The notes under the pieces: generated by a model | The model's database searches: none | Told to the model about the DNA's origin: nothing | Seen by the model: the letters and a program-made list of their open reading frames with translations, nothing else | From: Treponemataceae bacterium | GTDB taxonomy: Bacteria > Spirochaetota > Spirochaetia > Treponematales > Rectinemataceae | Length of the DNA stretch: 64,000 bases | Direction: 5' to 3' | NCBI GenBank assembly: GCA_963678065.2 | Contig: CAXXVZ010000003.1 | Location: 64,001-128,000 of the forward strand | Shown here: one piece after another, positions 1-64,000 of the stretch | Numbering within the stretch: the first letter of the stretch is position 1 | How the letters are laid out: each line of letters begins with the position of its first letter | Translations under genes and position numbers: made by a program

Positions 1-1
1 T

Positions 2-832
2 CCGGGATTCCTCTGCGCCGTGGCCGAGGCCATCAACCGCGGCCACGCGGGTTTTCCCCTTCCTCTTGTCCGGAGCAGGGCCGAGTCCGGGGAGCTTTTC
101 GATGAGCCCCTCGTCATCCCGCGCGACGACCTACGCGCGGCGCGACTCTGGGCTCGCCTGTCCCGGAGGGCGGGAGAGGCGGCTCTTCTCACTTGCTTCG
201 AGGCTTTCTGTTCCGATCTTGCGGGGAAGGAACCAGCGATCTGCCAGGTTCTCGTCAGAATGCTGAAGGAGGGAGGGATCGTGCTCGACGATCTCTCCTG
301 TCCCCATGTCGGCCTTGTGGAAAAAGCCGCTATCAGGACCTGCGCCCAGGTCCGTCTCGTGACAGGTCTCCTGCGCTTCGCGGAACTCGTGGACGGATCC
401 TGGTATGCCGGGATCGAGCCTGAATGCAACATCCTCACCCTGATCGCCGATCACTTCGCCGTCCGCTTCCCTGCCATGAGCTTTGCCATACACGACAGGA
501 AACGGGGAGAGGCCATCCTCCACCATCCGGGGAAGCCCTGGCGCCTTGTCTCTGGCTTTTCCATTGGCCTCCCCGCTGGCATCCCTTCTGGTTTTCTCCC
601 CGATGGCAGCGCTCAGGAGGCCTTCTCCGACGCGAATCTCCCCCTCTCCGCGGAAGAGACGATGCTCCGCACGAGCTGGGCCCACTACTTCTCCTCGGTT
701 GTAATAAAGGAGAGGACGAATTTCCGCCTCCAGGCCAGTCGCATGCCGAAAAAGTACTGGAAAGACCTGCCCGAAATGCAGGTGCCGCCTGGGCATCAAG
801 CCCTGTGTTCGACCATCTCGCTCGTCGAGTAG
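2..832 (+). CDS. DUF4130/TIGR03915-type putative DNA metabolism protein (probably 5'-partial)
   Basis: GLLRF..., HFAVRF, IHDRKR and C-terminal ERTNFRLQASRMPKKYWKDLPEM motifs; frame open to the window edge. Confidence 0.75.
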   Translation, partial: PGFLCAVAEAINRGHAGFPLPLVRSRAESGELFDEPLVIPRDDLRAARLWARLSRRAGEAALLTCFEAFCSDLAGKEPAICQVLVRMLKEGGIVLDDLSCPHVGLVEKAAIRTCAQVRLVTGLLRFAELVDGSWYAGIEPECNILTLIADHFAVRFPAMSFAIHDRKRGEAILHHPGKPWRLVSGFSIGLPAGIPSGFLPDGSAQEAFSDANLPLSAEETMLRTSWAHYFSSVVIKERTNFRLQASRMPKKYWKDLPEMQVPPGHQALCSTISLVE

Positions 833-2397
833 AACCTGATGGCCGGATAGCGCTTGCGGAAATAGTCGAGGGCCCAGGGACCCTCCGTCATGAACACGAA
901 GTTCTCCCGTATATCGACGAGAACCTTGCGCATATTCTCCTCGACGAAGGTATCCAGGTCCTCCGGATCGTCGGCCGTCACCCAGTGCGCCATCGTGAAC
1001 TCGAGGGGCTCGTAGGCGCAACTCGCGCCATATTCGTGCTCGAGGCGGTACTGCAGCACTTCCAGCTGGAGCTGACCGACAACGCCGAGAACGCGCGCGT
1101 TCGGCCGGTGCGGCCGGGAGAAAATCTGCGCCACACCTTCCTCGGCGAGCTGATTGAGACCCTTGGTGTACTGTTTTTCTTTCAGTGGATTCGTGTTCAC
1201 GATGGCGCGGAAAATCTGCGGCGCGAAGCTCGGGATGCCCTTGAACGACAGTCCTTCGCCTTCCGTGAGCGTGTCGCCGATCTTGAAGGTCCCCGTATCA
1301 TGCAGACCGATGATGTCGCCCGGCCAGGCCTCGTCGATGATGTCGCGGTCCTGCGCCATGAAGGCCGTGGGGTTCGAAGTCCGGAAAGGCGTTCCCGACC
1401 TGACGTGGTAGTAGGTTTTGTTCCGCTCGAATTTCCCCGAACAGATGCGGAAAAAGGCGACGCGGTCTCTGTGCTTCGGGTCGAGGTTCGCGTGGATTTT
1501 GAATACGAAGCCCGTCATCTTCGGCTCTTCCGGATAGACCTCGCGCTCGTCGGAGGATTTCGGGGTGGGGTAGGGCGCGAGGGCGACGAGTTTGTCCAGA
1601 AGCTCCCGCACGCCGAAGTTGTTGGACGCCGAACCGAAAAACACCGGGGTGATCTTCCCCTCGAAGTATTCTTCCGCGTCGAAGGGCGGGTAGATCTCCG
1701 AGAGAAGGGCCGCGTCTTCCCTGAGCCGGGCAGCGAGGCTGGAGCCGACGTGGCGGTCGAGCTCGGGATCGGAGAGCTCGGAGATATCGACGGTCTCGAC
1801 CGGCTTCGTGACTTCCCCCGGATGGAAGAGGTGGAGGGTCCTGTCGACGAGGTTGTACACGCCCTTGAAAGCCCTTCCCTGGCCGATGGGCCAGGTGACA
1901 GGTCTCACCTCCACGGCGAGCTCCCGCTCAACCTCGTCCAGAAGCTCGATGGGGTCCTTCCCTTCGCGGTCGAGCTTGTTGATGAAGGTCATGATGGGGG
2001 TGGAGCGCATGCGGCAGACCACGCAGAGCTTGCGCGTTCTCTCCTCGACACCCTTCACGGAGTCGATGACCATGAGGGCCGAGTCGACTGCGGAGAGACC
2101 GCGGTACGTGTCCTCAGAGAAATCGGCGTGCCCCGGCGTGTCGAGAAGGTTGATCTTGCGCCCGCCGTACTCGAATCCCATGACCGAAGAGCTGATCGAG
2201 ATGCCGCGCTCCTTCTCCATCTGCATGAAGTCGGAGACGGCAGCTCTCGTGTTTTTTCCGCTCTTGACGGCGCCGGCGATGTGTATCGCCCCTCCGAAGA
2301 GAAGGAGTTTCTCGGTGATCGTCGTTTTTCCCGCGTCAGGGTGAGAGATGATCGCGAAAGTCAATCGCTTCTGAATTTCCTGGCTGAGTTCGGTCAT
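796..2397 (-). CDS. prfC: Peptide chain release factor 3
   Basis: TFAIISHPDAGKTTITEKLLL, DTPGHADFSEDTYR, NKLD, VGQLQLEV. Confidence 0.97.
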   Translation of the reverse strand: MTELSQEIQKRLTFAIISHPDAGKTTITEKLLLFGGAIHIAGAVKSGKNTRAAVSDFMQMEKERGISISSSVMGFEYGGRKINLLDTPGHADFSEDTYRGLSAVDSALMVIDSVKGVEERTRKLCVVCRMRSTPIMTFINKLDREGKDPIELLDEVERELAVEVRPVTWPIGQGRAFKGVYNLVDRTLHLFHPGEVTKPVETVDISELSDPELDRHVGSSLAARLREDAALLSEIYPPFDAEEYFEGKITPVFFGSASNNFGVRELLDKLVALAPYPTPKSSDEREVYPEEPKMTGFVFKIHANLDPKHRDRVAFFRICSGKFERNKTYYHVRSGTPFRTSNPTAFMAQDRDIIDEAWPGDIIGLHDTGTFKIGDTLTEGEGLSFKGIPSFAPQIFRAIVNTNPLKEKQYTKGLNQLAEEGVAQIFSRPHRPNARVLGVVGQLQLEVLQYRLEHEYGASCAYEPLEFTMAHWVTADDPEDLDTFVEENMRKVLVDIRENFVFMTEGPWALDYFRKRYPAIRFYSTSEMVEHRA

Positions 2398-2452
2398 GGC
2401 GGTCAAAACTACCCCGATCGGGGCTTTTGGGCAATAGGAAGAACGAAGGGGC

Positions 2453-2481
2453 TTGCTATTATCGTAAAAATACGATATAGT
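2453..2481 (+). promoter_or_regulatory. Sigma-70 promoter overlapped by a palindromic operator (probable ArsR-type site)
   Basis: TTGCTA(2453)-17 bp-TATAGT(2476); ATCGTA-AAAA-TACGAT lies in the spacer; ATG follows 6 nt after the -10 with no RBS. Confidence 0.7.
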
Positions 2482-2487
2482 GTAGAT

Positions 2488-2838
2488 ATGAAAGAACAGT
2501 CAGAGCATCAAAACATCCGGAGCTTCCGGCCAATCCCCCGCGCGTGCTGCACGCTCGACATAGACGGGGACGAACAGGCCCGGTTTGTCAGGATGTTGAA
2601 AGCCCTCGGCAATCCCGTGCGCTTTGAGATCGTCAAGTTTCTCGTAACCCATCCTGGATGCATCACGGGCGAAATCGTGGATTCTTTGCCCTTGGCTCAG
2701 GCGACGGTTTCCCAGCATCTCAAGGTGCTGCGCGGAGCCGGATGGATATCGGGCGAAATCGAAGGGCCGGCCGTCTGCTACAGCCTGGACAGCGACACTA
2801 TCGCCTGGTTCCGTTCGGTCGTCCAGCGCATTCTCTGA
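2488..2838 (+). CDS. ArsR/SmtB-family metalloregulator
   Basis: KALGNPVRFEI..., LPLAQATVSQHLKVL HTH; Cys residues RACC, PGCI, AVCY. Confidence 0.9.
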   Translation: MKEQSEHQNIRSFRPIPRACCTLDIDGDEQARFVRMLKALGNPVRFEIVKFLVTHPGCITGEIVDSLPLAQATVSQHLKVLRGAGWISGEIEGPAVCYSLDSDTIAWFRSVVQRIL

Positions 2839-2924
2839 AGGCGCTCAGCAGGCCTGGACTGAGAGCTCGCGCCGTTCCAGAACCATGAGTCCGTCGATTG
2901 TAAGCGGGCGATTTTTAAACGAGT

Positions 2925-2946
2925 TATTATCGTAAAAATACGATAA
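2925..2946 (+). promoter_or_regulatory. Second copy of the same operator, upstream of the permease
   Basis: TATTATCGTAAAAATACGATA is identical to 2457-2477 and abuts the AAGGA RBS. Confidence 0.75.
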
Positions 2947-2956
2947 AGGAGTGAAT

Positions 2957-4057
2957 ATGTACGATTTTCTCGCTTTCGCCCTTCCCCTCATGGGGAAGAA
3001 TTTTCTCCACGTTCTTCCGCTCATTCTCGTCACCGTACCGCTGGCCCAGTGGCTCAAGCGATCGGGCCTTTCCTCTCGTTTCGTTCCGGCGCTGAGATCG
3101 AGGCCGATGATGGCGATTCTTCTCGCCACGATCGCGGGTGCATTTTCGCCGCTCTGTTCCTGCGGAGTCATCCCCGTCATCGCGGGCTTCCTCAGCGCGG
3201 GAATGCCTCTCGGACCGGTCATGGCCTTCTGGATAGCTTCTCCGTCCATGGACCCGGAAATATTCGTGCTTTCGGCCGGAGTTCTCGGCCTGCCCCTCGC
3301 CATCGGGCGCCTGGCCGCGACGACACTGCTGAGCCTCGCTGCGGGCTTTGGGGCGCATTATCTCGAAAAAAAAGGTATTTTCGGAGCGGAAGGCTTGCGG
3401 ATTCCCGGCGGAAACCGTGAAGTCGCGAACGCCGACTCAGGCGGGCTTAAAGTTGCCGGCAGCTGCTGTGCCGCCGCCGGGCCGACTCTGTCACCGCAAT
3501 CGCCGAGAGGAGCTCAGGCATTGAAGACCTGCTCCTGCTCCCTTCCGCAGACGCGCGACTGCAGTCCTGCAGATTCCGGAAACGGAAAGAGCATCCCTGC
3601 GGGCGAACCTGAAGGTGAAACGGGCTCGCGGTCCAGGCTCGTGGGGATCGCGGTCGATTCCCTGAAGGAACTTCCATCGCTGATGGCGATCATGCTCCTG
3701 GCTTTTTTCCTCGAGACGGTCATCGTCAAATTCCTTCCCGCCAACCTGGTCTCATCCGTCGCGGGATCGGAGTCGCGTCTGGGCGTCCTGTTCGCCGCAG
3801 CCATCGGCGTGCCTCTCTACGTGACCAACCTCGCCGCCCTCGGCATAGTCCGGGGACTCCTGGAGAGCGGGATGTCGGGCGGCGCAGCCCTTGCCTTCCT
3901 CGTCGGCGGCGCGGCGACGACGATCCCCGCGATGACCGCGGTGTGGGTCCTCGTCAAGCCGAGGATCTTTGTCTACTACGTCGCGACAATCTTCGCAGGA
4001 GCGCTCGTCGCGGGATACGGGTGGAACATTCTGGCCGCCGTGATCAACCTTCGATGA
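2957..4057 (+). CDS. ArsP/DUF318-family permease
   Basis: GAFSPLCSCGVIP, AFWIASPSMDP, GVPLY motifs; hydrophobic halves joined by a Cys-rich linker. Confidence 0.85.
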   Translation: MYDFLAFALPLMGKNFLHVLPLILVTVPLAQWLKRSGLSSRFVPALRSRPMMAILLATIAGAFSPLCSCGVIPVIAGFLSAGMPLGPVMAFWIASPSMDPEIFVLSAGVLGLPLAIGRLAATTLLSLAAGFGAHYLEKKGIFGAEGLRIPGGNREVANADSGGLKVAGSCCAAAGPTLSPQSPRGAQALKTCSCSLPQTRDCSPADSGNGKSIPAGEPEGETGSRSRLVGIAVDSLKELPSLMAIMLLAFFLETVIVKFLPANLVSSVAGSESRLGVLFAAAIGVPLYVTNLAALGIVRGLLESGMSGGAALAFLVGGAATTIPAMTAVWVLVKPRIFVYYVATIFAGALVAGYGWNILAAVINLR

Positions 4058-4074
4058 TGATGCGCGGCCTCGTC

Positions 4075-4389
4075 TCATCGTTGACCAGCCAGCGAGGTCT
4101 CGAGTCGGGCCAGCCGGTCCTCGAGCCTATCGAGCGCATCCGGCAGGGCTTTTTCGCTTTTGGCCCGGGAGCACAGGGCGGGATTGTTCACCCACCAGTC
4201 CATGCCCATTTCCTTGGCCTTATCCACCGAGCAGATAACCAGGCGAATCTGGATCGTCAGCAACTCGACATCGACAAGGTTGATCCTGATATCGCCTGCG
4301 ATGACGATGCCCTTGTCCAGAACCCGCTCGAGAAGGTCCGCCAGGTTCGTGCTTCCCACGGAATTCGTGACTCTGCGTGTTTCTGCCAT
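4075..4389 (-). CDS. gvpJ: Gas vesicle protein GvpJ (GvpA family)
   Basis: NLADLLERVLDKGIVIAGDIRINLVDVELLTIQIRLVICSVDKAKEMGMDWW. Confidence 0.92.
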   Translation of the reverse strand: MAETRRVTNSVGSTNLADLLERVLDKGIVIAGDIRINLVDVELLTIQIRLVICSVDKAKEMGMDWWVNNPALCSRAKSEKALPDALDRLEDRLARLETSLAGQR

Positions 4390-4403
4390 TTTTCATCTCC
4401 CAT

Positions 4404-4781
4404 TTATAGAAGTTTTCCCAGAGGGCCCAAGTCCAGATTCAAATCTTCATCCTCGAGACCGAACTCGCCGGCGATCCTGGTGAGCACCTCGGATTGTTGC
4501 ATGAGGGTCAGTCCGAGTCGCTCGATCTCGGCATCCGTGAGATCGCCCCCGTCGATCCTCCGGAGCGCCTGTTTTTCCAGGAGTTCGTGGAGGAGCTTGA
4601 CCACTGTCAGGACCAGTTGAGCCAAGCCGTCCTTCTTTTTTTCATGATCCATATCCAGACGGCGGGGCGGCAACAGCGCGCTGCCTGCCGTCATTGTTTT
4701 GGCAAAGTCTCCTATAGCGGGAGAATCCACCATCGATTCGACTGCGGGATACGCTAAAGAATCATCGCTGATGTTCATCAT
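4404..4781 (-). CDS. gvpK: Gas vesicle protein GvpK
   Basis: GLAQLVLTVVKLLHELLEKQALRR...EIERLG...LNLDLGPLGKLL. Confidence 0.93.
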   Translation of the reverse strand: MMNISDDSLAYPAVESMVDSPAIGDFAKTMTAGSALLPPRRLDMDHEKKKDGLAQLVLTVVKLLHELLEKQALRRIDGGDLTDAEIERLGLTLMQQSEVLTRIAGEFGLEDEDLNLDLGPLGKLL

Positions 4782-4969
4782 GTCTGGCTTTTTCCCTTCC
4801 TGGCTGTTTCCACGGAGGATACGATCACCTGCAAGCTCAGATAGATCAGATCGATATCGGCAACGGAAATTATTGCCTCACCGACAATTACAGCGCCTTT
4901 GTTGAGAATCCGGTCCAGGGCCTCGCAGAGGCTCACATGTTCTTTTTCAAGGGCGAAGTCATCGGGCAT
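4778..4969 (-). CDS. Small GvpA-family protein (GvpS/GvpA2-like)
   Basis: SLCEALDRILNKGAVIVGEAIISVADIDLIYLSL; GGAGG RBS before MPDD. Confidence 0.85.
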   Translation of the reverse strand: MPDDFALEKEHVSLCEALDRILNKGAVIVGEAIISVADIDLIYLSLQVIVSSVETARKGKSQT

Positions 4970-5010
4970 GCTGCCCCCTCCGGCTGGAGTGCGTTCCACA
5001 ATTCATCATT

Positions 5011-6984
5011 CTATCCATGCCGGTAACCCTCCGTTCCCGCTATCCCGCCTGCGTTGCCGGTCATATACAGGAGTTGCCCGAGGGCCGTGAGCTCTGCTAT
5101 TCCCCGGGGGTCGCTTTGTCGGTACACGAGCGTCTGCGAAGTGCCGGGGAAGGCCGCCGCAAAGCGTTCTTTGACAAGCGACTCCCGGCGGAAAATGCAG
5201 GAGCACAGAGGATCGGCGCTCTCCGGCGTCGCCAGATTCAGGAACAGGCAGGAGACCGGAACAGCCAGACGCTTGCATGCGGCCAGCAGATCTTGCGTCT
5301 CCGCAAAGGACATCTCCGTGAGAATGCTGACGGCATACAGGGCCGCCTTGGAGGGGTCATGCAGCATCGCCCGGAGGCGTTTCAGATCTTTGGAAATTTG
5401 GACAAGGCGATTGGTTATTTTCGGCAGCCGGAAAATATCCCGATATTTCAGGAAGAGACCGAATACCACCTTCAGCCACTGCTCGATGATTTCGGGGAGT
5501 TCCAGGAGTCTTATCAGATGCCCTGTCGGCGCGGCATCCAGGACCAGCGCGTCGAAGCGGTCCTCGGCAAGGAAATCCATCACCGATGTCAGCGCCATGA
5601 GCTCGTCTATCCCTGGCGGGGATAGGTCCATGAGCCGCTCGATGACTTCCCGATCATATGTCATGTCGAGGTTAGGCATGATTTTGGTCAGAAACTGTTT
5701 TATTTCACGGCGGTACTGATTTTTCAGCGAGGCGAATTCCGCCCCGGCATCCACTTCCATGGCCCATAGTCCTGGCGTTACCGGCGTCGGTTCGGAGCCG
5801 ATGCTCATGTCGAGGCAATCTGACAGGGAATGTGCCGGATCGGCGGAAAAAAGGAGAATCTTTTTTCCGCCATATGCCTGTGTCAGGCGCAGGGCCGTGG
5901 CGCAGGCCAAGGTAGTCTTTCCGACCCCACCTTTTCCCGCGAAGACGAGCAGAGACGACTCAGGCGGTGGCAAGGCGATGGAGCCGGCTACCCGCGGCGG
6001 GATCGAGGGCAGGGATGGCTGGTCTTCCGAGGCGCGCGCAGATAGCGGATCGAGCCCCTTCCAGAAGGATAGAAGGCCTTCCAGCCCCTTGATTTCCTCC
6101 GGATACATAGGGATTCCCCAGAGGCCTACGCCGGAGAAGAGCTTCTCGCGGAAGAGACGGGAAAGTTCCACCATCTGCCGGGAGCGAATATCCCTGCACA
6201 GGGTACACTGACTTTCCGGATAAAGCCGGTTGACCACGATATCCGCGATCCTGATGCCAAGGTGTTTCAGTTCACGGATCAGATCCAGTGTCTCTTCCAC
6301 GCTCAAGGCCTCGGCCAGCATCACGGGAACGAAACGGCAGCGTTGAGGGTCCTTGAGCAGGCTCTGCATCTGTTTGGCGTCGGATGTAAGTCCGGCGATG
6401 AATCGATCGAGATCGTCCTCCTGATAAGAGCCATGGAACAGCCTCTTCATATAGCGGTACTTGGCCAGAAGAGTATCCAGCGCTTCCAGCCACTTTTCCA
6501 TCAGGTCAGGCATCTCCAGGAGCCGCAGAGTGTGGCCGGTCGGAGCCGTATCCACGATGATCTCGGCATAAGTCCCGGCCGCAACCCACCGACTGATTTC
6601 CAGAAAACTCATAATCTCATCCATGCCGGGAAGGGAGAGCTCCAGGAACCGGTTGATATCCTCTTCATCCAGGAACGTTCCCCGTGAGGCGATCTCCATG
6701 AGTCTCTGCCGGTTCTTTTCTTTGAAGGAGAGAAGGCAGGCTTGGGTATCCAATTCTTCAACTTTCAGATTTTTCGGCAGCTCGGCCCCGGCGAAACTGT
6801 CCTGGAGGGAATGTGCCGGATCGGTGGAAACGAGGAGAATGGAACGATCAGGATGCCGGGTGGCGATGTCCAAGGCCGTCGCCGCGGAGGCAGTAGTCTT
6901 GCCCACACCGCCCTTTCCGCTGAAGAGCACGAGTTGCCAGCGCTCCGCGGTCAGAAAGCCCGGGGCTTCCCGGTGGTTTTTCAT
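5011..6984 (-). CDS. Tandem-domain ArsA/Get3-family ATPase
   Basis: Two GKGGVGKTT P-loops, two (T/A)DPAHSL and two D(T/A)APTGH motifs; start taken at MKNHRE. Confidence 0.9.
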   Translation of the reverse strand: MKNHREAPGFLTAERWQLVLFSGKGGVGKTTASAATALDIATRHPDRSILLVSTDPAHSLQDSFAGAELPKNLKVEELDTQACLLSFKEKNRQRLMEIASRGTFLDEEDINRFLELSLPGMDEIMSFLEISRWVAAGTYAEIIVDTAPTGHTLRLLEMPDLMEKWLEALDTLLAKYRYMKRLFHGSYQEDDLDRFIAGLTSDAKQMQSLLKDPQRCRFVPVMLAEALSVEETLDLIRELKHLGIRIADIVVNRLYPESQCTLCRDIRSRQMVELSRLFREKLFSGVGLWGIPMYPEEIKGLEGLLSFWKGLDPLSARASEDQPSLPSIPPRVAGSIALPPPESSLLVFAGKGGVGKTTLACATALRLTQAYGGKKILLFSADPAHSLSDCLDMSIGSEPTPVTPGLWAMEVDAGAEFASLKNQYRREIKQFLTKIMPNLDMTYDREVIERLMDLSPPGIDELMALTSVMDFLAEDRFDALVLDAAPTGHLIRLLELPEIIEQWLKVVFGLFLKYRDIFRLPKITNRLVQISKDLKRLRAMLHDPSKAALYAVSILTEMSFAETQDLLAACKRLAVPVSCLFLNLATPESADPLCSCIFRRESLVKERFAAAFPGTSQTLVYRQSDPRGIAELTALGQLLYMTGNAGGIAGTEGYRHG

Positions 6985-7061
6985 GACTCTGCCCGTCCTT
7001 TGGTAGTTCTTTCGCCGCACACTCAGCCGCTCGGATTGCGGGCCTTTCTCAAGCCCCTCTC

Positions 7062-7310
7062 CTATTCTTCCTCCCCATCGGCGGACTCTCCCTTCAGGGC
7101 ATCGAGGCGGTCGAGAAGCACCTTTTCCGCCGCGTCGAATTCCGCTTCCGTCATCTGTCCCGTCTCCAGCATCATGTAGAGTTCGCCGAGCTTGGCCGTG
7201 ATGGCCTCCGGTTCGGCCTCCAAGTCCTTCTCCACGGCATTGTCGATCTCGCGAAAGATCCACATGAGGCTTCGGAAGGGAAACAGGAGGAGATCATCGA
7301 CTAGGAGCAT
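7062..7310 (-). CDS. gvpG: Gas vesicle protein GvpG
   Basis: LLLFPFRSLMWIFREI...LETGQMTEAEFDAAEKVLLDRL. Confidence 0.9.
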   Translation of the reverse strand: MLLVDDLLLFPFRSLMWIFREIDNAVEKDLEAEPEAITAKLGELYMMLETGQMTEAEFDAAEKVLLDRLDALKGESADGEEE

Positions 7311-7361
7311 CTGTCCACCGCCTATTTCGCCACGATCATTCGCGATCCGTCCCTGGATGTT

Positions 7362-8120
7362 TCAGAGAGCCAGTTCGACATCCACGAAGTTGTGCGGAGC
7401 CCAAGGACCATTGAAATCGAACGTGAAATTGTTGTCGAACTCCTGCGCCGCTGAGCATATGGCGGTTTCGAAATTTTTCTCGATGTTCTGTCGGGACACG
7501 AGACAGGCGAGGTTCATGACCTCTTTTTCGCCGTGGGGGGGGATTCTCTTGATTTCTGCGCAGCAGGACTTCAGGCTCGTCTCCACTTTTTCCGTATGTT
7601 CCTCGCGGTCTTCCTTGAGAAGCCGATCGAAGAGTCTCCCTACCTCGATCTTGTCTTCCTGGGTAGGAGCATGGCGACCGCCAAAGAGCTGATCGCGCGC
7701 CGCCCGCAGTTCGGCGTGGGTGTTGACGAAATACTCGAAGATATTGGGGACATCCCACGCGACCCGTACCCCCATCTCTGCCTTGCCATGAACTCGCTGA
7801 ATCTGTTTGGTAAAGGATTTCCGGTTGAGGGACAGAATCCGCCGGATTTCCTTGTCGCTCTCGGCGATCACGCCAAAACTGATGGGCAAGGGGGAATCCT
7901 CCACCATGAGGCGCTTGAGGACGGTTTGATGAGCGGCGATATGGCGGCGCTCCGGGCGGATCTTCCCGTTGCTGAAATCGCTGACCACAGCGGCGACGTG
8001 GTCGTCCGGGATGAGATAAACCCGCGCCCCATCGATGCCGATCTCGCCGTATTCGCGATTCTCTCTCGCCGGAATGACCGCGTAAAGATACTTTCCCGTT
8101 TGTGTTGTCGTGCTGGCCAT
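7362..8120 (-). CDS. gvpF: GvpF/GvpL-family protein (GvpF1-like)
   Basis: YLYAVI, AHQTVL, LPISFG, NLACLV, GPWAPHNFV. Confidence 0.9.
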   Translation of the reverse strand: MASTTTQTGKYLYAVIPARENREYGEIGIDGARVYLIPDDHVAAVVSDFSNGKIRPERRHIAAHQTVLKRLMVEDSPLPISFGVIAESDKEIRRILSLNRKSFTKQIQRVHGKAEMGVRVAWDVPNIFEYFVNTHAELRAARDQLFGGRHAPTQEDKIEVGRLFDRLLKEDREEHTEKVETSLKSCCAEIKRIPPHGEKEVMNLACLVSRQNIEKNFETAICSAAQEFDNNFTFDFNGPWAPHNFVDVELAL

Positions 8121-8140
8121 ATCGCGTTCTCCCTGATGTC

Positions 8141-8338
8141 TCATGCCACGGGCTTGTTCTTCCCGCCAGTGACGGAACGGCTTTTCCGTTCCGTGAGCTT
8201 CGCTGACTTGACGCGTCCCTCACTCAGCTTGACCTCCACAGTGGCGTTGCAGGCGTAGCACTTGATTTCGCCTTCGTAATCGCTGTAGGACTCATCGAGG
8301 TCGATGTTGTGACCGCAGGATAAACAGTTGATTTTCAT
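8141..8338 (-). CDS. Small zinc-ribbon protein
   Basis: CLSCG...CYAC; 65 aa; in operon orientation. Confidence 0.7.
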   Translation of the reverse strand: MKINCLSCGHNIDLDESYSDYEGEIKCYACNATVEVKLSEGRVKSAKLTERKSRSVTGGKNKPVA

Positions 8339-8562
8339 ATGTACTTCTCTTCCCTTACGAGATTGCTCCACGCCTGATGTTCCGCCCACAGTCGGACGAG
8401 CCAGTCCAGACGGAGCCGTCGGTTGACCAAGTCCACGTACGCCTGGTTGACGCGCCGCGCCTCTCTACGGCCCGCGAAAAAACCCGTGTGGGTTCTCAAG
8501 GCCATGTGGCCCTTCCTGTGACGATTCGTGGGAATGTGATGTGAATCGTAGATTGTCAGCAT
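8335..8562 (-). CDS. Hypothetical small protein
   Basis: GGAGG RBS; ATGA stop/start overlap with the next gene; fills the operon gap; no recognised motif. Confidence 0.4.
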   Translation of the reverse strand: MLTIYDSHHIPTNRHRKGHMALRTHTGFFAGRREARRVNQAYVDLVNRRLRLDWLVRLWAEHQAWSNLVREEKYI

Positions 8563-8576
8563 CAGGGCCTCCCCTA

Positions 8577-8900
8577 TCAGTACCTGATTTTGAACGGTCC
8601 GGTACTCGCGCGCGGCGCTCCCGTCGGCCCGATCGACTTTCGCCTGCATGGCGGCGAGGCGCCGTGCGGCTCCAGAGATTGGAGGGTCTGCGCTTTTTCC
8701 GCCTCGATCTCCTGGAAGCGCTGATCGATAATCCGCAACCTCTCCAAGGCGGTTGTCTTTTCCTTGTTCCGGCGATACTTTTCCATCTCGAGAATGCTGA
8801 GCTTCATATAGGCCTTGTACGGTGTGGCAAAATCATCCACCCGTCCCGACAAAGTCTTGATGTTCTGCAGACCCCTCACGACCTTTTTCGTCGCCGGCAT
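8577..8900 (-). CDS. gvpV: GvpV-like protein
   Basis: Follows gvpN; IKTLSGRV, LEMEKYRR and C-terminal KIRY resemble Serratia GvpV as I recall it. Confidence 0.75.
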   Translation of the reverse strand: MPATKKVVRGLQNIKTLSGRVDDFATPYKAYMKLSILEMEKYRRNKEKTTALERLRIIDQRFQEIEAEKAQTLQSLEPHGASPPCRRKSIGPTGAPRASTGPFKIRY

Positions 8901-9888
8901 TTCGTACCTCCTTGTGTTTGGCTGGTTTCATCGGCCCACAGACTTTGCGGATCACCTCTTCCACCTTTTCCAATATGATCGGCTGTCCGTCATGAGTGAC
9001 CTTCGCGGTATCGGCGGCGAGAACATCGCGGCAAACTAACTGGAAGAACTCGTCATCCGAGCGGGCGCGGTGATTCTGGGAAGAAAGGATCCGGCCGATG
9101 GCGATGCCTGCCCGGATGGTCGGACGATGGTTGTTCACCCCGAAGGTCCGCAACTCCCGCACCATGTCCACGATCCGCTCGGCGTCCTCCCGGGGCAGAC
9201 CGGATTTTTTCTTGACGATGAGGACTTCAGTTTCCCGGTCGTAATGTTCCAGATGAATGGTGATCAGGCGGTCCATCAGCGCGTCCTGGGTTTTGTGGAC
9301 CCCGGCGTATTCTTCGGGATTGGAGGTGAAAATGGCGCGGAATTTGGGGTGCACGGACAGGTATCCCTCGCCGGACTCGCGGAGTTTCGGCAAGTTCAGG
9401 ATTCCCTCGGAAAGCACACTCAACAAGGCGTTGTTCGCCTCCGGCCGTGAACGGTTGAATTCGTCGTAAATCAATGTATCCCCGTTCCGACAAGCGGTGG
9501 TGAGTCGGTCGTCCACCCAGAAGTTCCGCGTCTCCTCCTCTGTCTTCAGAACGGAGTGAATGAAGTTATCGACCAGTTTGGACTTTCGGTAGCCGCCATC
9601 CCGGCCCACGAGATCCGAGCTACCGAATTCATCATCTCCGTGAACCAGGATGACCGGGCGCCCCAGTTTCGACGCTACATGAAAGGCAAGAGTGGTCTTT
9701 CCCGTTCCTGCCACGCCTGAAAAATGGACTGGGTAACCGGCAATCAAGTAGGCCAAGGCCCGCTGCGTGACCTGCTCGACATAGGGAGACGAGATGAAAC
9801 TGTCGCTGGCCTCGGGTTGGACACCGTCATCTCCGACAGGCACATGAACCGTCGGCAGGGCAAACGCTTCCGCGGCATTTTGACTCAT
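8833..9888 (-). CDS. gvpN: Gas vesicle AAA+ ATPase GvpN
   Basis: GVAGTGKTTLA, DNFIHSVLK, YDEFNRSRPEANN, FTSNPEEYAGVHKTQDALMDR. Confidence 0.95.
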   Translation of the reverse strand: MSQNAAEAFALPTVHVPVGDDGVQPEASDSFISSPYVEQVTQRALAYLIAGYPVHFSGVAGTGKTTLAFHVASKLGRPVILVHGDDEFGSSDLVGRDGGYRKSKLVDNFIHSVLKTEEETRNFWVDDRLTTACRNGDTLIYDEFNRSRPEANNALLSVLSEGILNLPKLRESGEGYLSVHPKFRAIFTSNPEEYAGVHKTQDALMDRLITIHLEHYDRETEVLIVKKKSGLPREDAERIVDMVRELRTFGVNNHRPTIRAGIAIGRILSSQNHRARSDDEFFQLVCRDVLAADTAKVTHDGQPIILEKVEEVIRKVCGPMKPAKHKEVRNAGDEKGREGSAEHQDFVGTGG

Positions 9889-9913
9889 GGTCGACTCCTT
9901 CCTCTCGGTGAGT

Positions 9914-10270
9914 TCATCCAGCAGTGACACATCCGCGTCCCCGGCATCTCAGGCAGGCCATGGCCGGAGCAGAGGAATCATCGCCCGAACCGCGGCACAC
10001 AGGGCATGGGACAGTCGGCGACGCGGGCCGGAAAACAGCGCCTTTCCCTCCGCACGCTGTGCAGGTAAGGGTCTTGATGGCCCCTGTTCCCCCGCAGTGC
10101 GCGCAGGTGATGGCGGGGGAGAGTATCCGGACTTTGCCGCTGCCTCCACAGACACAGCACGTTGACAGCTCGGACATGATGCCGAATGGATCTATGCCCT
10201 TGCCGTGACAAAAAGCGCATTTTTTTTCCTCGAAAACCACCCTGTCCTTCGTTGACCTGCGCGGCATCAT
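9914..10270 (-). CDS. DnaJ-type zinc-finger-only protein
   Basis: Six CxxCxGxG repeats, no J domain. Confidence 0.8.
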   Translation of the reverse strand: MMPRRSTKDRVVFEEKKCAFCHGKGIDPFGIMSELSTCCVCGGSGKVRILSPAITCAHCGGTGAIKTLTCTACGGKGAVFRPASPTVPCPVCRGSGDDSSAPAMACLRCRGRGCVTAG

Positions 10271-10279
10271 GGAAGCACC

Positions 10280-10819
10280 CTACTTCTTTTTCGTCCGCTT
10301 CGGTCTGGCTGCCGATTTGCCCGGCTTCGCGCGAACAGGAGGCTCGCTCAGCCCGTCATTCTCTTCTTCCCCACAAGGTTTCATGGCTGAGTCGGAAGGT
10401 TCAGCCGCCACGACGGAGGAGTCGGTCGCGATGACCGTGGGCTCTGTCGCCATGACCTCGGCTTCGGCCGCGATGACGGTAGGTTCGGCCTCCATGGCGA
10501 TAGGTTCAGCCGATATAACCGAAGGCTCCGCCGTCATGACTGCAGGCTCCGCCGCTATCACGGTGGGTTCAGCCACCGTGACCAGGGGCACCAGTTCTTT
10601 CTCTTCTTCTTTGTCCTGGGGCGCCACCTTGCGCAAGCCCGCCACCTGGTTCCTGATCTCGAGAAGAAAGGCCCTGCGCTCATTCCGCGCCCTCTCGGCC
10701 TGCCTCTTCTGCACGCTGGAAAAATCTGCCAGCATGGACCTCACGTCATTGGCCAGGTTGGTTTTGTAGGACATCCTTTCCTCGCAGCCGTTTTTCCCCA
10801 TATCAGCCAGCTTACTCAC
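10280..10819 (-). CDS. gvpC: GvpC-like protein with acidic repeat tail
   Basis: Directly after gvpA; NDVRSMLADF...ERRAFL resembles a GvpC repeat; AGGAGA RBS. Confidence 0.6.
   Translation of the reverse strand: MSKLADMGKNGCEERMSYKTNLANDVRSMLADFSSVQKRQAERARNERRAFLLEIRNQVAGLRKVAPQDKEEEKELVPLVTVAEPTVIAAEPAVMTAEPSVISAEPIAMEAEPTVIAAEAEVMATEPTVIATDSSVVAAEPSDSAMKPCGEEENDGLSEPPVRAKPGKSAARPKRTKKK
10395..10574 (-). repeat. Degenerate 21-bp tandem repeat (about 8.5 units, AEPxVxx)
   Basis: AEPTVIA AEPAVMT AEPSVIS AEPIAME AEPTVIA AEAEVMA TEPTVIA TDSSVVA AEPS. Confidence 0.85.
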
Positions 10820-10868
10820 GAGAATCTCCTTTGCGTGTCCTGTTTCCGTACCGTCCGTCTTCTGGGAG

Positions 10869-10894
10869 GCGGGGAGGGCGTCAGGCCTCCCCGC
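10869..10894 (-). terminator. GC-rich hairpin after gvpA (stabiliser or partial terminator)
   Basis: GCGGGGAGG-8 nt-CCTCCCCGC; no U-tract on the minus strand. Confidence 0.55.
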
Positions 10895-10910
10895 GGGGAA
10901 TTTGTCCGGC

Positions 10911-11129
10911 CTAGGCGGGCATGGCGGCGTTGGCCGTCAAACCGATCGCCTCGGCATACTTGAGATAGGTCTCGACCGACGCGACCACGACGCGCGCTTC
11001 GACCGAGAGCAGTTCGATGCCGACCAGCGACACCTTCACCCAGGCGTCGATCACGATACCCTTGTCCAGGATCCGGTCGACGACTTCGGCCAAACTCGAT
11101 GAATCGGTTGATTTCTGAATCTTTGCCAT
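10911..11129 (-). CDS. gvpA: Major gas vesicle shell protein GvpA
   Basis: [55 protein letters not shown]. Confidence 0.98.
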
Positions 11130-11197
11130 TGTGCATCTCCTTTCGTCTGTTCTGTTTCCTTCTACGTACTGGCCCGCATGCATGCCACCAAATGTGC

Positions 11198-11213
11198 TGC
11201 AGGATTCGTGCCA
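11198..11213 (-). promoter_or_regulatory. Sigma-54 (-24/-12) promoter of gvpA
   Basis: Minus strand TGGCACG-AATC-CTGCA, ~70 bp upstream of gvpA; an NtrC-type activator is in the locus. Confidence 0.8.
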
Positions 11214-11305
11214 TGTATCTCCAGCCGCTCTACTCGATGCGAAAACGCCTGATTTCAGGCACATTGTCTTCAAAAAAACGCGATCTCGGCATTTCCGGGA
11301 AGCTG

Positions 11306-11746
11306 CTATGGCGCCGGAGCTATGGAAGCATTTCCATACATCACGGGCGACTGATTCGTGTTCCCGACCACGGAATGCGGAGAGCCGATGGTGCGCAGAA
11401 TTTCATCATGAGCGAAAGGTTTGGCGACAAAGGCCGAGATCAATCCCGACTGAATAGCCCCTGTGATGGCGGGGTCATCCTGGTAGAAGTAACCGGACAC
11501 GATGACTATGCGGATGCCGGGGATGGATTCCATGAGGCGACGGGCCAGATCGAGCCCATCGTGGTCCGGCAGCTTGGCATCCAGGAAGGCCATGCGGAAG
11601 GATTGGCTTTCCGCCAGGGACAAGGCTTCCTTGGCGTCAAAGGCCGTGCTGCAGATGCCTCCGGTCCCTTTCAGAATCCGCTCGAGAACCCAGCACATCT
11701 CCGGTTCGTCGTCGACGATGAGAAATGGCCCGCTGTCGTTGGTCAT
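11306..11746 (-). CDS. Single-domain response regulator (GvrC-like)
   Basis: LIVDDE, FLDAKLP, SG, KPF. Confidence 0.9.
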
Positions 11747-13254
11747 GCCTCGCCTTCCTGCATCGCCATAGGCACCCTCAAAGGAAGCGTGACAGTGAAG
11801 GTGCTGCCCTTTCCCTCGGCGCTCTCCACCGAGATGGTCCCTCCGTGCTGCTGCACGATCGAGTAGCAGATGGACAGGCCAAGCCCCGTTCCCTTGCCCA
11901 CGGGGGAAGTCGTGTAGAAAGGATCGAAGATCCTTTCTATGTCACGTTCTGCAATGCCGCAACCGGTGTCAGAGACCCAGACACAGACACCGCCGTTGAC
12001 CGGGCGCACGTCGACCTTCAGGGTTCCTCCCTTTGGCATCGCGTTGATGGCGTTCAGAAAAAGGTTTATGAAGACCTGCTGCAGCAAGGTGGCTTCGCCC
12101 TGTACCATGATGTGGTTCGTGGGGAAAGTCCCTTTCGTCTCAATCCTCTGGAGCGTGGCCTGTTGGGCCAGCAAGTTCAGCGTCTCCTGGATCATTTCGA
12201 CCAGATTGAAGGGGACGGTCCGGGCTGCCACGCGAGGGTGGGAGAATTTGAGAAGACTCTCGATGATCGCCGTGGCCCGCTGAATCCCCCGACGGATTTT
12301 TTCCGCGCACTCTTTGCGGAACTCCGGCGTTATGTCCTCTTCATCCGTGAGAAACTGTGCGGCGGACGAACAGATGGCCAGAGGATTCCGGATTTCGTGC
12401 GCGATGCCTCCCGCCATGACTCCCAGCGAAGCCAGTCTCTGGGACTGGATCAGCTCCATCTCAAACTTGCGCCTTTCCGTCAAATCCCTGCCGACCGCCA
12501 CGACGCCCACTGTCTGGCTCGACCGATCCGGCAGCGGCGAGAAGACCCATGAGACGAGGATGAAGGTCGAGTGTTTGGTTCTAAAGGGGCACTCCTTGAT
12601 CTGGGCGGCGTTTCGCGTGTCGATGTGGGCAAAAATTCCCTCGATGTCCGCTTGGTCCTCTCCCACGCAGAACTCGATGAACTTGTGCCCCCGCGCCTCA
12701 GCGGCGGAATACCCCGAGAGTCTCTCCGCCGAGGCGTTCCACGTCAGGATATTGCCCAATCTGTCCGTCGAAAGCATGAGATCGCTGGCGCTGTCCACGA
12801 TGCTCGCCATGTGCCGCTCCACCCGCCGGACTTCTTCGCTGAGACGCACCTGCTCCGTGACATCGTCCATGAGCAGAAGCACTCCTTCAGTCTGTCCTTG
12901 CCACGAGAACGGGATGAGGCTGTAGTAGTAGATGCGGATGGGTACACCTGGGGCGCGATAGGTCATCCGCTCGCCTTTGGCCGGCTGATTTGTTTCGATG
13001 ACATGCTGTACCCGCCTCGCGATATCCATCTGCTCGAGGATCACGGCGGGGAGCGCCTCCTCGAGCCTGTGCCCGACGGTCTCACGCAATATCCGTTGGC
13101 TTTTTTCGAGGAAATTGCGGTTCGCGGAGAGGATGCGCAGATTCTTATCGATAAGGAGGACGGAAGAGGGGATGGCATCCAGAAGCATGGTGTAGAGTTG
13201 CTCATACCGCGCAGAAACTTCCGCGTCCGCCAGATCGGGTTGGGTGATCCTCAT
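11743..13254 (-). CDS. PAS-PAS histidine kinase (NtrB/GvrB-like)
   Basis: GIAHEIRNPL, NLFLNA, DTGCGI, GTGLGL. Confidence 0.92.
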   Translation of the reverse strand: MRITQPDLADAEVSARYEQLYTMLLDAIPSSVLLIDKNLRILSANRNFLEKSQRILRETVGHRLEEALPAVILEQMDIARRVQHVIETNQPAKGERMTYRAPGVPIRIYYYSLIPFSWQGQTEGVLLLMDDVTEQVRLSEEVRRVERHMASIVDSASDLMLSTDRLGNILTWNASAERLSGYSAAEARGHKFIEFCVGEDQADIEGIFAHIDTRNAAQIKECPFRTKHSTFILVSWVFSPLPDRSSQTVGVVAVGRDLTERRKFEMELIQSQRLASLGVMAGGIAHEIRNPLAICSSAAQFLTDEEDITPEFRKECAEKIRRGIQRATAIIESLLKFSHPRVAARTVPFNLVEMIQETLNLLAQQATLQRIETKGTFPTNHIMVQGEATLLQQVFINLFLNAINAMPKGGTLKVDVRPVNGGVCVWVSDTGCGIAERDIERIFDPFYTTSPVGKGTGLGLSICYSIVQQHGGTISVESAEGKGSTFTVTLPLRVPMAMQEGEA

Positions 13255-13266
13255 CGACGTCTCCTT

Positions 13267-13995
13267 TTACTGTGCACCTTCGTGGCCGACTCCTGGCAGG
13301 CAACCGGGGACGGCGAAATTGTAGGGTGGCCACGGGCCGCTGATGAGGGTTCTGCTTCCATCATGCTCAATCACCCGTTGAAAAATTTCCCTGAATCGGT
13401 TGACCTGGCCTTTCGGAATGAGAAAGTACAGAGACAAAACGGTGGAACCGCCCCTCGCGGCCGTCTCTGTCCGGTGCTTGCCGTTCAGCTCCGAAAATGC
13501 CCGGATATACCCATCCAGAAGAGCCTGGTGATGGCGGGAGTTCTCATCCTGCATCTGATAATGCGCCCTCCGCATGGCGAGATATCGGCCACCGTCCACT
13601 GGCTGCACGATCGGTTGTACACTTTGCGGCGATTTCAGTTCCGGTTCAGGAAGCAGGATTCGAATCCCCATCTCGACACGGCCTTCCAGCTCCTTAAGAA
13701 GGGCATCGTACTGTCGATTTTTTTCCTCCAAAATGTGCTGGATTGCCTGCGGCCCCTCCATGAAGCAGCCATAGCGCATGGGGACCACCGCCTGCATGCG
13801 ATGAAGCTCCTCCACCACTCTGCCGTAGACGAGAAGCTCCGAAACAGGCGGCGGCTTTTCCGTGAAAGCCATTTCCGACACGGCGGCGCCCAGCCCGTGA
13901 GCGGTGACAAAGGACACAGCCTTGCCTGTCACCCCCGTCATCAGCCCACCATCGGGCACAGGAGTTCTCATGATGCAATACACCAAGTGGGCCAT
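13267..13995 (-). CDS. GvpF/GvpL-family protein (GvpF3-like)
   Basis: VVPMRYG, EMGIRI, SGPWPPYNF. Confidence 0.88.
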   Translation of the reverse strand: MAHLVYCIMRTPVPDGGLMTGVTGKAVSFVTAHGLGAAVSEMAFTEKPPPVSELLVYGRVVEELHRMQAVVPMRYGCFMEGPQAIQHILEEKNRQYDALLKELEGRVEMGIRILLPEPELKSPQSVQPIVQPVDGGRYLAMRRAHYQMQDENSRHHQALLDGYIRAFSELNGKHRTETAARGGSTVLSLYFLIPKGQVNRFREIFQRVIEHDGSRTLISGPWPPYNFAVPGCLPGVGHEGAQ

Positions 13996-14001
13996 AGGCC
14001 A

Positions 14002-14802
14002 TTATCCCTGCATGTCCAAGACAGGCGTGAAATGGTAGGGAGGCAAGGGGCCGGAGGACTCGAAATGAAGCCCCATGGATTCGTGGCTCGCGTTCCATTC
14101 AGTCGTCATGCGTAGCAGCTGCTCTGCACAATGGTCCGGAACGAGAAGAGCGGCGTGGAAGAACATCTCGTCGCCTCTCCCTGTCAGTTCCGGCGACAGA
14201 AGGCGACGATCGCTGAACGCCGAGGATAGCTCACTGACGGACGTCATTATGTCGTCCGCCAGCCCCTTGAGCCAGGATGTCACCTCACGATCCACCGCCC
14301 CCCGGATTTTCTGTTCCTGAAAGTAGCGAATGCCCGGGGAAAGCTTGGCGAGTTGCTCTTTCCCGGCCGCCAGGCGCGTTTCCAGGATCTGCGATCGGGC
14401 CTGTGGCATGTCCACATATGCCTTGAGGGTCCATTCCTTCTGGCCGGCTGTGCCGAGGAAGAATTTCGACAGGGCGTCCCGATGCCGCTCCAGCGCCGCC
14501 GCCAGCACATCCACGGAAGAAAAAACGCTTCCGAACCGAACGGGCAAGACGGGAGCCTGGCGCATGATCGTCATGATGACCTCTTCATGGCGCAGTGCCC
14601 GGGGCGCCACCCACGCCAGGTCCGCCAGCCTCTCGCGGGCCTCCTGCCCGCAGAATTCCTCCAGGGAAACCGCGGAGAGAACGGCGTTGACATCGGCGAT
14701 GGCCTCGATACAGAGGGGATGCGATTCGTCTATCCCCATTCCCTCGATTTTCAGAAGTGGATTTTTCGGTGTCAGGCAGAACAGGTATATCCCTTGGCTC
14801 AT
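14002..14802 (-). CDS. GvpF/GvpL-family protein (GvpF2-like)
   Basis: YLFCL, RHEEVI, VLPVRFG, SGPLPPYHF. Confidence 0.88.
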   Translation of the reverse strand: MSQGIYLFCLTPKNPLLKIEGMGIDESHPLCIEAIADVNAVLSAVSLEEFCGQEARERLADLAWVAPRALRHEEVIMTIMRQAPVLPVRFGSVFSSVDVLAAALERHRDALSKFFLGTAGQKEWTLKAYVDMPQARSQILETRLAAGKEQLAKLSPGIRYFQEQKIRGAVDREVTSWLKGLADDIMTSVSELSSAFSDRRLLSPELTGRGDEMFFHAALLVPDHCAEQLLRMTTEWNASHESMGLHFESSGPLPPYHFTPVLDMQG

Positions 14803-16937
14803 CCTTGCTCCCCCAGCACGTCGGCTATGGCGTCGTCAATATCCTGACGTTGGATCAGGATTTCCGGTTCTTCCCCTTCGCCCTTCTCCAAGGTTTTCAC
14901 GGCGCGGCGGACTGCCGACATCGCCGCTTTTCGCGCGATAGCGGCGATGTCGGCCCCGCTGAAACCTTCCGTTACCGCGGCGAGTTCCGCGCAGCTGATA
15001 TCTTCCGACAGGGGTTTCTTCCTGAGATGGACGGAGAAGATTTCCTCTCGCTCCTTTTCCTCCGGCATGGTCATCTCGATGATCTCGTCGAAGCGGCCCG
15101 GCCTGAGCACCGCGGCATCCAGCATGTCCCTGCGGTTGGTCGCTCCCAGGACAAGTACACCCCGGAGCTCGTCGATCCCGTCGAACTCCGCCAGAAACTG
15201 ACTCAGGATCCGTTCGGAGACATGAGAGTCCGCGGTTCCGGCGCTCCTCGTCGCCACCAGGGCATCGATTTCGTCGAAGAAGATGATGCACGGCGCCGCC
15301 TGTCGCGCCTTGTGAAAGATTTCCCTGATTCCCTTTTCCGATTCTCCGACCCATTTCGACATCAGGGCGGGCCCTTTGACGGAGATGAAGTTTGTCTGGC
15401 TCTCCGTGGCGATCGCCTTGGCCATCAGGGTCTTGCCGCATCCGGGGGGGCCCACCAAGAGAATTCCCTTGGGCGGGGTCACTCCTCCCTTTTCGAAAAG
15501 TTCGGGGTATTTGAGGGGCCATTCCACGGCCTCGACGAGTCGCTTTTTCAGGCTGTCGAGCCCTCCCACGTTTTCCCAGCGAACATTGGGGGATTCCACG
15601 AAGACTTCCCTGATGGCGGAGGGTTCTATTTCCCGCAGGGCGGCAAGGAAGTCCTCCATCCGCACCTCGAGTTTCGAGAATGTTTCGTAAGGGATAGCCG
15701 CCTGACTGAAATCTATCTCCCCCATGATCTGCCTCAGGCAGATCATGGCGGCCTCCCGGCAGAGAGCCTCGAGATCCGCGCCGACAAAACCGTGGGTGAT
15801 CTCCGACAGATGCTCCATCCGGACATCCCCGGCCAAGGGCATCCCCCGGCTATGGATTTCCAGAATTTCCAGGCGGCCGACCCGGTCCGGGATCGGGATG
15901 ACGATCTCCCGATCAAACCGTCCCGGACGTCGCAGAGCCGGATCAAGGGAATTGGGAATGTTGGTGGCGGCGATGACGATGACATTCTGCCTCTTGTTGA
16001 GGCCGTCCATGAGGGCGAGGAGTTGGGCGACGATCCGCTTTTCCACTTCCCCGACAACATTTTCCCGCGAAGGAGCTATGGCGTCGATTTCGTCGATGAA
16101 CAGGATGCTGGGTTGATTGCTGGTCGCCTCCTCGAAAATCTTCCGCAGGTGGGCCTCGCTTTCGCCGTAAAATTTGTGGACGATTTCCGGTCCGCTGATG
16201 GAAAAGAAGCTGGCCTCCGTTTCGTGGGCTATCGCGCGGGCGATGAGGGTCTTCCCGCAACCCGGCGGGCCGTAAAGAAGCACCCCCCGCGGCGCGTCGA
16301 TCCCGAGGCGCAAGAAGAGCTCAGGATAGCGGAGGGGTAGCTCGATCATCTCGCGGATGCGCTGGAGCTGGGATTTCAACCCGCCGATATCTTCGTAGGA
16401 AAGGGTCTTTCCCCTATCCTCCTCCTGGCTCTTGCCGATCACGAGTACTGTGCCCGGGTGGATGAGGGCCGGACCCTTGGGCGTCACGGATTCGACTTTG
16501 AAATAGGCAGAGCGGCTGCCAAACAGGGCGGCCTGGATTTTTGCGCCCTCCATGACCGGCAGGCCGTCCAGGAGGCTTCCGATGTATTTGAGATCCCGCT
16601 CCGCCGGCACGACGTTGGTCGGCGCCAGGGCGACACGCTCCGCCGGGCGGCAATGGATCTTGCGGATTCTCACGGGTTCATCGAGACCGACGCCCGCGTT
16701 TTCGCGGGTCGAGCCGTCGAGCTGGACCCGCGACTGTCCGCGGAACTCCGCGTAGGCAGGCATGGCCTTGCAGACCGCTTTCCTCTTCCCCTCGACCTCC
16801 ACGATATCGCCGACCGTGATCTGAAGCCTTTCCAGGTCCTCGGGGCCCATGCGGGCGAAAGCCCTTCCGACGTCTTTGGTCAAGGCTTCCGTCACCCGTA
16901 GCTTGACGACAGGCGCCTCATCGTCCTTTGTGGCCAT
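14799..16937 (-). CDS. Cdc48/VCP-type double AAA+ ATPase (GvpZ-like)
   Basis: N domain plus two GPPGCGKT, two DEIDA and two RPGRFD motifs. Confidence 0.93.
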
Positions 16938-16941
16938 ATTT

Positions 16942-17634
16942 TTACCCCGCTTTCCCGCAGCGAATCGTCACGATGCCATTGTTGCAGGTCACCTTGATAC
17001 GCTCCTCCGAGAGAACATGGCGCAGAAGCATCTCCTTCCGGTACTTCTTCTCGCCCCTTTGGGCAAAGATCGTCAGCACGTCATCCCGGACCTCGAGGTG
17101 AATGTCCTCCGGCCCCACGCCCGGCATTTCGGCGACAAGGGTAGTGGCGTCTTCGTCCTCGAAGACGTCGACCAAGGGTTCGTTGATCTCCTGAACCACC
17201 GCCTCGCCGGTTTTTTTGTCCTTCCGGATGTTGCCGAAGGGTTCGACCTTGATATGGTCGCCCTTTTCTCCCAAGCCGGTTTTTACGGTGAATCCGTATA
17301 CCCCTTTGATCCCTCTCTCTTTTGACGAAAAATTGAGCTCCCCCTCTTTCGAGAAGGTTTCGCCCTTTTCCGAAAGCTCGCTGAGCCGTTCGGCGAGGTC
17401 GGCCAGGCCATTCAATATCCCCCCGGCATTGTTCTCGCCTGCCGACTCTTCCTTCGCGGCGCCCGAGCTTTTCGCTTCGCCATCGGGAGTCTCCGCTTTG
17501 CGCTTCGCCAGCCGTTCGGCCGTCCCCGCCAGCTTCTCCACCGAGCCCAGAAGACCTGTCAGTCCGCCGAAGATGCCGCCGAGTTCCACCCTCACTTCAT
17601 CTTTTTTGTCGGATTCGGGTTTCTTTTTACTCAT
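16942..17634 (-). CDS. gvpH: Hsp20-domain protein (GvpH-like)
   Basis: EPLVDVFE, VAEMPGV, NNGIVTI alpha-crystallin motifs. Confidence 0.8.
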   Translation of the reverse strand: MSKKKPESDKKDEVRVELGGIFGGLTGLLGSVEKLAGTAERLAKRKAETPDGEAKSSGAAKEESAGENNAGGILNGLADLAERLSELSEKGETFSKEGELNFSSKERGIKGVYGFTVKTGLGEKGDHIKVEPFGNIRKDKKTGEAVVQEINEPLVDVFEDEDATTLVAEMPGVGPEDIHLEVRDDVLTIFAQRGEKKYRKEMLLRHVLSEERIKVTCNNGIVTIRCGKAG

Positions 17635-19054
17635 CGTCGCCTCCTTGAGTCTGGATACCGAACTTTTTTACCTTCGTGTGCATGGTCTTGTAGTCGATTT
17701 GCAGCAATCGTGCCGCCTTGGCTTTGTTCCCGCCGGTGTATTGCAGAACTCCGACAAGGACTCTCCTTTCCACCTCGACGACGCTCCGACGCACAATGTC
17801 CCGGAGAGACGCGCTCTTCCAGGGCGAGCCGTCCGTCTCCGGCACAAAAGCCGACACCACCATCGCCGCACGCTCAATGCCAAGATCCTGTTCGGTGATG
17901 GCCCCCTTGGACACCAGCGCGGCCCGCCGGATCACTGACTTGAGTTCGCGGACATTCCCCGGCCAGTTGTACGAGATCAGCGCCTCGATCGCCGAATCCG
18001 AAAGTCCCAGGGTCTTCCTGCCCAGTTCGGATTCGGTCATGTCCAGAAACCGTTTCGACAGATAGAGTATGTCCTCCTTTCTCTCCCGGAGAGACGGGAT
18101 ATCGATGGTGAAGTCGCACAGGCGATAATAGAGGTCCTCCCGGAAAGCGCCGGATATAACCATTTCCCGGAGACTCTGGTTGGTGGCGGCGATCAGGCGG
18201 AAATCCACCTCGATGGGTTTGGTTCCGCCTACTCGATTGAGCACCCTGCTCTGGATGGCCCGAAGCAGCTTCGCCTGGGAGCTGAGGGGCAGATTGGCGA
18301 CTTCATCCAGGAATAGTGTGCCACCATTGGCCAGCTCGAACTTGCCCGGTTTCTGTCGGTCCGCGCCGGTAAATGAGCCCTTTTCGTGCCCGAACAATTC
18401 GCTTTCCAGCAGCGCCTCGGGTATGGCCCCGCAATCCACCGTGATGAAGGGAGCCTGGCTCCTGGCGCTGCTCCGGTGGATGGCCGTCGCCACAAGCTCC
18501 TTGCCCGCGCCAGTTTCGCCGATGAGAAGGACGGAAAAGTTCGATTTCGCGACTCGATGGATGTCCGCCGCGATTCTCGCGATCGAGTCCGACGGTCCCA
18601 TGCTCTCGAAAATGGACATGTACTCTAGCGGTTCTCCGGCTGCGGCCTTGTGTTTTCTCAGTTGCCCTTCCGACAAGGCACGCAGGGTGATCCTGGCGAC
18701 TTCGTTGTTGTCGAAGGGTTTGGCTATATAGTCGTAGGCCCCGTCTTTCATCGCCTCGACGGCCTGACAGACGTTCGCGTGTCCCGTTATGAGGACGACG
18801 GGCAGATCATCGTCCAGTTCCCTGATTTTGCCGAGGACCTCCAGTCCATTGAGTCCCGGCATGCTCACATCGAGAAGAACGACCTTGGGCACCGAAGTGG
18901 GAGACTGGATCTTCTGCATCGCCTGATACCCGTCGGCGGCGGTGATGACCTTTATCCCTTCCCTCTCCAGAATATGAGTCAAATTCGTCCTCGCGTCCTC
19001 TTCGTCATCGACGACCAGCGCGTACAGGACGCTATTATCGTCAATATTTCTCAT
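17627..19054 (-). CDS. NtrC-type sigma-54 activator (GvrA-like)
   Basis: Receiver domain, GETGAGKE, ESELFGHEKGSFTGA, WPGNVREL, Fis HTH. Confidence 0.95.
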   Translation of the reverse strand: MRNIDDNSVLYALVVDDEEDARTNLTHILEREGIKVITAADGYQAMQKIQSPTSVPKVVLLDVSMPGLNGLEVLGKIRELDDDLPVVLITGHANVCQAVEAMKDGAYDYIAKPFDNNEVARITLRALSEGQLRKHKAAAGEPLEYMSIFESMGPSDSIARIAADIHRVAKSNFSVLLIGETGAGKELVATAIHRSSARSQAPFITVDCGAIPEALLESELFGHEKGSFTGADRQKPGKFELANGGTLFLDEVANLPLSSQAKLLRAIQSRVLNRVGGTKPIEVDFRLIAATNQSLREMVISGAFREDLYYRLCDFTIDIPSLRERKEDILYLSKRFLDMTESELGRKTLGLSDSAIEALISYNWPGNVRELKSVIRRAALVSKGAITEQDLGIERAAMVVSAFVPETDGSPWKSASLRDIVRRSVVEVERRVLVGVLQYTGGNKAKAARLLQIDYKTMHTKVKKFGIQTQGGDDE

Positions 19055-19683
19055 TGTCTGCCCGACCCGCTTGTCCGGGACCCGTCAGGACTCCCGAGGG
19101 GATAGAGCACGCGGATATCCGCCGGCAAATGCGCGATCGGGTTGTGCAGCATACCCAGGAAGAGGATGCCTGTTTCTCCCGCCTGTAGAGTCTGGTCGAT
19201 CCTCGCCGCGATGAAGGTATCCCGCTTCTCCAGGAGCTGATCGCTCGTCGCTTTCTGTTTGACATCGATTTTTATGGTCTCCCTGGCATTCCTCGCTTCG
19301 AGGATTTTTTTGGCGAGGCGATATTCCTCGATCAGCAGCTCTGCGGATTCCGTGCCCATGATCGTCGCCCCTTTTTCTTTGAGCCGGATGAGAAGCAGGT
19401 GATTCTGGCTGCCCATTTTCGCGATGTCCGCGACAATATCCGCCTCCTTGTCGCATATCGGCAGACCATCCTGATAAACACGTGTCCGCGCATACGGCAG
19501 CGAAAGGTCGTTGAAGACGATATCCTCGATGCTCGACCAGAACCGCCCGACCAGATCGACCTTCTGCCGCCACACGCGTTGGCCGAGTTTGCGCTGAGTG
19601 ACCTCCATGATGGACTGCCCGAGTGCGCCCATCTCCGATTGACTGTGTATGATGGGAAAGTAGTAAAGCGTTCGCGATGTCAT
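19051..19683 (-). CDS. GvpY-like protein
   Basis: FPIIHS, YQDGLP, MGTESAELL, ILFLGMLHN resemble Serratia GvpY from memory; also sits upstream of gvrA. Confidence 0.7.
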   Translation of the reverse strand: MTSRTLYYFPIIHSQSEMGALGQSIMEVTQRKLGQRVWRQKVDLVGRFWSSIEDIVFNDLSLPYARTRVYQDGLPICDKEADIVADIAKMGSQNHLLLIRLKEKGATIMGTESAELLIEEYRLAKKILEARNARETIKIDVKQKATSDQLLEKRDTFIAARIDQTLQAGETGILFLGMLHNPIAHLPADIRVLYPLGSPDGSRTSGSGRQ

Positions 19684-19843
19684 GGTTTTTCCGGTTTGAG
19701 TGCTTGTGCCATGTGTATAAATTTTCTATATCGCGACCCGGACCGCAATCACCGAATTCGGGGATACGTGGCTTGGGAAACCTGGATTCTGACTTTTCCC
19801 GGCACCGTTTCGCTGTGACGAGTCGGTGAGTCAGGCTTTCGCT

Positions 19844-20488
19844 CTATTCCGGCGACGTCATCCCTTCCCTGATGGCGTACTTGGTGAGTTCGGCGATGCT
19901 GTGCAGACCGAGCTTGTCCATGATGTGCTTGCGGTGCGAGTCGATCGTGGTCACGCTGACACCGAGCTTCGCCGCGACGTCCTTGTTGCTTTGCCCCTCG
20001 GCGAGCAGTTGCAGCACCTCGCGTTCCCGGTCGGACAGGGGCGAATCCATAGGCACCAGCATATCGGCCAGCTGGCTGATGTAGTCGGTGAGCAGCATGT
20101 CGGCGATCTTCGGATTGGTGTAGATGTGGCCGGACGCCACAGCCCGGATCGCGGCGGCCAACTCCTCGAAAGCAGAACCCTTCAGTACGTATCCCATCGC
20201 GCCCGCCCCGAACATCTGTCGCACGAAGCGTCGGTCCGCATGCATGGATAGAGCGATAACCTTGACTTCCGGCGTTTCCTTCCGGATCTGCCGCGTGGCC
20301 TCGATCCCGTTCAGGTCCGGCATCCCGATGTCCATCAGCACCACATCCGGCCGCAGGTCGCGCGCCATGCGTATGGCCGCGATTCCGTTTTCAGCCTCCC
20401 CGACCACGCTCATCCCGCTCTGCCCCTTAATCAACTCCTGCAGGCCCTCTCGCATCAGTGTGTGGTCATCGGCGATCAGTATTCTCAT
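19844..20488 (-). CDS. NarL/LuxR-family response regulator
   Basis: ILIADDH, MDIGMP, LSDREREVL LuxR HTH. Confidence 0.93.
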   Translation of the reverse strand: MRILIADDHTLMREGLQELIKGQSGMSVVGEAENGIAAIRMARDLRPDVVLMDIGMPDLNGIEATRQIRKETPEVKVIALSMHADRRFVRQMFGAGAMGYVLKGSAFEELAAAIRAVASGHIYTNPKIADMLLTDYISQLADMLVPMDSPLSDREREVLQLLAEGQSNKDVAAKLGVSVTTIDSHRKHIMDKLGLHSIAELTKYAIREGMTSPE

Positions 20489-20535
20489 GATCCTGCTCCC
20501 TGCCTGATTTCGATGTCCGCAATGCGGCGGCTTTA

Positions 20536-22686
20536 TCAGAGCGGCCGCATTGTGGGAACCGTCAACGACACCCGCGTCCCGCAGCCCGGTCCCGACTCGA
20601 TCGTACACTGCCCGCCTATCGCGGCCAGATACTCCCGTACGCTGTACAGCCCAAAACCGACTTCGTGATTCCGCCAGTCCAGGAGCGACAGGTCGAAGCC
20701 GCGCCCATCATCCTCGACGGTCACGCGGACCAGCTCCCCCACCCGCTCCATCGCCGCGCTCAGCCTTGTCGCCTTCGCGTGTTTGACGGTGTTCATCATC
20801 AGCTCGCGGACGCAGCGGAACAGCAGTACTTTCCGTTCATCGTCCAAGGATTTCGGCTCGCCGTCATCGCGATAGACGAAGGCCAATCCGTAATCCCGGC
20901 AGATTTTTTCGCCTGCCCACTCCACCGCTGCCGTCAAATCCAGCTGATGAAGGACCGGGGGACTCAGGTTGAACACCAGCGAGTGCATCCGGTCAATGGT
21001 CGTTTCCAGTATGTCACGAATCTGTGCGATGCTCGCTTGGGCAGGGCGTGAGTCGAGTGTCGTCGCCAGGATGCCGAGCTTTATCCGGAGCAATGCCAAG
21101 GCCTGCGCGATCTCATCGTGCAAGCTTGCGGCCAGTCGACGCCGCTCTCGCTCCTCGACCCGCGACAGTTCCATGGCCAATTGACGCAGCCGGGCCTCTG
21201 AAGCGCGCAGCGCCAGCTCCACCTGTTTGCGCTCGCCGATGTCGCGGCATATGCTCATCATCGCCGGTCGGCCATCCCAGGTGATCCGCCGCGCATTCAC
21301 GTCAGTCGGGATGAGAGAGCCGTCCCTGCGCCGATGTGCGGTTTCATACGAGAGATGCCCGCGCTCCATCAGCAAGGCTATCCGGTCCGGCGCGCGCGGA
21401 GCTTCCTCTTCCGAGTTCACCTGGTCGATTGTCATGGACAGCAACTCGGCATGAGTGTATCCAAGCCGCTCACAGGCCCTCGGATTGGCCGCCAGTATCC
21501 GCGCGCCTTCGTCGCAGATGAAGATCGCGTCGCCGGCATTGTCAAACAGAGTCATATATTTTTCTTCGCTCTCCTGCAACATCATCTCGATCCGGCGTTG
21601 CGACAGAGCTATCGCCATGTTGTCGGCGATCCTTTCGAAATGGGCGATCAGTTCGGGGCTGAATCGATTCTTCTGGTGGTCATTGAATTGCAGCAAACCG
21701 AAGATCCCGCGCGCCGCGCGCATAGGAATCAGCGCCAGTGATTCGTATCCCTCTTCAGCGCACCGAATGCGCGCGCTTGTCAGGCGGTCGACTTCGCCGA
21801 TACTGGCAAACAGGGAGCGGGCGCTGTTGGACCAGAAGCTCCCGTGGGCGGTGAAGAAGGGTTTTGTGGGATCGAAGCGGCCGGAAAGAACATTTCCGCA
21901 CATACACACGAGCACAGGGGTGTTTGCGCCATCGCGCAGGGTTCTGCCGTATCGGTCGTACGCAGAGAGGCGGTTCTCTGCGCGGACAAACGCGGGCGAA
22001 AAGCCTCGGCTCCAGTAATATGGATAATCATCCCCGGCGCTCAGGCGAATGCCGATGGCATCGCATCCCGCCCACTCTTGCAGGGAGGCGGCCAAGGTCG
22101 ATATATGCTCACGAATATCGCCCGGCGTGTTTACAATCGCGGTAAGACATGCCATCAACTCGCGCTCGCGCTCCTGGATCTTGCGCTCGGTGATATCGCT
22201 CATCACGACGTGGCACAGGGGAGTGCCATCGGCGTCCCGCGCATCGACGATCTCCATCCGTACCCAGAATGGAGCGGCGTCTGTTCGCAGCATCCGCAAT
22301 TCGCAGGTCCGCGATGTGCCGGCCTGCCCCGATCCTGCCAGCTCAGGGCCTGTCCGTATCGAATCTGTCGAATGGGTTTCATGAGGCTGTTCGCGGTGCA
22401 GGCTGTAGATGTTCCGGTCGTCAGGGAGAATGAACGTGGTGATCGGCTGCCTGACCAATGCGCTCCTGGCCAGACCCAAGAGGGCGGCGGCGGCGGGGTT
22501 GGCCTCCATGATCAGCCCCTCATCAGAGATGGTGCAGTAGCCCACCGGGACCAAGTCGTAGAAAGCGAGGTATCGCGCCCGCGCGGCCTCCGGTTCCGCC
22601 CGCACTTCGCGCGAATCCTGCCCTGAATCTGCCGAAAGAACGACGCCACCGGAGCGGGTATCCTTGTTGTTCATGTGGGCCTTCAT
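20536..22686 (-). CDS. PAS-GAF-PAS HisKA_3 sensor kinase
   Basis: ERERRRLAASLHDEIAQ, NTVKHA, DDGRGF, GFGL; start uncertain. Confidence 0.9.
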   Translation of the reverse strand: MKAHMNNKDTRSGGVVLSADSGQDSREVRAEPEAARARYLAFYDLVPVGYCTISDEGLIMEANPAAAALLGLARSALVRQPITTFILPDDRNIYSLHREQPHETHSTDSIRTGPELAGSGQAGTSRTCELRMLRTDAAPFWVRMEIVDARDADGTPLCHVVMSDITERKIQERERELMACLTAIVNTPGDIREHISTLAASLQEWAGCDAIGIRLSAGDDYPYYWSRGFSPAFVRAENRLSAYDRYGRTLRDGANTPVLVCMCGNVLSGRFDPTKPFFTAHGSFWSNSARSLFASIGEVDRLTSARIRCAEEGYESLALIPMRAARGIFGLLQFNDHQKNRFSPELIAHFERIADNMAIALSQRRIEMMLQESEEKYMTLFDNAGDAIFICDEGARILAANPRACERLGYTHAELLSMTIDQVNSEEEAPRAPDRIALLMERGHLSYETAHRRRDGSLIPTDVNARRITWDGRPAMMSICRDIGERKQVELALRASEARLRQLAMELSRVEERERRRLAASLHDEIAQALALLRIKLGILATTLDSRPAQASIAQIRDILETTIDRMHSLVFNLSPPVLHQLDLTAAVEWAGEKICRDYGLAFVYRDDGEPKSLDDERKVLLFRCVRELMMNTVKHAKATRLSAAMERVGELVRVTVEDDGRGFDLSLLDWRNHEVGFGLYSVREYLAAIGGQCTIESGPGCGTRVSLTVPTMRPL

Positions 22687-22914
22687 CGTTTTCCGCGGCG
22701 AGAGCGGCTACGTTGATGGATTTGGCCGTCGCATGCCACGGTCCGTACAAATAAGATAACATGCGTGCGTGATGTTGAACAGAGAGGAATCGAGTACCCG
22801 GCGATCGGTGTATCCGGTCCCCATAGTCGGGAGCATGAAAAAGGTCGATTATGGAAAAGGGCCGACGTGGACATGATCCTCGCCGGCCTCCTTTTCGTTG
22901 TGCCAGAGTCCCTA

Positions 22915-24015
22915 TCAACCTTCGATGATGATGCGGAGCATTCTTCTCAGGGGCTCGGCGGCGCCCCAGAGAAGCTGGTCGCCGCAGGTGAAGGCCTGGA
23001 GGTAGTCCGGACCCATCCTCATCTTGCGGATACGGCCGACGGGCACTTCGAGCTTGCCGGAGACGGCGGCCGGAGTCAGCCTCGCGAGGCTCTCCGCCTT
23101 GGTGTTGGGAACGAGCCTGACCCAGGGGTTGTCCGCCGCGATGATCGCCTCGAGGTCGGAGAGCGGGACATCCCGGTTCAGTTTGATCGTGAGCCCCTGG
23201 CTGTGGCAGCGCATCGCGCCCACGCGGACACAGATGCCGTCGACGGGAATGGGGGAAGTCGTGCCGAGGATCTTGTTGGTCTCCGCGAAGCCCTTCCACT
23301 CCTCCTTGCTCTGGCCGTCGGCGAACTCTCTGTCGATCCAGGGGAGGACGCTGCCCGCGAGGGGATAGCCGAAGGCCTTCACGGGGAACTCGCCGCTCCG
23401 GATGGTGTCGGTGACCTTCCTGTCTATGTCGAGGATGGCGGAGGCGGGATCAGCGAGGAGGCCGGACACCGGCGCGTGCAGGGCGCCCATCTGTGACAGA
23501 AGCTCGCGCATGTTGGGGGCGCCCGCGCCGGACGCCGCCTGGTAGGTCATGGACGTGAGCCATTCGACGAGTCCGGCGTGGAAGAGTCCTCCGAGGCCCA
23601 TGAGCATCAGGCTGACGGTGCAGTTCCCGCCGATGTAGTCCCTGGTGCCGGAGGCGAGGGCCCTGTCTATCACGTCGCGGTTGACCGGATCGAGGATGAT
23701 GACGGCGTCTTTCTCCATGCGCAGCGCGCTGGCCGCGTCGATCCAGTAGCCCTTCCATCCCGCCTTCCGGAGCGCCGGATGCGTGGCCGTCGTGTAGTCC
23801 CCGCCCTGGCAGGATATGATGATGTCGAGCGTGGAAAGATCGGAGACCGAATCCGCGGCGAGCAGGGTGCCCGCGTTCATGGGCGCAGGCTTGCCCGCCT
23901 GGGATGTCGAAAAGAACACAGGTTCGAATCCGAGATCGAAATCATGCTCCTCCTGCATGCGCTGGAGAAGGACCGAACCGACCATGCCACGCCATCCGAT
24001 AAAGCCAACTCTCAT
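22915..24015 (-). CDS. asd: Aspartate-semialdehyde dehydrogenase
   Basis: [40 protein letters not shown]. Confidence 0.97.
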
Positions 24016-24196
24016 ACTCACCGTTCCTTGCCGGAAATTTGCATAAACATACCGTTTTGACATCGGGCTGTAAAGTCGTCTCTCCTGGACGATATGATCA
24101 TCACTGCGGTTTTTATATAAAAATCCATGAATACTTCTCCCGGGATTGGCCGGAACACACTATACTACTATGTGATACCACCCAAGGAGGCGTACC

Positions 24197-24655
24197 ATGG
24201 AAACCGTGAAGGACATCCTCGCCAGGAAAGGCGGCGAAGTCTACAAAGTCGGGCCGGATGCAAGTCTGTACGAGGCGCTCGAGAAAATGGCCGACCTCAA
24301 TATCGGCGCCATCCTCGTCGTCGACGCGGATGGCAAGATCCTCGGGATCTTCTCGGAACGCGATTTTGTCCGCAAGATAATCATCAAGGGGCGGGATGGA
24401 GACAGCACGAAGGTGAGGGAAATCATGACGACCCGCGTTCTCTACGTCGATCCCTCGACCTCGATCTCCGACTGCATGAACCTCATGACCGAAAAGCGCA
24501 TACGCCACCTTCCCGTCCTCGAGGACGGCGTGCCCGTCGGCGTCGTCTCGATCGGCGACGTCGTCAAGGCCCTCCTGAAAAAGCAGGAAGTCCTCATTTC
24601 GCAGCAGGCCTTCCAGATCGGTCAGCTCGAGCGCTACATCGCCGGAGGACCCTGA
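24197..24655 (+). CDS. CBS-pair protein
   Basis: GIFSERD, RHLPV, SIGDVV; AAGGAGG RBS. Confidence 0.92.
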   Translation: METVKDILARKGGEVYKVGPDASLYEALEKMADLNIGAILVVDADGKILGIFSERDFVRKIIIKGRDGDSTKVREIMTTRVLYVDPSTSISDCMNLMTEKRIRHLPVLEDGVPVGVVSIGDVVKALLKKQEVLISQQAFQIGQLERYIAGGP

Positions 24656-24821
24656 CCCACCCTGTCCACGGACGACTGATCCGGAAGGGCGCCGCTGGCT
24701 TCCGGAGGCTTTGGGATGCTTTGGAATGCTTGCGAAAATGAAAGGCATCCGGCCTCTCCTGTAAGCTACTTCGATGGAAGCTGATCCACATTCCTCCTAA
24801 TATGTTTACTTAGGAGGAATT

Positions 24822-25724
24822 GTGAGTTCAGTACGTTCCCGGTCATCTCGAAAGACTCTCATCCGGGCCGATGGGGATGACGATATCGGCTACATCGGTC
24901 ATGGATTCCAGAAGATGTCGCTCTCTTCGTCCCGTCCTCTCCTGTGGGGCATGTTTCTGTTCATCCTCGCCGCATCGACGGCCTTTGCCGGCGGAAGCTC
25001 AGCCTTCTCCCTGGACTGGAAGAAAGAGGCCGGTCTCGGTTTCGCCGGAATCGGAACCTTCGCATTCGGACACTATGCGGCGGAACGGATCGAGGGAAGC
25101 CCCGTAGCTCTCGGATGGTTCGACGAAGGAATCGTTTTTCCTTTTAACGGCGCCATAGACAAGGCAGGCGACCTTGGTTGCGTCGCGGGGCTGGCCGCCC
25201 TGCCTTTCCTTCTTGACGGAGTCGATTTGGAAAACGTCTCGACTGTGGGCATCATGTACCTCGAGAGTTTCCTCCTCGCAAATGGGCTGAAAGATCTCCT
25301 CAAATCTGCCGTCAGAAGACCCAGACCGACAAGCTTCCAACTCGACGGGGGCGGATACGACTCTCTTGACAGCGACGATCTCGCCAGCTTCCCCTCCGGC
25401 CACGCGACGCTGGCCTTCATGACAGCAGCGTTTTCTTCGTATGTTTTCTCGCTGGGGGATACGTCACCCGCCTCGAAGACCGCGATGACTCTCGCCTCAT
25501 TCACCTTGGCCGGCGCGACATCGCTCTCTCGAGTGTTTTCAGGCTCGCATTATGCCGCTGACATCGTAGCCGGCGCGCTTTTAGGATCGGCGATCGGATT
25601 CGTGATTCCCTGGATCCACGCGAAGGGGGAGGGGATGCCCGTTTCGGGAATCCGGATCGGAGAGGGTGGCTCCGGAATGGTCGGGGGCAGCGGTGCGACG
25701 ATTGTGCTCCGGCTTCCCTTGTGA
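24822..25724 (+). CDS. PAP2-family phosphatase
   Basis: KSAVRRPRP, SFPSGH, SRVFSGSHYAADI; true start probably downstream. Confidence 0.85.
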   Translation: MSSVRSRSSRKTLIRADGDDDIGYIGHGFQKMSLSSSRPLLWGMFLFILAASTAFAGGSSAFSLDWKKEAGLGFAGIGTFAFGHYAAERIEGSPVALGWFDEGIVFPFNGAIDKAGDLGCVAGLAALPFLLDGVDLENVSTVGIMYLESFLLANGLKDLLKSAVRRPRPTSFQLDGGGYDSLDSDDLASFPSGHATLAFMTAAFSSYVFSLGDTSPASKTAMTLASFTLAGATSLSRVFSGSHYAADIVAGALLGSAIGFVIPWIHAKGEGMPVSGIRIGEGGSGMVGGSGATIVLRLPL

Positions 25725-25820
25725 TACCGCGATTGTACTACTCGTGCTCTCCCCGCCTTGTCCAGGGCCTCGCTCTCTGAGTATCCTTCGGCACCGAATC
25801 ATGCAAAGGGAGCGCAGACG

Positions 25821-27533
25821 ATGGACGACGGCAACCGCGGGGAGGCGATTCCCTTCCTTTGGGAGACACACGGCATTCACGCCGGAACCAGCAGGGATCA
25901 CGTAAAACACGGAATCGACGATCTCGACGCCATCGCCGAAGAGGCGATCCGCCGCGCCTATCCCGGCGTGACCTTCGTGATCCACACCCCGCGCCTCACC
26001 CGCGTCAGGTATCAGTCCGAGCGCGTGACCGACATAAAATTCATCCGGGGCGACAGAGCCTACTCCGAGTACCCGGAACTCATGCGATCCATGCGGGAGC
26101 GGTACCTGGGCCGCCTCGAGATCCGGTACGGGATCGAGCTCGAGTGGCTGCCCGGCGAACTCGGCCTCTCCTGGAACCGTTCCAAGGTTTTCCAGTGCAG
26201 GGACGCCGATTTCGTGATCGGCTCCGTGCATTTCTCGCGCGAAGGATTGCCCTACGATGGCTCCCCCACTGAGTCGGCCACCCTTCTCGAGATGCGCGGC
26301 GGCGCGGAAGCTTACTGGCTCGGCTACCTCGACGAGATGATCGAGATGGTCGAGGAGTACCGCGACCTCATCCACGTCGTCGGGCATCTCGACCTTCCCA
26401 AACTTCACGTGCCTCTGCCCGGCTCCATGCTCGAGCCCGACGGCTCCTCGTCGATGCCGGCGCGCCGCATGCGCTTCCTTCTCGAGCTGATAAGTGAATC
26501 GGGACTCGCCCTCGACCTCAATCTCGCGGGCATCAGGAAGGGATGCGGCGTGTATCCTGATCCACGTATACTCGCGCGGGCGGCCTCGCTCGGCATTCCC
26601 GTCACCGTCGGGACCGACGCCCACGCCGTCGGGGACCTCGGCGCCGATTACTGCGCCGGAAGAGAGGCCATGAAAGATGCGGGGTACAGGTACTATCTCG
26701 GATTTTCAGGCGGCGTGCCGGAAAAGCGCCCCGTCGACGACCAGACTGAGTTCGGGGAGCCATTCCGGGTCCTCAACGCGGCGCTCGGCATGCTCGGACA
26801 GAGGATCGGCAGAGAAAAACGCCTTTCCGTGTCGGGCTTCGCCTTCGGCGGCAGATACCGGCGGCTGGAGTCGGTCTTTCCGGATTCCTCGTCGCTCGGC
26901 GCCTCCGACGCCCTGCGCGTCCGCCAGGGAGCGCACTTCGTGACCATGGGCGACGCGCCATCCCTCGCGGCCGCGAAGCCCTGCCGGCATCTTTTTTCGC
27001 GGCACGCAGATGTACCCGGAACTCTCGCCATCCTCTTCAACACCCTCGCCTCGGAGGAGATCAACGTCGGGACGGCCTATCTCGAATCGCTTGGCGACGG
27101 CAGCGCGACCGCCTGTCTCACGGTCAACGCCTGCGACGATGAAATCCTGGGAGCCATCGACTTCATACGCGGAACGGCCTCCGAGCGCTTCTTCGAGCTC
27201 TCGCTCCGAAGCGGCCCCATCCTGCCCGGCTACCGGCGCACAGGCCCCTGGCTCCTCGAAATCGACGGCGTCGAGCTGCCCATTCCCGTTTCCGAGCGGA
27301 TGATCCTCACCGTCCACGACAACAAACCCGGAACCCTCCTCATACTCCTCTCAGCTCTCGCCTCGCACAGCGTCAACATCCAGGACCTTCAGCTCGGCGA
27401 GCGCGGTTCGAAGGGCTACGCGGCCATCGGCGTCGAGGGAAACGACGGCGACATCGAGCTCGTTCTCTCGAGGCTGGGAAACAAGTTCCACGAGGCGACG
27501 CTGGTCAGATCGGAGCGCCTTGCCCGGAATTGA
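25821..27533 (+). CDS. HisJ-like PHP phosphatase fused to two ACT domains
   Basis: GIELEW, DFVIGSVH, GHLD, GTDAH; HADVPG and HDNKPG ACT starts. Confidence 0.75.
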   Translation: MDDGNRGEAIPFLWETHGIHAGTSRDHVKHGIDDLDAIAEEAIRRAYPGVTFVIHTPRLTRVRYQSERVTDIKFIRGDRAYSEYPELMRSMRERYLGRLEIRYGIELEWLPGELGLSWNRSKVFQCRDADFVIGSVHFSREGLPYDGSPTESATLLEMRGGAEAYWLGYLDEMIEMVEEYRDLIHVVGHLDLPKLHVPLPGSMLEPDGSSSMPARRMRFLLELISESGLALDLNLAGIRKGCGVYPDPRILARAASLGIPVTVGTDAHAVGDLGADYCAGREAMKDAGYRYYLGFSGGVPEKRPVDDQTEFGEPFRVLNAALGMLGQRIGREKRLSVSGFAFGGRYRRLESVFPDSSSLGASDALRVRQGAHFVTMGDAPSLAAAKPCRHLFSRHADVPGTLAILFNTLASEEINVGTAYLESLGDGSATACLTVNACDDEILGAIDFIRGTASERFFELSLRSGPILPGYRRTGPWLLEIDGVELPIPVSERMILTVHDNKPGTLLILLSALASHSVNIQDLQLGERGSKGYAAIGVEGNDGDIELVLSRLGNKFHEATLVRSERLARN

Positions 27534-27657
27534 GTCATCGGCCGGAAAGGGCATCGGGGCAGAGACGGATTCGGGGCAGAGGCGGAATCGGAGCGCCGCA
27601 GCGTCCATACACGTGCCGCGGCGTTCATGTAAATGCCGCCGCGCCGCCCGGCCATCC

Positions 27658-28941
27658 TCAGTCATCCATGAACACCGTGTCCTCGGGGCGGGCGATGATG
27701 TGGCCGGCCTCCTTGCCGAGGACGGCCTCGACCTCGGTCGAGCGTTTGCCGAGGACCGATCTGAGCTCCTCCGAGGAGAGAGAGCTGATCAGCTTCGCGA
27801 CCGCGTCCGGAGCGCCTTCGTCTGTGGCGACCCCACCGGCTGCGGTGACGCCGGCCACGGCGATGCCGGTAACGGTGATGACTGCGCCCCGGGGGAAATC
27901 GCCCTGCACGCCGGTCACTCCGCTCGGCAGGAGGGATTTTCTCGCCCTGATCGCGGCGAGCGCGCCTGAGTCGATGCTTATGCTTCCCTGCGGATTCGAG
28001 TTCTTGAGCCATCGCAGGCGATTTTTCAGCGCCGGTTCGGCGTCGAAGAGGGTTCCGAGGGCCTCGCCCGCGAGCAGGCGGGCGATGATGGCGTTTTCGC
28101 GCCCGTGCGCGACGACGACGCGGCAGTTCGCGTCCCTCGCTATGGATACCGCGGCCAGCTTCGTCTTCATGCCGCCTGTGGAGAATTCGGTGCCGCGCCC
28201 GCCGGCCGCGGCAAGAAGCTCCGGTCCGAGCTCTCTGACGTAGGGGATGGGCTTCGCTTCCGGATTCTCGCGGGGATCGGCGGTGTAGAGGGCATCCACA
28301 TCGGAGAGGATGAGGAGGGCATCCGCGTCGATCTTGCTGGCCACGTAGGCGGAGAGTCTGTCGTTGTCGCCGAAGGCGTTGCCGATCTCCGCTGTGGACA
28401 ATGTGTCGTTCTCGTTGAAGACAGGCACGACCCCTTCGTCCAGCAGAGTCTCCACGGTGGCGCGCAGGTTGAGGTAGGCCTCGCGGTTATCCCAGGACTC
28501 GCGCGTGACGAGGATCTGGGCTGTCGTGAGTCCGAAGACGCCGAAGGCGCGGCGGTATTCGTCCATGAGGAGGGGCTGGCCGATGGCGGCGCAGGCCTGT
28601 CGCATGCGGACTTCGGTCACGCGCCTCGTGAGGCCGAGCTCGCGGGCACCCATGCCGATGGCTCCCGAGGTGACGAGGATGAGCTCCTTGCCTGCGCGGG
28701 AGAGGTCGGCGATCTGGGCGGCGACGCGGTGAAGGTATTCGGTGTCGACACCGCCACGGTCTCTCGCCGCAGCCCTGGCCTTCGCGCGGGCTGAGCTCCT
28801 GTCTTTCGGCGATCCCGGAGGCACTTCCCCGGAAGTTTCCGCCTGTTTGGGGCGAGTCACCGTGGCCGTGCCTATCTTGACGACGATGCGCCTCGCCTTG
28901 GCGAGATCCATCCTGGCCGCGCTCTCTTCATCGGTCTGCAT
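27658..28941 (-). CDS. proB: Glutamate 5-kinase with PUA domain
   Basis: VVKIGT, TSGAI, NENDT, FGDNDRLSA, TGGMKTK, SLLPSG. Confidence 0.95.
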   Translation of the reverse strand: MQTDEESAARMDLAKARRIVVKIGTATVTRPKQAETSGEVPPGSPKDRSSARAKARAAARDRGGVDTEYLHRVAAQIADLSRAGKELILVTSGAIGMGARELGLTRRVTEVRMRQACAAIGQPLLMDEYRRAFGVFGLTTAQILVTRESWDNREAYLNLRATVETLLDEGVVPVFNENDTLSTAEIGNAFGDNDRLSAYVASKIDADALLILSDVDALYTADPRENPEAKPIPYVRELGPELLAAAGGRGTEFSTGGMKTKLAAVSIARDANCRVVVAHGRENAIIARLLAGEALGTLFDAEPALKNRLRWLKNSNPQGSISIDSGALAAIRARKSLLPSGVTGVQGDFPRGAVITVTGIAVAGVTAAGGVATDEGAPDAVAKLISSLSSEELRSVLGKRSTEVEAVLGKEAGHIIARPEDTVFMDD

Positions 28942-30382
28942 GCTGCCTCCCTGACCCCGTGGGGATCTCTCTGTGGACGAAGGTCGACCTTCCCGAGGCA
29001 TAGTCGGCGACGATCTGACCCGATCCTACCAGTTTCCATTTGTAGGTGAGAAGGCCGTCCACGCCCACGGGGCCGCGCGCGTGCAGCTTGCCCGTCGCGA
29101 TGCCTACCTCCGCTCCGAGCCCGTAGCGGTAGCCGTCCGCGAAGCGGGTGCTCGCGTTGTGGTAGACCGAGGCCGAATCCACCGCGTTCATGAAGCGCTC
29201 CGCGGCCGCGGCGGACCCGGTCACTATCGCGTCCGTGTGCCCCGACCCGAAGCGGTTGATGTGCTGTATCGCTTTGTCGAGATCGTCGACGATCCTGACA
29301 GCCATCCGCATGTCCAGGTACTCGACGGACCAGTCCTCGCCGGCGAAAGGGCCGATGAGCGGCGAAGCCAGAAGGGCGCGCGCGATCGCTCCCTCATCCC
29401 CTGCGGAATGAGCGTATGCGGATGTGTCGGGTTCCGTCTGCCGCGGCGCGAAGTCTGCCGATCCGGCTGTCGGCCCGGTGCCCTCTTTCTTCCCGAATTC
29501 CCCGAGCAGGCCGAGTGAACGCTCGCATAGATCGAGCCTGACGCCGGCACGGACGAGGGAATCGAGGAGGGCGGGAAGCGCCCGGCGCGCCCAGGCCTCG
29601 TGCACGAGGAGGACCTCGGCTGCGTTGCATGCCGCGGGATACTGCGTCTTGGAATCCACGGCGATAGCCGCGGCCATCGCGGAGTCCGCGTCCTCGTGCA
29701 CGTAGACGTGGCAGACGCCATCCGCGTGGCCGAGCACGGGGATGCGGCTGGAAGCCATGATGCGGGCGACGAATTCCTTCGATCCCCGCGGGATGACGAG
29801 ATCGACATACTCGTGCAGGGAAAGGAGATCCGTAATCTCTTCCCGTGTCTCGAGGGCCGTGAGCCAGTGCGCCGGCAAGCCCGCCTCCTCGCCCGCGGCG
29901 GCTATGATGGAGGCCAGAACCCGGTTCGAGTGCCGGGCCTCGCTGCCGCCTTTCAGGATGATCGCGTTGCCACTCTTTATGGCCAGGCCCGCCATCTGGA
30001 CGAGGGCGTCGGGCCGGCTCTCGAAGATCATGGCGACGAGGCCTATCGGGCAGGAGACGCGCCGGAGGACGAGGCCTTCGTCGAGAAGGCGCGCTTCCAG
30101 CACACGCCCGACGGGGTCGCTCATAGCGCGCAGCGCCCGGATGCCGGCCAGGGCATCCTCCAGTTTTTTCCCGTCGAAGACGAGGCGCTTCAGAATCGGC
30201 TCCGGCAGGCAGGCCTCGCGCGCCGCCGCGATATCCGCCTCGTTCGCCGCCGCGATATCCGTCCTGCGCTCGAAGAGCCTCGCAGCTGCGAGGTCCAGAG
30301 CTCTGTCCCTCACTGAGCCCGGCACGCAAAGAAACTCCGCGGCCGCCGCGGCTCCGAGAGCCGCCCGTTCTCGTGTATCCAT
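28928..30382 (-). CDS. proA: Gamma-glutamyl phosphate reductase
   Basis: IFESRP, CNAAE, NASTRFADG, GAEVGIATGKLHARGPVG. Confidence 0.95.
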   Translation of the reverse strand: MDTRERAALGAAAAAEFLCVPGSVRDRALDLAAARLFERRTDIAAANEADIAAAREACLPEPILKRLVFDGKKLEDALAGIRALRAMSDPVGRVLEARLLDEGLVLRRVSCPIGLVAMIFESRPDALVQMAGLAIKSGNAIILKGGSEARHSNRVLASIIAAAGEEAGLPAHWLTALETREEITDLLSLHEYVDLVIPRGSKEFVARIMASSRIPVLGHADGVCHVYVHEDADSAMAAAIAVDSKTQYPAACNAAEVLLVHEAWARRALPALLDSLVRAGVRLDLCERSLGLLGEFGKKEGTGPTAGSADFAPRQTEPDTSAYAHSAGDEGAIARALLASPLIGPFAGEDWSVEYLDMRMAVRIVDDLDKAIQHINRFGSGHTDAIVTGSAAAAERFMNAVDSASVYHNASTRFADGYRYGLGAEVGIATGKLHARGPVGVDGLLTYKWKLVGSGQIVADYASGRSTFVHREIPTGSGRQHADR

Positions 30383-30465
30383 GGTGGAAGAACGTATCAA
30401 AAAGGCGGATGGGTGACAACAGAGGAGGAATCACTCTTCGGGCGGATTCATGGTAGTCTGCGGAC

Positions 30466-31914
30466 ATGGAATATGGTGCAACCACGAAACTTACTGTCCT
30501 CCATACCAACGACCTTCACGCGAACTACGGCGCATGGTTCAAGTGTGCATCGCTCATACGAAAGCGCCGGAATCAAATCGCTCCCCGAACCTGCATCACT
30601 GTGGACTGCGGCGACCATTTCGATATGAGCGTGACGGAGTGCGCTCTGAGCGGGGGAAAGCTCCATCTCGATCTGCTCACCGATCTCTCATTCGATGCCA
30701 TGGTGCCGGGCAACAACGAATTCTATCGTCTACCACGGTCCGAGCTCGAGAGTCTCAGCCGGGAAACACACGTCCCTTGGGTCCTCACGACCGTAAGCGA
30801 CAAAGACGGCGGCGAGTTCTCCGGCTTCAGAAAATCACTCATCGTCGACCGCGGGCTGCGGATCGGTATCCTCGGTGTGCTCGATCCCCTCGATCAGGCT
30901 GCCGAGGAGCTTCATGACCTCGTCACGCTCCCAGCTGCAAAGGCTATCTCGCGCGAAGCCCGCGCATTGAGAAGAGAGGGGGCCGAAATAGTTATCCTCC
31001 TCTCCCACTTCGGACTCCGGGACGATGTTCGGCTTGCCGCCGAACTGCACGGCGATATCGATCTCATCGTGGGGGGGCATTCGCATACTGCCCTGGAGGC
31101 TCCCCTCGCCGAGGGAGGGACGCTCATCGTGCAGGCGGGAGGCTTCGGCGAATTCCTCGGCGAGCTGGAACTCGACGTAGAGGGCGGCAAGATTGTCGGC
31201 TATAGATCGAGGCTGCACCGGATAGCGGAGGTCGAGGAAGAAGATCCTGCACAGCGCGCTATTTATGCCCGGCACGAGACACGGGTGCGCAAGATCCTCG
31301 ATGAGAAGATTTTTTTTCTCGAATCTCCCCTGTCCCACGAAGGACTGGTCGCCTTGTCGGCCCATGTCGTCCGACGCATCTTCGGGGCGGAGCTGGGTAT
31401 GATGTTCGGGCCCTGCGCCTCTCGCGGACTCGCACCGGGCATCCTCAGAGTCGGGGACCTATACGATTGCTGCAAGAGCTTTATTACCCCTGCCGTTTTC
31501 GATATGAGCGGGAGGCAGATCATGGGCCTGCTCGGAGAAAGACTCAAACCGGACATTGTCGATTCGGTGAAGCTCGGCATCGGATTCAGACCTCAGGGTC
31601 TCCCCTTCGGCAGGCTCGAGTTCTCCGGGCTCGACTGGGAAGAAGTGGACGGCAAGATTTCAAGGGTTCGCGTCGGCGCACAAGCGCTCGATCCGGAACG
31701 CCGCTATCGCGTGGGGGCAGCGACGCATCTTTTTACAGCCGATTCAGGCGGATACCCCTCCCTGGATGGATCATCGGATCTGCGTTTCACGAGATTCCGG
31801 TATCTCCGGGATGAACTCATCGACTTTTTCCGTTCGAACGAAGCTGCGGATATTCTTCGAAAGATCATGGCAGCCCATCCTGTGAGCCGATCGATCACGG
31901 CCCAAGAGATATGA
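30466..31914 (+). CDS. Metallophosphoesterase/5'-nucleotidase family protein
   Basis: HTNDLH, DCGD, GNNE, LSHFG, GGHSH. Confidence 0.85.
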   Translation: MEYGATTKLTVLHTNDLHANYGAWFKCASLIRKRRNQIAPRTCITVDCGDHFDMSVTECALSGGKLHLDLLTDLSFDAMVPGNNEFYRLPRSELESLSRETHVPWVLTTVSDKDGGEFSGFRKSLIVDRGLRIGILGVLDPLDQAAEELHDLVTLPAAKAISREARALRREGAEIVILLSHFGLRDDVRLAAELHGDIDLIVGGHSHTALEAPLAEGGTLIVQAGGFGEFLGELELDVEGGKIVGYRSRLHRIAEVEEEDPAQRAIYARHETRVRKILDEKIFFLESPLSHEGLVALSAHVVRRIFGAELGMMFGPCASRGLAPGILRVGDLYDCCKSFITPAVFDMSGRQIMGLLGERLKPDIVDSVKLGIGFRPQGLPFGRLEFSGLDWEEVDGKISRVRVGAQALDPERRYRVGAATHLFTADSGGYPSLDGSSDLRFTRFRYLRDELIDFFRSNEAADILRKIMAAHPVSRSITAQEI

Positions 31915-32153
31915 GGAATTTCTCAAAAGAAGGAGTCAAAATACGGTTTCCATTGCCGCTCAGGTGGTCTCCGTCCCCCAAAAATTGGTTCACCCTTCTG
32001 GTCATACGCGGAAAATATTCCGTCGGTACAAAGAATGGGGAACGGGTCCCATACGAAAAAGCCCGCGTGGCCCTTTGAAAGCGTGAATATCGATTCCATT
32101 ACCGGCCAGCGCATTTTTTCGAGAAAAGCCCGGCTTACGGCGTAGCGCTCCTC

Positions 32154-32765
32154 GTGGACAAGCGGGACCTCATCGCGGCAAAGCATGTGGACCACGTCGT
32201 GCTCCTGGCCTCCTTCCTCCTGATCCTCCTCCTGCCGGCGATCCTCATGGCCTTCGACGACGACGTCCTCCACGAGCTCAAGAACCTGGTTTCCTCCCTT
32301 CGAGGCCGGCTCGAGCTGACGCGAATGAAGGGGGCCGGGGCCGACGGAAGCTTCGCGCTGGCCGCCTCCGAGCTCGACCGCCTCCCCGAGGGCGCGGCCC
32401 TCCCGATGGATCCGGAAATCTTCTCTCGCCTCGTTCGGATACTCGTAGACAACGCCCTCGATTTCAGCCCGCCGGGCGCGGGGGCGGCCGTCTTTGCATC
32501 GGCCGGCGACGACTTCGTCGTGGTTCGAGTCGCGGACCGCGGCCCGGGAGTCCCTCCCAACCTGCGCGAATGGATCTTCGGCCGCTTCGCCGGCACGCGC
32601 AAGAACGGGAGCGAGCCGCACACGGGCCTTGGCTTGGCGATCGCCCGGTCGCTCGTCTCCAGGATCGGCTCAGGCGATCGGCGCGCCTCGATCGGCGTCG
32701 AGGATAACCCCGGCGGAGGCGCCGTGTTCGTCCTGAAGCTGCCGCTAGCTGATCGGCACTCGTGA
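32154..32765 (+). pseudogene. Shortened histidine kinase (H-box plus HATPase, no sensor domain)
   Basis: HELKN, DNALDFSP, DRGPG, TGLGL; linker much shorter than normal; no partner regulator. Confidence 0.5.
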
Positions 32766-32955
32766 ACGAACCGTGGCGACGCCGAGAAGGCCGGGCCACC
32801 GTGACCGTGTTCAGCTCGGGGTGTCCTGACCAGGACACTTCCTCACGCCGAAAGATAGAAGGCCTGCAAGGAAAGATTTCACGGTCTCATGCATTTCGAT
32901 CTGGTCAGTAAAGCAAAATTACCCTATACTCCTCTTTTGGAAGGAGTCCACCGGC

Positions 32956-34140
32956 ATGACTGTCGCAATCACCGGGCATCGAAACGCTTGCCTGTCGGTC
33001 CACATTCCCTATGATCCCCGCCTCATCCGCTCCATCAAAGGAATTCCGGATCGACACTGGGATCCGGAAAGCGGATGCTGGCTTATCCCTGACACCCAAA
33101 GCCACGTCGATAGGCTCCTCATGGTCCTGTACGACACAGGCATGTTCACCGCTCCCGATCCTGAAAAAGCCGGAACTGCCGTTGTCGATCCACTCTTGAA
33201 GCGCTACGAAGAAGCCCTCGACGCGCGCCACTTCAGCCCCCGGACAAAACGCGCTTATACCGCCTGGGTGAACCGCTTTCTTGCGCACTGCGGCGGACGG
33301 CAAGCCGCTTTCCTGGGCGAAACGGAAATCAATGTATTTCTGAGCTTCCTGGCCGTTCATGAAAAAGTGAGTGCATCCACCCAAAACCAGGCTCTTGCCG
33401 CCCTGCTTTTTCTTTACAGGCAGGTCATGGGTCGACGAATCGGCGAACTCGACGAGGTAATCCGGGCAAAAAAGCCGACAAGACTACCCGTCGTGATGAG
33501 CCGCGACGAAGTCAGGGCAGTCCTGTCGAACTTGCGGGGCGACAGATGGCTTGCCGCCGCGCTGATGTATGGCACGGGATTGCGCCTCATGGAATGTCTC
33601 GAACTCAGAGTCCAGGACATAGACTTTGCACGGAACGAAATCCTCGTTCGCAACGGCAAAGGCGCCAAAGACCGAGTCACCATGCTTCCTGAATCGCTGA
33701 AAAAACCACTTCGCGACCATCTGGCCACAGTCAGGGCCATTCACGACCACGACATATCTGAAGGCTGGGGGAACGTGCCCGTACCAAACGCGCTGGACCG
33801 AAAATACCCGAACATCGCCGCAGATTTCCGCTGGCAATGGATTTTCCCCCAGGGACGGCGCTGGACTAACCGCGAAACCGGCCAGCAAGGCAGACACCAC
33901 ATCGACGAATCCCTCGTTCAGAAAGCCGTCCATGAAGCCGTACTCAAAGCCGGTCTGACAAAACGCGCCAGCTGCCACAGTTTCCGCCACTCCTTCGCCA
34001 CCCAACTCCTGGAAAACGGCTACGACATACGCACCGTCCAGGAACTCCTGGGCCACAGCGACGTCAAAACAACGATGATCTACACTCACGTACTGAACCG
34101 CGGCCCTTCGGCGGTCCGCAGTCCCGTCGACGGCCTTTGA
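32956..34140 (+). CDS. intI: Integron integrase
   Basis: [21 protein letters not shown], IntI-specific ALDRKYP...WQWIFP...RHH segment, [22 protein letters not shown]. Confidence 0.97.
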
Positions 34141-34300
34141 CAAAGCAGCAAGGCACTTATGATGATACGTATAAACTGCCTGGAACCGGAGCCCCAATCT
34201 GAGCAATACATTGTCGGGGATAGAATTGGAGTTTCATTCCCGGCAGCCACAAAAGATCGTATACCGACACCATGCTCATGTTCCAAACCTTATCAGGATC

Positions 34301-34319
34301 AGCCTAATTATTGTTAGCA
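34301..34319 (+). other. attI region and first recombination point (G/TTAGCA at 34313)
   Basis: GTTAGCA is complementary to TGCTAAC of attC1; CCTAA L-like box upstream; no attC hairpin in front. Confidence 0.7.
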
Positions 34320-34342
34320 GGACCCTTCGGGCGGAGGAAAAA

Positions 34343-35392
34343 GTGAACACAATAAATGAAATAATGCAATCAATTATTGATGAAGTGAAAACTAAAACTA
34401 ATGATCCTAAAAAACAGAGGGAAATCGTTGATAAGGTTTTTGAAAAATCTCTGCCTAAAATTACAAGTGATTTATATACAACCTTGGAAGAAACTTCTCA
34501 TATAATGTTAACCGAAAATAGATATGAAAATGATGAGTTTCGTGCACGATTAAACATGCAATGGTTTCAAGCGTTTGATTTACTAGAAAAGCTTTCAGTT
34601 GTTTCGTATGAAATTGGTGATGAAATAAATAAAAATGCAAAAGTATTTGTCTCAAAAGACAATGCATATCTCTTTGAAGTTTTACTTCACTTACATGCAA
34701 GGTCTATTCAAATAACAGAAGAAGTATTAGTCTTAATGAAGAATGGTTATGCTGATGGCGCTATAGCTAGATGGCGCACTCTTTATGAAATATCAGTTAT
34801 CGCTTTATTTATTTCAAAATATGGAAATGATATTGCTAAGCGTTATAAAGAGTATTCTAATGTTGAGACATACAAAGAAATGAAAACATTCATCGAAAAA
34901 AATCCAGAAAACGGATTTAAAAAAGTACCCAAAAAAGAAGTTCAAAGGCAAGAGAAGAATATTGATGATTTAAAAACTAAATATGGAAATGATTTTATTA
35001 ATAATTATGGATGGACAAATTCTGTATTAGTAAAAGGTAATAGAACATTTGAAGGTATTGAAATAGAGGTAGAGAAAGATCATTTACGACCATTTTATAA
35101 ATGGGCATGCAATGCTGTTCATGCAGGACCAAAAGCTGCTTATTATAAAATGGGTGTTTTAGGAAAAGAGAAGGTATTATTAACTGGACCAACCAATTAT
35201 GGTTTTGCTGATCCAGGACAAAATACCGGATTGTCATTGGTTCAAGTAACTTCTATTTTAGTCTTGAATTTCATGGATTATGATAATCTAGTATCGATGG
35301 AAATATTAACAAAATACTATAAACAATTACAGAAAAAATTTGTAGAAATACAGCGTAAAATTGAAAAAGAGAATAAAGAGAAAAATTCTTAA
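34343..35392 (+). CDS. Cassette 1: DUF5677-like protein
   Basis: GAIARWRTLYE, YGW, YKWACNAVH; GGAGG before GTG. Confidence 0.7.
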   Translation: MNTINEIMQSIIDEVKTKTNDPKKQREIVDKVFEKSLPKITSDLYTTLEETSHIMLTENRYENDEFRARLNMQWFQAFDLLEKLSVVSYEIGDEINKNAKVFVSKDNAYLFEVLLHLHARSIQITEEVLVLMKNGYADGAIARWRTLYEISVIALFISKYGNDIAKRYKEYSNVETYKEMKTFIEKNPENGFKKVPKKEVQRQEKNIDDLKTKYGNDFINNYGWTNSVLVKGNRTFEGIEIEVEKDHLRPFYKWACNAVHAGPKAAYYKMGVLGKEKVLLTGPTNYGFADPGQNTGLSLVQVTSILVLNFMDYDNLVSMEILTKYYKQLQKKFVEIQRKIEKENKEKNS

Positions 35393-35413
35393 TCAAAGAG
35401 ATAAGAAAAATTC

Positions 35414-35536
35414 TGCTAACAACCGCTTCAACCTTATAAATCCTTTGGCATGGTTTGTGCAGAACAACAATGCACAAACCACGCCAAGCCTTCGCTTCGC
35501 TCAGGCGCGGATTTAAAGGTTAAGCCAATGTTAGGC
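35414..35536 (+). repeat. attC1
   Basis: TGCTAAC-5-CTTCAACC...GGTTAAG-5-GTTAGGC. Confidence 0.93.
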
Positions 35537-35601
35537 GGACGCGCTTCGCGCGCAAAGATAAATAAAGACTGAATAGGCATTATGCTTTGTCTGGAGTAGA
35601 G

Positions 35602-36153
35602 ATGATACCTTTTATACGAAAAAATCCTTTGTTTTCTCTTTGTGGATTAAATTGCAGTTTGTGCCCAAGATTTAATACTGATGGAAGTTCGAAATGTCCA
35701 GGCTGTGGCGGAGAAAACTTTTCAACTCAGCATCCAACTTGTGCAGTAGAAACATGCAATAGAAAACATGATAATGTGGAATATTGTTATCAATGCAGTG
35801 AATACCCATGTAAAAAATATCAAGAAGAAAGCAAATGTGATTCATTTATATCATATAGAAGTGTAAAACAGAATTTTATAGAAGCAAAAAATGATATTAA
35901 AAAATATGAAACCGATTTAGGTAAAAGACAAAAGTATTTAAAGATATTATTAGAAAAGTATAATGATGGAAAATCGAAAGGATTATACTGCCTTGTTGCT
36001 AATGATATGCCATTAAATGAATTAGAAATATTAATTAGTAAAATTGATAAAATACCAATTGATTTGGATATAAAAGAAAAAGCAAAAGAGGTTAAAAAGG
36101 AAATTTTAGCATTAGAAGTAAAATTTGGCTTTGAATTTAAATTAAGAAAATAG
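35602..36153 (+). CDS. Cassette 2: DUF3795-like Cys-rich protein
   Basis: CGLNCSLCP, CPGC, YCYQCSEYPC. Confidence 0.75.
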   Translation: MIPFIRKNPLFSLCGLNCSLCPRFNTDGSSKCPGCGGENFSTQHPTCAVETCNRKHDNVEYCYQCSEYPCKKYQEESKCDSFISYRSVKQNFIEAKNDIKKYETDLGKRQKYLKILLEKYNDGKSKGLYCLVANDMPLNELEILISKIDKIPIDLDIKEKAKEVKKEILALEVKFGFEFKLRK

Positions 36154-36154
36154 C

Positions 36155-36277
36155 GCCTAACACCTGCTTCAACCTTATAAATCCTTTGTCATGGTTTGTG
36201 CAGAACAACAATGCACAAACCACGCCAAGCCATCGCTTCGCTCAGGCGCGGATTTAAAGGTTAAGCCAACGTTAGCC
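36155..36277 (+). repeat. attC2
   Basis: GCCTAAC...GTTAGCC, near-identical to attC1. Confidence 0.93.
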
Positions 36278-36332
36278 GGACGCCTTCGGCGCTCATATAA
36301 TAATCAAGAACTAAAAATTGCTTAAAGGAAGC

Positions 36333-37250
36333 ATGAAATTGGATAAAAAAAGAAAACAACATTATGTTTGGAAATACTATTTAAAGCAATGGACACAGAA
36401 TAAGAAAGTATTTTTGTTGTATAACAACGAAATACTTAATACTAACCTCGATAATGTAGCAAATAGTAGGGATTTTTATAGGTTAAAAGAACTTAATAGT
36501 AATGATTTAATATTTTTACAATATGCAATTAATAAGATTAATGATCCATTACTCAAAAAATTAGATATTGATTGGATAAATACTTTCTCAGAAGTATTTA
36601 AAATTCGAGAAAAGATTATTAAAAGCGGTAATAGTAATAAGGAGCTTGATAACATAATAGATATAACAATAAATAATATGGAAGAAGAATTACATTCAAA
36701 GATAGAGAATATTGGATCAAAGTATCTTAAAATGATACTTGAACAAGATTTATCATTTTTTGAAACAGATGAAGGATTCATTGAGTTTACCCTATATTTA
36801 TGTATGCAATATTTCAGAACAGAGAACATGAAAAATCAGGCATTACAAAGTGAAATTGCGGATTCTAGCTTTATCATAAATATGGATAATGTTTGGAGTA
36901 TTTTTAAAATTTTATTCGCTACAAATATGGCATATACATTATATGCTTCTAAAGAAGACTGGAAAATGCAGCTTCTTGAAAATGGAACAGAAATACCATT
37001 TATTACTGGAGATCAACCAGTAATAAATGAATATTCTATACCAAATACTATATCAAAAGAATTAAGTCTATATTATCCAGTATCACCGATACTAGCGATT
37101 AGAATAAGCAAAGAACTCGACAGATCTAAAAGTAGCCAAATATGTACTAAAAAAGATGTAATAATTCAGAATAAGAAGATTAAAAATAATTCGTATCAAC
37201 AAATCTATGGAAATACTAAAAGTTCACTTGAAACTTTTATTACGAAATAA
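36333..37250 (+). CDS. Cassette 3: DUF4238-like protein
   Basis: QHYVW..YLKQW, QYFRT, FITGDQPV, YPVSP. Confidence 0.8.
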   Translation: MKLDKKRKQHYVWKYYLKQWTQNKKVFLLYNNEILNTNLDNVANSRDFYRLKELNSNDLIFLQYAINKINDPLLKKLDIDWINTFSEVFKIREKIIKSGNSNKELDNIIDITINNMEEELHSKIENIGSKYLKMILEQDLSFFETDEGFIEFTLYLCMQYFRTENMKNQALQSEIADSSFIINMDNVWSIFKILFATNMAYTLYASKEDWKMQLLENGTEIPFITGDQPVINEYSIPNTISKELSLYYPVSPILAIRISKELDRSKSSQICTKKDVIIQNKKIKNNSYQQIYGNTKSSLETFITK

Positions 37251-37255
37251 AATTC

Positions 37256-37379
37256 GGCTAACAAACGCTTCAACCATATAAATCCTTTGTCATGGTTTTT
37301 GCGAGAAGATGATGCAAAAACCATGCCAAGCCTTCGCAGTAGCTCAGGCGCGGATTTAAAGGTTAAGCGAATGTTAGGT
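37256..37379 (+). repeat. attC3
   Basis: GGCTAAC...GTTAGGT. Confidence 0.93.
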
Positions 37380-37464
37380 GGACGCTTCGCGCAGAAAAAT
37401 AGAAATTACGTCGGAAAGGCATCAAATTTATTACAAGCATCCTAAAAATGGTTGAAACAAAAAT

Positions 37465-37812
37465 ATGAAGATAGTAATAAAAGGCAATAAAGGAAAAAAA
37501 GTGAATAAAATAACTAAAAATGCTATAGAGATAAAGAAATTATGTGAGAAAGGAAATAAAGAAGATATTTCAAAAGTAATGTCATATCTTAATGAAGATG
37601 TAGATTTACCTACAACAAAGATTGTTGACTATTATCTAGGAACAGTAAAAAATTGCGAAGGAATTGATTGTATAGAGTATTTTTTGTTTAATGGAACTCA
37701 AATTCAAAGGAATTATTGTACATTATTCTTTGCAAGAAGAAATGACTGGATCCTTGTGAACAAAGCATATAATCTAGGGTTAATAGATTACATTCAAGCT
37801 TATTCAAGATGA
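37465..37812 (+). CDS. Cassette 4: hypothetical protein
   Basis: Single ORF filling the cassette. Confidence 0.65.
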   Translation: MKIVIKGNKGKKVNKITKNAIEIKKLCEKGNKEDISKVMSYLNEDVDLPTTKIVDYYLGTVKNCEGIDCIEYFLFNGTQIQRNYCTLFFARRNDWILVNKAYNLGLIDYIQAYSR

Positions 37813-37829
37813 ATATACAATAAAAAGAC

Positions 37830-37967
37830 ACCTAACGCACGTTTCAACCTGACTCGGCTACTGTCACGCTTCTTGCTAAGACCCTGTGGAATCCAGAAGA
37901 GCTTTATACCAATAGGCTGCAAGAATCGCGCCAGTTTGACGCCTCGCAGGTTAAACGAATGTTAGAA
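37830..37967 (+). repeat. attC4 (second subfamily)
   Basis: ACCTAAC...CAACCTGACTCGG...CGCAGGTTAAAC...GTTAGAA. Confidence 0.9.
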
Positions 37968-37988
37968 GGACGCTCCGCGCGGGGGAAT

Positions 37989-38888
37989 TTATAACTTTTC
38001 TAGAGTTATCAAATGAACGTGTTCGCAAGCTTCGTACTGCGTCTTGTTTTCAAGGAATATTTTTTTCTGAATTTCATCAGGTGATAAATGCGCTTTGATT
38101 GAAAAGTTGTATTTATTGGTAATCGATACTAAGTCATTATATGATAAGCACGACTTAAACTGTTCTCCAGTAAATTTTGCTTGATTAATCCATTTTCTGA
38201 AGCTATCGGAAGATCTTGACTCATCAAAGGTTGTATTATCAAAATAATCAAATACAATACGACTTCCAGATGAGCATATTTGCGAAATAGATTCAAATAA
38301 CTCATTTAGTGAGCTAAGGTCTAAATACATTATCAAACCTAATGCACTTATAAATACGCATTTATTGCGTTCAAAAGATGATTCTATCATAACTTGTTTT
38401 AAAGTATTTGTAGTTAAATCAGCACAAATGAACTCTGTATTTTTTGGTAATCCTTTGCTAATTCGATAAAGCTGTTCTTTCTTGAAAAATTGTGTATCCC
38501 CTTGGTCAATTTCAAATATTTTTATTTGTGGAAATTTGTCACATCTGAGAGAATAAGTATCTAATCCTGCACCTAATACAATATATTGAGAATTACCTTC
38601 TTTTAAGAAAGATTCAAGTTCGTTCTCGCAATAATAAGTTCTACTTAGCACTTGTGCTGTAGTCGGTATATTTCTAATTATCTTGGAAATAATCGCATCA
38701 GTTTCTTTATCAGTTATTGGTTTTGGTAAATTTGGTAGTGTATTTAAAAATCCCATACGAATTAATTGTCGTCTGTCTTCAGGAATAATCTGTAATGCCA
38801 ATGAATCATTGCAGATTTTATAGGTATCATAATACGAATGAAACCCACGAAGAAAAGCACAAAAAATACTTGTTACACTAATTGCCAT
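37989..38888 (-). CDS. Cassette 5 (inverted ORF): LCM/TIGR00027-type SAM methyltransferase
   Basis: QYIVLGAGLDTY, FEID, GLIMYL, IVFDY. Confidence 0.85.
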   Translation of the reverse strand: MAISVTSIFCAFLRGFHSYYDTYKICNDSLALQIIPEDRRQLIRMGFLNTLPNLPKPITDKETDAIISKIIRNIPTTAQVLSRTYYCENELESFLKEGNSQYIVLGAGLDTYSLRCDKFPQIKIFEIDQGDTQFFKKEQLYRISKGLPKNTEFICADLTTNTLKQVMIESSFERNKCVFISALGLIMYLDLSSLNELFESISQICSSGSRIVFDYFDNTTFDESRSSDSFRKWINQAKFTGEQFKSCLSYNDLVSITNKYNFSIKAHLSPDEIQKKIFLENKTQYEACEHVHLITLEKL

Positions 38889-38923
38889 AGATAACTCCTA
38901 AATCTGAAAAAGTGTAACTATCC

Positions 38924-38932
38924 ATTATACCA
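38924..38932 (-). promoter_or_regulatory. Extended -10 promoter of the inverted cassette gene
   Basis: Minus strand TGGTATAAT, ~35 bp upstream of the ATG; AGGAG RBS. Confidence 0.65.
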
Positions 38933-38974
38933 TATATATGACATTTTGTCACCTAGTTGCTTAAAAGAAATGTC

Positions 38975-39099
38975 TTCTAACACATGCTTCAACCCTATAA
39001 CGCCTTTTGTCATGGTTTTTGCGAGAAGATCACGCAAAAACCACGCCAATCCTTCGCTACGCTCAGGAACAGGCGTTAAGGGTTAAGCCAATGTTATAT
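38975..39099 (+). repeat. attC5
   Basis: TTCTAAC...GTTATAT. Confidence 0.92.
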
Positions 39100-39147
39100 G
39101 GACCCTTCGGGCAGAATTATTTAAGACATAAATAAATGGAGGCAAAT

Positions 39148-41554
39148 ATGAAATGCTTTGTAATAATGCCATTTGCAAAAGAATTTGATCTAGTAAAAGA
39201 AGCAATAAAGACAGGCGTAACGAATACAAACAATATTTTCTATAGAGCTGATGAGGACTATAGGTCGGGAAAAGTCACAGAACAAATATGTAAAATGATT
39301 GATGAGTGCGATATTTGTATATGTGATATTACTAAAAATAATCCTAATGTAATATGGGAACTGGGGTATGCATACTCAAAAGAAAAAAGAATAATATTAC
39401 TTGTTCAAGATACAAAAGAAATATTTTTCAATATTAAAATTGAAAGAACAATAATCTATAATCTAGATAACATTAAAAATACTCTAATTCAGCATTTGGA
39501 AATATTTCTCACTAATATAGCTATAGATATTAGCAATCAACCAATAGAAGAATATTTTGAAAAAAATAAATACAATGGTTATAGTAAAATTATTGGATCA
39601 CCACATATAGATAATACTCCATTTAGTTATTTTAGTGAGGCTTTTTCAAAACTTCGTAATCCGCTTTGTAAAAAAGCGAGTTATTGTAACTGAAGCTTCG
39701 TTTTTGCACAGTAAAAATTACATGTGCAGTAAAAAGGGCTCTCTTTTCAGTGCAAAAGATGGACTACCCCTACAAAATCCGGTTCTGCCGGATTGCCCGG
39801 TTACGATTTCTGCAGTTCGGGAAGGATGAAGTACTGCAAAGCCTTGACGGCCGCCAGAACCACTACCCCGCACATGAGCAGGAATGATACTTTCTCAAAT
39901 CCCCGTACAAATATCTGACCCGGTATGAGCCAATCCTTCAAATGCGAGTTTGCACGTTCAACCGTTGTCCTGATTGTGTACCGCTCCTTCTGTGACGGCG
40001 AAAATGGTTCCCGTTCCGTCCCACGACGCGTATTCCGATCAATCAGCGGAACACGCCCACGTCCCTGGATATAGGTCGCGATGGGATCCGCATCGTATGC
40101 AGCGTCCATGACTGAATACAGATGTCGGACCTTTTTCTCTGTTATCTTTTCCAGAGGAATCGCTACTTGCGAATCATGAACATTGGCGCCGGTTACGACT
40201 GCTGAAATAGGGAATCCTGTGTCGCTGACATCAAGGTGCAACTTGTATCCTTTCCATGTTTCCCTATTCCCCTGGCTGTTCTTCTTGCATCCCCATGCAC
40301 AGTCTTTGGATAGTTCTGACAAGGATTTCCTGACGCTTTGGCCGACTTGCTTTTCTATCTGTGTCGGCTCCTTCACAGGCCGAACTTCTCCTTTTCGGGG
40401 ACGACCTCGTTTCCGTTGCGGTGTCACGGAAGAAACAGCTTCACGTTTGGCAGGTACAGGTTTTTCTCGTGCTCGTATCTCCGTCGCATCCCGATTTATG
40501 TGTCCGACGATATGGCCGTCATGACAATCCTTCACCATGGTATTCAAAGTCTGAATCAGCGGAGTCTTTTTTGAAAACTCCGCGTAGCGACGCGAAAAGG
40601 TCGCAGAGCTTGGAACGGAGGTGAAGCCGCATATCCTCCGCAGATTCGGATCGTTGATCAGCCTGTTCCTAAGGTCCGTGACTGTCGCTATGTGGAATAC
40701 CGTTCGGGCGAAAAACGCCCGCATGATCGGTTCGTTCCGATGTGGAGGACGGCCAGTCCGTGCACATGGTGATGTAATCCGTGGCTGAGCATCTTCAATG
40801 ACTCTGAGCAGGGCGATAAAAAAGCGATGCTCGTCGGTGAGATATTCTTCGAAACATCGCTGGATATCGTAGGAAATCGGCAAAAGTATTTGCGCTCCGC
40901 CCAGTATTTCTGGTATGGTTTTCATCAGCGGGGGCTCCTCCTGGTGACGTTTGTGTTGCAACATCATCATACAGGTTCTGTCCCCGCTTTTCATTAAAAT
41001 TCGTTCATCTCATGACTTTTGAAAGAGCCTCTAGTATTAAAAAATTTGTTAAAAGGCATATATTTATAGCTGCTCAAGATCATTATTTCTTAACTAAAAA
41101 TGAAAATAGGGAGAAGTATAAGAATAGTATTTTAGATTTTTTAATTGGAAATCCTGAAAGAAAAGTTGATATTATGATTACAGATGAAAGAATTAAGAAT
41201 AGATATTCTCATAAAACATGGCAATATGTTACCGCAGATAGATTTATTACTGACTTAAATGATGCAATTCAATTTTATCAAGAATTGATTATTTATTATG
41301 ATAATATTAAAGGTAAAAAAGGAACTTTATCAATACATAAAGTAACATTTATTCCTATTACTATTAGCTTTATTGACCCGGAAGAAGAAAATGGATTTCT
41401 TATACTTTCACCAAATGCTTATGAAGATGAAGGTATGAAGAGACCATTCTATGCGTTTTCAAAAAAAAGAAATGAAGAGATGTTTATTGAATATTGGTCT
41501 CCATACAAGAAAAAATATGAAGAAATAAAAGATAGTAATATTTTAGAAAAATAG
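39148..41554 (+). pseudogene. Cassette 6: nucleoside deoxyribosyltransferase/TIR-like N-domain protein split by an IS
   Basis: CFVIMPF, DITKNNPNVIWELGYA; removing the IS and one TAGT joins 39636 to 41036 in frame (~335 aa). Confidence 0.85.
39637..41031 (-). mobile_element. IS5/IS1182-like insertion sequence, 1395 bp
   Basis: TIR GAGGCTTTTTCAAAA / TTTTGAAAGAGCCTC; TAGT duplication; DDE transposase 39801-40925. Confidence 0.92.
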
Positions 41555-41565
41555 AAAAAATACTC

Positions 41566-41671
41566 ATATAACAACCGCTTCGACCTGACTCGGCTCTGTC
41601 ACGATTCTTGCATGAACAACAATGCAAGAATCGTGACAGTTAACGCCTCGCAGGTCAAGCGAATGTTAGAT
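41566..41671 (+). repeat. attC6
   Basis: ATATAAC...GTTAGAT. Confidence 0.92.
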
Positions 41672-41732
41672 TGACCCTTCGGGCCGAAGAATAAGAATTA
41701 ATAATAGTTGCTTATATAAGAGGATAAAACCT

Positions 41733-42371
41733 ATGTCGAATATAGACGAAGAAAATGTAATGATTGATTATTATGTAATTGTTTTTGACTTATGCTCTTC
41801 CTCAGTAATTCTTGAAGATTTACAAAATCAAGAAAAATTGGATAGATGGAAATTATTCTGGGAGAAAATACATGCTTTTTTAGTAAAAACATCACATCAT
41901 GAAGAAGTTTTCACAATCTATAAATTTGTTGGCGACGGTTTTATTCTTTTATATAATCCAGAATTTGAAGATGGATTAATAAGATATTGTATAAGGCTAT
42001 CAAAAATTATTAATGAAGAACTTGGCAAAATAATTGAAAATGATATGAATGTCCGACCAGATAGATTGGGTATCACAATTGGTGTTGATAAAGGAAAACT
42101 AATACAGTTAAAAATTGGAAATTTATATGAATATACTGGTAAAGCCATTAATGTTGCCTCTCGTCTTCAATCGTCATTAAAAAAGCCCGAACATGCGAAT
42201 AAAATGTTAGTTTCTAAAAATGTTAAGAATAGAACTTGTTCATTGTATGATAGTAGTTTATATAAAAGTGTTGAAAGAACATTAAATAATTTATTTGGTG
42301 ATAAAAGTTTTTATTGTTATGAAATTGATTTAACCGTTGATATAACAGATTATATAACTGAAAAAATCTAA
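41733..42371 (+). CDS. Cassette 7: stand-alone class III nucleotidyl cyclase domain
   Basis: VFDLCSSS, KFVGDG, GITIGVD, YTGKAINVASRLQ. Confidence 0.85.
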   Translation: MSNIDEENVMIDYYVIVFDLCSSSVILEDLQNQEKLDRWKLFWEKIHAFLVKTSHHEEVFTIYKFVGDGFILLYNPEFEDGLIRYCIRLSKIINEELGKIIENDMNVRPDRLGITIGVDKGKLIQLKIGNLYEYTGKAINVASRLQSSLKKPEHANKMLVSKNVKNRTCSLYDSSLYKSVERTLNNLFGDKSFYCYEIDLTVDITDYITEKI

Positions 42372-42478
42372 CAACTGCTTCAACCTGACTCGGCTATGTC
42401 ACGATTCTTGCTAGTCGTCGCTACGCTCCTCGGCAAGAATCGCGCCAAAACGCCTCGCAGGTTAAGCAAATGTTATGT
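42366..42478 (+). repeat. attC7
   Basis: ATCTAAC (contains the stop codon)...GTTATGT. Confidence 0.92.
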
Positions 42479-42506
42479 GGACGCTTCGCGCAGAGGATAG
42501 AAAAAT

Positions 42507-43077
42507 ATGAATACTGAACTAGAGTTTCAATCGAGACAACAATTCAGGCTTTGGTTAACAGAACATTCTCAAGATAGAAATGGCATATGGGTCATCTTTC
42601 GAAAAGATAAGATATCAAATATATTAAGATCCAATGAGGCATTGGAAGAAGCATTATGCTTTGGCTGGATTGATGGACAGATAAAACCAATAGATGATGT
42701 GAAGTATAAAAAGTATTTTGCTTTACGAGGAGAAAGAAGTAACTTGGTCTGAGAAAAATAAGAAACTTGCTGAAGAGCTTATAAAGGCAGGATTAATCAC
42801 AGAAAATGGATTAGCTACAATAGAAAAGTCAAAAGCTAATGGTTTATGGGATAAAGAAAAGAAGAAGATAGATTTAGAATCAATAAAAGAGAGACTTTTA
42901 GAAAGATTAAAAGAAGATAGCTTAATAGCATATGAAAATTATAAATCTTCATCAGAATCGAAACAAAGGCAAATGGCCCTGTTTTATAATGATGCCAAGA
43001 GTGAAGAAGTAAGGAAGAAGAGAGAAAATAAGATAATAGAAGCATTAGTAGAAAATAAGAAAGGGATGTTGTATTAA
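42507..43077 (+). pseudogene. Cassette 8: YdeI/OmpD-associated protein, frameshifted
   Basis: EEALCFGWIDG; deleting one T at 42744-42745 restores SNWSEKNK (could be a sequencing error). Confidence 0.8.
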
Positions 43078-43085
43078 GAGGAGAC

Positions 43086-43200
43086 ACATAACAACCGTTT
43101 CAACCTTATAAATCCTTTGGCATGGTTTGTGCAGAACAACAATGCACAAACCACGCCAAGCCCTTCGGGCCCGGATTTAAAGGTTAAACGAATGTTGGGC
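43086..43200 (+). repeat. attC8
   Basis: ACATAAC...GTTGGGC. Confidence 0.92.
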
Positions 43201-43268
43201 GGACGCCTTCGGCGCTAATAAAGACTTGTCAACTATTTCTATTAGTAGATGACAATGAGGTTGTATAA

Positions 43269-46200
43269 ATGAATTGGAAAATTTTTTGTGTAAAATACGA
43301 CAATCGAGAGGCATGGGCATTTGAACAAATGTCTTATTTGCTTTTCTGTGCAGAGTTTAATAATCGAATTGGATTATTTCGCTATAAAAACCAAACAGGA
43401 ATTGAGACAGAGCCAATTGAAAAAGACGAAAAATATTATGGTTTTCAATCCAAATATTACACGACCTCAATCGCTGACAATAAAGGCGACATTATTGATT
43501 CAATCCAAAAAGCCAAATCAAAAAACATACAATTAGATGAATTATTTCTCTACATCAACCAAGAACTTTCCGAAAGCACCACTAAAAGTAAGAAGAAACC
43601 TCAATACCAATTAGACATTGAGAAATCCGTTAAGGCAGTAGGCGTAAATATTCAATGGCGAGTTCCAAGTCATTTTGAATTACAATTGTCTTTGCCGGAA
43701 AATAAATATATAAATGACATTTTTTTCAGCCTTGACCCAAACGAAGGAGATTTGCTTGATGAAATTTCTAAACACAATGAAAATATTCTAAAAGCAATTC
43801 AAACTGAAATATCTTTTGGCGACAAGCAAATTAAAATTGACCGAAATTCTGTCGTTGAAGCAATAGCAAATGCTACTCAAAAGAAAAAAAATATAATTAT
43901 TTCAGGCGAAGGTGGTTGCGGTAAGACCGCAATTTTCAAGGAGTTTTATAATTTCTATTTTAAGAAGATACCAATTTGTGTTTTTAAAGCAAACGAGCTT
44001 AATGTAAATCACATTAATGATATATTTCACTTTGACCACAAATTCACATTTGTGCAGTTTCTCAATGCTTTTAAAGATGAACCTATTAAAATATTTGTAA
44101 TTGATTCCGCAGAAAAACTTGCAGAGATTTCTAACAGCGACATTCTTACTACACTAATACAACAGTTAAAAGAAAACGCTTGGAATATCATCTTTACAAC
44201 ACGCTACGCTTATCTTAACGATTTAACTTTTCATATTAAAGAGAATTATCAGTTACCATTTGACGTTAATGATGTTTCTTTGATTGGTGCTGATGAATTA
44301 AAATCAATAGCAGAAGAATTCAAATTCTCACTTCCTGACAATCAAAAATTCTTAGAACGACTTAGAAATTTGTTTTATCTGAGAGAGTATGTTCAACAGT
44401 ATTTAAACATTGATAAACAAGGAAACTATAAAGGATTTATTGACTTGCTTTGGAAAAAGCGAATACAAAATACCGTTCAAAAAGATAATTTACATCTTGA
44501 AAGAGAAAAGTGCATTATCAATATTGCTAAACAAAGATGCGAAACAGGTCGGTTTTATATCAATGCAGATGATTTGTCACAATCAGCGTTGTTCCAATTA
44601 AAGCAAGACGAAATACTTGGTTATGATGATACACATAACGGATATTTTATTACTCACGACATTTATGAAGAATGGACGTTGGACAAAATAGTTTCCCGTA
44701 GTTTTTCAAATTATTCAAACATAAAAGAGTTTTTTGACGAATTAGGGAATTCATTGCCCATTCGTAGAGCATTTAGATTGTGGTTATCTGACCATTTATC
44801 TGAAAATTCTAAAGAAATAGAAAGTTTTATTCAGGGAGCATTTACAAATGTTGAGGTTACTCAATTTTGGAATGATGAAATTTTAGTTTCAGTTTTATTG
44901 TCAGATTATTCAGCGACATTTTTTAAGTTTTTCGAGAACGAAATTATTGCAAATGATTTTAAAATACTAAAGCGGATTTTGTTTCTATTAAGAATTGCAT
45001 GCACCGATATTTCAGCAATTCAAAATATTGAAATTATAAAACCTAAAGGCAAAGGTTGGGAAGAAGTAATTGACCTTATTCACATACATAAATCTGACTT
45101 TTTCGATAGCAATTTAAAACTTGTTTTACCAGTGTTAAACGATTGGTGCGAATTCAACAAAAAAGGAGAAACAACAAGGTATTCGGGTTTATTAGCTTTA
45201 AGTTTAATAAAAAAGACAGAAACCGAAAAAAACTTCTACATGAAAGAAGTTGCAGAAGAAAATATTTTGAAAGTAGTTTTCAATGCAGCCAATGAAATAC
45301 AAACAGAATTAAAAGAAATATTTGATAAAGTAGTTGCTAATAAATGGAATGAACACCAAGACCCATACGAAAAGCTTTGTTCGAAAATTTTAACAAAACC
45401 TTACCTAGCTTTAGAGGTAATAAAAATTCTTCCATTATCTGTAATTCAATTATGTAACTTGTATTGGCAAAAACGAGAAAGAGAAAATGACGGATTCGGA
45501 TATGAAAGAGATAGTATGGAGAATAAATATGGTTTAGTTGATGAATTTAGACATGATTATTTTCCTGCAAGTGCTTTTCAAACGCCGATTTATTGGTTAC
45601 TACAATATCGTTTTAAAGAAACTCTTGATTTCATAATTGACTTTACAAATCGAGCTGTTAAAACTTATAGTCAGTCTGATTATGGTAAAGAAGATGTTGA
45701 AGAAATTAATCTTAATGTCAATGATAAAGAAGTAACACAATTTTTAAGTTGGTCAATTTGGGCTATGTATCGTGGGGTTGGTAGTCCAGTTGTACCCTAT
45801 TTATTGCAATCTATCCACATGGCTTTAGAAAAAATTCTTTTAGAATTTTCTCAGATATTGAAGTCTGAAATAGTTCAATCTATACTTCTTAAAATTCTTA
45901 TAGAATCAAAATCAACTTCACTAACCTCAGTTGTTTGCAGTGTTGTATTAGCAAATCAAGATAAATTCTATGATATTTCTTTAGTATTATTCAAAACAAT
46001 TGAATTGTTTCATTGGGACTCAGTTAGAAGCTTAAATGAATTTCAAGTGTTTAATCCTATCCTGCCCCAAAAGGAATATTGCACCAAAGAGAGAGCAGAT
46101 GCCAAGGAAGCAAAACATCGAAATTCAAATTTAGAATCATTATTCTTAAATTATCAGCTTTTCGGTGTAAAAGGGTTTAGCGAAGAACAAAATATTGAAT

Positions 46201-47936
46201 TCATCGAAAAATTGTATAAAATAATCGACCATCATAAATCCAATGTTTTAAAAGCAAAATCATTTGGAATATTATTGGCCAGAATGGACAGACGAAATCT
46301 GATACCAAAAGTATCAAACCATGGCGACAATAATTTACTAATAGAATTTAGTCCAAAAGAGCTTTCTGAAGAACTTAAAAAGGAAAGCGAGGAAGCCACA
46401 AATCAATATAAAGAGGCTTTTAAATATTCTTCTCTAAGAATCTGGGCGGATTTTTTGATTGGAGTGAGAACTCAAACAAAAACCACAAAACAAGAGGAAT
46501 ATAACAACAATCCTCTTTTAGCTTTAGCTGAGACGAAACAACTTGTTGCAGAATTGCAATCTGGACGAAATATAGGTATCTTGGATTATTCAATCCCAGG
46601 GTTTTCTTGCTCAAAATTAATGATTGAATACAAAGACAAACTATCAAAAGAAGATAAAGATTTTTGCAAAGAAATTATTCATTCTTCCCTGTTAAATCTT
46701 TTTGCCGATGATTACGATTATCAAATAAGTGATGGTGTTGAAGCATCTGTTCATGCGATTCCAGCATTAGTAAATGAATATCCAGAAGAAGCAGAAAATT
46801 ATGTTTCAATAATGGTTTTAGCACTAATAGATGAAACACCAATTGGACAGTACAAAAGAATATGCGATTACGTCATTGAATCAATTCACAAATCAAAATT
46901 GTGGGAGCAAAATTCAAATGTTGCGCAATCAGTTTTATTTGGCTATGTAAAACTCAAGCCTATTTATAAAAATATTATTGCGGAAATAAGGAAAGAAAAA
47001 GGTTGGGGACGAATTTCTAAAAGTTCGATTTTTGAAAAGTTAGAAATGATAAAACCTGATTTTACTTTTGAAAATATATCATTTGACATTCATGATATTG
47101 CTTCACTTGACATTCATGATTTGGAAATAGTTCTTCAAATAATTCCTTCTGATACGAAAAATAAAATTCATTTAGATATTTATGCGAAATCATTGCCGTC
47201 ATTGGCATCACAGTTATTGAAAGATAGGAGAAGCTATAAAGACGATTCAGGAGACGACTCTAACATTTACCTGTTACGTCAACATATTTTCAAAAATTTT
47301 GCTTATTTCATTTTACAAAGAGAACAAAGCGAAATTGAAGTGTTCCTTAAACCATTTATTGATTCGTTTTCTTCAACAGAAGAAACAGCTTCATTTATTG
47401 AAGAATTAGTAATTGCAGAAGATTACTTAAACAAGTATGAACAATTTTGGTACATTTGGAACAGCCTATATTCGAAAATAAAAGAACTATGTGCAAATCC
47501 ATGTGGCTATCATTTAAAAGAAATCATAATAAATTACCTATTAGCATGGCGTTGGTGGAGTGAAGGTATAGAAGCATGGCGTAGCTTAAAAAGGGAAAAT
47601 TTGTCTCTCTATGCTAATGTTTCTAAGGAAATAGGAAATATTCCTTCTGTATTGTATTCTATTGTCAAAGTTTTGAATTCAATTGGAAGCAACTTTAAAG
47701 ACGAAGGCATTGACTGGATTCATATAATTGTATCAACTAATTGCTCTTTAAATCTTGGTGATTTAGAATCAAATACCTTATACTACTTAGAGAAGTTTTT
47801 AAGGAAATTTATTTTCGTTAATAGACAAAAAATCAAGGAAGAAATTAGATTGAAAAATAAAATTATTCCGATTCTTGATTTCATGATTGAACGAGGTTCT
47901 ATACATGGATATTTATTAAGAGAAAGTATTCTTTAA
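43269..47936 (+). CDS. avs4: Cassette 9: AVAST type 4 (Avs4) anti-phage nuclease-STAND ATPase
   Basis: YLLFCAEF..GLFRYKNQTGIETEP...FQSKYY nuclease; GEGGCGKT; IDSAEK; 1555 aa. Confidence 0.88.
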   Translation: MNWKIFCVKYDNREAWAFEQMSYLLFCAEFNNRIGLFRYKNQTGIETEPIEKDEKYYGFQSKYYTTSIADNKGDIIDSIQKAKSKNIQLDELFLYINQELSESTTKSKKKPQYQLDIEKSVKAVGVNIQWRVPSHFELQLSLPENKYINDIFFSLDPNEGDLLDEISKHNENILKAIQTEISFGDKQIKIDRNSVVEAIANATQKKKNIIISGEGGCGKTAIFKEFYNFYFKKIPICVFKANELNVNHINDIFHFDHKFTFVQFLNAFKDEPIKIFVIDSAEKLAEISNSDILTTLIQQLKENAWNIIFTTRYAYLNDLTFHIKENYQLPFDVNDVSLIGADELKSIAEEFKFSLPDNQKFLERLRNLFYLREYVQQYLNIDKQGNYKGFIDLLWKKRIQNTVQKDNLHLEREKCIINIAKQRCETGRFYINADDLSQSALFQLKQDEILGYDDTHNGYFITHDIYEEWTLDKIVSRSFSNYSNIKEFFDELGNSLPIRRAFRLWLSDHLSENSKEIESFIQGAFTNVEVTQFWNDEILVSVLLSDYSATFFKFFENEIIANDFKILKRILFLLRIACTDISAIQNIEIIKPKGKGWEEVIDLIHIHKSDFFDSNLKLVLPVLNDWCEFNKKGETTRYSGLLALSLIKKTETEKNFYMKEVAEENILKVVFNAANEIQTELKEIFDKVVANKWNEHQDPYEKLCSKILTKPYLALEVIKILPLSVIQLCNLYWQKRERENDGFGYERDSMENKYGLVDEFRHDYFPASAFQTPIYWLLQYRFKETLDFIIDFTNRAVKTYSQSDYGKEDVEEINLNVNDKEVTQFLSWSIWAMYRGVGSPVVPYLLQSIHMALEKILLEFSQILKSEIVQSILLKILIESKSTSLTSVVCSVVLANQDKFYDISLVLFKTIELFHWDSVRSLNEFQVFNPILPQKEYCTKERADAKEAKHRNSNLESLFLNYQLFGVKGFSEEQNIEFIEKLYKIIDHHKSNVLKAKSFGILLARMDRRNLIPKVSNHGDNNLLIEFSPKELSEELKKESEEATNQYKEAFKYSSLRIWADFLIGVRTQTKTTKQEEYNNNPLLALAETKQLVAELQSGRNIGILDYSIPGFSCSKLMIEYKDKLSKEDKDFCKEIIHSSLLNLFADDYDYQISDGVEASVHAIPALVNEYPEEAENYVSIMVLALIDETPIGQYKRICDYVIESIHKSKLWEQNSNVAQSVLFGYVKLKPIYKNIIAEIRKEKGWGRISKSSIFEKLEMIKPDFTFENISFDIHDIASLDIHDLEIVLQIIPSDTKNKIHLDIYAKSLPSLASQLLKDRRSYKDDSGDDSNIYLLRQHIFKNFAYFILQREQSEIEVFLKPFIDSFSSTEETASFIEELVIAEDYLNKYEQFWYIWNSLYSKIKELCANPCGYHLKEIIINYLLAWRWWSEGIEAWRSLKRENLSLYANVSKEIGNIPSVLYSIVKVLNSIGSNFKDEGIDWIHIIVSTNCSLNLGDLESNTLYYLEKFLRKFIFVNRQKIKEEIRLKNKIIPILDFMIERGSIHGYLLRESIL

Positions 47937-47958
47937 GTTGGCTACTAAAATGTATAGC

Positions 47959-48071
47959 GCCCAACAACTGCTTCAACCTGACTCGGCTATGTCACGATTC
48001 TTGCTTGTCGTCGCTTCGCTCCTCGGCAAGAATCGTGACATAACGCCTCGCAGGTTAAGCCAATGTTGGGT
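47959..48071 (+). repeat. attC9
   Basis: GCCCAAC...GTTGGGT. Confidence 0.92.
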
Positions 48072-48143
48072 TGACGCTCCCGCGCAGGAAGAAAACTAAC
48101 AAAGCCATATCGAGTATTCATAAAGATTAGTAGGAGAGTAAAA

Positions 48144-48602
48144 ATGGATATTACAAAGGATATAATACGAAAACAAATACTTGAATTGCTTGAAGAAACA
48201 TTTGAAAGATCTCATGGGATATACTTAGATAAAAACACATCATTATTTGAAACTATTGATAATATTCCATATGATAAAGTTGGAAAGAGCTTTCATGGTA
48301 TTCCTGAGACAATAGCTGGACATGTTAATCATGTAATATTCTTTATTGTTGTTTTGCAAGAGTACATAACTGGAAAAAGAACAGGGATAACTGATTGGAA
48401 TGAAAGCTGGAAGATTAAAGAAGTAAGTGAAGAAAAATGGGAAGAATTAAAAACTACATTAAAGAAAGAATATAAAAACCTTAAGGTCTTTGTAGAAGAA
48501 ATAGATCAATGGAAAGATGAAGATTATTTGGGTGGCAGTATAGCCATAATAGCTCATTGTTCATTTCATTTAGGAATCATAAGACAATTAAAAGATTTTT
48601 AA
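48144..48602 (+). CDS. Cassette 10: DinB-like protein
   Basis: TIAGHVNH, AHCSFHLGIIRQ. Confidence 0.75.
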   Translation: MDITKDIIRKQILELLEETFERSHGIYLDKNTSLFETIDNIPYDKVGKSFHGIPETIAGHVNHVIFFIVVLQEYITGKRTGITDWNESWKIKEVSEEKWEELKTTLKKEYKNLKVFVEEIDQWKDEDYLGGSIAIIAHCSFHLGIIRQLKDF

Positions 48603-48614
48603 GAGAAGAAACCC

Positions 48615-49907
48615 TAAAGTGCGCCTAATCGTCAATACAGAAAAAAAGAAAAATAAGGTGGATCCCAATTTGTCCTTGTATTCATGAATTTCTATGCTGC
48701 CAGCCGTAGGCTGAAGCATCGGTTATACACCTCATCCGGTGTAGCATACTCAAGGGACTGATGAAATCGTTCCTGGTTGAAGAAATTGAAGTATTTGTCG
48801 ACGGCGGTCTTTAGTTCCACGAGCGATTCGTACGAGTTCAGGTAAATTTCTTCGTACTTCAGTGACCTCCAGGTCCGCTCGATATAGATGTTGTCCAAAG
48901 CCCGGTTGACGCCATCCATGCTGATCTGGATTCCTTTGGCTTCAAGAACCGAGACAAACGCCTCGGATGTGAACTGGCTCCCTTGGTCGGTGTTGAAGAT
49001 CCCGGGAGTCCCGTGTACGGTAAGGGCTTCTTCCAGAGCATCGATGCAGAATCCTACATCCATCGTATTCGAGATTCGCCACGACAGAACTTTCCGTGAA
49101 AACAGGTCGATAATCGCCACGAGATAGACATGAGACCCATTCACCTTCAGGTAGGTCACATCCGTTGCCCAGACATGGTTCGCTATCCATATTTTCTTGT
49201 CTCGCAATAAATACGGGTACTTCTTGTGGTGTTTCGACGGTTTCGATAGATTCTTGCCGGGAAAGAGAGCCTTGAGTCCTGCCCGCTTCATGATCCGCCT
49301 GACCTGCTTGCGGGTGACCTTCATATCCTTCAAGGCACAGGCCATCCGCCGGTATCCATAGAACGGATGCTTGTTCAATTCTTCGAGAATTGCCGTGAGT
49401 ACGGCCATCCCCCACTCGTCATCCATCTTTACTGATGTGTAGTAATACGCCGATCTGCTGATTCCCAACAGTTCACATTGCGTGATGATCGGCAGATCCT
49501 GATTGTCGGGTTCTACAAGTTCGGCTCGCTCCCGTACACCTGTCGGTACTTTTTTTTTAGAAACGCATTCTCGACCTGGAGTTGCCCAATCTGCTTGAAG
49601 AGCTCGTCCTGCTTCTCTTGGGCTACTTCTGCTTCCTTGTCCTTCCCTGATCTTTCAAAGAGCGTGGCTACTTGATCGACCACATGCTTTTTCCATTGGG
49701 CAATCTGATTCGGATGCACTCCATAGATTTGGGACAGTTCCTGAAGGGTTTTCTCGTTCCGGACTGCTTCCATGGCCACTTTGGCCTTGAAGCTGGTGTC
49801 GTAGCTTTTGCGCATGGTGTACTCTATGCCTCCCGTATCTTTTTTTACAAGGAGGAATGTCACCTTATTTCCCTTTGTTTCCTGTCTGATTTCTTGGGCT
49901 CATTATA
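48615..49907 (-). mobile_element. IS3-family element, 1293 bp
   Basis: ~46 bp imperfect TIRs; CCC duplication; orfA 49513-49815; orfB DDE ending at 48692; A9G slippery run 49550-49558. Confidence 0.92.
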
Positions 49908-50012
49908 CCCAACACCTGCTTCAACCTTATAAAGCCTTTTGTCATGGTTTTTGCAAAACAACAATGCAAAAACCACGCCAATCCTTCGCTTCGCTCAGGC
50001 CAGGCTTTAAAG

Positions 50013-51447
50013 ATATTATGAGTATACGATCTTGAGGGAGGAAACGAAGAAAGGTAACATTGGAATTGTACGGAAGTAGAAGGAAGATGAAGGTTGGGCT
50101 TAACCTGGGACACAGAGCCCGATTGCAGATTAACCAGCCTTCTTCGGACAATCCCTTGGGATCGTTTTTAAATCGACGAAAACCCGGATAGAAGTATGAA
50201 GGCCTACTACTTGTTTCCAAGATAGAGGCTTCGATTCTGCCTGATACTTCTGGTGTACAATACGGGGGAGGATGGAGATGACCGAAAAGGAAAGGATCAC
50301 CAACGTCAGTGAATGTGAAGAAATCGAGGCGAGTTATTATGGCATCGATCTTCATAAGGATCAAATAACCTGGCATTGCATCGATCGGACATCGAAGGGG
50401 ATTTTGGTTCGTAGAACAGGGAAGATATTGACGGATCGTATCCATGAGGATTTCATTCCGATGCTGCGCAAGGAAAAATGCTATGTAATCGTGGAAGCCT
50501 CCGGGTCAACTTTTTTCTTCCACAGCCTGATACAAAGCCACTGCACGAAGGCGATCATCGTCAATCCATCTGCTTTCCGGGAACTGTATATGACCGGGAA
50601 AAAGACAGACCGGATCGACGCGAAGAAATTGGCTGACCGGCTGATGTACCACATAGAGATGGAGGACGGCGACGATGGATTTCCCGAAGTATTTGTTCCG
50701 GACGAGGAAGCCCTGAAGATCCGCAAACTGGTAACAACCTATGAATTATTGGTTAAGCAGATTACCCAGGCAAAGAACCAAGTGAAGGCCATCTTCCGTT
50801 CAAAAATAATTAATGTCGATGTAGACGTGTTGGATAATGGACTGGAAATAGCCCTACAAAATGTGAGCCTGGACAACGCGGACAAAATTATCGTTCGGTC
50901 GCTCAAAGGATTGTACGATACTTTGTGTCGCGAGAAACAGACCATCAAGGAAGCGATACTCTCCATAGGAGTACGCCGATTTCGAGACGAAATAGCGCTT
51001 CTCACCAGTATATCAGGAGTAAGCATCATCGGGTCGATTGTCTTCATGTCAGATATAGTAACTGTAGGACGCTTTGATTCCGCCAAGAAGTTGACATCCT
51101 ATTTGGCCAGCGTCGGAAAGGTAGACGCATCGGGAAATACTACGAAGAACGGCGGACTCAACAAACGTGGAAGGCGAACCTCGTACCGTTTCATCCTGCA
51201 AGGCCTTGAACATATAGTCAATGGTAACGAAGGGTTCCAGCGATTCAGGGCAAGGCATGCCTCGAAGCGATCAAACAAAATAAGGGCGGCAATTGTACGC
51301 AAGACCTTTGTCACGATGTATTACATGTTAAAGAATCATGACATGTACCGTTTTCTGAATAAATCCATCTATACTCGGAAAATAAGGGAACTGAACAAGA
51401 TCAAAAAAATAATTGAAAAAGCGGCTTGACGGATTTTCTCATAGAAG
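50013..51447 (+). mobile_element. IS110/IS1111-family element, 1435 bp
   Basis: Recombinase 50272-51429 with GIDLHK, VEASG, KTDRIDA, ASG; AAG core on both sides; ATGAG/CTCAT subterminal IR. Confidence 0.92.
50026..50265 (+). ncRNA. Candidate bridge/seek RNA
   Basis: ~250 bp non-coding end behind a junction promoter; contains GCTTAACCT (complement of the target) and ATAGAAG (donor junction); ends approximate. Confidence 0.6.
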
Positions 51448-51538
51448 GTTAAGCAAATGTTGGGTTGACGCTTCGCGCGATGAATATAATTGAGATACGA
51501 TCCCAATTTATGTATTGGTGAAATAGAAAGGACAAAAA

Positions 51539-52555
51539 ATGAATATTCTTATTACTGGCGGGTTTGGGAATATTGGTCTTTTAGTTGTCGAAGAATGCCT
51601 AAAGCGCGGTCATAAGGTAACTGTCTTTGATGTGCCAAGTAAAAGAAATATAAGTTTTTCTAGAAAGTATACCACCAAAGGCATAAAGGTCTTTTTAGGA
51701 AACATTCTTGACTATGATGAAATAAGAAAGGCTACAATTGATCAAGATGTCGTCATTCATTTAGCGGCAATTCTTCCTCCAAAGAGTGAGGAAAACCCCA
51801 AATTATGCAAAGCAGTAAATGTTAATGGGACGGAAAATGTAATTAAAGCTTTAAAAGAAGAAAAATATGCGCCTGCTTTCATAGAAGTATCTTCAGCAAG
51901 TGTAATGGGACATACGCAAGATAGGAATCCACCTATACTGCCTGATGATATCCTTATATCGTCCGATGTCTACTCAAGTACAAAAATAGAAGCTGAATCA
52001 TTAGTTAAAGAATCAGGGCTTCCATTTTGTATTCTTAGGCTTTCCGCAGTAATACCTACAGTAATAAACATATCAAGTCTCTTATCTATGGTTAAAATAT
52101 TGTTCGATATGCCGCTAGATGCACGTTGCGAAATTGTTTTTGATATAGATGTAGCATATGCGCTTGTGTCGACAGCGGAAAAGGTGACAAAATCTAAAGA
52201 AATGCTTGGGGTAAAAGGCTTTATAGCTGGAGGAAAACAAAACGGATGTCAGACTATAGTAAAAGAGTTCATAAAGAGCATTTTTGAACCTTTAGGACTA
52301 CAAATTCCGCACGAGTCCCTTTTCCCAAAGGATTATAACTCATATTACTTGGATTGGTATGATACAAAGGAAACGCAGGACATTTTGGGCTATCAGCGCC
52401 ATTCAATTGAAGATTGGCAAGCCTTAATCAAAAAAAAGTATGGACCTCTTCTTCCGCTAATTCCATTATTCAAAACAGTAATATCAAATTGGCTTGAAAA
52501 GAAATCTCCACGACTAAATGAAAGTAGGAATAGTCGAAAAGCAAAAAAAACCTAA
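51539..52555 (+). CDS. Cassette 11: NAD-dependent epimerase/dehydratase
   Basis: ITGGFGNIG, HLAA, YSSTK. Confidence 0.88.
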   Translation: MNILITGGFGNIGLLVVEECLKRGHKVTVFDVPSKRNISFSRKYTTKGIKVFLGNILDYDEIRKATIDQDVVIHLAAILPPKSEENPKLCKAVNVNGTENVIKALKEEKYAPAFIEVSSASVMGHTQDRNPPILPDDILISSDVYSSTKIEAESLVKESGLPFCILRLSAVIPTVINISSLLSMVKILFDMPLDARCEIVFDIDVAYALVSTAEKVTKSKEMLGVKGFIAGGKQNGCQTIVKEFIKSIFEPLGLQIPHESLFPKDYNSYYLDWYDTKETQDILGYQRHSIEDWQALIKKKYGPLLPLIPLFKTVISNWLEKKSPRLNESRNSRKAKKT

Positions 52556-52673
52556 CACATGCTTCAACCTTATAAATCCTTTGGCATGGTTTGTGCAGGA
52601 ACAACAATGCACAAACCACGCCAAGCCTTCGCTTCGCTCAGGCGCGGATTTAAAGGTTAAGCGTATGTTAGGT
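52550..52673 (+). repeat. attC11
   Basis: ACCTAAC...GTTAGGT. Confidence 0.92.
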
Positions 52674-52696
52674 TGACCCTTCGGGCAGTAGTTTTG

Positions 52697-53263
52697 ATGA
52701 GTACAGAGATGAAAAAAGCCTATTTCGAGATTACAATTTACGAACTCCAATCCTTGGCTAAGTGGTCTTCCGATTACGCTAGGCGTGCACTCCCGATTTA
52801 TGAGAAATTCGACCCAGCGGACGATCGGCCGCGAAATGCCGTTGATGCGGCCGCGAACTTCGCTCTTGGCGGAGGGAGGACAAACGCCTTGCGCAAGATC
52901 GCGATGGAGGCGTTTCGCGCTTCATCGAGTTCGAGCGCCCCAATTGCCGCATTTGCAGCTAGATCTGCCAGCTTTGCGGCTGCGAGCGCGTTCACACATC
53001 CCTTCGCCGACACCAACCAAGCGAGGCACATACTTGGAGCTGCCGTATGTTCAGCAATGGCATTTGAGTTGGCTGCTGGTTGCGACCCCAATGTTGGTCA
53101 AATACAAATCGCTTCAGCCGCCGAGGCCGCTCCGGATGCGGTATTGAGTTTGCTTGCCAAGATGCCTTCGCAAACTGACGGAAGAACTCGACTAGATGAA
53201 CTCTACGTTCTCCTCGATCTAGCCCTAAGGAGGAGACACCTTGGACTGGTGTCGGAACTCTGA
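52697..53263 (+). CDS. Cassette 12 gene 1: Imm5-like protein
   Basis: ARRALPIYE..P.DDRPRNAVDAA, Ala-rich helices. Confidence 0.7.
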   Translation: MSTEMKKAYFEITIYELQSLAKWSSDYARRALPIYEKFDPADDRPRNAVDAAANFALGGGRTNALRKIAMEAFRASSSSSAPIAAFAARSASFAAASAFTHPFADTNQARHILGAAVCSAMAFELAAGCDPNVGQIQIASAAEAAPDAVLSLLAKMPSQTDGRTRLDELYVLLDLALRRRHLGLVSEL

Positions 53264-53703
53264 TGGGAACTGACAGTCTGATGGACGATCTACATTCGGC
53301 AATTGTGGTTGCTCAAACGGGTGACCATTCTGAAGCACGGCGACTGTTCACCGAAATTGTACCGCGTTTAGGGGACGACGCAGGAAAGAACTGCATTCTG
53401 GCTCACTATATGGCCGACGTTCAGGATAGCGTTGCAGATGAACTACTTTGGGACCTGAGGTCACTACATCACCTCAAACAGGTGACCGAGGACCAAATTG
53501 AGGTGCTTGGCTCATCCCTGAGGACAAAAGGGTTCTATGCATCAATCTACTTGAACATCGCTAACTGCTACATGAAACTCGGAGAACGGGACCAACTAAT
53601 CAAGTATCTTGACCTTGCGGATGCCAGTTGTGATTTGCTGGACCAGGACGAATACGGAAACTTCATTCGAAGTAGAGTTGCCCTATTGCGTAGTAGAACA
53701 TGA
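53263..53703 (+). CDS. Cassette 12 gene 2: TPR-like hypothetical protein
   Basis: TGATG coupling to gene 1; LAHYMADVQD, FYASIYLNIANCY. Confidence 0.65.
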   Translation: MGTDSLMDDLHSAIVVAQTGDHSEARRLFTEIVPRLGDDAGKNCILAHYMADVQDSVADELLWDLRSLHHLKQVTEDQIEVLGSSLRTKGFYASIYLNIANCYMKLGERDQLIKYLDLADASCDLLDQDEYGNFIRSRVALLRSRT

Positions 53704-53817
53704 ACCTAACATTGTTTTCAACCTGACGGCGCCCTTTGGCATGTAATTTGATATAGGATATCAAATTGCATGCCAATCGCTTCGCGAACGGGCTTGCAGG
53801 TTAAAACAGCGTTAGAA
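53704..53817 (+). repeat. attC12 (divergent type)
   Basis: ACCTAAC-5-TTTCAACC...GGTTAAA-5-GTTAGAA. Confidence 0.88.
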
Positions 53818-54120
53818 TGACTAAAGCATACCGATAGAGAGAAAGGATTTGAGGTGAAGAAGAGCTGCGCAAAGAGACCGTGGAAAAGCCGCCTGAAAGA
53901 ACTCTCTATGCGTTCGCAGAAAAAGGCGGCGGGAGAACGGTCGAAGAGCGCAGCAAGACTTAGAAAAATGGGAATAAGAGATCACACCGAGAGGTTTGCT
54001 GGTACGAAGAGCGTCGCGAGGAACCGTCCCAGGAGCGCGCAGTCGCGCGCACGAGAATGGGACGGCGAAAAAAGCGCCGCAAGATTGTGGCGACAGATGA
54101 CTGTTGTTCTAACAACTGCT

Positions 54121-56039
54121 GTGTGCCACGAAATCTGATGGGCACTTTTGAATAGTGATTCAGGAGGTGTCATAAGAGCTGTACGACAGATGAGGAAACA
54201 CCGGGGTAGCTGGTGTGAGCCTCGGGATCTGCTTGCAGGAGCCGGTCTCAAACCGCCAGAAGCTGCTTGGATAAAGAGTCCCGGTGGTGAACGTATCTGG
54301 TTAAAAGGCCCCCGCATGACGGGGTCAGGTGTGGTATCAGGAGGCGAACGAAAGTGAACCGACCGATGAGGTGTCGAAAGTGAGTTTGATGAGGTCAAAA
54401 GCAGTGATTAGCTAGTGCGCTGTGAAAAGAGTCCATCGGGAAACCTGTGTACTGGGTGGACGGCCTCCGGCATTAAGGCGGCGTGAATTGATACTGGGCT
54501 GTTGTATGGAACGTGGGAACCTGTCGTTCCGATGTGAAGGGAGAACCTCAAGCGGCGAACCCGACGAGAGGGAGAGTACCGATGCGGAGCACAGGGACGT
54601 CGCCAGGATGGCGCCGGCTCGTAGTAGTGATGAAGTTCCTGTAACGGGAATGGAGCGAAGGGGCCGACATACTCGTGTCTTTTCTGAACGCCAACTGGCG
54701 ACAGGATGAACGGATGGGAAAGGCAAAACCGTTTGACATACCGAAGCGACTCGTATGGAAGGCATACCAGCGTGTACGGGCGAACGATGGGGCGGCGGGG
54801 ATCGATGGACAGACGCTTGAGAAGTTTGACGGGAAGCTCTCGAAGAATCTCTACAAGCTCTGGAACCGGATGTCCTCGGGCAGCTATCATCCAGACCCAG
54901 TGAAGAGGGTGGAGATTCCGAAGAAGAGCGGAGGAACGCGAGTGTTGGGAATACCGACAGTCGCGGATCGAATCGCGCAAATGACCGCGCGGTTGTGTTT
55001 CGAGCCCATGGTGGAGCCAGGGTTCCATGACGATTCCTACGGATATCGACCGGGGAAATCAGCCCACCAGGCCGTGGCGAAAGCCCGGGAACGGTGCTGG
55101 AAATACGACTGGGTCATCGATCTGGACATCAAGGGATTCTTTGATACCATCGAGTGGGAGCTCATGATGAAGGCGGTGGCGTTTCACAAGCCGCCCGAGT
55201 GGGTTCGGCTGTATATCGAGCGATGGCTCAGAGCCCCGGCAAAGGATGACGCGGGAACGATCATTGAGAGGGATACGGGAACGCCGCAGGGTGGGGTGAT
55301 AAGCCCGCTGCTGGCGAATCTGTTTCTGCAGTACGCCTTCGACATGTGGATGGAACGGAGACACGGGGGAAACCCTTTCGAGCGCTATGCTGACGACATC
55401 GTCAACCACTGCCGGACACAGGCGGAGGCAGAAAATCTCCTCGAAGAGATCAAGCTGCGATTGGCCGAGTGCAAGCTGACGGTACATCCGGAGAAGACGA
55501 AGATCGTGTATTGCAAGGATCGGAACCGTAGGGGAGACTATGAAAGGACCGAGTTTGACTTCCTCGGCTTCACCTTCAGGCCGCGCACGGCGAGGGGGAA
55601 GAACGGGAAGCTCTTCGTGGCCTTTACCCCGGCGATCAGCAGAAAATCCGAGCAGGCGATCAAGGACACGATCCGGACGTGGCGAATCCAGAGGGCGGCG
55701 ACAGCGACCCTCGAAAGTTTGTCGAAACTGTACAACTCGAAGCTTGCGGGATGGTTTGCCTACTACGGGAGATTTCGGCCATCGGCAATGTACGGAATCT
55801 TGTGCATGTTCCAGAAAATCCTCGTAAAATGGGCAAAGTGCACATACAAGCGCCTGAAGAGGAGCTGGCTGAAGGCCGCCGAACTCATGAAGAATGCAGC
55901 TGACAACAAGAAGCACTTGTTCATTCACTGGGAGCATGGATGATATGCCAATGGTAGAGTGTGAAGAGCCGTATGATGGGAGACTATCACGTACGGTTCC
56001 GTGAGAGGCTGGGGGTGAAAATCCCCCGGCCTACTCGAC
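54121..56039 (+). mobile_element. Full-length group II intron (RmInt1-like, bacterial class D/IIB)
   Basis: GTGTG start; DV GAGCCGTATG...CACGTACGGTTC at 55966-55999; ...CTACTCGAC end; precise removal restores attC. Confidence 0.92.
54714..55943 (+). CDS. ltrA: Intron-encoded reverse transcriptase/maturase, no endonuclease domain
   Basis: NLYKLWNRMSSGSY, LGIPTVADR, GTPQGG, RYADD, FDFLG, LFIHW. Confidence 0.95.
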   Translation: MGKAKPFDIPKRLVWKAYQRVRANDGAAGIDGQTLEKFDGKLSKNLYKLWNRMSSGSYHPDPVKRVEIPKKSGGTRVLGIPTVADRIAQMTARLCFEPMVEPGFHDDSYGYRPGKSAHQAVAKARERCWKYDWVIDLDIKGFFDTIEWELMMKAVAFHKPPEWVRLYIERWLRAPAKDDAGTIIERDTGTPQGGVISPLLANLFLQYAFDMWMERRHGGNPFERYADDIVNHCRTQAEAENLLEEIKLRLAECKLTVHPEKTKIVYCKDRNRRGDYERTEFDFLGFTFRPRTARGKNGKLFVAFTPAISRKSEQAIKDTIRTWRIQRAATATLESLSKLYNSKLAGWFAYYGRFRPSAMYGILCMFQKILVKWAKCTYKRLKRSWLKAAELMKNAADNKKHLFIHWEHG

Positions 56040-56180
56040 TCAACCTTACAAATCCTTTGGCATGGTTCTTGCGAAAGATTACGCAAGAACCATGCCAAGC
56101 CCTACGGGCACGGATTTAAAGGTTAAGCGAATGTTAGCCGGACGCCGAATCTATTCACACCAATAAGGAGATTTCCCGAA

Positions 56181-56927
56181 ATGGACATTCCACGGATCTT
56201 CAACATCACCGAAAGTGCTCACCGCATCCATAATCCGTTCACACCCGAAAAGCTCGCCACTCTCGGCGCGGCGCTACGTCTGGAAACGGGGACCCGAGTG
56301 CTCGACCTCGGCAGCGGTTCGGGGGAGATGCTGTGCACCTGGGCACGTGATTACGGAGTCATCGGCACCGGCATCGACATGAGCCAGTTGTTCACCGAGC
56401 AAGCGAAACTCCGTGCTGTAGAACTCGGCGTCGCCGATCAAGTCAAGTTCATCCATGGCGATGCTTCCGGCTATGTCTCTGACGAGAAGGCCAGCGTGGC
56501 AGCCTGTGTCGGTGCCACTTGGATCGCCGGGGGAGTCATCGGCACTATCGAGCTTCTGGCGCGGAGCCTGTGCACCGGAGGGATCATCCTCATCGGCGAG
56601 CCCTACTGGCGGCAGTTACCGCCGACGGAAGATGTTGCCAAGGGGTGTCTTGCCAACTCAATCTCCGATTTTCTCATGCTTCCAGAACTTCTCGCGTCTT
56701 TCAGCCATTTTGGCTACGACGTCGTTGAAATGGTTCTGGCTGACCAAGACGGCTGGGACAGATACGAGGCGGCCAAATGGCTCACCATGCGCCGATGGCT
56801 TGAAGCCAATCCTGACGACGAGTTCGCGAAAGATGTTCGAGCCAAACTGACCTCGGAGCCCGAGCGCTACGCCACTTACACGCGTGAATACCTGGGCTGG
56901 GGTGTGTTCGCGCTGATGCCGCGGTGA
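56181..56927 (+). CDS. Cassette 14: class I SAM methyltransferase
   Basis: VLDLGSGSGE, GID, HGDA, IGEPYW; GC-richer than most cassettes. Confidence 0.88.
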   Translation: MDIPRIFNITESAHRIHNPFTPEKLATLGAALRLETGTRVLDLGSGSGEMLCTWARDYGVIGTGIDMSQLFTEQAKLRAVELGVADQVKFIHGDASGYVSDEKASVAACVGATWIAGGVIGTIELLARSLCTGGIILIGEPYWRQLPPTEDVAKGCLANSISDFLMLPELLASFSHFGYDVVEMVLADQDGWDRYEAAKWLTMRRWLEANPDDEFAKDVRAKLTSEPERYATYTREYLGWGVFALMPR

Positions 56928-57078
56928 TGCGTTAGCGCATCCGGCGGATCGTCAACGGCTGTGCCGCGCAACAGCTGGTGGCTCGTCACAATGTGATTGC
57001 GCCTGAATTCATTTCTTATGGTCTGGTTATCCATGCAATCAACAGAAAGGCCTGTCTCAGGCAGGCCTAACAATTCAT

Positions 57079-57306
57079 GTGTGCCACGAGATCTGATGGG
57101 CACCTTTGAATGGAGATTCAGGAGGTGTCATAGGAGCTATGCGACAGATGAGGAACCATTTTCGCAAGGAAACGGGAGCCTCTGGATCTGCTTGTAGGGG
57201 CCGGTCTCAAACCGCCAGAAGCTGCTTGGATAAAGAGTCGACGAGAGGGAGAGTACCGATGCGGAGCACAGGGGCGTCGCCAGGATGGCGCCGGCTCGTA
57301 GTAGTG
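57079..57306 (+). mobile_element. Group II intron 5' remnant with internal deletion
   Basis: Aligns to 54121-54280, then 54563-54629; follows GCCTAACAATTCAT. Confidence 0.88.
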
Positions 57307-57559
57307 GCGCTGCCGGAAAACAGGGTAGTAGCTGTTTTGGGTTTTGTGGATTCTGGCGGAACAAGGCGAAAGCCTGGATTTTCCGCGCAGATTTCCGCAT
57401 TCCCCGAAATGACAGTTCCTAACAGTCGGGGGGTGATGCCACCAGTTGTCATGATGGGGGAGTATATCGCGGGAATCGGGGCGAGCAACGGGAGGAGGGA
57501 TTCGTCGTCGGCTTGCCTTGACAAGGGAAAGCATGGCGACCCATGCTTCATGCTCCACT

Positions 57560-58495
57560 ATGAAAATCGATAGGCTCCTGTCCATCGTCGTCTACCTTCT
57601 CAACCGTGATCTGGTGAGCGCGAGCGCACTGGCGAAACGTTTCGGCGTTTCGGTTCGGACGATTCAGAGGGACATGGAAGCAATCGATCTGGCAGGCATT
57701 CCGGTGATCAGCGTCCAGGGGCCGTCGGGCGGCTACGGCATCATGGACGGCTATAAGATGGATCGGCGCTTGGTGACCGTGGACGACCTCTTCTTCATCA
57801 TCACCGCGCTACGCGGCATCGAAGATTCGCTGGACGACCGCCGGATAGGCGACGCCTTGGAGAAGATGCGTGGGCTATTGCCGTCGGCGAACGATAATGG
57901 ATTCAAGGACAGGGAAGAGAAACTCCATATCGATTTCAGCATGCTCGGAGGCGGGCCGGACCAGCGGCGGGTATTCAAGACCGTTCAAGAGGCCGTGAAC
58001 TCGGGTCGGCTTCTTAAGATGGACTACACCAATAACCGGTTGGAACGCGAGTCGCGGATCGTGGAACCGATGACGATCGTGTTCCAGTGGCGCTCGTGGT
58101 ACCTGTTCGCCTATTGCCGCCTCCGAGAAGGGTACCGGCTCTTCCGGATTTCGCGGATTAGGGAGCCGAAGATCCTGGACGAACGCTTCCGGCGGCGGAA
58201 TTACGGTTACGAGGAGTTTTCCCGGGAGAACGATCCGGAGCGGACGGGGAACGTCGTGGAACTGACCCTGAAATTCTCAGGCCGGATGGTCCCAGTGGTG
58301 GAAGAGTTCTACAACAAGGAAGACTTGGAACGAACGGCGGACGGCGGCCTTATCGCCAAAACGCGTATGCCCGAGGACGGTTGGATGTACGGCTATATCT
58401 TGAGCTACGGAGCCTTCGTGGAAGTGCTCGACCCCCCCCATATCCGGGACATCATAAAGTCCGCCGCCCGGCACATTCTGCGAATATACGAATAA
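57560..58495 (+). CDS. YafY-type HTH-WYL transcription factor
   Basis: MKIDRLLSI, VSVRTIQRD, GGY, RIVEP, WYLFAYC, FRISRI. Confidence 0.92.
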   Translation: MKIDRLLSIVVYLLNRDLVSASALAKRFGVSVRTIQRDMEAIDLAGIPVISVQGPSGGYGIMDGYKMDRRLVTVDDLFFIITALRGIEDSLDDRRIGDALEKMRGLLPSANDNGFKDREEKLHIDFSMLGGGPDQRRVFKTVQEAVNSGRLLKMDYTNNRLERESRIVEPMTIVFQWRSWYLFAYCRLREGYRLFRISRIREPKILDERFRRRNYGYEEFSRENDPERTGNVVELTLKFSGRMVPVVEEFYNKEDLERTADGGLIAKTRMPEDGWMYGYILSYGAFVEVLDPPHIRDIIKSAARHILRIYE

Positions 58496-58508
58496 TTGTT
58501 TTTATCCC

Positions 58509-58524
58509 CGACATACAGGTGTCG
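58509..58524 (+). promoter_or_regulatory. Palindromic putative WYL operator
   Basis: CGACA-6 nt-TGTCG between the WYL and GyrI genes. Confidence 0.55.
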
Positions 58525-58571
58525 TATACCCTATGCGATGATCGGTCTATCAATCGATTACGGAGGTATTT

Positions 58572-59024
58572 ATGCAGATCATTGAAAGGAAGGAAACACC
58601 CGTCCTATCCGTCCGCTACAGGACGCCGGCGGCGGAACTGCCGAACAGCATGGGCCGGATTTACGGGGAGATCGCGATGTACATGGGTAAGAGCGGCATT
58701 CCCTTCGCCGGACCGCCTTTCGCAATGTACTACAACATGGACATGAACGACCTGGACGTGGAGATCGGGTTTCCGTTGGCCAAGGCCGCGGTCGGCGAAG
58801 GACGGATCGCGGCAGGCAAGCTGCCGGGAGGCTCCTTCGCGACGGCCAAGCATACAGGTCCATACACGACCATTGAGGCGACGTACAACGCGCTGACAGC
58901 CTTCGTGAAGGACAAAGACGTCCAGATGGAAACCTTCATGTTCGAGGAATACCTCAATTCGCCCGAGGATACTCCGCCTGAAAAGCTTGAGACGGTGATC
59001 TACTTCCCGTTGAAAAGGGCCTGA
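58572..59024 (+). CDS. GyrI-like small-molecule binding protein
   Basis: GPPFAMY, VEIGFP, HTGPY, EEYLNSP, ETVIYFP. Confidence 0.88.
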   Translation: MQIIERKETPVLSVRYRTPAAELPNSMGRIYGEIAMYMGKSGIPFAGPPFAMYYNMDMNDLDVEIGFPLAKAAVGEGRIAAGKLPGGSFATAKHTGPYTTIEATYNALTAFVKDKDVQMETFMFEEYLNSPEDTPPEKLETVIYFPLKRA

Positions 59025-59402
59025 AAACGGGGCCGACCGCTTCCAGCACCCGGCAAAGGCCGGATGCAGCGGCGGTCGGCCAATCCGGGGAGCGCCCATG
59101 TACGCGTAGGACAACCGAATACCCCTTCGAATTCCTCAAGAACCCGGAAGAACCGATATTTTGGGGGAGCATAACGTTGCAGCGCTTTTCAAATAGGAAC
59201 TGCGAAATCATACTGAACAAGCTTTAAACTTCCGACGCACCTGTTTCCAGCAGCAACATCAAGGACGCACCCAATATTTTACGAAAGACCATCACCGAGG
59301 GGTGAGATATGATCAATTGTTGTGGACAGGGGAATAGGAAACGGACGTTCATTTCCGGTAGGGTTTTGTCGCCAAACGAAACCACCGAAAGGGAGAACGT
59401 CC

Positions 59403-60463
59403 GTGCGACAGACTACAATCAAGCCTCAAAATGATGCAATGCCCGAAACCATGCTGGTGCTGGAAGCCCTCATACGAGAGGGAGCCCGAAAACTGCTCCA
59501 TGCAGCATTGGAAGATGAAATCGAAGCGCATCTTGCCCGGTATCGTGATCTGAAAGACACAAACGAGAGACAGTGTGTGGTGAGAAACGGATACCAGCCG
59601 GAACGGACAGTCCTCACGGGAGCAGGACCCATTCCGGTCAAGCGTCCACGGGTAGACGACAGGATATTGGCAAAAACAGGCGACGAGCGTTTCACAAGTA
59701 CGATATTGCCGAAGTTTATGAGACGGGCGGCGAGCATCGATTCCCTCGTACCTGCGCTGTACCTGAAAGGGATTTCCACCGATGATTTTCCGACAGCCTT
59801 GGAGGCAATCCTGGGTCCACAGGCAAAGGGGCTTTCAGCAACCACGGTAGTACGGCTGAAAGAAGTGTGGACCGATGAATACGAGGAATGGAATAAGCGG
59901 GATGTGAGCGGGAAGCGATATGTGTCCATCTGGGCCGATGGGGTGTACTGCTCTGCACGGCTCGAAGATGAACGATCCTGCTTTCTGGTTATCATGGGCG
60001 CTGATTCATTCGGTAAAAAGGAATTGCTTGCTGTTTCCGACGGTTTCAGGGAAAGCGCGCAGTCCTGGAGAGAGCTTCTTCTCGGCCTTCGCTCTAGGGG
60101 ACTTGTCCACGTACCTTCCCTTGCTGTCTGTGACGGTGCCATGGGATTCCAGGCGGCGGCTGCGGAAGTATGGCCGGAAACAAGAATCCAACGCTGCTGG
60201 TTCCATAAGTCCGGCAATGTCGTGGATACGCTGCCCAGTTCTATCCAGGCAAAGGCCAAGGACATGCTCCACGACCAGTATCTCGCGCCGACGAAAGAGG
60301 ACGCGCTCAAGGCTTTCAGCCTGTTCATTGAAACATTCGGAGCCAAATATCCGAAAGCGGTGGAATGCTTGACAAAGGACAAGGACGACCTGTTCGCCTT
60401 CTACGATTTTCCTGCTGCCCATTGGGTACATATTCGGACGACGAATCCTATTGAATCGACATT
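59403..60463 (+). pseudogene. IS256-family transposase, 3'-truncated
   Basis: RNGY, LYLKGIST, WADG, DGFRES, QRCWFHK, RTTNPIEST, then a break. Confidence 0.88.
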
Positions 60464-60612
60464 ACCAATGTCATCAAGGCTCAGTCGACTCTTTTCGCCC
60501 ATTGGGAGTGGGGGGGTACGGTACAGGCAGAATATGAAGAGCCGTATGAATCAAGAGATTCACGTACGGTTCCGTGAGGGGCTGAGGGTGAGATTTCCTC
60601 GGCCCACTCGAC
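60464..60612 (+). mobile_element. Group II intron 3' remnant (IEP tail, DV, DVI)
   Basis: Alternative frame LFAHWE; DV at 60539-60572; ends CCACTCGAC; followed by attC body. Confidence 0.88.
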
Positions 60613-60708
60613 CTTATTAATCCTTTGCCATGGTTCTTGCGAGAAGATCACGCAAGAACCATGCCAAGCCCTTCGGACACGGATTTAAAGGTTAAGCCAA
60701 TGTTAGAA
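60613..60708 (+). repeat. 3' part of attC14
   Basis: CTTATTAATCC...GGATTTAAAGGTTAAGCCAATGTTAGAA. Confidence 0.88.
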
Positions 60709-60745
60709 GGACACCGCTCACGCGGCGCAAAAGGAGAGCAAAAAC

Positions 60746-61573
60746 ATGAAACAAGAATATAAAGCGGATCTAGATAGTATATTGGCAACACAAAACATTA
60801 ATGGTGGAGAATATTGGTCAACATCAGACGGTGGAATAGCAAAAGGTGTTCCGTTTTCAACATTGGAAGCAGGAATGATGCTTTATGAAATAGGTTATGA
60901 TAATCAAAGTAAAGAAATAAAAGGAATAGCAGATTTAATACTTAAGAACATCAGAGAAGATGGACGGATTAAAGTATATCCATCTGGAACAATATACCCT
61001 TGCCAAACCTCGAATGCAGCAAGAACACTTTCTTGCTTGGGATATTCACGTGATCAAAGATTAGATGCATCGTATTCATATTTCTTGAAAACCCAACAAC
61101 CAGATGGCGGATGGCGCTGCAATGCCTCGAAATTCGGGAATGGTCCTGAAACAAAGTTCTCAAACCCAGGTCCAACATTAACAATACTTGACGTGTTTCG
61201 ATTTACAAAACATCTCAATATTGATGAACAATTAGATAATGCTGTAGAATTCTTATTGAAACATTGGGAAACGAAACTTCCACTCGGTCCTTGCCATTAT
61301 GGAATTGGCACACTATTTATGAAAATTGAGTTTCCAATGGTTAGATATAACGTATTTCATTATGTGTATACATTGTCTTTTTATGATAAAGCAAAAAGAG
61401 ATCCGAGATTCCTTGAAGCGCTAAAAGTGATAACAGACAAATTAGTAAATGATAAAATTGTTACAGAAAGCACAAATAAGAAACTATCAAAGTATGTGTT
61501 TTGCATGACAAATGTCCCGAATGCAATTGCAACAGCGCATTATAATGAGATAGTTGAAAACCTGGAAAAATGA
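60746..61573 (+). CDS. Cassette 15: prenyltransferase/squalene-cyclase-repeat protein
   Basis: QQPDGGWRC, GPCHYGIGTLF, RYNVFHYVYTLS. Confidence 0.7.
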   Translation: MKQEYKADLDSILATQNINGGEYWSTSDGGIAKGVPFSTLEAGMMLYEIGYDNQSKEIKGIADLILKNIREDGRIKVYPSGTIYPCQTSNAARTLSCLGYSRDQRLDASYSYFLKTQQPDGGWRCNASKFGNGPETKFSNPGPTLTILDVFRFTKHLNIDEQLDNAVEFLLKHWETKLPLGPCHYGIGTLFMKIEFPMVRYNVFHYVYTLSFYDKAKRDPRFLEALKVITDKLVNDKIVTESTNKKLSKYVFCMTNVPNAIATAHYNEIVENLEK

Positions 61574-61592
61574 GTTTCTTCTAACACCTGCT

Positions 61593-61640
61593 GTGTGCCA
61601 CGAAATCAGATGGGCACTTTTGAATGCTGATTCAGGAGGT
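61593..61640 (+). mobile_element. 48-bp group II intron 5' stub in truncated attC15
   Basis: TTCTAACACCTGCT | GTGTGCCACGAAATCAGATGGGCAC...CAGGAGGT. Confidence 0.85.
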
Positions 61641-61768
61641 TCGCCGACGAGATGGTGCCGGATTCGGAGGATTTCAAATATCCAAAAGGCTGGAGATGCC
61701 AGATAAGGGGGGACGCAAGCGGGGTCGCCATCGGGACGCGTCGGTGGAAGGATGCTCCCTGCTGAAGT

Positions 61769-61801
61769 AAAAAGGCGCTCCCTTTCGGAAGCGCCTTTTT
61801 T
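61769..61801. terminator. Bidirectional intrinsic terminator (groEL / array end)
   Basis: AAAAAGGCGCT...AGCGCCTTTTTT. Confidence 0.85.
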
Positions 61802-61824
61802 GATTGCAAGGGAAAAGCGGACTT

Positions 61825-64000
<2,176 letters not shown>

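Follow-up and report, generated by a model that had tools for sequence, protein, structure and literature searches.

The question raised by this locus is whether an insertion sequence that interrupts an attC site of an integron was brought there by an RNA encoded in its own end. The window (the whole stretch of DNA analysed, 64,000 nucleotides) contains an integron with at least 14 attC sites in its array and an integrase co-oriented with that array. One attC, at 49907-51465, is interrupted by an insertion whose breakpoint lies inside the L' box. We find that the element (50011-51447) is an intact IS110-family insertion sequence in this L' box, and we give a probability of about 0.88 to the reading that it moves by bridge-RNA-guided recombination, a guide RNA of its own homing into attC L'. 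As read from the sequence, its guide layout is unusual, joining an RNA that lies upstream of tnp (the gene of the transposase), the IS110-type position, to an IS1111-type guide order and to short terminal repeats with 7/3 extensions. The integron features that the argument needs are these:

32956..34140, + strand: host integron integrase (TIGR02249, 450 bits against a cut-off of 265)
49907..50010, + strand: left part of the attC (R'' 49907-13, L'' 49918-27, central stem), the left flank read by target guide 2
51448..51465, + strand: right part of the attC (remaining L' 51448-54; R', GTTGGGT, 51459-65)

The original prediction held that excision restores the attC; removal of the element in silico indeed gives a 124-bp site whose R'' and R' boxes are complementary at 7/7 positions and whose bottom strand folds into a hairpin of -38.1 kcal/mol. 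The 1.4-kb insert would part the attC arms, and would block use of the site by the integrase until excision. The intI region (window 32956-34320) is co-oriented with the cassettes, which is the layout of Treponema integrons, and the likely attI crossover lies near 34314. A spirochaete is the probable host.

Homologous loci were collected from genome and metagenome scans, 50 of them at tblastn E<=1e-25. Three duplicates or remnants from the element's own genome were skipped, seven loci, most of them on cut contigs, resisted parsing, and 40 remained as parsed elements; 36 of the 40 had both flanks and gave 27 distinct guide sets, which fall into 16 clusters at 50% identity and span 27-91% protein identity. 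Guides were placed from RNA motifs and stems, and flank matches were not used in placing them; the guide anchors were drawn up after the sequences had been viewed, the parser was revised once, and guide 1 was permitted two registers in observed and permuted scores alike. Scores were compared with a null of 20,000 permutations, in which related clusters are not fully independent, and some metagenomic contigs, with the same right flank and differing left flanks, may be collapsed assemblies. A DNA search of 69 genomes of the same family gave one other match, internally deleted, and the 15 matches to the 15-nt guide motif in viral contigs all lay outside the RNA context.

The limits of the element are set by an AG dinucleotide at both ends:

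50011..50012, + strand: core dinucleotide AG, left copy
50013..50022, + strand: left end, with -10 box TATTAT (50014-19) and subterminal repeat ATGAG (50018-22)
51426..51445, + strand: right end, with -35 box TTGACG (51426-31), subterminal repeat CTCAT (51438-42) and terminal AGA (51443-45)
51446..51447, + strand: core dinucleotide AG, right copy

The duplicated core has a length of 2 nt, with no long target duplication; 34 of 38 homologs have one and the same NG core at their two ends, and CG, AG, GG and TG all occur (a relaxed NG). The original prediction had proposed AAG, and those letters are present at 50010-12 and 51445-47; close homologs carry C before the left AG, AAG is consequently rejected as the core, and its presence on both sides is, on this comparison of sequences, a coincidence of the occupied site. 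The subterminal repeats are short (5-7 bp), 3-5 of the 5 compared positions matching across the 27 guide sets, with extensions of 7 and 3 bp outside them; ATGAG starts 7 nt from the start of the element, the core counted. ATG and CAT stand at these 7/3 offsets in 39/39 elements having a left end, a count that expresses consistency and not frequency, since the parser required the motifs.

The right end lies 18 bp beyond the stop codon, and the RNA is not downstream of tnp. When the two ends are joined, TTGACG (51426) and TATTAT (50014) are separated by a 17-bp spacer, and a -35/-10 pair at 16-18 bp spacing, with the -10 matching at 4/6 positions or better, is found in sequence across the junction in 27/27 guide sets; furthermore, the -10 box moves by 3 nt where the -35 moves. 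A junction promoter, as had been predicted, thus recurs in sequence throughout the set. A linear promoter scan gave no plus-strand site at the left end, as is expected for a promoter formed at the junction. Joining of the circle would therefore yield one transcript containing both the RNA and the recombinase.

The protein encoded between these ends is the following:

50278..51429, + strand: IS110-family recombinase, 383 aa from ATG 50278

The ORF caller started at 50272, giving 385 aa, and the start at 50278 is probable. In the 385-aa numbering D26, E75, D113, D116 and S287 are intact, and the catalytic residues are kept in 35 homologs. The protein contains PF01548 and PF02371 and scores above the cut-off for NF033542. 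Its predicted structure (pLDDT 84) has IS621 and ISCro4 as best fold matches (E 3e-12, TM about 0.56, ~19% identity in the modelled comparison), and its best named protein matches are ISLin1 of Leptospira and ISHvo10 of Haloferax, at 25-28% identity. A DEDD RuvC domain together with a Tnp domain with the catalytic Ser, and a non-coding end whose guides covary with target and donor, place the element by sequence in the IS110 family sensu lato.

That non-coding end encodes a predicted bridge-RNA-like sequence with two loops, to which we assign four guides:

50098..50105, + strand: target guide 1, GCTTAACC; complements the core G and right flank on their top strand (51447-54, attC L')
50122..50130, + strand: target guide 2, ATTGCAG (50122-28), followed by handshake AT; top-strand sense of left flank and core
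50148..50155, + strand: donor guide 1, degenerate in the window copy (5/8 against the left end), covarying across the clade
50188..50196, + strand: donor guide 2, ATAGAAG (50188-94), followed by handshake TA; matches the right end at 51441-47

Single matches of this kind are modest evidence: when the mononucleotides of 50013-50265 were shuffled 200,000 times, GCTTAACC arose in 472 (0.24%) and ATAGAAG in 7,606 (3.8%), and TTTAAA appeared in 11% of shuffles of the left-end region. It is consequently covariation across homologs that carries the case. Over the 27 sets the scores were 150 for guide 1 against the right flank's reverse complement (null mean 68.6), 113 for guide 2 against the left flank (35.4) and 27 for the core (8.3); the target-loop handshake, which in the window is AT, as are the 2 nt that open the left end, scored 48 against the first two left-end bases (32.7). 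Donor guide 2 scored 45 against 24.5 (n=23), the donor handshake against the first two right-flank bases 29 against 13.3 (n=23), and donor guide 1 94 against 71.6 (n=22). Each of these seven tests gave 0/20,000 permutations, and each gave 0-5/20,000 when one element was kept per 50%-identity cluster (n=12-16). In contrast, controls in the IS621 polarity were not significant (72 against 66.7, 3,726/20,000; 35 against 35.3, 11,239/20,000), and that polarity is rejected.

An RNA-guided IS110-family recombinase programmed for the attC family of its host had been foreseen, and the covariation across homologues bears it out. Two of the four guide matches first listed stand: the attC match GCTTAACCT at 50098 (TTAACC at 50100) is present, GCTTAACC there covarying with the right flank, and ATAGAAG at 50188, said to match the circle junction, is donor guide 2, which covaries with the right end. 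The other two are present as letters and are not guides. TTTAAATC, at 50167, is part of the donor-loop hairpin's variable loop, and the homolog alignment shows that it is not conserved; the second TTAACC, at 50130, is stem plus linker, GGTT 50092-95 pairing with AACC 50132-35 (two-sided changes in 2/4 pairs). The true second target guide, ATTGCAG at 50122, had been missed, and the occupied target is not GATTTAAA but GCTTTAAA, at 50004.

The window copy itself is an imperfect example: its donor handshake is matched at 0/2 positions, and the occupied site fits guide 2 at only 2/5 flank positions. A homolog with a changed guide 2 (L024, AGCGCAG) fits its own left flank better. Where the two cores of an element differ, the left end has that of the RNA in 4/4 cases, a small number, as reversed polarity predicts; the chemistry described for IS621 in the accessible part of PMC11208158 predicts such inheritance if the first-exchanged strand is the antisense one, and later mutation is the alternative reading.

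The RNA has two competing predicted folds, which involve these parts:

50026..50055, + strand: 5' leader, competing with the target-loop stem
50089..50142, + strand: predicted target-binding loop (stem 50089-97/50134-42, inner hairpin 50107-20)
50158..50185, + strand: donor-loop hairpin, holding the unconserved TTTAAATC

The two-loop bridge fold is 98.9% paired in eight close homologs. The rival fold, 93.9% paired, has 4 two-sided pairs; in it the leader takes up both donor guide 1 and the target stem's 3' strand. The two folds are mutually exclusive, and the leader fold is the minimum-energy one for the full RNA (z -3.3). Leader 50045-55 can pair with 50137-46, an equivalent helix existing throughout the clade, and leader 50026-39 can pair with 50152-65 in the close family. 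Among 28 elements, pairing of the leader with its own stem strand is stronger than cross pairing (-21.1 against -14.1 kcal/mol, 0/20,000), and so is that of the target stem (-17.9 against -13.3 kcal/mol, 0/20,000), from which both helices appear to be maintained. In the naked full-length RNA the target-loop stem has a probability of 0.00 and the guides are unpaired to no more than about one half; of three leader-free fragments, two bring the stem to 0.97-0.98 and the third does not. One reading of the predicted leader is a switch controlling guide availability; another, by analogy with the 5' UTR of ISPpu9 (accessible part of PMC12288879), is that it may control tnp translation or processing. 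Rfam gave no family over the left-end region at the gathering score.

In the mechanism that we propose, the left-end RNA would pair with the attC target and with the element's own joined ends. Covariation shows that the right flank's top strand is the partner of guide 1, which is strict (7/7), and the left flank's bottom strand that of guide 2, which is loose (2-4/5); one element could thus enter several attC subfamilies. As covariation also shows, 7 nt of the right end are read by the donor loop and the left end is read weakly, and the short ATG/CAT repeats are probably read by the protein. By inference from IS621, a DEDD-Ser tetramer would then swap strands about the AG core with the help of the target-loop handshake, the DNA being read on the opposite strand relative to IS621, in the IS1111-type order.

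The predicted target range includes other attC sites of the array, as the original prediction had it: 8 of the 13 others in the window have an exact match to the core and the 7-nt right flank, and six of them are identical to the occupied 14-mer. The exact 9-mer target occurs 15 times genome-wide, four times outside attC. The close family comprises ten parsed members at 64-100% identity with nearly identical guides; the right flank is the exact L' motif in 8/10, has one mismatch in 1/10 and is cut short in 1/10, and the left flanks vary, guide 2 being matched at 2-4 of 5 positions, so that by sequence guide 2 looks like a compromise among host attC subfamilies. Of 9 close members, two (L002, L030) allowed the whole attC anatomy to be reconstructed and a third (L031) part of it, the others being short or possibly chimeric. 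Most relatives of the same architecture sit at sites without attC anatomy, yet follow their own guides. One member, a 64%-identical element on a 1,416-bp contig (L001), is filed under Oscillochloris (Chloroflexota), by horizontal transfer or misbinning. In a sister subclade (L007, L008, L010, L011) the left flanks end in TAAC plus the core, like the attC R'' box; these are possibly a second attC-targeting lineage, at R'', only L010 having given a plausible attC bracket. The nearest sister clade (L034, L106, L107, L108) targets a GG-core palindromic repeat with a TCTGACCCC-like right flank, and in L108 the right end is tandemly duplicated.

The genome holds one intact copy of the element and no other; a broken relative lies at C3:819k. 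At three places (C2:641969-641928, C2:643976-643937 and C3:819271-819225) a remnant of a relative's right end is joined to an attC's L'/R' half, and the last of these remnants keeps the tnp C-terminus and is split by a group II intron fragment. A near-identical copy, with 2-3 differences per 420-500 nt, was found in another sample. RNA run X20 gave one contig of 162 nt (depth 5), which matches 50082-50168 with 0 differences and continues in an A-rich tail, and no contig across the ORF. This is a weak hint of expression, as contigs cannot show ends or strand; by analogy it agrees with a target-loop RNA such as CazIS110-1 has as its short species. A contig of RNA run X19 was rejected as a sign of expression, since a whole relative is in it together with the flanks, and DNA or read-through may be its source. 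The contigs of DNA runs X4 and X6 showed no circle joint, though rare forms are dropped from contigs.

Three other explanations have to be weighed against bridge-RNA guidance. Coincidence of the matches, or leftover target DNA, in an element that is protein-guided or a dead relic, might be argued from the shortness of the matches, the single intact copy and the lack of a circle; position-specific covariation over 16 independent clusters with negative polarity controls largely refutes it, the ORF and ends are intact and a near-identical copy exists in another sample, so that we regard it as very improbable. We also think it unlikely that the folded attC, as hairpin or cruciform, is the main determinant of targeting and that the RNA match only fixes the position. 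The loose fit of guide 2 at the occupied site would suit that explanation, as would the gate by structure reported for ISPpu10 (accessible part of a review) and the four non-attC sites with the same 9-mer, all of them empty; but the eight perfectly matching attCs in the window are equally empty, so the emptiness of the non-attC sites says little, and the guide-following relatives at sites lacking attC anatomy speak against it.

A rather doubtful possibility, though less so, is a seekRNA-type mode in which targeting is the task of a processed RNA (about 50082-50170) that has only the target loop, the donor loop being secondary or vestigial in the subclade and the ends being recognised mostly by the protein through the short repeats. 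It draws on the degenerate donor guide 1 and unmatched donor handshake of the window copy and on the sole RNA-library contig there, which covers the target loop and ends within the donor hairpin; in the accessible parts of the sources, short seekRNAs suffice for ISEc11 (PMC11187229) and target-loop-only RNA makes up 90% of CazIS110-1 transcripts (preprint). Against it, the donor handshake and the two donor guides all covary, throughout the clade, with the ends and flanks, and CazIS110-1 requires the full RNA for excision and integration (same preprint, accessible part). The seekRNA-type and bridge modes can coexist.

We compared the element with known systems, whose descriptions are taken from the accessible parts of the papers cited. 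The bridge mechanism has already been solved (PMC11208158), and attC-targeting IS1111 elements with seekRNAs are already published (PMC11187229). With IS621 and ISCro4 (PMC11208160, PMC11208158; PDB 8wt6, 8wt9, 9t56) the window element shares the DEDD-Ser fold, a 2-nt core and a left-end RNA under a junction promoter, with two loops that each run stem, guide, hairpin, guide, handshake. Unlike them, at ~19% identity, it has reversed polarity, the first guide pairing with the top strand of the downstream flank; its sense-strand core is NG (AG) where theirs is CT, and it has a partial donor guide 1, a competing 5' leader helix and an attC target. With the IS1111-attC group (ISKpn4, ISPst6, ISPa25, ISPa21; PMC11187229, PMC13604230) it shares RNA-guided insertion into attC, the top-strand match 5' of the bottom-strand match and the 7/3 terminal extensions, and its right end, CAT plus AGA, is that of IS4321, ISKpn2 and ISSaen1, three of five IS1111 references. 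In that group, however, the RNA lies downstream of tnp, the repeats are 11-13 bp and, as we read the targets in PMC13604230, insertion is at the L''/R'' end, facing against the cassettes; here the RNA is upstream, the repeats are 5-7 bp and a 383-aa protein accompanies an insertion in L', co-oriented with the cassettes.

According to PMC11187229, IS1111 seekRNAs place the top-strand match first and IS110 the reverse, and the RNA is usually downstream in IS1111 and upstream in IS110, with few positional exceptions. The window element thus has the upstream RNA of IS110 sensu stricto (IS621, ISEc21) without its bottom-strand-first order, and the guide order and 7/3 extensions of IS1111 without its long repeats, its downstream RNA or a transposase within the IS1111 clade. 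ISLin1 and ISHvo10 are distant relatives, with no attC targeting on record in this analysis, whose right ends read CATAG-N-core and whose 7-mer recurs upstream of tnp as donor guide 2, as in the window element. This right-end key is repeated upstream in both and in 7 of 48 distant loci (an eighth match is an unrelated motif), from which the layout is probably older and wider than the clade. The literature searched held no reading of ISLin1 or ISHvo10 guides; ISHvo10 is mentioned, in the accessible text of PMC11187229, only as having non-coding regions at both ends. The text of that literature, figures apart, also held nothing on an upstream bridge RNA with IS1111 order or on L' targeting; figure panels or Durrant's Supplementary Table 5 may show the layout for ISLin1-like elements. 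ISPpu9 of Pseudomonas putida (accessible part of PMC12288879) resembles the window element in AG at both ends, an upstream RNA and a structured 5' UTR, and its remnants, tnp end plus right end, resemble those of the window relatives; unlike the window element it targets REP and its left end lacks the ATG repeat.

Only a quick tree was made, of 75 rows, which included five IS1111 references (IS4321, IS5708, ISShdy1, ISSaen1, ISKpn2), ISLin1 and ISHvo10 and left out IS621 and ISKpn4. In it the attC elements, seven in number, group in a single branch (SH-aLRT 100) that lies within a set of 26 relatives whose guides are different, and all 33 form one branch (100) apart from the five IS1111 references, outside which the recombinase falls, and from ISLin1 and ISHvo10, deep branching being unresolved. 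Since ISKpn4, ISPst6 and ISPa25 target the opposite end of attC (accessible part of PMC13604230), attC targeting was probably acquired independently of them.

Tentatively, and as a possibility that we consider less than even, the clade may be a third IS110-family architecture and a candidate intermediate in polarity and RNA position, with a leader switch and an independent reprogramming onto attC L'. If so, polarity and RNA position evolved separately; the leader would lock the stem of the target loop, together with the donor guide in the case of the attC subclade, until the transcript is processed or bound, unlocking would free the target-loop guide, and attC targeting would have come about by guide reprogramming onto L'. 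The element breaks the published pairing of IS110 with upstream RNA and bottom-first order and of IS1111 with downstream RNA and top-first order. Furthermore, the 27 guide sets form a natural reprogramming series that fixes all guide registers, both handshakes and the relaxed NG core in a bridge-recombinase clade ~19% identical to IS621, and may be of use in tool mining. The conserved leader helix points to a possible means of holding an upstream bridge RNA off until processing, and attC would have been colonised independently at a second position, where insertion can freeze the cassettes of an array in which defence genes such as Avs4 are found.

The Avs4 anti-phage nuclease is an integron cassette at window 43269-47936 (NF041815, above the cut-off). 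An IS3-family element (48692-49863) adjoins the R'' box of the split attC on its left, this cassette boundary having been struck twice, and another IS lies at 39801-40994. Two further attCs, near 56036-56142 and 60608-60711, are interrupted on their L'' side by group II intron sequence (54217-56039 and 59322-60612), one with an RT ORF (54675-55943) and the other an intron remnant beside a Mutator-family transposase; both keep perfect L' targets for the window element.

Follow-up and report, generated by a model that had tools for sequence, protein, structure and literature searches.

A group II intron of class D (IIB, RmInt1 type), lacking an endonuclease, probably uses the left arm of attC as its homing site and enters it on the top strand in the integron of a Treponemataceae bacterium. 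Our analysis covers a window of 64,000 nt from assembly GCA_963678065.2 (contig CAXXVZ010000003.1, 64,001-128,000, forward strand); all positions are those of the window, and G000 denotes the genome that carries it. As read from the junctions, insertion falls between nucleotides 2 and 3 of L''; the predicted EBS2 is opposite R'', EBS1 opposite the spacer of 5 nt and two bases of L'', and EBS3, an A, opposite the +1 T. The intron lies in sense to the cassettes, just past the end of a cassette, where it parts R'' from the remaining attC. This arm is also entered by a related spirochaete clade, at +12/+13, whose EBS1 matches L''.

Integron and Intron Copies

The integrase gene (32956-34140, + strand, as the cassettes; TIGR02249, 450 bits, cut-off 265) is the sole IntI copy in the genome at E<1e-20, and the cassette array lies downstream of it; an IntI above the same cut-off also stands beside the G085 and G083 loci. 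R'', L'', L' and R' boxes, 5-nt spacers and one extrahelical base in L'' characterize both the rebuilt attC described below and the empty sites of the array (12 scored within the window). All features that follow are on the + strand.

Intron 5' ends (GTGTGCCAC) occur at 54121, 57079 and 61593, behind R'' boxes starting at 54107, 57065 and 61579. Each is preceded by TAAC and seven nucleotides (AACTGCT, AATTCAT and ACCTGCT, in that order); at a given offset TAAC would be met by chance with a probability of 0.005 per junction, or ~1e-7 for three. The original prediction that three 5' ends on the cassette strand follow the AAC of R'' by exactly 7 nt is thus confirmed, and within a full integron; its three introns are three 5' ends and not three complete elements, as copies 2 and 3 are 5' remnants.

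Copy 1 is a complete class D intron of 1919 nt (54121-56039; Rfam RF01999 at 54217-54330, RF00029 at 55964-56039), with a full-length counterpart, 94.7% identical, at C5:775412-773494 of the genome. It splits its attC into a 5' half (54107-54120: R'' at 54107-54113, the 5-nt spacer and the first 2 nt of L''), which contains IBS1 (54114-54120) and IBS2 (54109-54113), and a 3' half (56040-56139: the rest of L'', L' at 56121-56127, R' at 56133-56139). Removing the intron in silico yields a canonical attC of 114 nt (L''/L' 7/7, 5-nt spacers; bottom strand -37.7 kcal/mol). A cassette gene for a putative SAM-dependent methyltransferase follows (56181-56927; weak NCBIfam methyltransferase matches, all below cut-off). 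Copy 2 (57065-57306) consists of R'' plus 7 nt (57065-57078), then intron nt 1-160 joined to nt 442-509; it has lost the EBS region and groups with the copy at C3:849865 (UFBoot 100).

Between the remnants lie genes for a WYL-domain regulator and a GyrI-like protein (57560-59024; Pfam) and a truncated IS256 (59305-60462; 98.7% to a copy at C3:1312093-1313249). An orphan 3' end of another class D intron occupies 60470-60708, with an IEP tail, D5-D6 (60537-60612, RF00029) and an attC remainder ending in R' (60702-60708). Its 3' flank begins 5 nt further into attC than +7, that is, at +12, and hence reading 57079-60612 as one interrupted intron is unsupported. At C3:823426 there is a parallel orphan that resembles the +12 IEP of locus L112 (62%) more than the window IEP (51%); the orphan end at 60612 was probably left by the +12/+13 clade. 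By itself, that end is too short to be placed. The last cassette gene (60746-61573, 275 aa) has no family match, and the array ends before the groEL terminator (61579-61640) in R'' plus 7 nt and the 48-nt remnant of copy 3 (intron nt 1-48).

Class Assignment

The IEP (54714-55943; 409 aa, reverse transcriptase plus maturase, YADD at 55386; TIGR04416, 418 bits; Pfam) contains RVT_1 and GIIM as its only domains. It meets a stop where the C5 copy (416 aa) has Trp, and is 7 residues shorter. Identity is 50.7% to the RmInt1-type IEP of L281 and ~35% to other classes. In the RT tree, built without labelled references for classes A, B, E and F, class C (7 terminator-type IIC introns recognised from their flanks, no IIC-attC protein among them) split from all others at 100/100 (SH-aLRT 100), and the +7 introns fell into a distinct clade with good support on the class D side. 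Constraining the +7 IEPs beside the long class C branch was not rejected (p-AU 0.295), and a single clade for all attC introns was neither demonstrated nor rejected (p-AU 0.212). D5 has an AGC triad and D6 ends in AY in the RF00029 alignment. The RmInt1 landmarks G266, C227 and G329 (PMC3123198) map onto the intron alignment, which places the whole IIB exon recognition set (EBS1, EBS2, EBS3 and delta-delta'), exon pairing being partial in copy 1. On the RT tree, the AGC triad and the EBS1/2/3 layout, the intron is assigned to class D (IIB3, RmInt1-like), not to IIC. The proposal of a class D, RmInt1-like IEP without endonuclease was therefore borne out by tree, identity and domain content; the IEP did not group with class C, where IIC-attC introns belong, which supports the separate origin also proposed. 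A plasmid search for a close relative found none, the best IEP reaching 56% over its full length; among class D IEPs in general, at least 120 fall at 57-90% identity.

IIC-attC introns are described as a subset of class C (PMC3001079); S.ma.I2 and Kl.pn.I3 insert on the bottom strand, at TTGT/T in R'' and against the cassettes, and such introns lack an EBS2 and use an upstream hairpin (PMC3001079; PMC7923331). Compared with these accounts, the window intron shares insertion at a fixed base of attC, the parting of a gene from a working attC and the lack of an endonuclease, but is class D, sits on the top strand in sense inside L'', and has an EBS2. Neither a class C IEP, nor a bottom-strand TTGT/T site, nor the absence of EBS2 with a CGC triad (AGC here) was found.

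Exon-Binding Sites and Target Choice

In copy 1, delta' (G54370, aligned to RmInt1 C227) pairs with delta (U54409) as a wobble; the C3:849865 copy, like contigs of three runs, has A at delta', and the pair forms in 12 of 13 alignment rows. EBS2 (GTGAG, 54380-54384) forms 4/5 pairs with the CTAAC at -8 to -12 in R'', and its register seems to differ from the RmInt1 spacing by one nucleotide; the central mismatch is conserved, and the segment is present and covarying in relatives. The Id3 hairpin (54401-54423; stem 54401-54406 with 54418-54423, 11-nt loop) is found in the MFE fold, and all six stem pairs are changed on both sides across 13 introns; domain I as a whole folds no more stably than shuffles (z -0.91). 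EBS1 (AGCTAGT, 54410-54416) makes 4/7 in-register pairs with AACTGCT, and EBS3 (A54475, RmInt1 G329 column) has the 3' exon's +1 T as its partner. The loop at 54407-54417, earlier taken for the EBS1 loop, thus stands, while its bulged pairing is rejected, because the RmInt1 alignment and the delta-delta' pair place EBS1. For the same reason AGCAGT (54400-54405), correctly seen as stem, falls as an alternative EBS1: delta fixes the register, and the motif overlaps the stem with its six covarying pairs.

At 54121 the occupied site makes 9/13 pairs, a score reached by 215,114 of 10.5 million genome strand positions; base pairing alone therefore fails to explain site choice. Across the +7 clade, EBS1 lies in register without a bulge and makes 4-6 of 7 pairs, 24/35 in total against a permutation mean of 24.8, so that it does not track its own site. 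AATTCAT reaches just 8/13 pairs with the EBS set of the window or of the C3:849865 copy. In favour of pairing, the spacer at 61586-61592 is complemented exactly by the G085 EBS1. In the +12/+13 clade, on the other hand, EBS1 matches L'' and tracks each site (57/63 pairs against a permutation mean of 42.1, a total reached by 1 of 100000 shuffles, with kin not independent in this test). One member of that clade, G908, sits at +7 and its EBS1 still pairs 6/7; its position is thus dictated by pairing and not by a fixed ruler. G908 was left out of the +7 count because it groups with the +12 introns.

The weak EBS1 pairing of the +7 clade implies an extra determinant of target choice, most likely the RT protein reading invariant flanks. 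The motif TAACA-N5-TTCRASC occurs 13 times in the genome, 13/13 at the start of an attC. Thus, of the earlier suggestion that targeting depends partly on attC structure, the need for a further determinant holds, and structure would not be required, since plain sequence would suffice. A reading in which the +7 RNP recognises a folded top-strand attC, the fold fixing the register as a hairpin does for IIC-attC introns, strikes us as unlikely. It would account for the exact +7 position at 11 junctions despite varied spacers, AATTCAT included, and for the lack of EBS1-site covariation; the 5-nt spacer that forms most of IBS1 would be unpaired in such a fold, and IBS1 does coincide with it. Yet the fold would hide IBS2 (R'') and IBS3 (L''), the sequence motif alone selects just attC sites, and the +12/+13 clade pairs with L'', hidden if attC were folded, its register shifting with EBS1. 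Furthermore, G019, near the +7 clade and with the same EBS2, sits in a coding region.

Registers and Relatives

The +7 register, counted at 11 junctions (five in G000, three in G024, two in G085 and one in G083), comprises the three window junctions, two further G000 loci and three related genomes, so that the lineage spans four genomes of three genera, on the top strand and in sense; the proposed attC-homing lineage is upheld. One remnant lies at +8 (C4:118170). A single fixed register, as envisaged in the original prediction, applies to the +7 clade but not overall, given the related clade at +12/+13. All six genomic 3' exons assigned to +7 start TCAA[C/G]C, and 7/10 complete elements rebuild a canonical attC. 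As a control, TAAC at +7, +12 or +13 was found in 0/92 distinct 5' junctions of distant class D introns. The R'' box is a variant one in G237 and at one L112 junction; G820 was excluded from canonical attC (hairpin with a GAAT/ATTC core), and in one contig of run X12 the 3' flank does not resemble attC. Searching the phylum for the pattern gave matches in 16/401 genomes, and 0/17 hits outside G000 proved to be an intron. Further short-word matches, six across G024 and G083 and a single one in G074, were dismissed as chance.

Homologue flanks are attC in the +7 and +12/+13 clades, and elsewhere in three close relatives, G063, G064 and G019, the last being the one that the domain I tree places closest to the +7 clade; an Alkalispirochaeta intron also lies outside attC. 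These four, together with the decay of most copies, would suit ordinary class D introns of loose specificity, enriched at attC by purging elsewhere or by integrase copying of intron-bearing cassettes. We regard this as highly improbable: every junction has its own cassette gene and its own spacer, and so represents a separate insertion; a single-base register is unobtainable by purging; and in each of the five +7 cores read EBS2 is opposite R'', as EBS1 follows L'' in the other clade.

G085 carries two ORF-less copies (710-712 nt) in consecutive attC sites and G237 one (~670 nt), which may have moved in trans or be relics. ORF-less group II introns moved in trans are familiar from TeI3 of Thermosynechococcus; unlike it, the present copies belong to an attC-homing class D lineage.

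Discussion

RmInt1 of Sinorhizobium meliloti combines a class D IEP with a IIB3 ribozyme (PMC3035460; PMC3123198; PMC4075523). As far as these accounts describe it, the window intron is alike in its missing endonuclease domain, its AGC triad, a domain I with EBS1 (7 nt after delta), EBS2 and EBS3, and a homing target that is repeated, mobile and non-essential, although this target is ISRm2011-2 for RmInt1 and the attC left arm here. RmInt1 is reported to require near-complete pairing (PMC4075523), whereas the +7 clade allows 1-3 EBS1 mismatches and its EBS2 pairs at -8 to -12. Other introns in sense to the cassettes of an array, and outside IIC-attC, have been described: UHB.I2 (CL1) and H.ha.F1/F2 (class E), which are IIB (PMC7923331), and a top-strand IIC intron of Enterobacter cloacae cited there. 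They differ in IEP class, and are single or truncated, just after attC, with poorly conserved exons; the array introns of that account include no class D member, no fixed L'' register and no EBS-attC covariation.

We suggest that the intron would be transcribed along with the array and then splice, and that its RNP would, as in RmInt1, reverse-splice into the single-stranded top strand at the replication fork and use the nascent lagging strand as primer. In sedentary integrons the top strand is mostly the lagging-strand template, in 25/30 as reported (PMC5371416), and the strand logic of this fork model also follows PMC8914252. No exon joint skipping the intron occurred in contigs from four runs, and one RNA run contained 0.05 of the words; GC skew gave no readable replication direction, and a promoter scan of 53600-56300 returned 2 sites where 1.2 were expected. 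Given the variable spacer of attC, introns of the +7 clade would keep pairs with conserved bases only and accept mismatches at -4 to -6, the IEP probably reading the invariant TAACA and TCAA flanks. An array would thereby offer dozens of intergenic targets that also move between genomes. An invaded attC would be unable to fold, and two cassettes would therefore become fused.

Tentatively, spirochaete class D introns may have taken the attC left arm twice, in two ways: the +12/+13 clade by retuning EBS1 to each host L'', and the +7 clade by largely abandoning EBS1 specificity, with the RT protein or a top-strand fold reading attC. One review presents attC insertion as a class C speciality, all other lineages homing to single sites (PMC4424553). 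Here, the attC repeat family probably serves an RmInt1-type lineage as homing site, entered on the opposite strand and in three registers, which offers a natural series for how EBS pairing, flank reading by the IEP and DNA structure share targeting. It would also add a route to attC inactivation and cassette fusion that leaves cassette transcription unblocked, and the fork model predicts opposite preferences of array orientation for IIB introns in the top strand and IIC introns in the bottom strand. On the tentative reading of two colonisations, the +7 intron would be a generalist, attC-reading IIB intron that could invade foreign cassettes, travel with integron traffic, be expressed from array transcripts and fuse cassettes along the way.

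Results and Discussion

The introns lie in a complete integron whose IntI (32956-34140) has the same orientation as the array, where 12 empty attC sites were scored. As originally observed, three intron 5' ends (54121, 57079 and 61593) each fall on the cassette strand 7 nt past the AAC of an attC R'' box (hereafter +7). Copy 1 is a whole intron (54121-56039, 1919 nt, with Rfam matches at both ends) encoding a 409-aa reverse transcriptase/maturase (IEP) without endonuclease, and a canonical attC is regained once it is removed from the sequence; of copies 2 and 3 only the 5' parts are left, 160+68 nt and 48 nt long, respectively. The site entered behind the methyltransferase cassette (57072-57078) pairs at only 8 of 13 positions, and this attC starts like the class 1 integron attC of aadA type; the cassette site that the intron entered there is probably foreign. 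An additional short hairpin directly after domain I (54595-54620) occurs in the window copy and in a copy on contig C5, and is absent from relatives and from the contigs of sequencing run X6. Elsewhere in the array, a single 4.8-kb cassette (43269-47936) carries the anti-phage nuclease Avs4 (1555 aa, scoring above the NF041815 cut-off), an IS110-family element (49910-51445) splits an attC close to its L' end, and IS3 (48692-49863) and IS1182/IS5-like (39801-40994) elements are also present. A 21-nt tandem repeat of at least eight copies, probably coding, occupies 10398-10586.

The proposed affinity to class D RmInt1, rather than to class C, is borne out by the IEP. This protein shares 50.7% identity with the RmInt1-type reference L281 of a S. 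meliloti plasmid, which carries the published RmInt1 landmarks (delta G266, EBS1 from 267, EBS3 = G329; PMC3123198). In trees of 124, 53, and 17 proteins, a long, fully supported branch cuts off the class C introns (seven or three references), all of the terminator type, with no IIC-attC protein among them; according to PMC3001079, the IIC-attC group is a subset inside class C. Constraining the +7 IEPs next to class C was not rejected (p-AU 0.295); the joining point of classes C and D concerns the root, not the membership of the window IEP. Introns in genomes of the host's taxonomic class match ones labelled Alkalispirochaeta and Oceanispirochaeta. The window's genome also holds three terminator-type IIC introns (C3:980356-981105, C4:589178-589927, and a third site on C4), none in an attC.

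Beyond the window, the same genome has +7 junctions at two additional 5' ends, one of which belongs to a complete copy (94.7% identity) that lies in a different array; a remnant of 15 nt is placed at +8. Other attC clusters that lack a second integrase gene occur at C3:2358753-2370573, C3:854487, C2:660750, and C5:762000-786000. Matches to the 5' 600 nt of the intron were found in 10 of 69 family genomes, with readable 5' junctions in seven: four (G000, which holds the window, G024, G085, and G083) show attC at +7, and three (G063, G064, and G019) lie outside attC. G024 contributes three junctions, and G085 has two ORF-less copies of 710-712 nt in consecutive attC sites adjoining an IntI; in this pair (G085:C44, 13822-14531 and 15299-16010; L223) the EBS region is identical and the first ~150 nt differ. 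The census totals 11 junctions at +7 and one at +8. The 3' exons read on as TCAA[C/G]C in six genomic cases (G028 by its 3' end only), and one contig of run X12 has a 3' flank that is not attC-like. Among 92 distinct, automatically chosen control junctions of class D introns with ~50-60% IEP identity, none had TAAC at +7, +12, or +13.

A single fixed register, as originally proposed, holds for the +7 introns of four genomes, the +8 remnant aside, but not for a related clade inserting at +12/+13. Behind two orphan 3' ends in the window's genome (one at window position 60612), the attC sequence begins 5 nt further on. L112, a metagenome intron (64% identical), matched 16 of 401 class-level genomes, and a query taken from one of these matches retrieved 5 of 291 phylum-level genomes. 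TAAC stands at +12 or +13 in 11 of the 15 5' junctions of this clade; of the remainder, two are +12 junctions counted from a variant R'', a third stands at +13 in a hairpin whose core is non-canonical, and the last (G908) is at +7. Canonical attC was rebuilt for the complete members in G442 and G991, and by 7 of 10 complete elements when both clades are pooled. Since the orphan IEP tail at C3:823426 resembles L112 (62%) more than it does the window IEP (51%), the genome hosted both clades; judging by these remnants, the window's own array probably did so too. In genome G820, the twintron L309 (9069-5330, minus strand) has a class D intron directly after the YADD codons of a +13-clade RT gene, its outer intron occupying an attC-like hairpin with core GAAT/ATTC. 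In the domain I tree, UFBoot was 94 for the +7 group and 97 for the +12/+13 group, the non-attC introns of G063 and G019 uniting with the former (UFBoot 100); non-attC relatives are likewise closer to +7 in the IEP tree. A single clade of all attC introns was not rejected (p-AU 0.212).

How are these sites recognized? Aligned across 13 introns, the Id and Id3 stems and delta-delta' show standard pairing in 98.8% of cells, against 19-48% in slid controls, and each of the six Id3 pairs has changes on both sides. The covarying stems and delta-delta' place EBS1 at 54410-54416; the alternative AGCAGT falls within the Id3 stem and is discarded. Scored by one fixed rule for both clades, EBS1 pairs with its own sites at 57 of 63 positions in the +12/+13 clade (permutation mean 42.1) versus 24 of 35 in the +7 clade, no better than permuted (24.8). 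Five +7 EBS1 variants agree in their first bases and in the final T but differ in the middle, a pattern that matches the attC spacer, with -11 to -7 invariant and -1 almost invariant. EBS2 forms 4 of 5 pairs opposite CTAAC, or all 5 in a single G024 fragment, and EBS3, an A, faces the +1 T. With the window EBS set the occupied site scores 9/13, a value also reached at 215,114 of 10.5 million strand positions genome-wide; base pairing alone is therefore insufficient. The motif TAACA-N5-TTCRASC, on the other hand, occurs only 13 times, always at attC. An IEP that reads sequence would therefore be enough, and the observed targets can be explained without a hairpin. The RmInt1 IEP, too, recognizes distal positions of the exons (PMC4075523). 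Related class D introns (L031 of Alkalispirochaeta alkalica, 1808; L318 of G937, 2261; L226 of G064, 48) sit at extreme gene ends; the genes encode either a caspase domain or an Lcl C-terminal domain, the latter scoring above the Pfam cut-off for L318 and slightly under it for L031. The upstream words of L031 and L318 are the same, yet the two introns insert 4 nt apart and have matching EBS changes; a further repeat family may be targeted here, with a sliding register.

IIC-attC introns run against the cassettes, whereas the window introns run in cassette sense. RmInt1 reverse-splices mostly into the lagging-strand template (PMC8914252; PMC3035460), and the attC bottom strand is the leading-strand template in 25 of 30 sedentary integrons (PMC5371416); there the top strand lies on the lagging template, and by analogy such a preference would account for the intron's choice of strand. 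Given the sense orientation, array transcripts could carry the intron; IIC-attC introns oppose and impede cassette transcripts (PMC3001079). With R'' parted from L''/L'/R' by 1.9 kb, recombination at the invaded attC should cease. Copy 1 may be impaired, by analogy with RmInt1, as its IEP ends 7 residues before that of the C5 copy and the C-terminal tail matters to RmInt1 splicing (PMC3035460). The contigs of four sequencing runs showed no spliced junction.

Besides work on IIC-attC introns, the literature searched contained one paper on IIB introns in cassette arrays (PMC7923331), which describes CL1 and class E cases and cites one IIC intron on the top strand. No class D introns occupying attC at fixed registers were found in that literature. 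Overall, the window intron is comparatively well supported as a real variant joining the known attC-homing and class D introns. From the insufficient pairing, we infer that the +7 clade has an extra specificity determinant.
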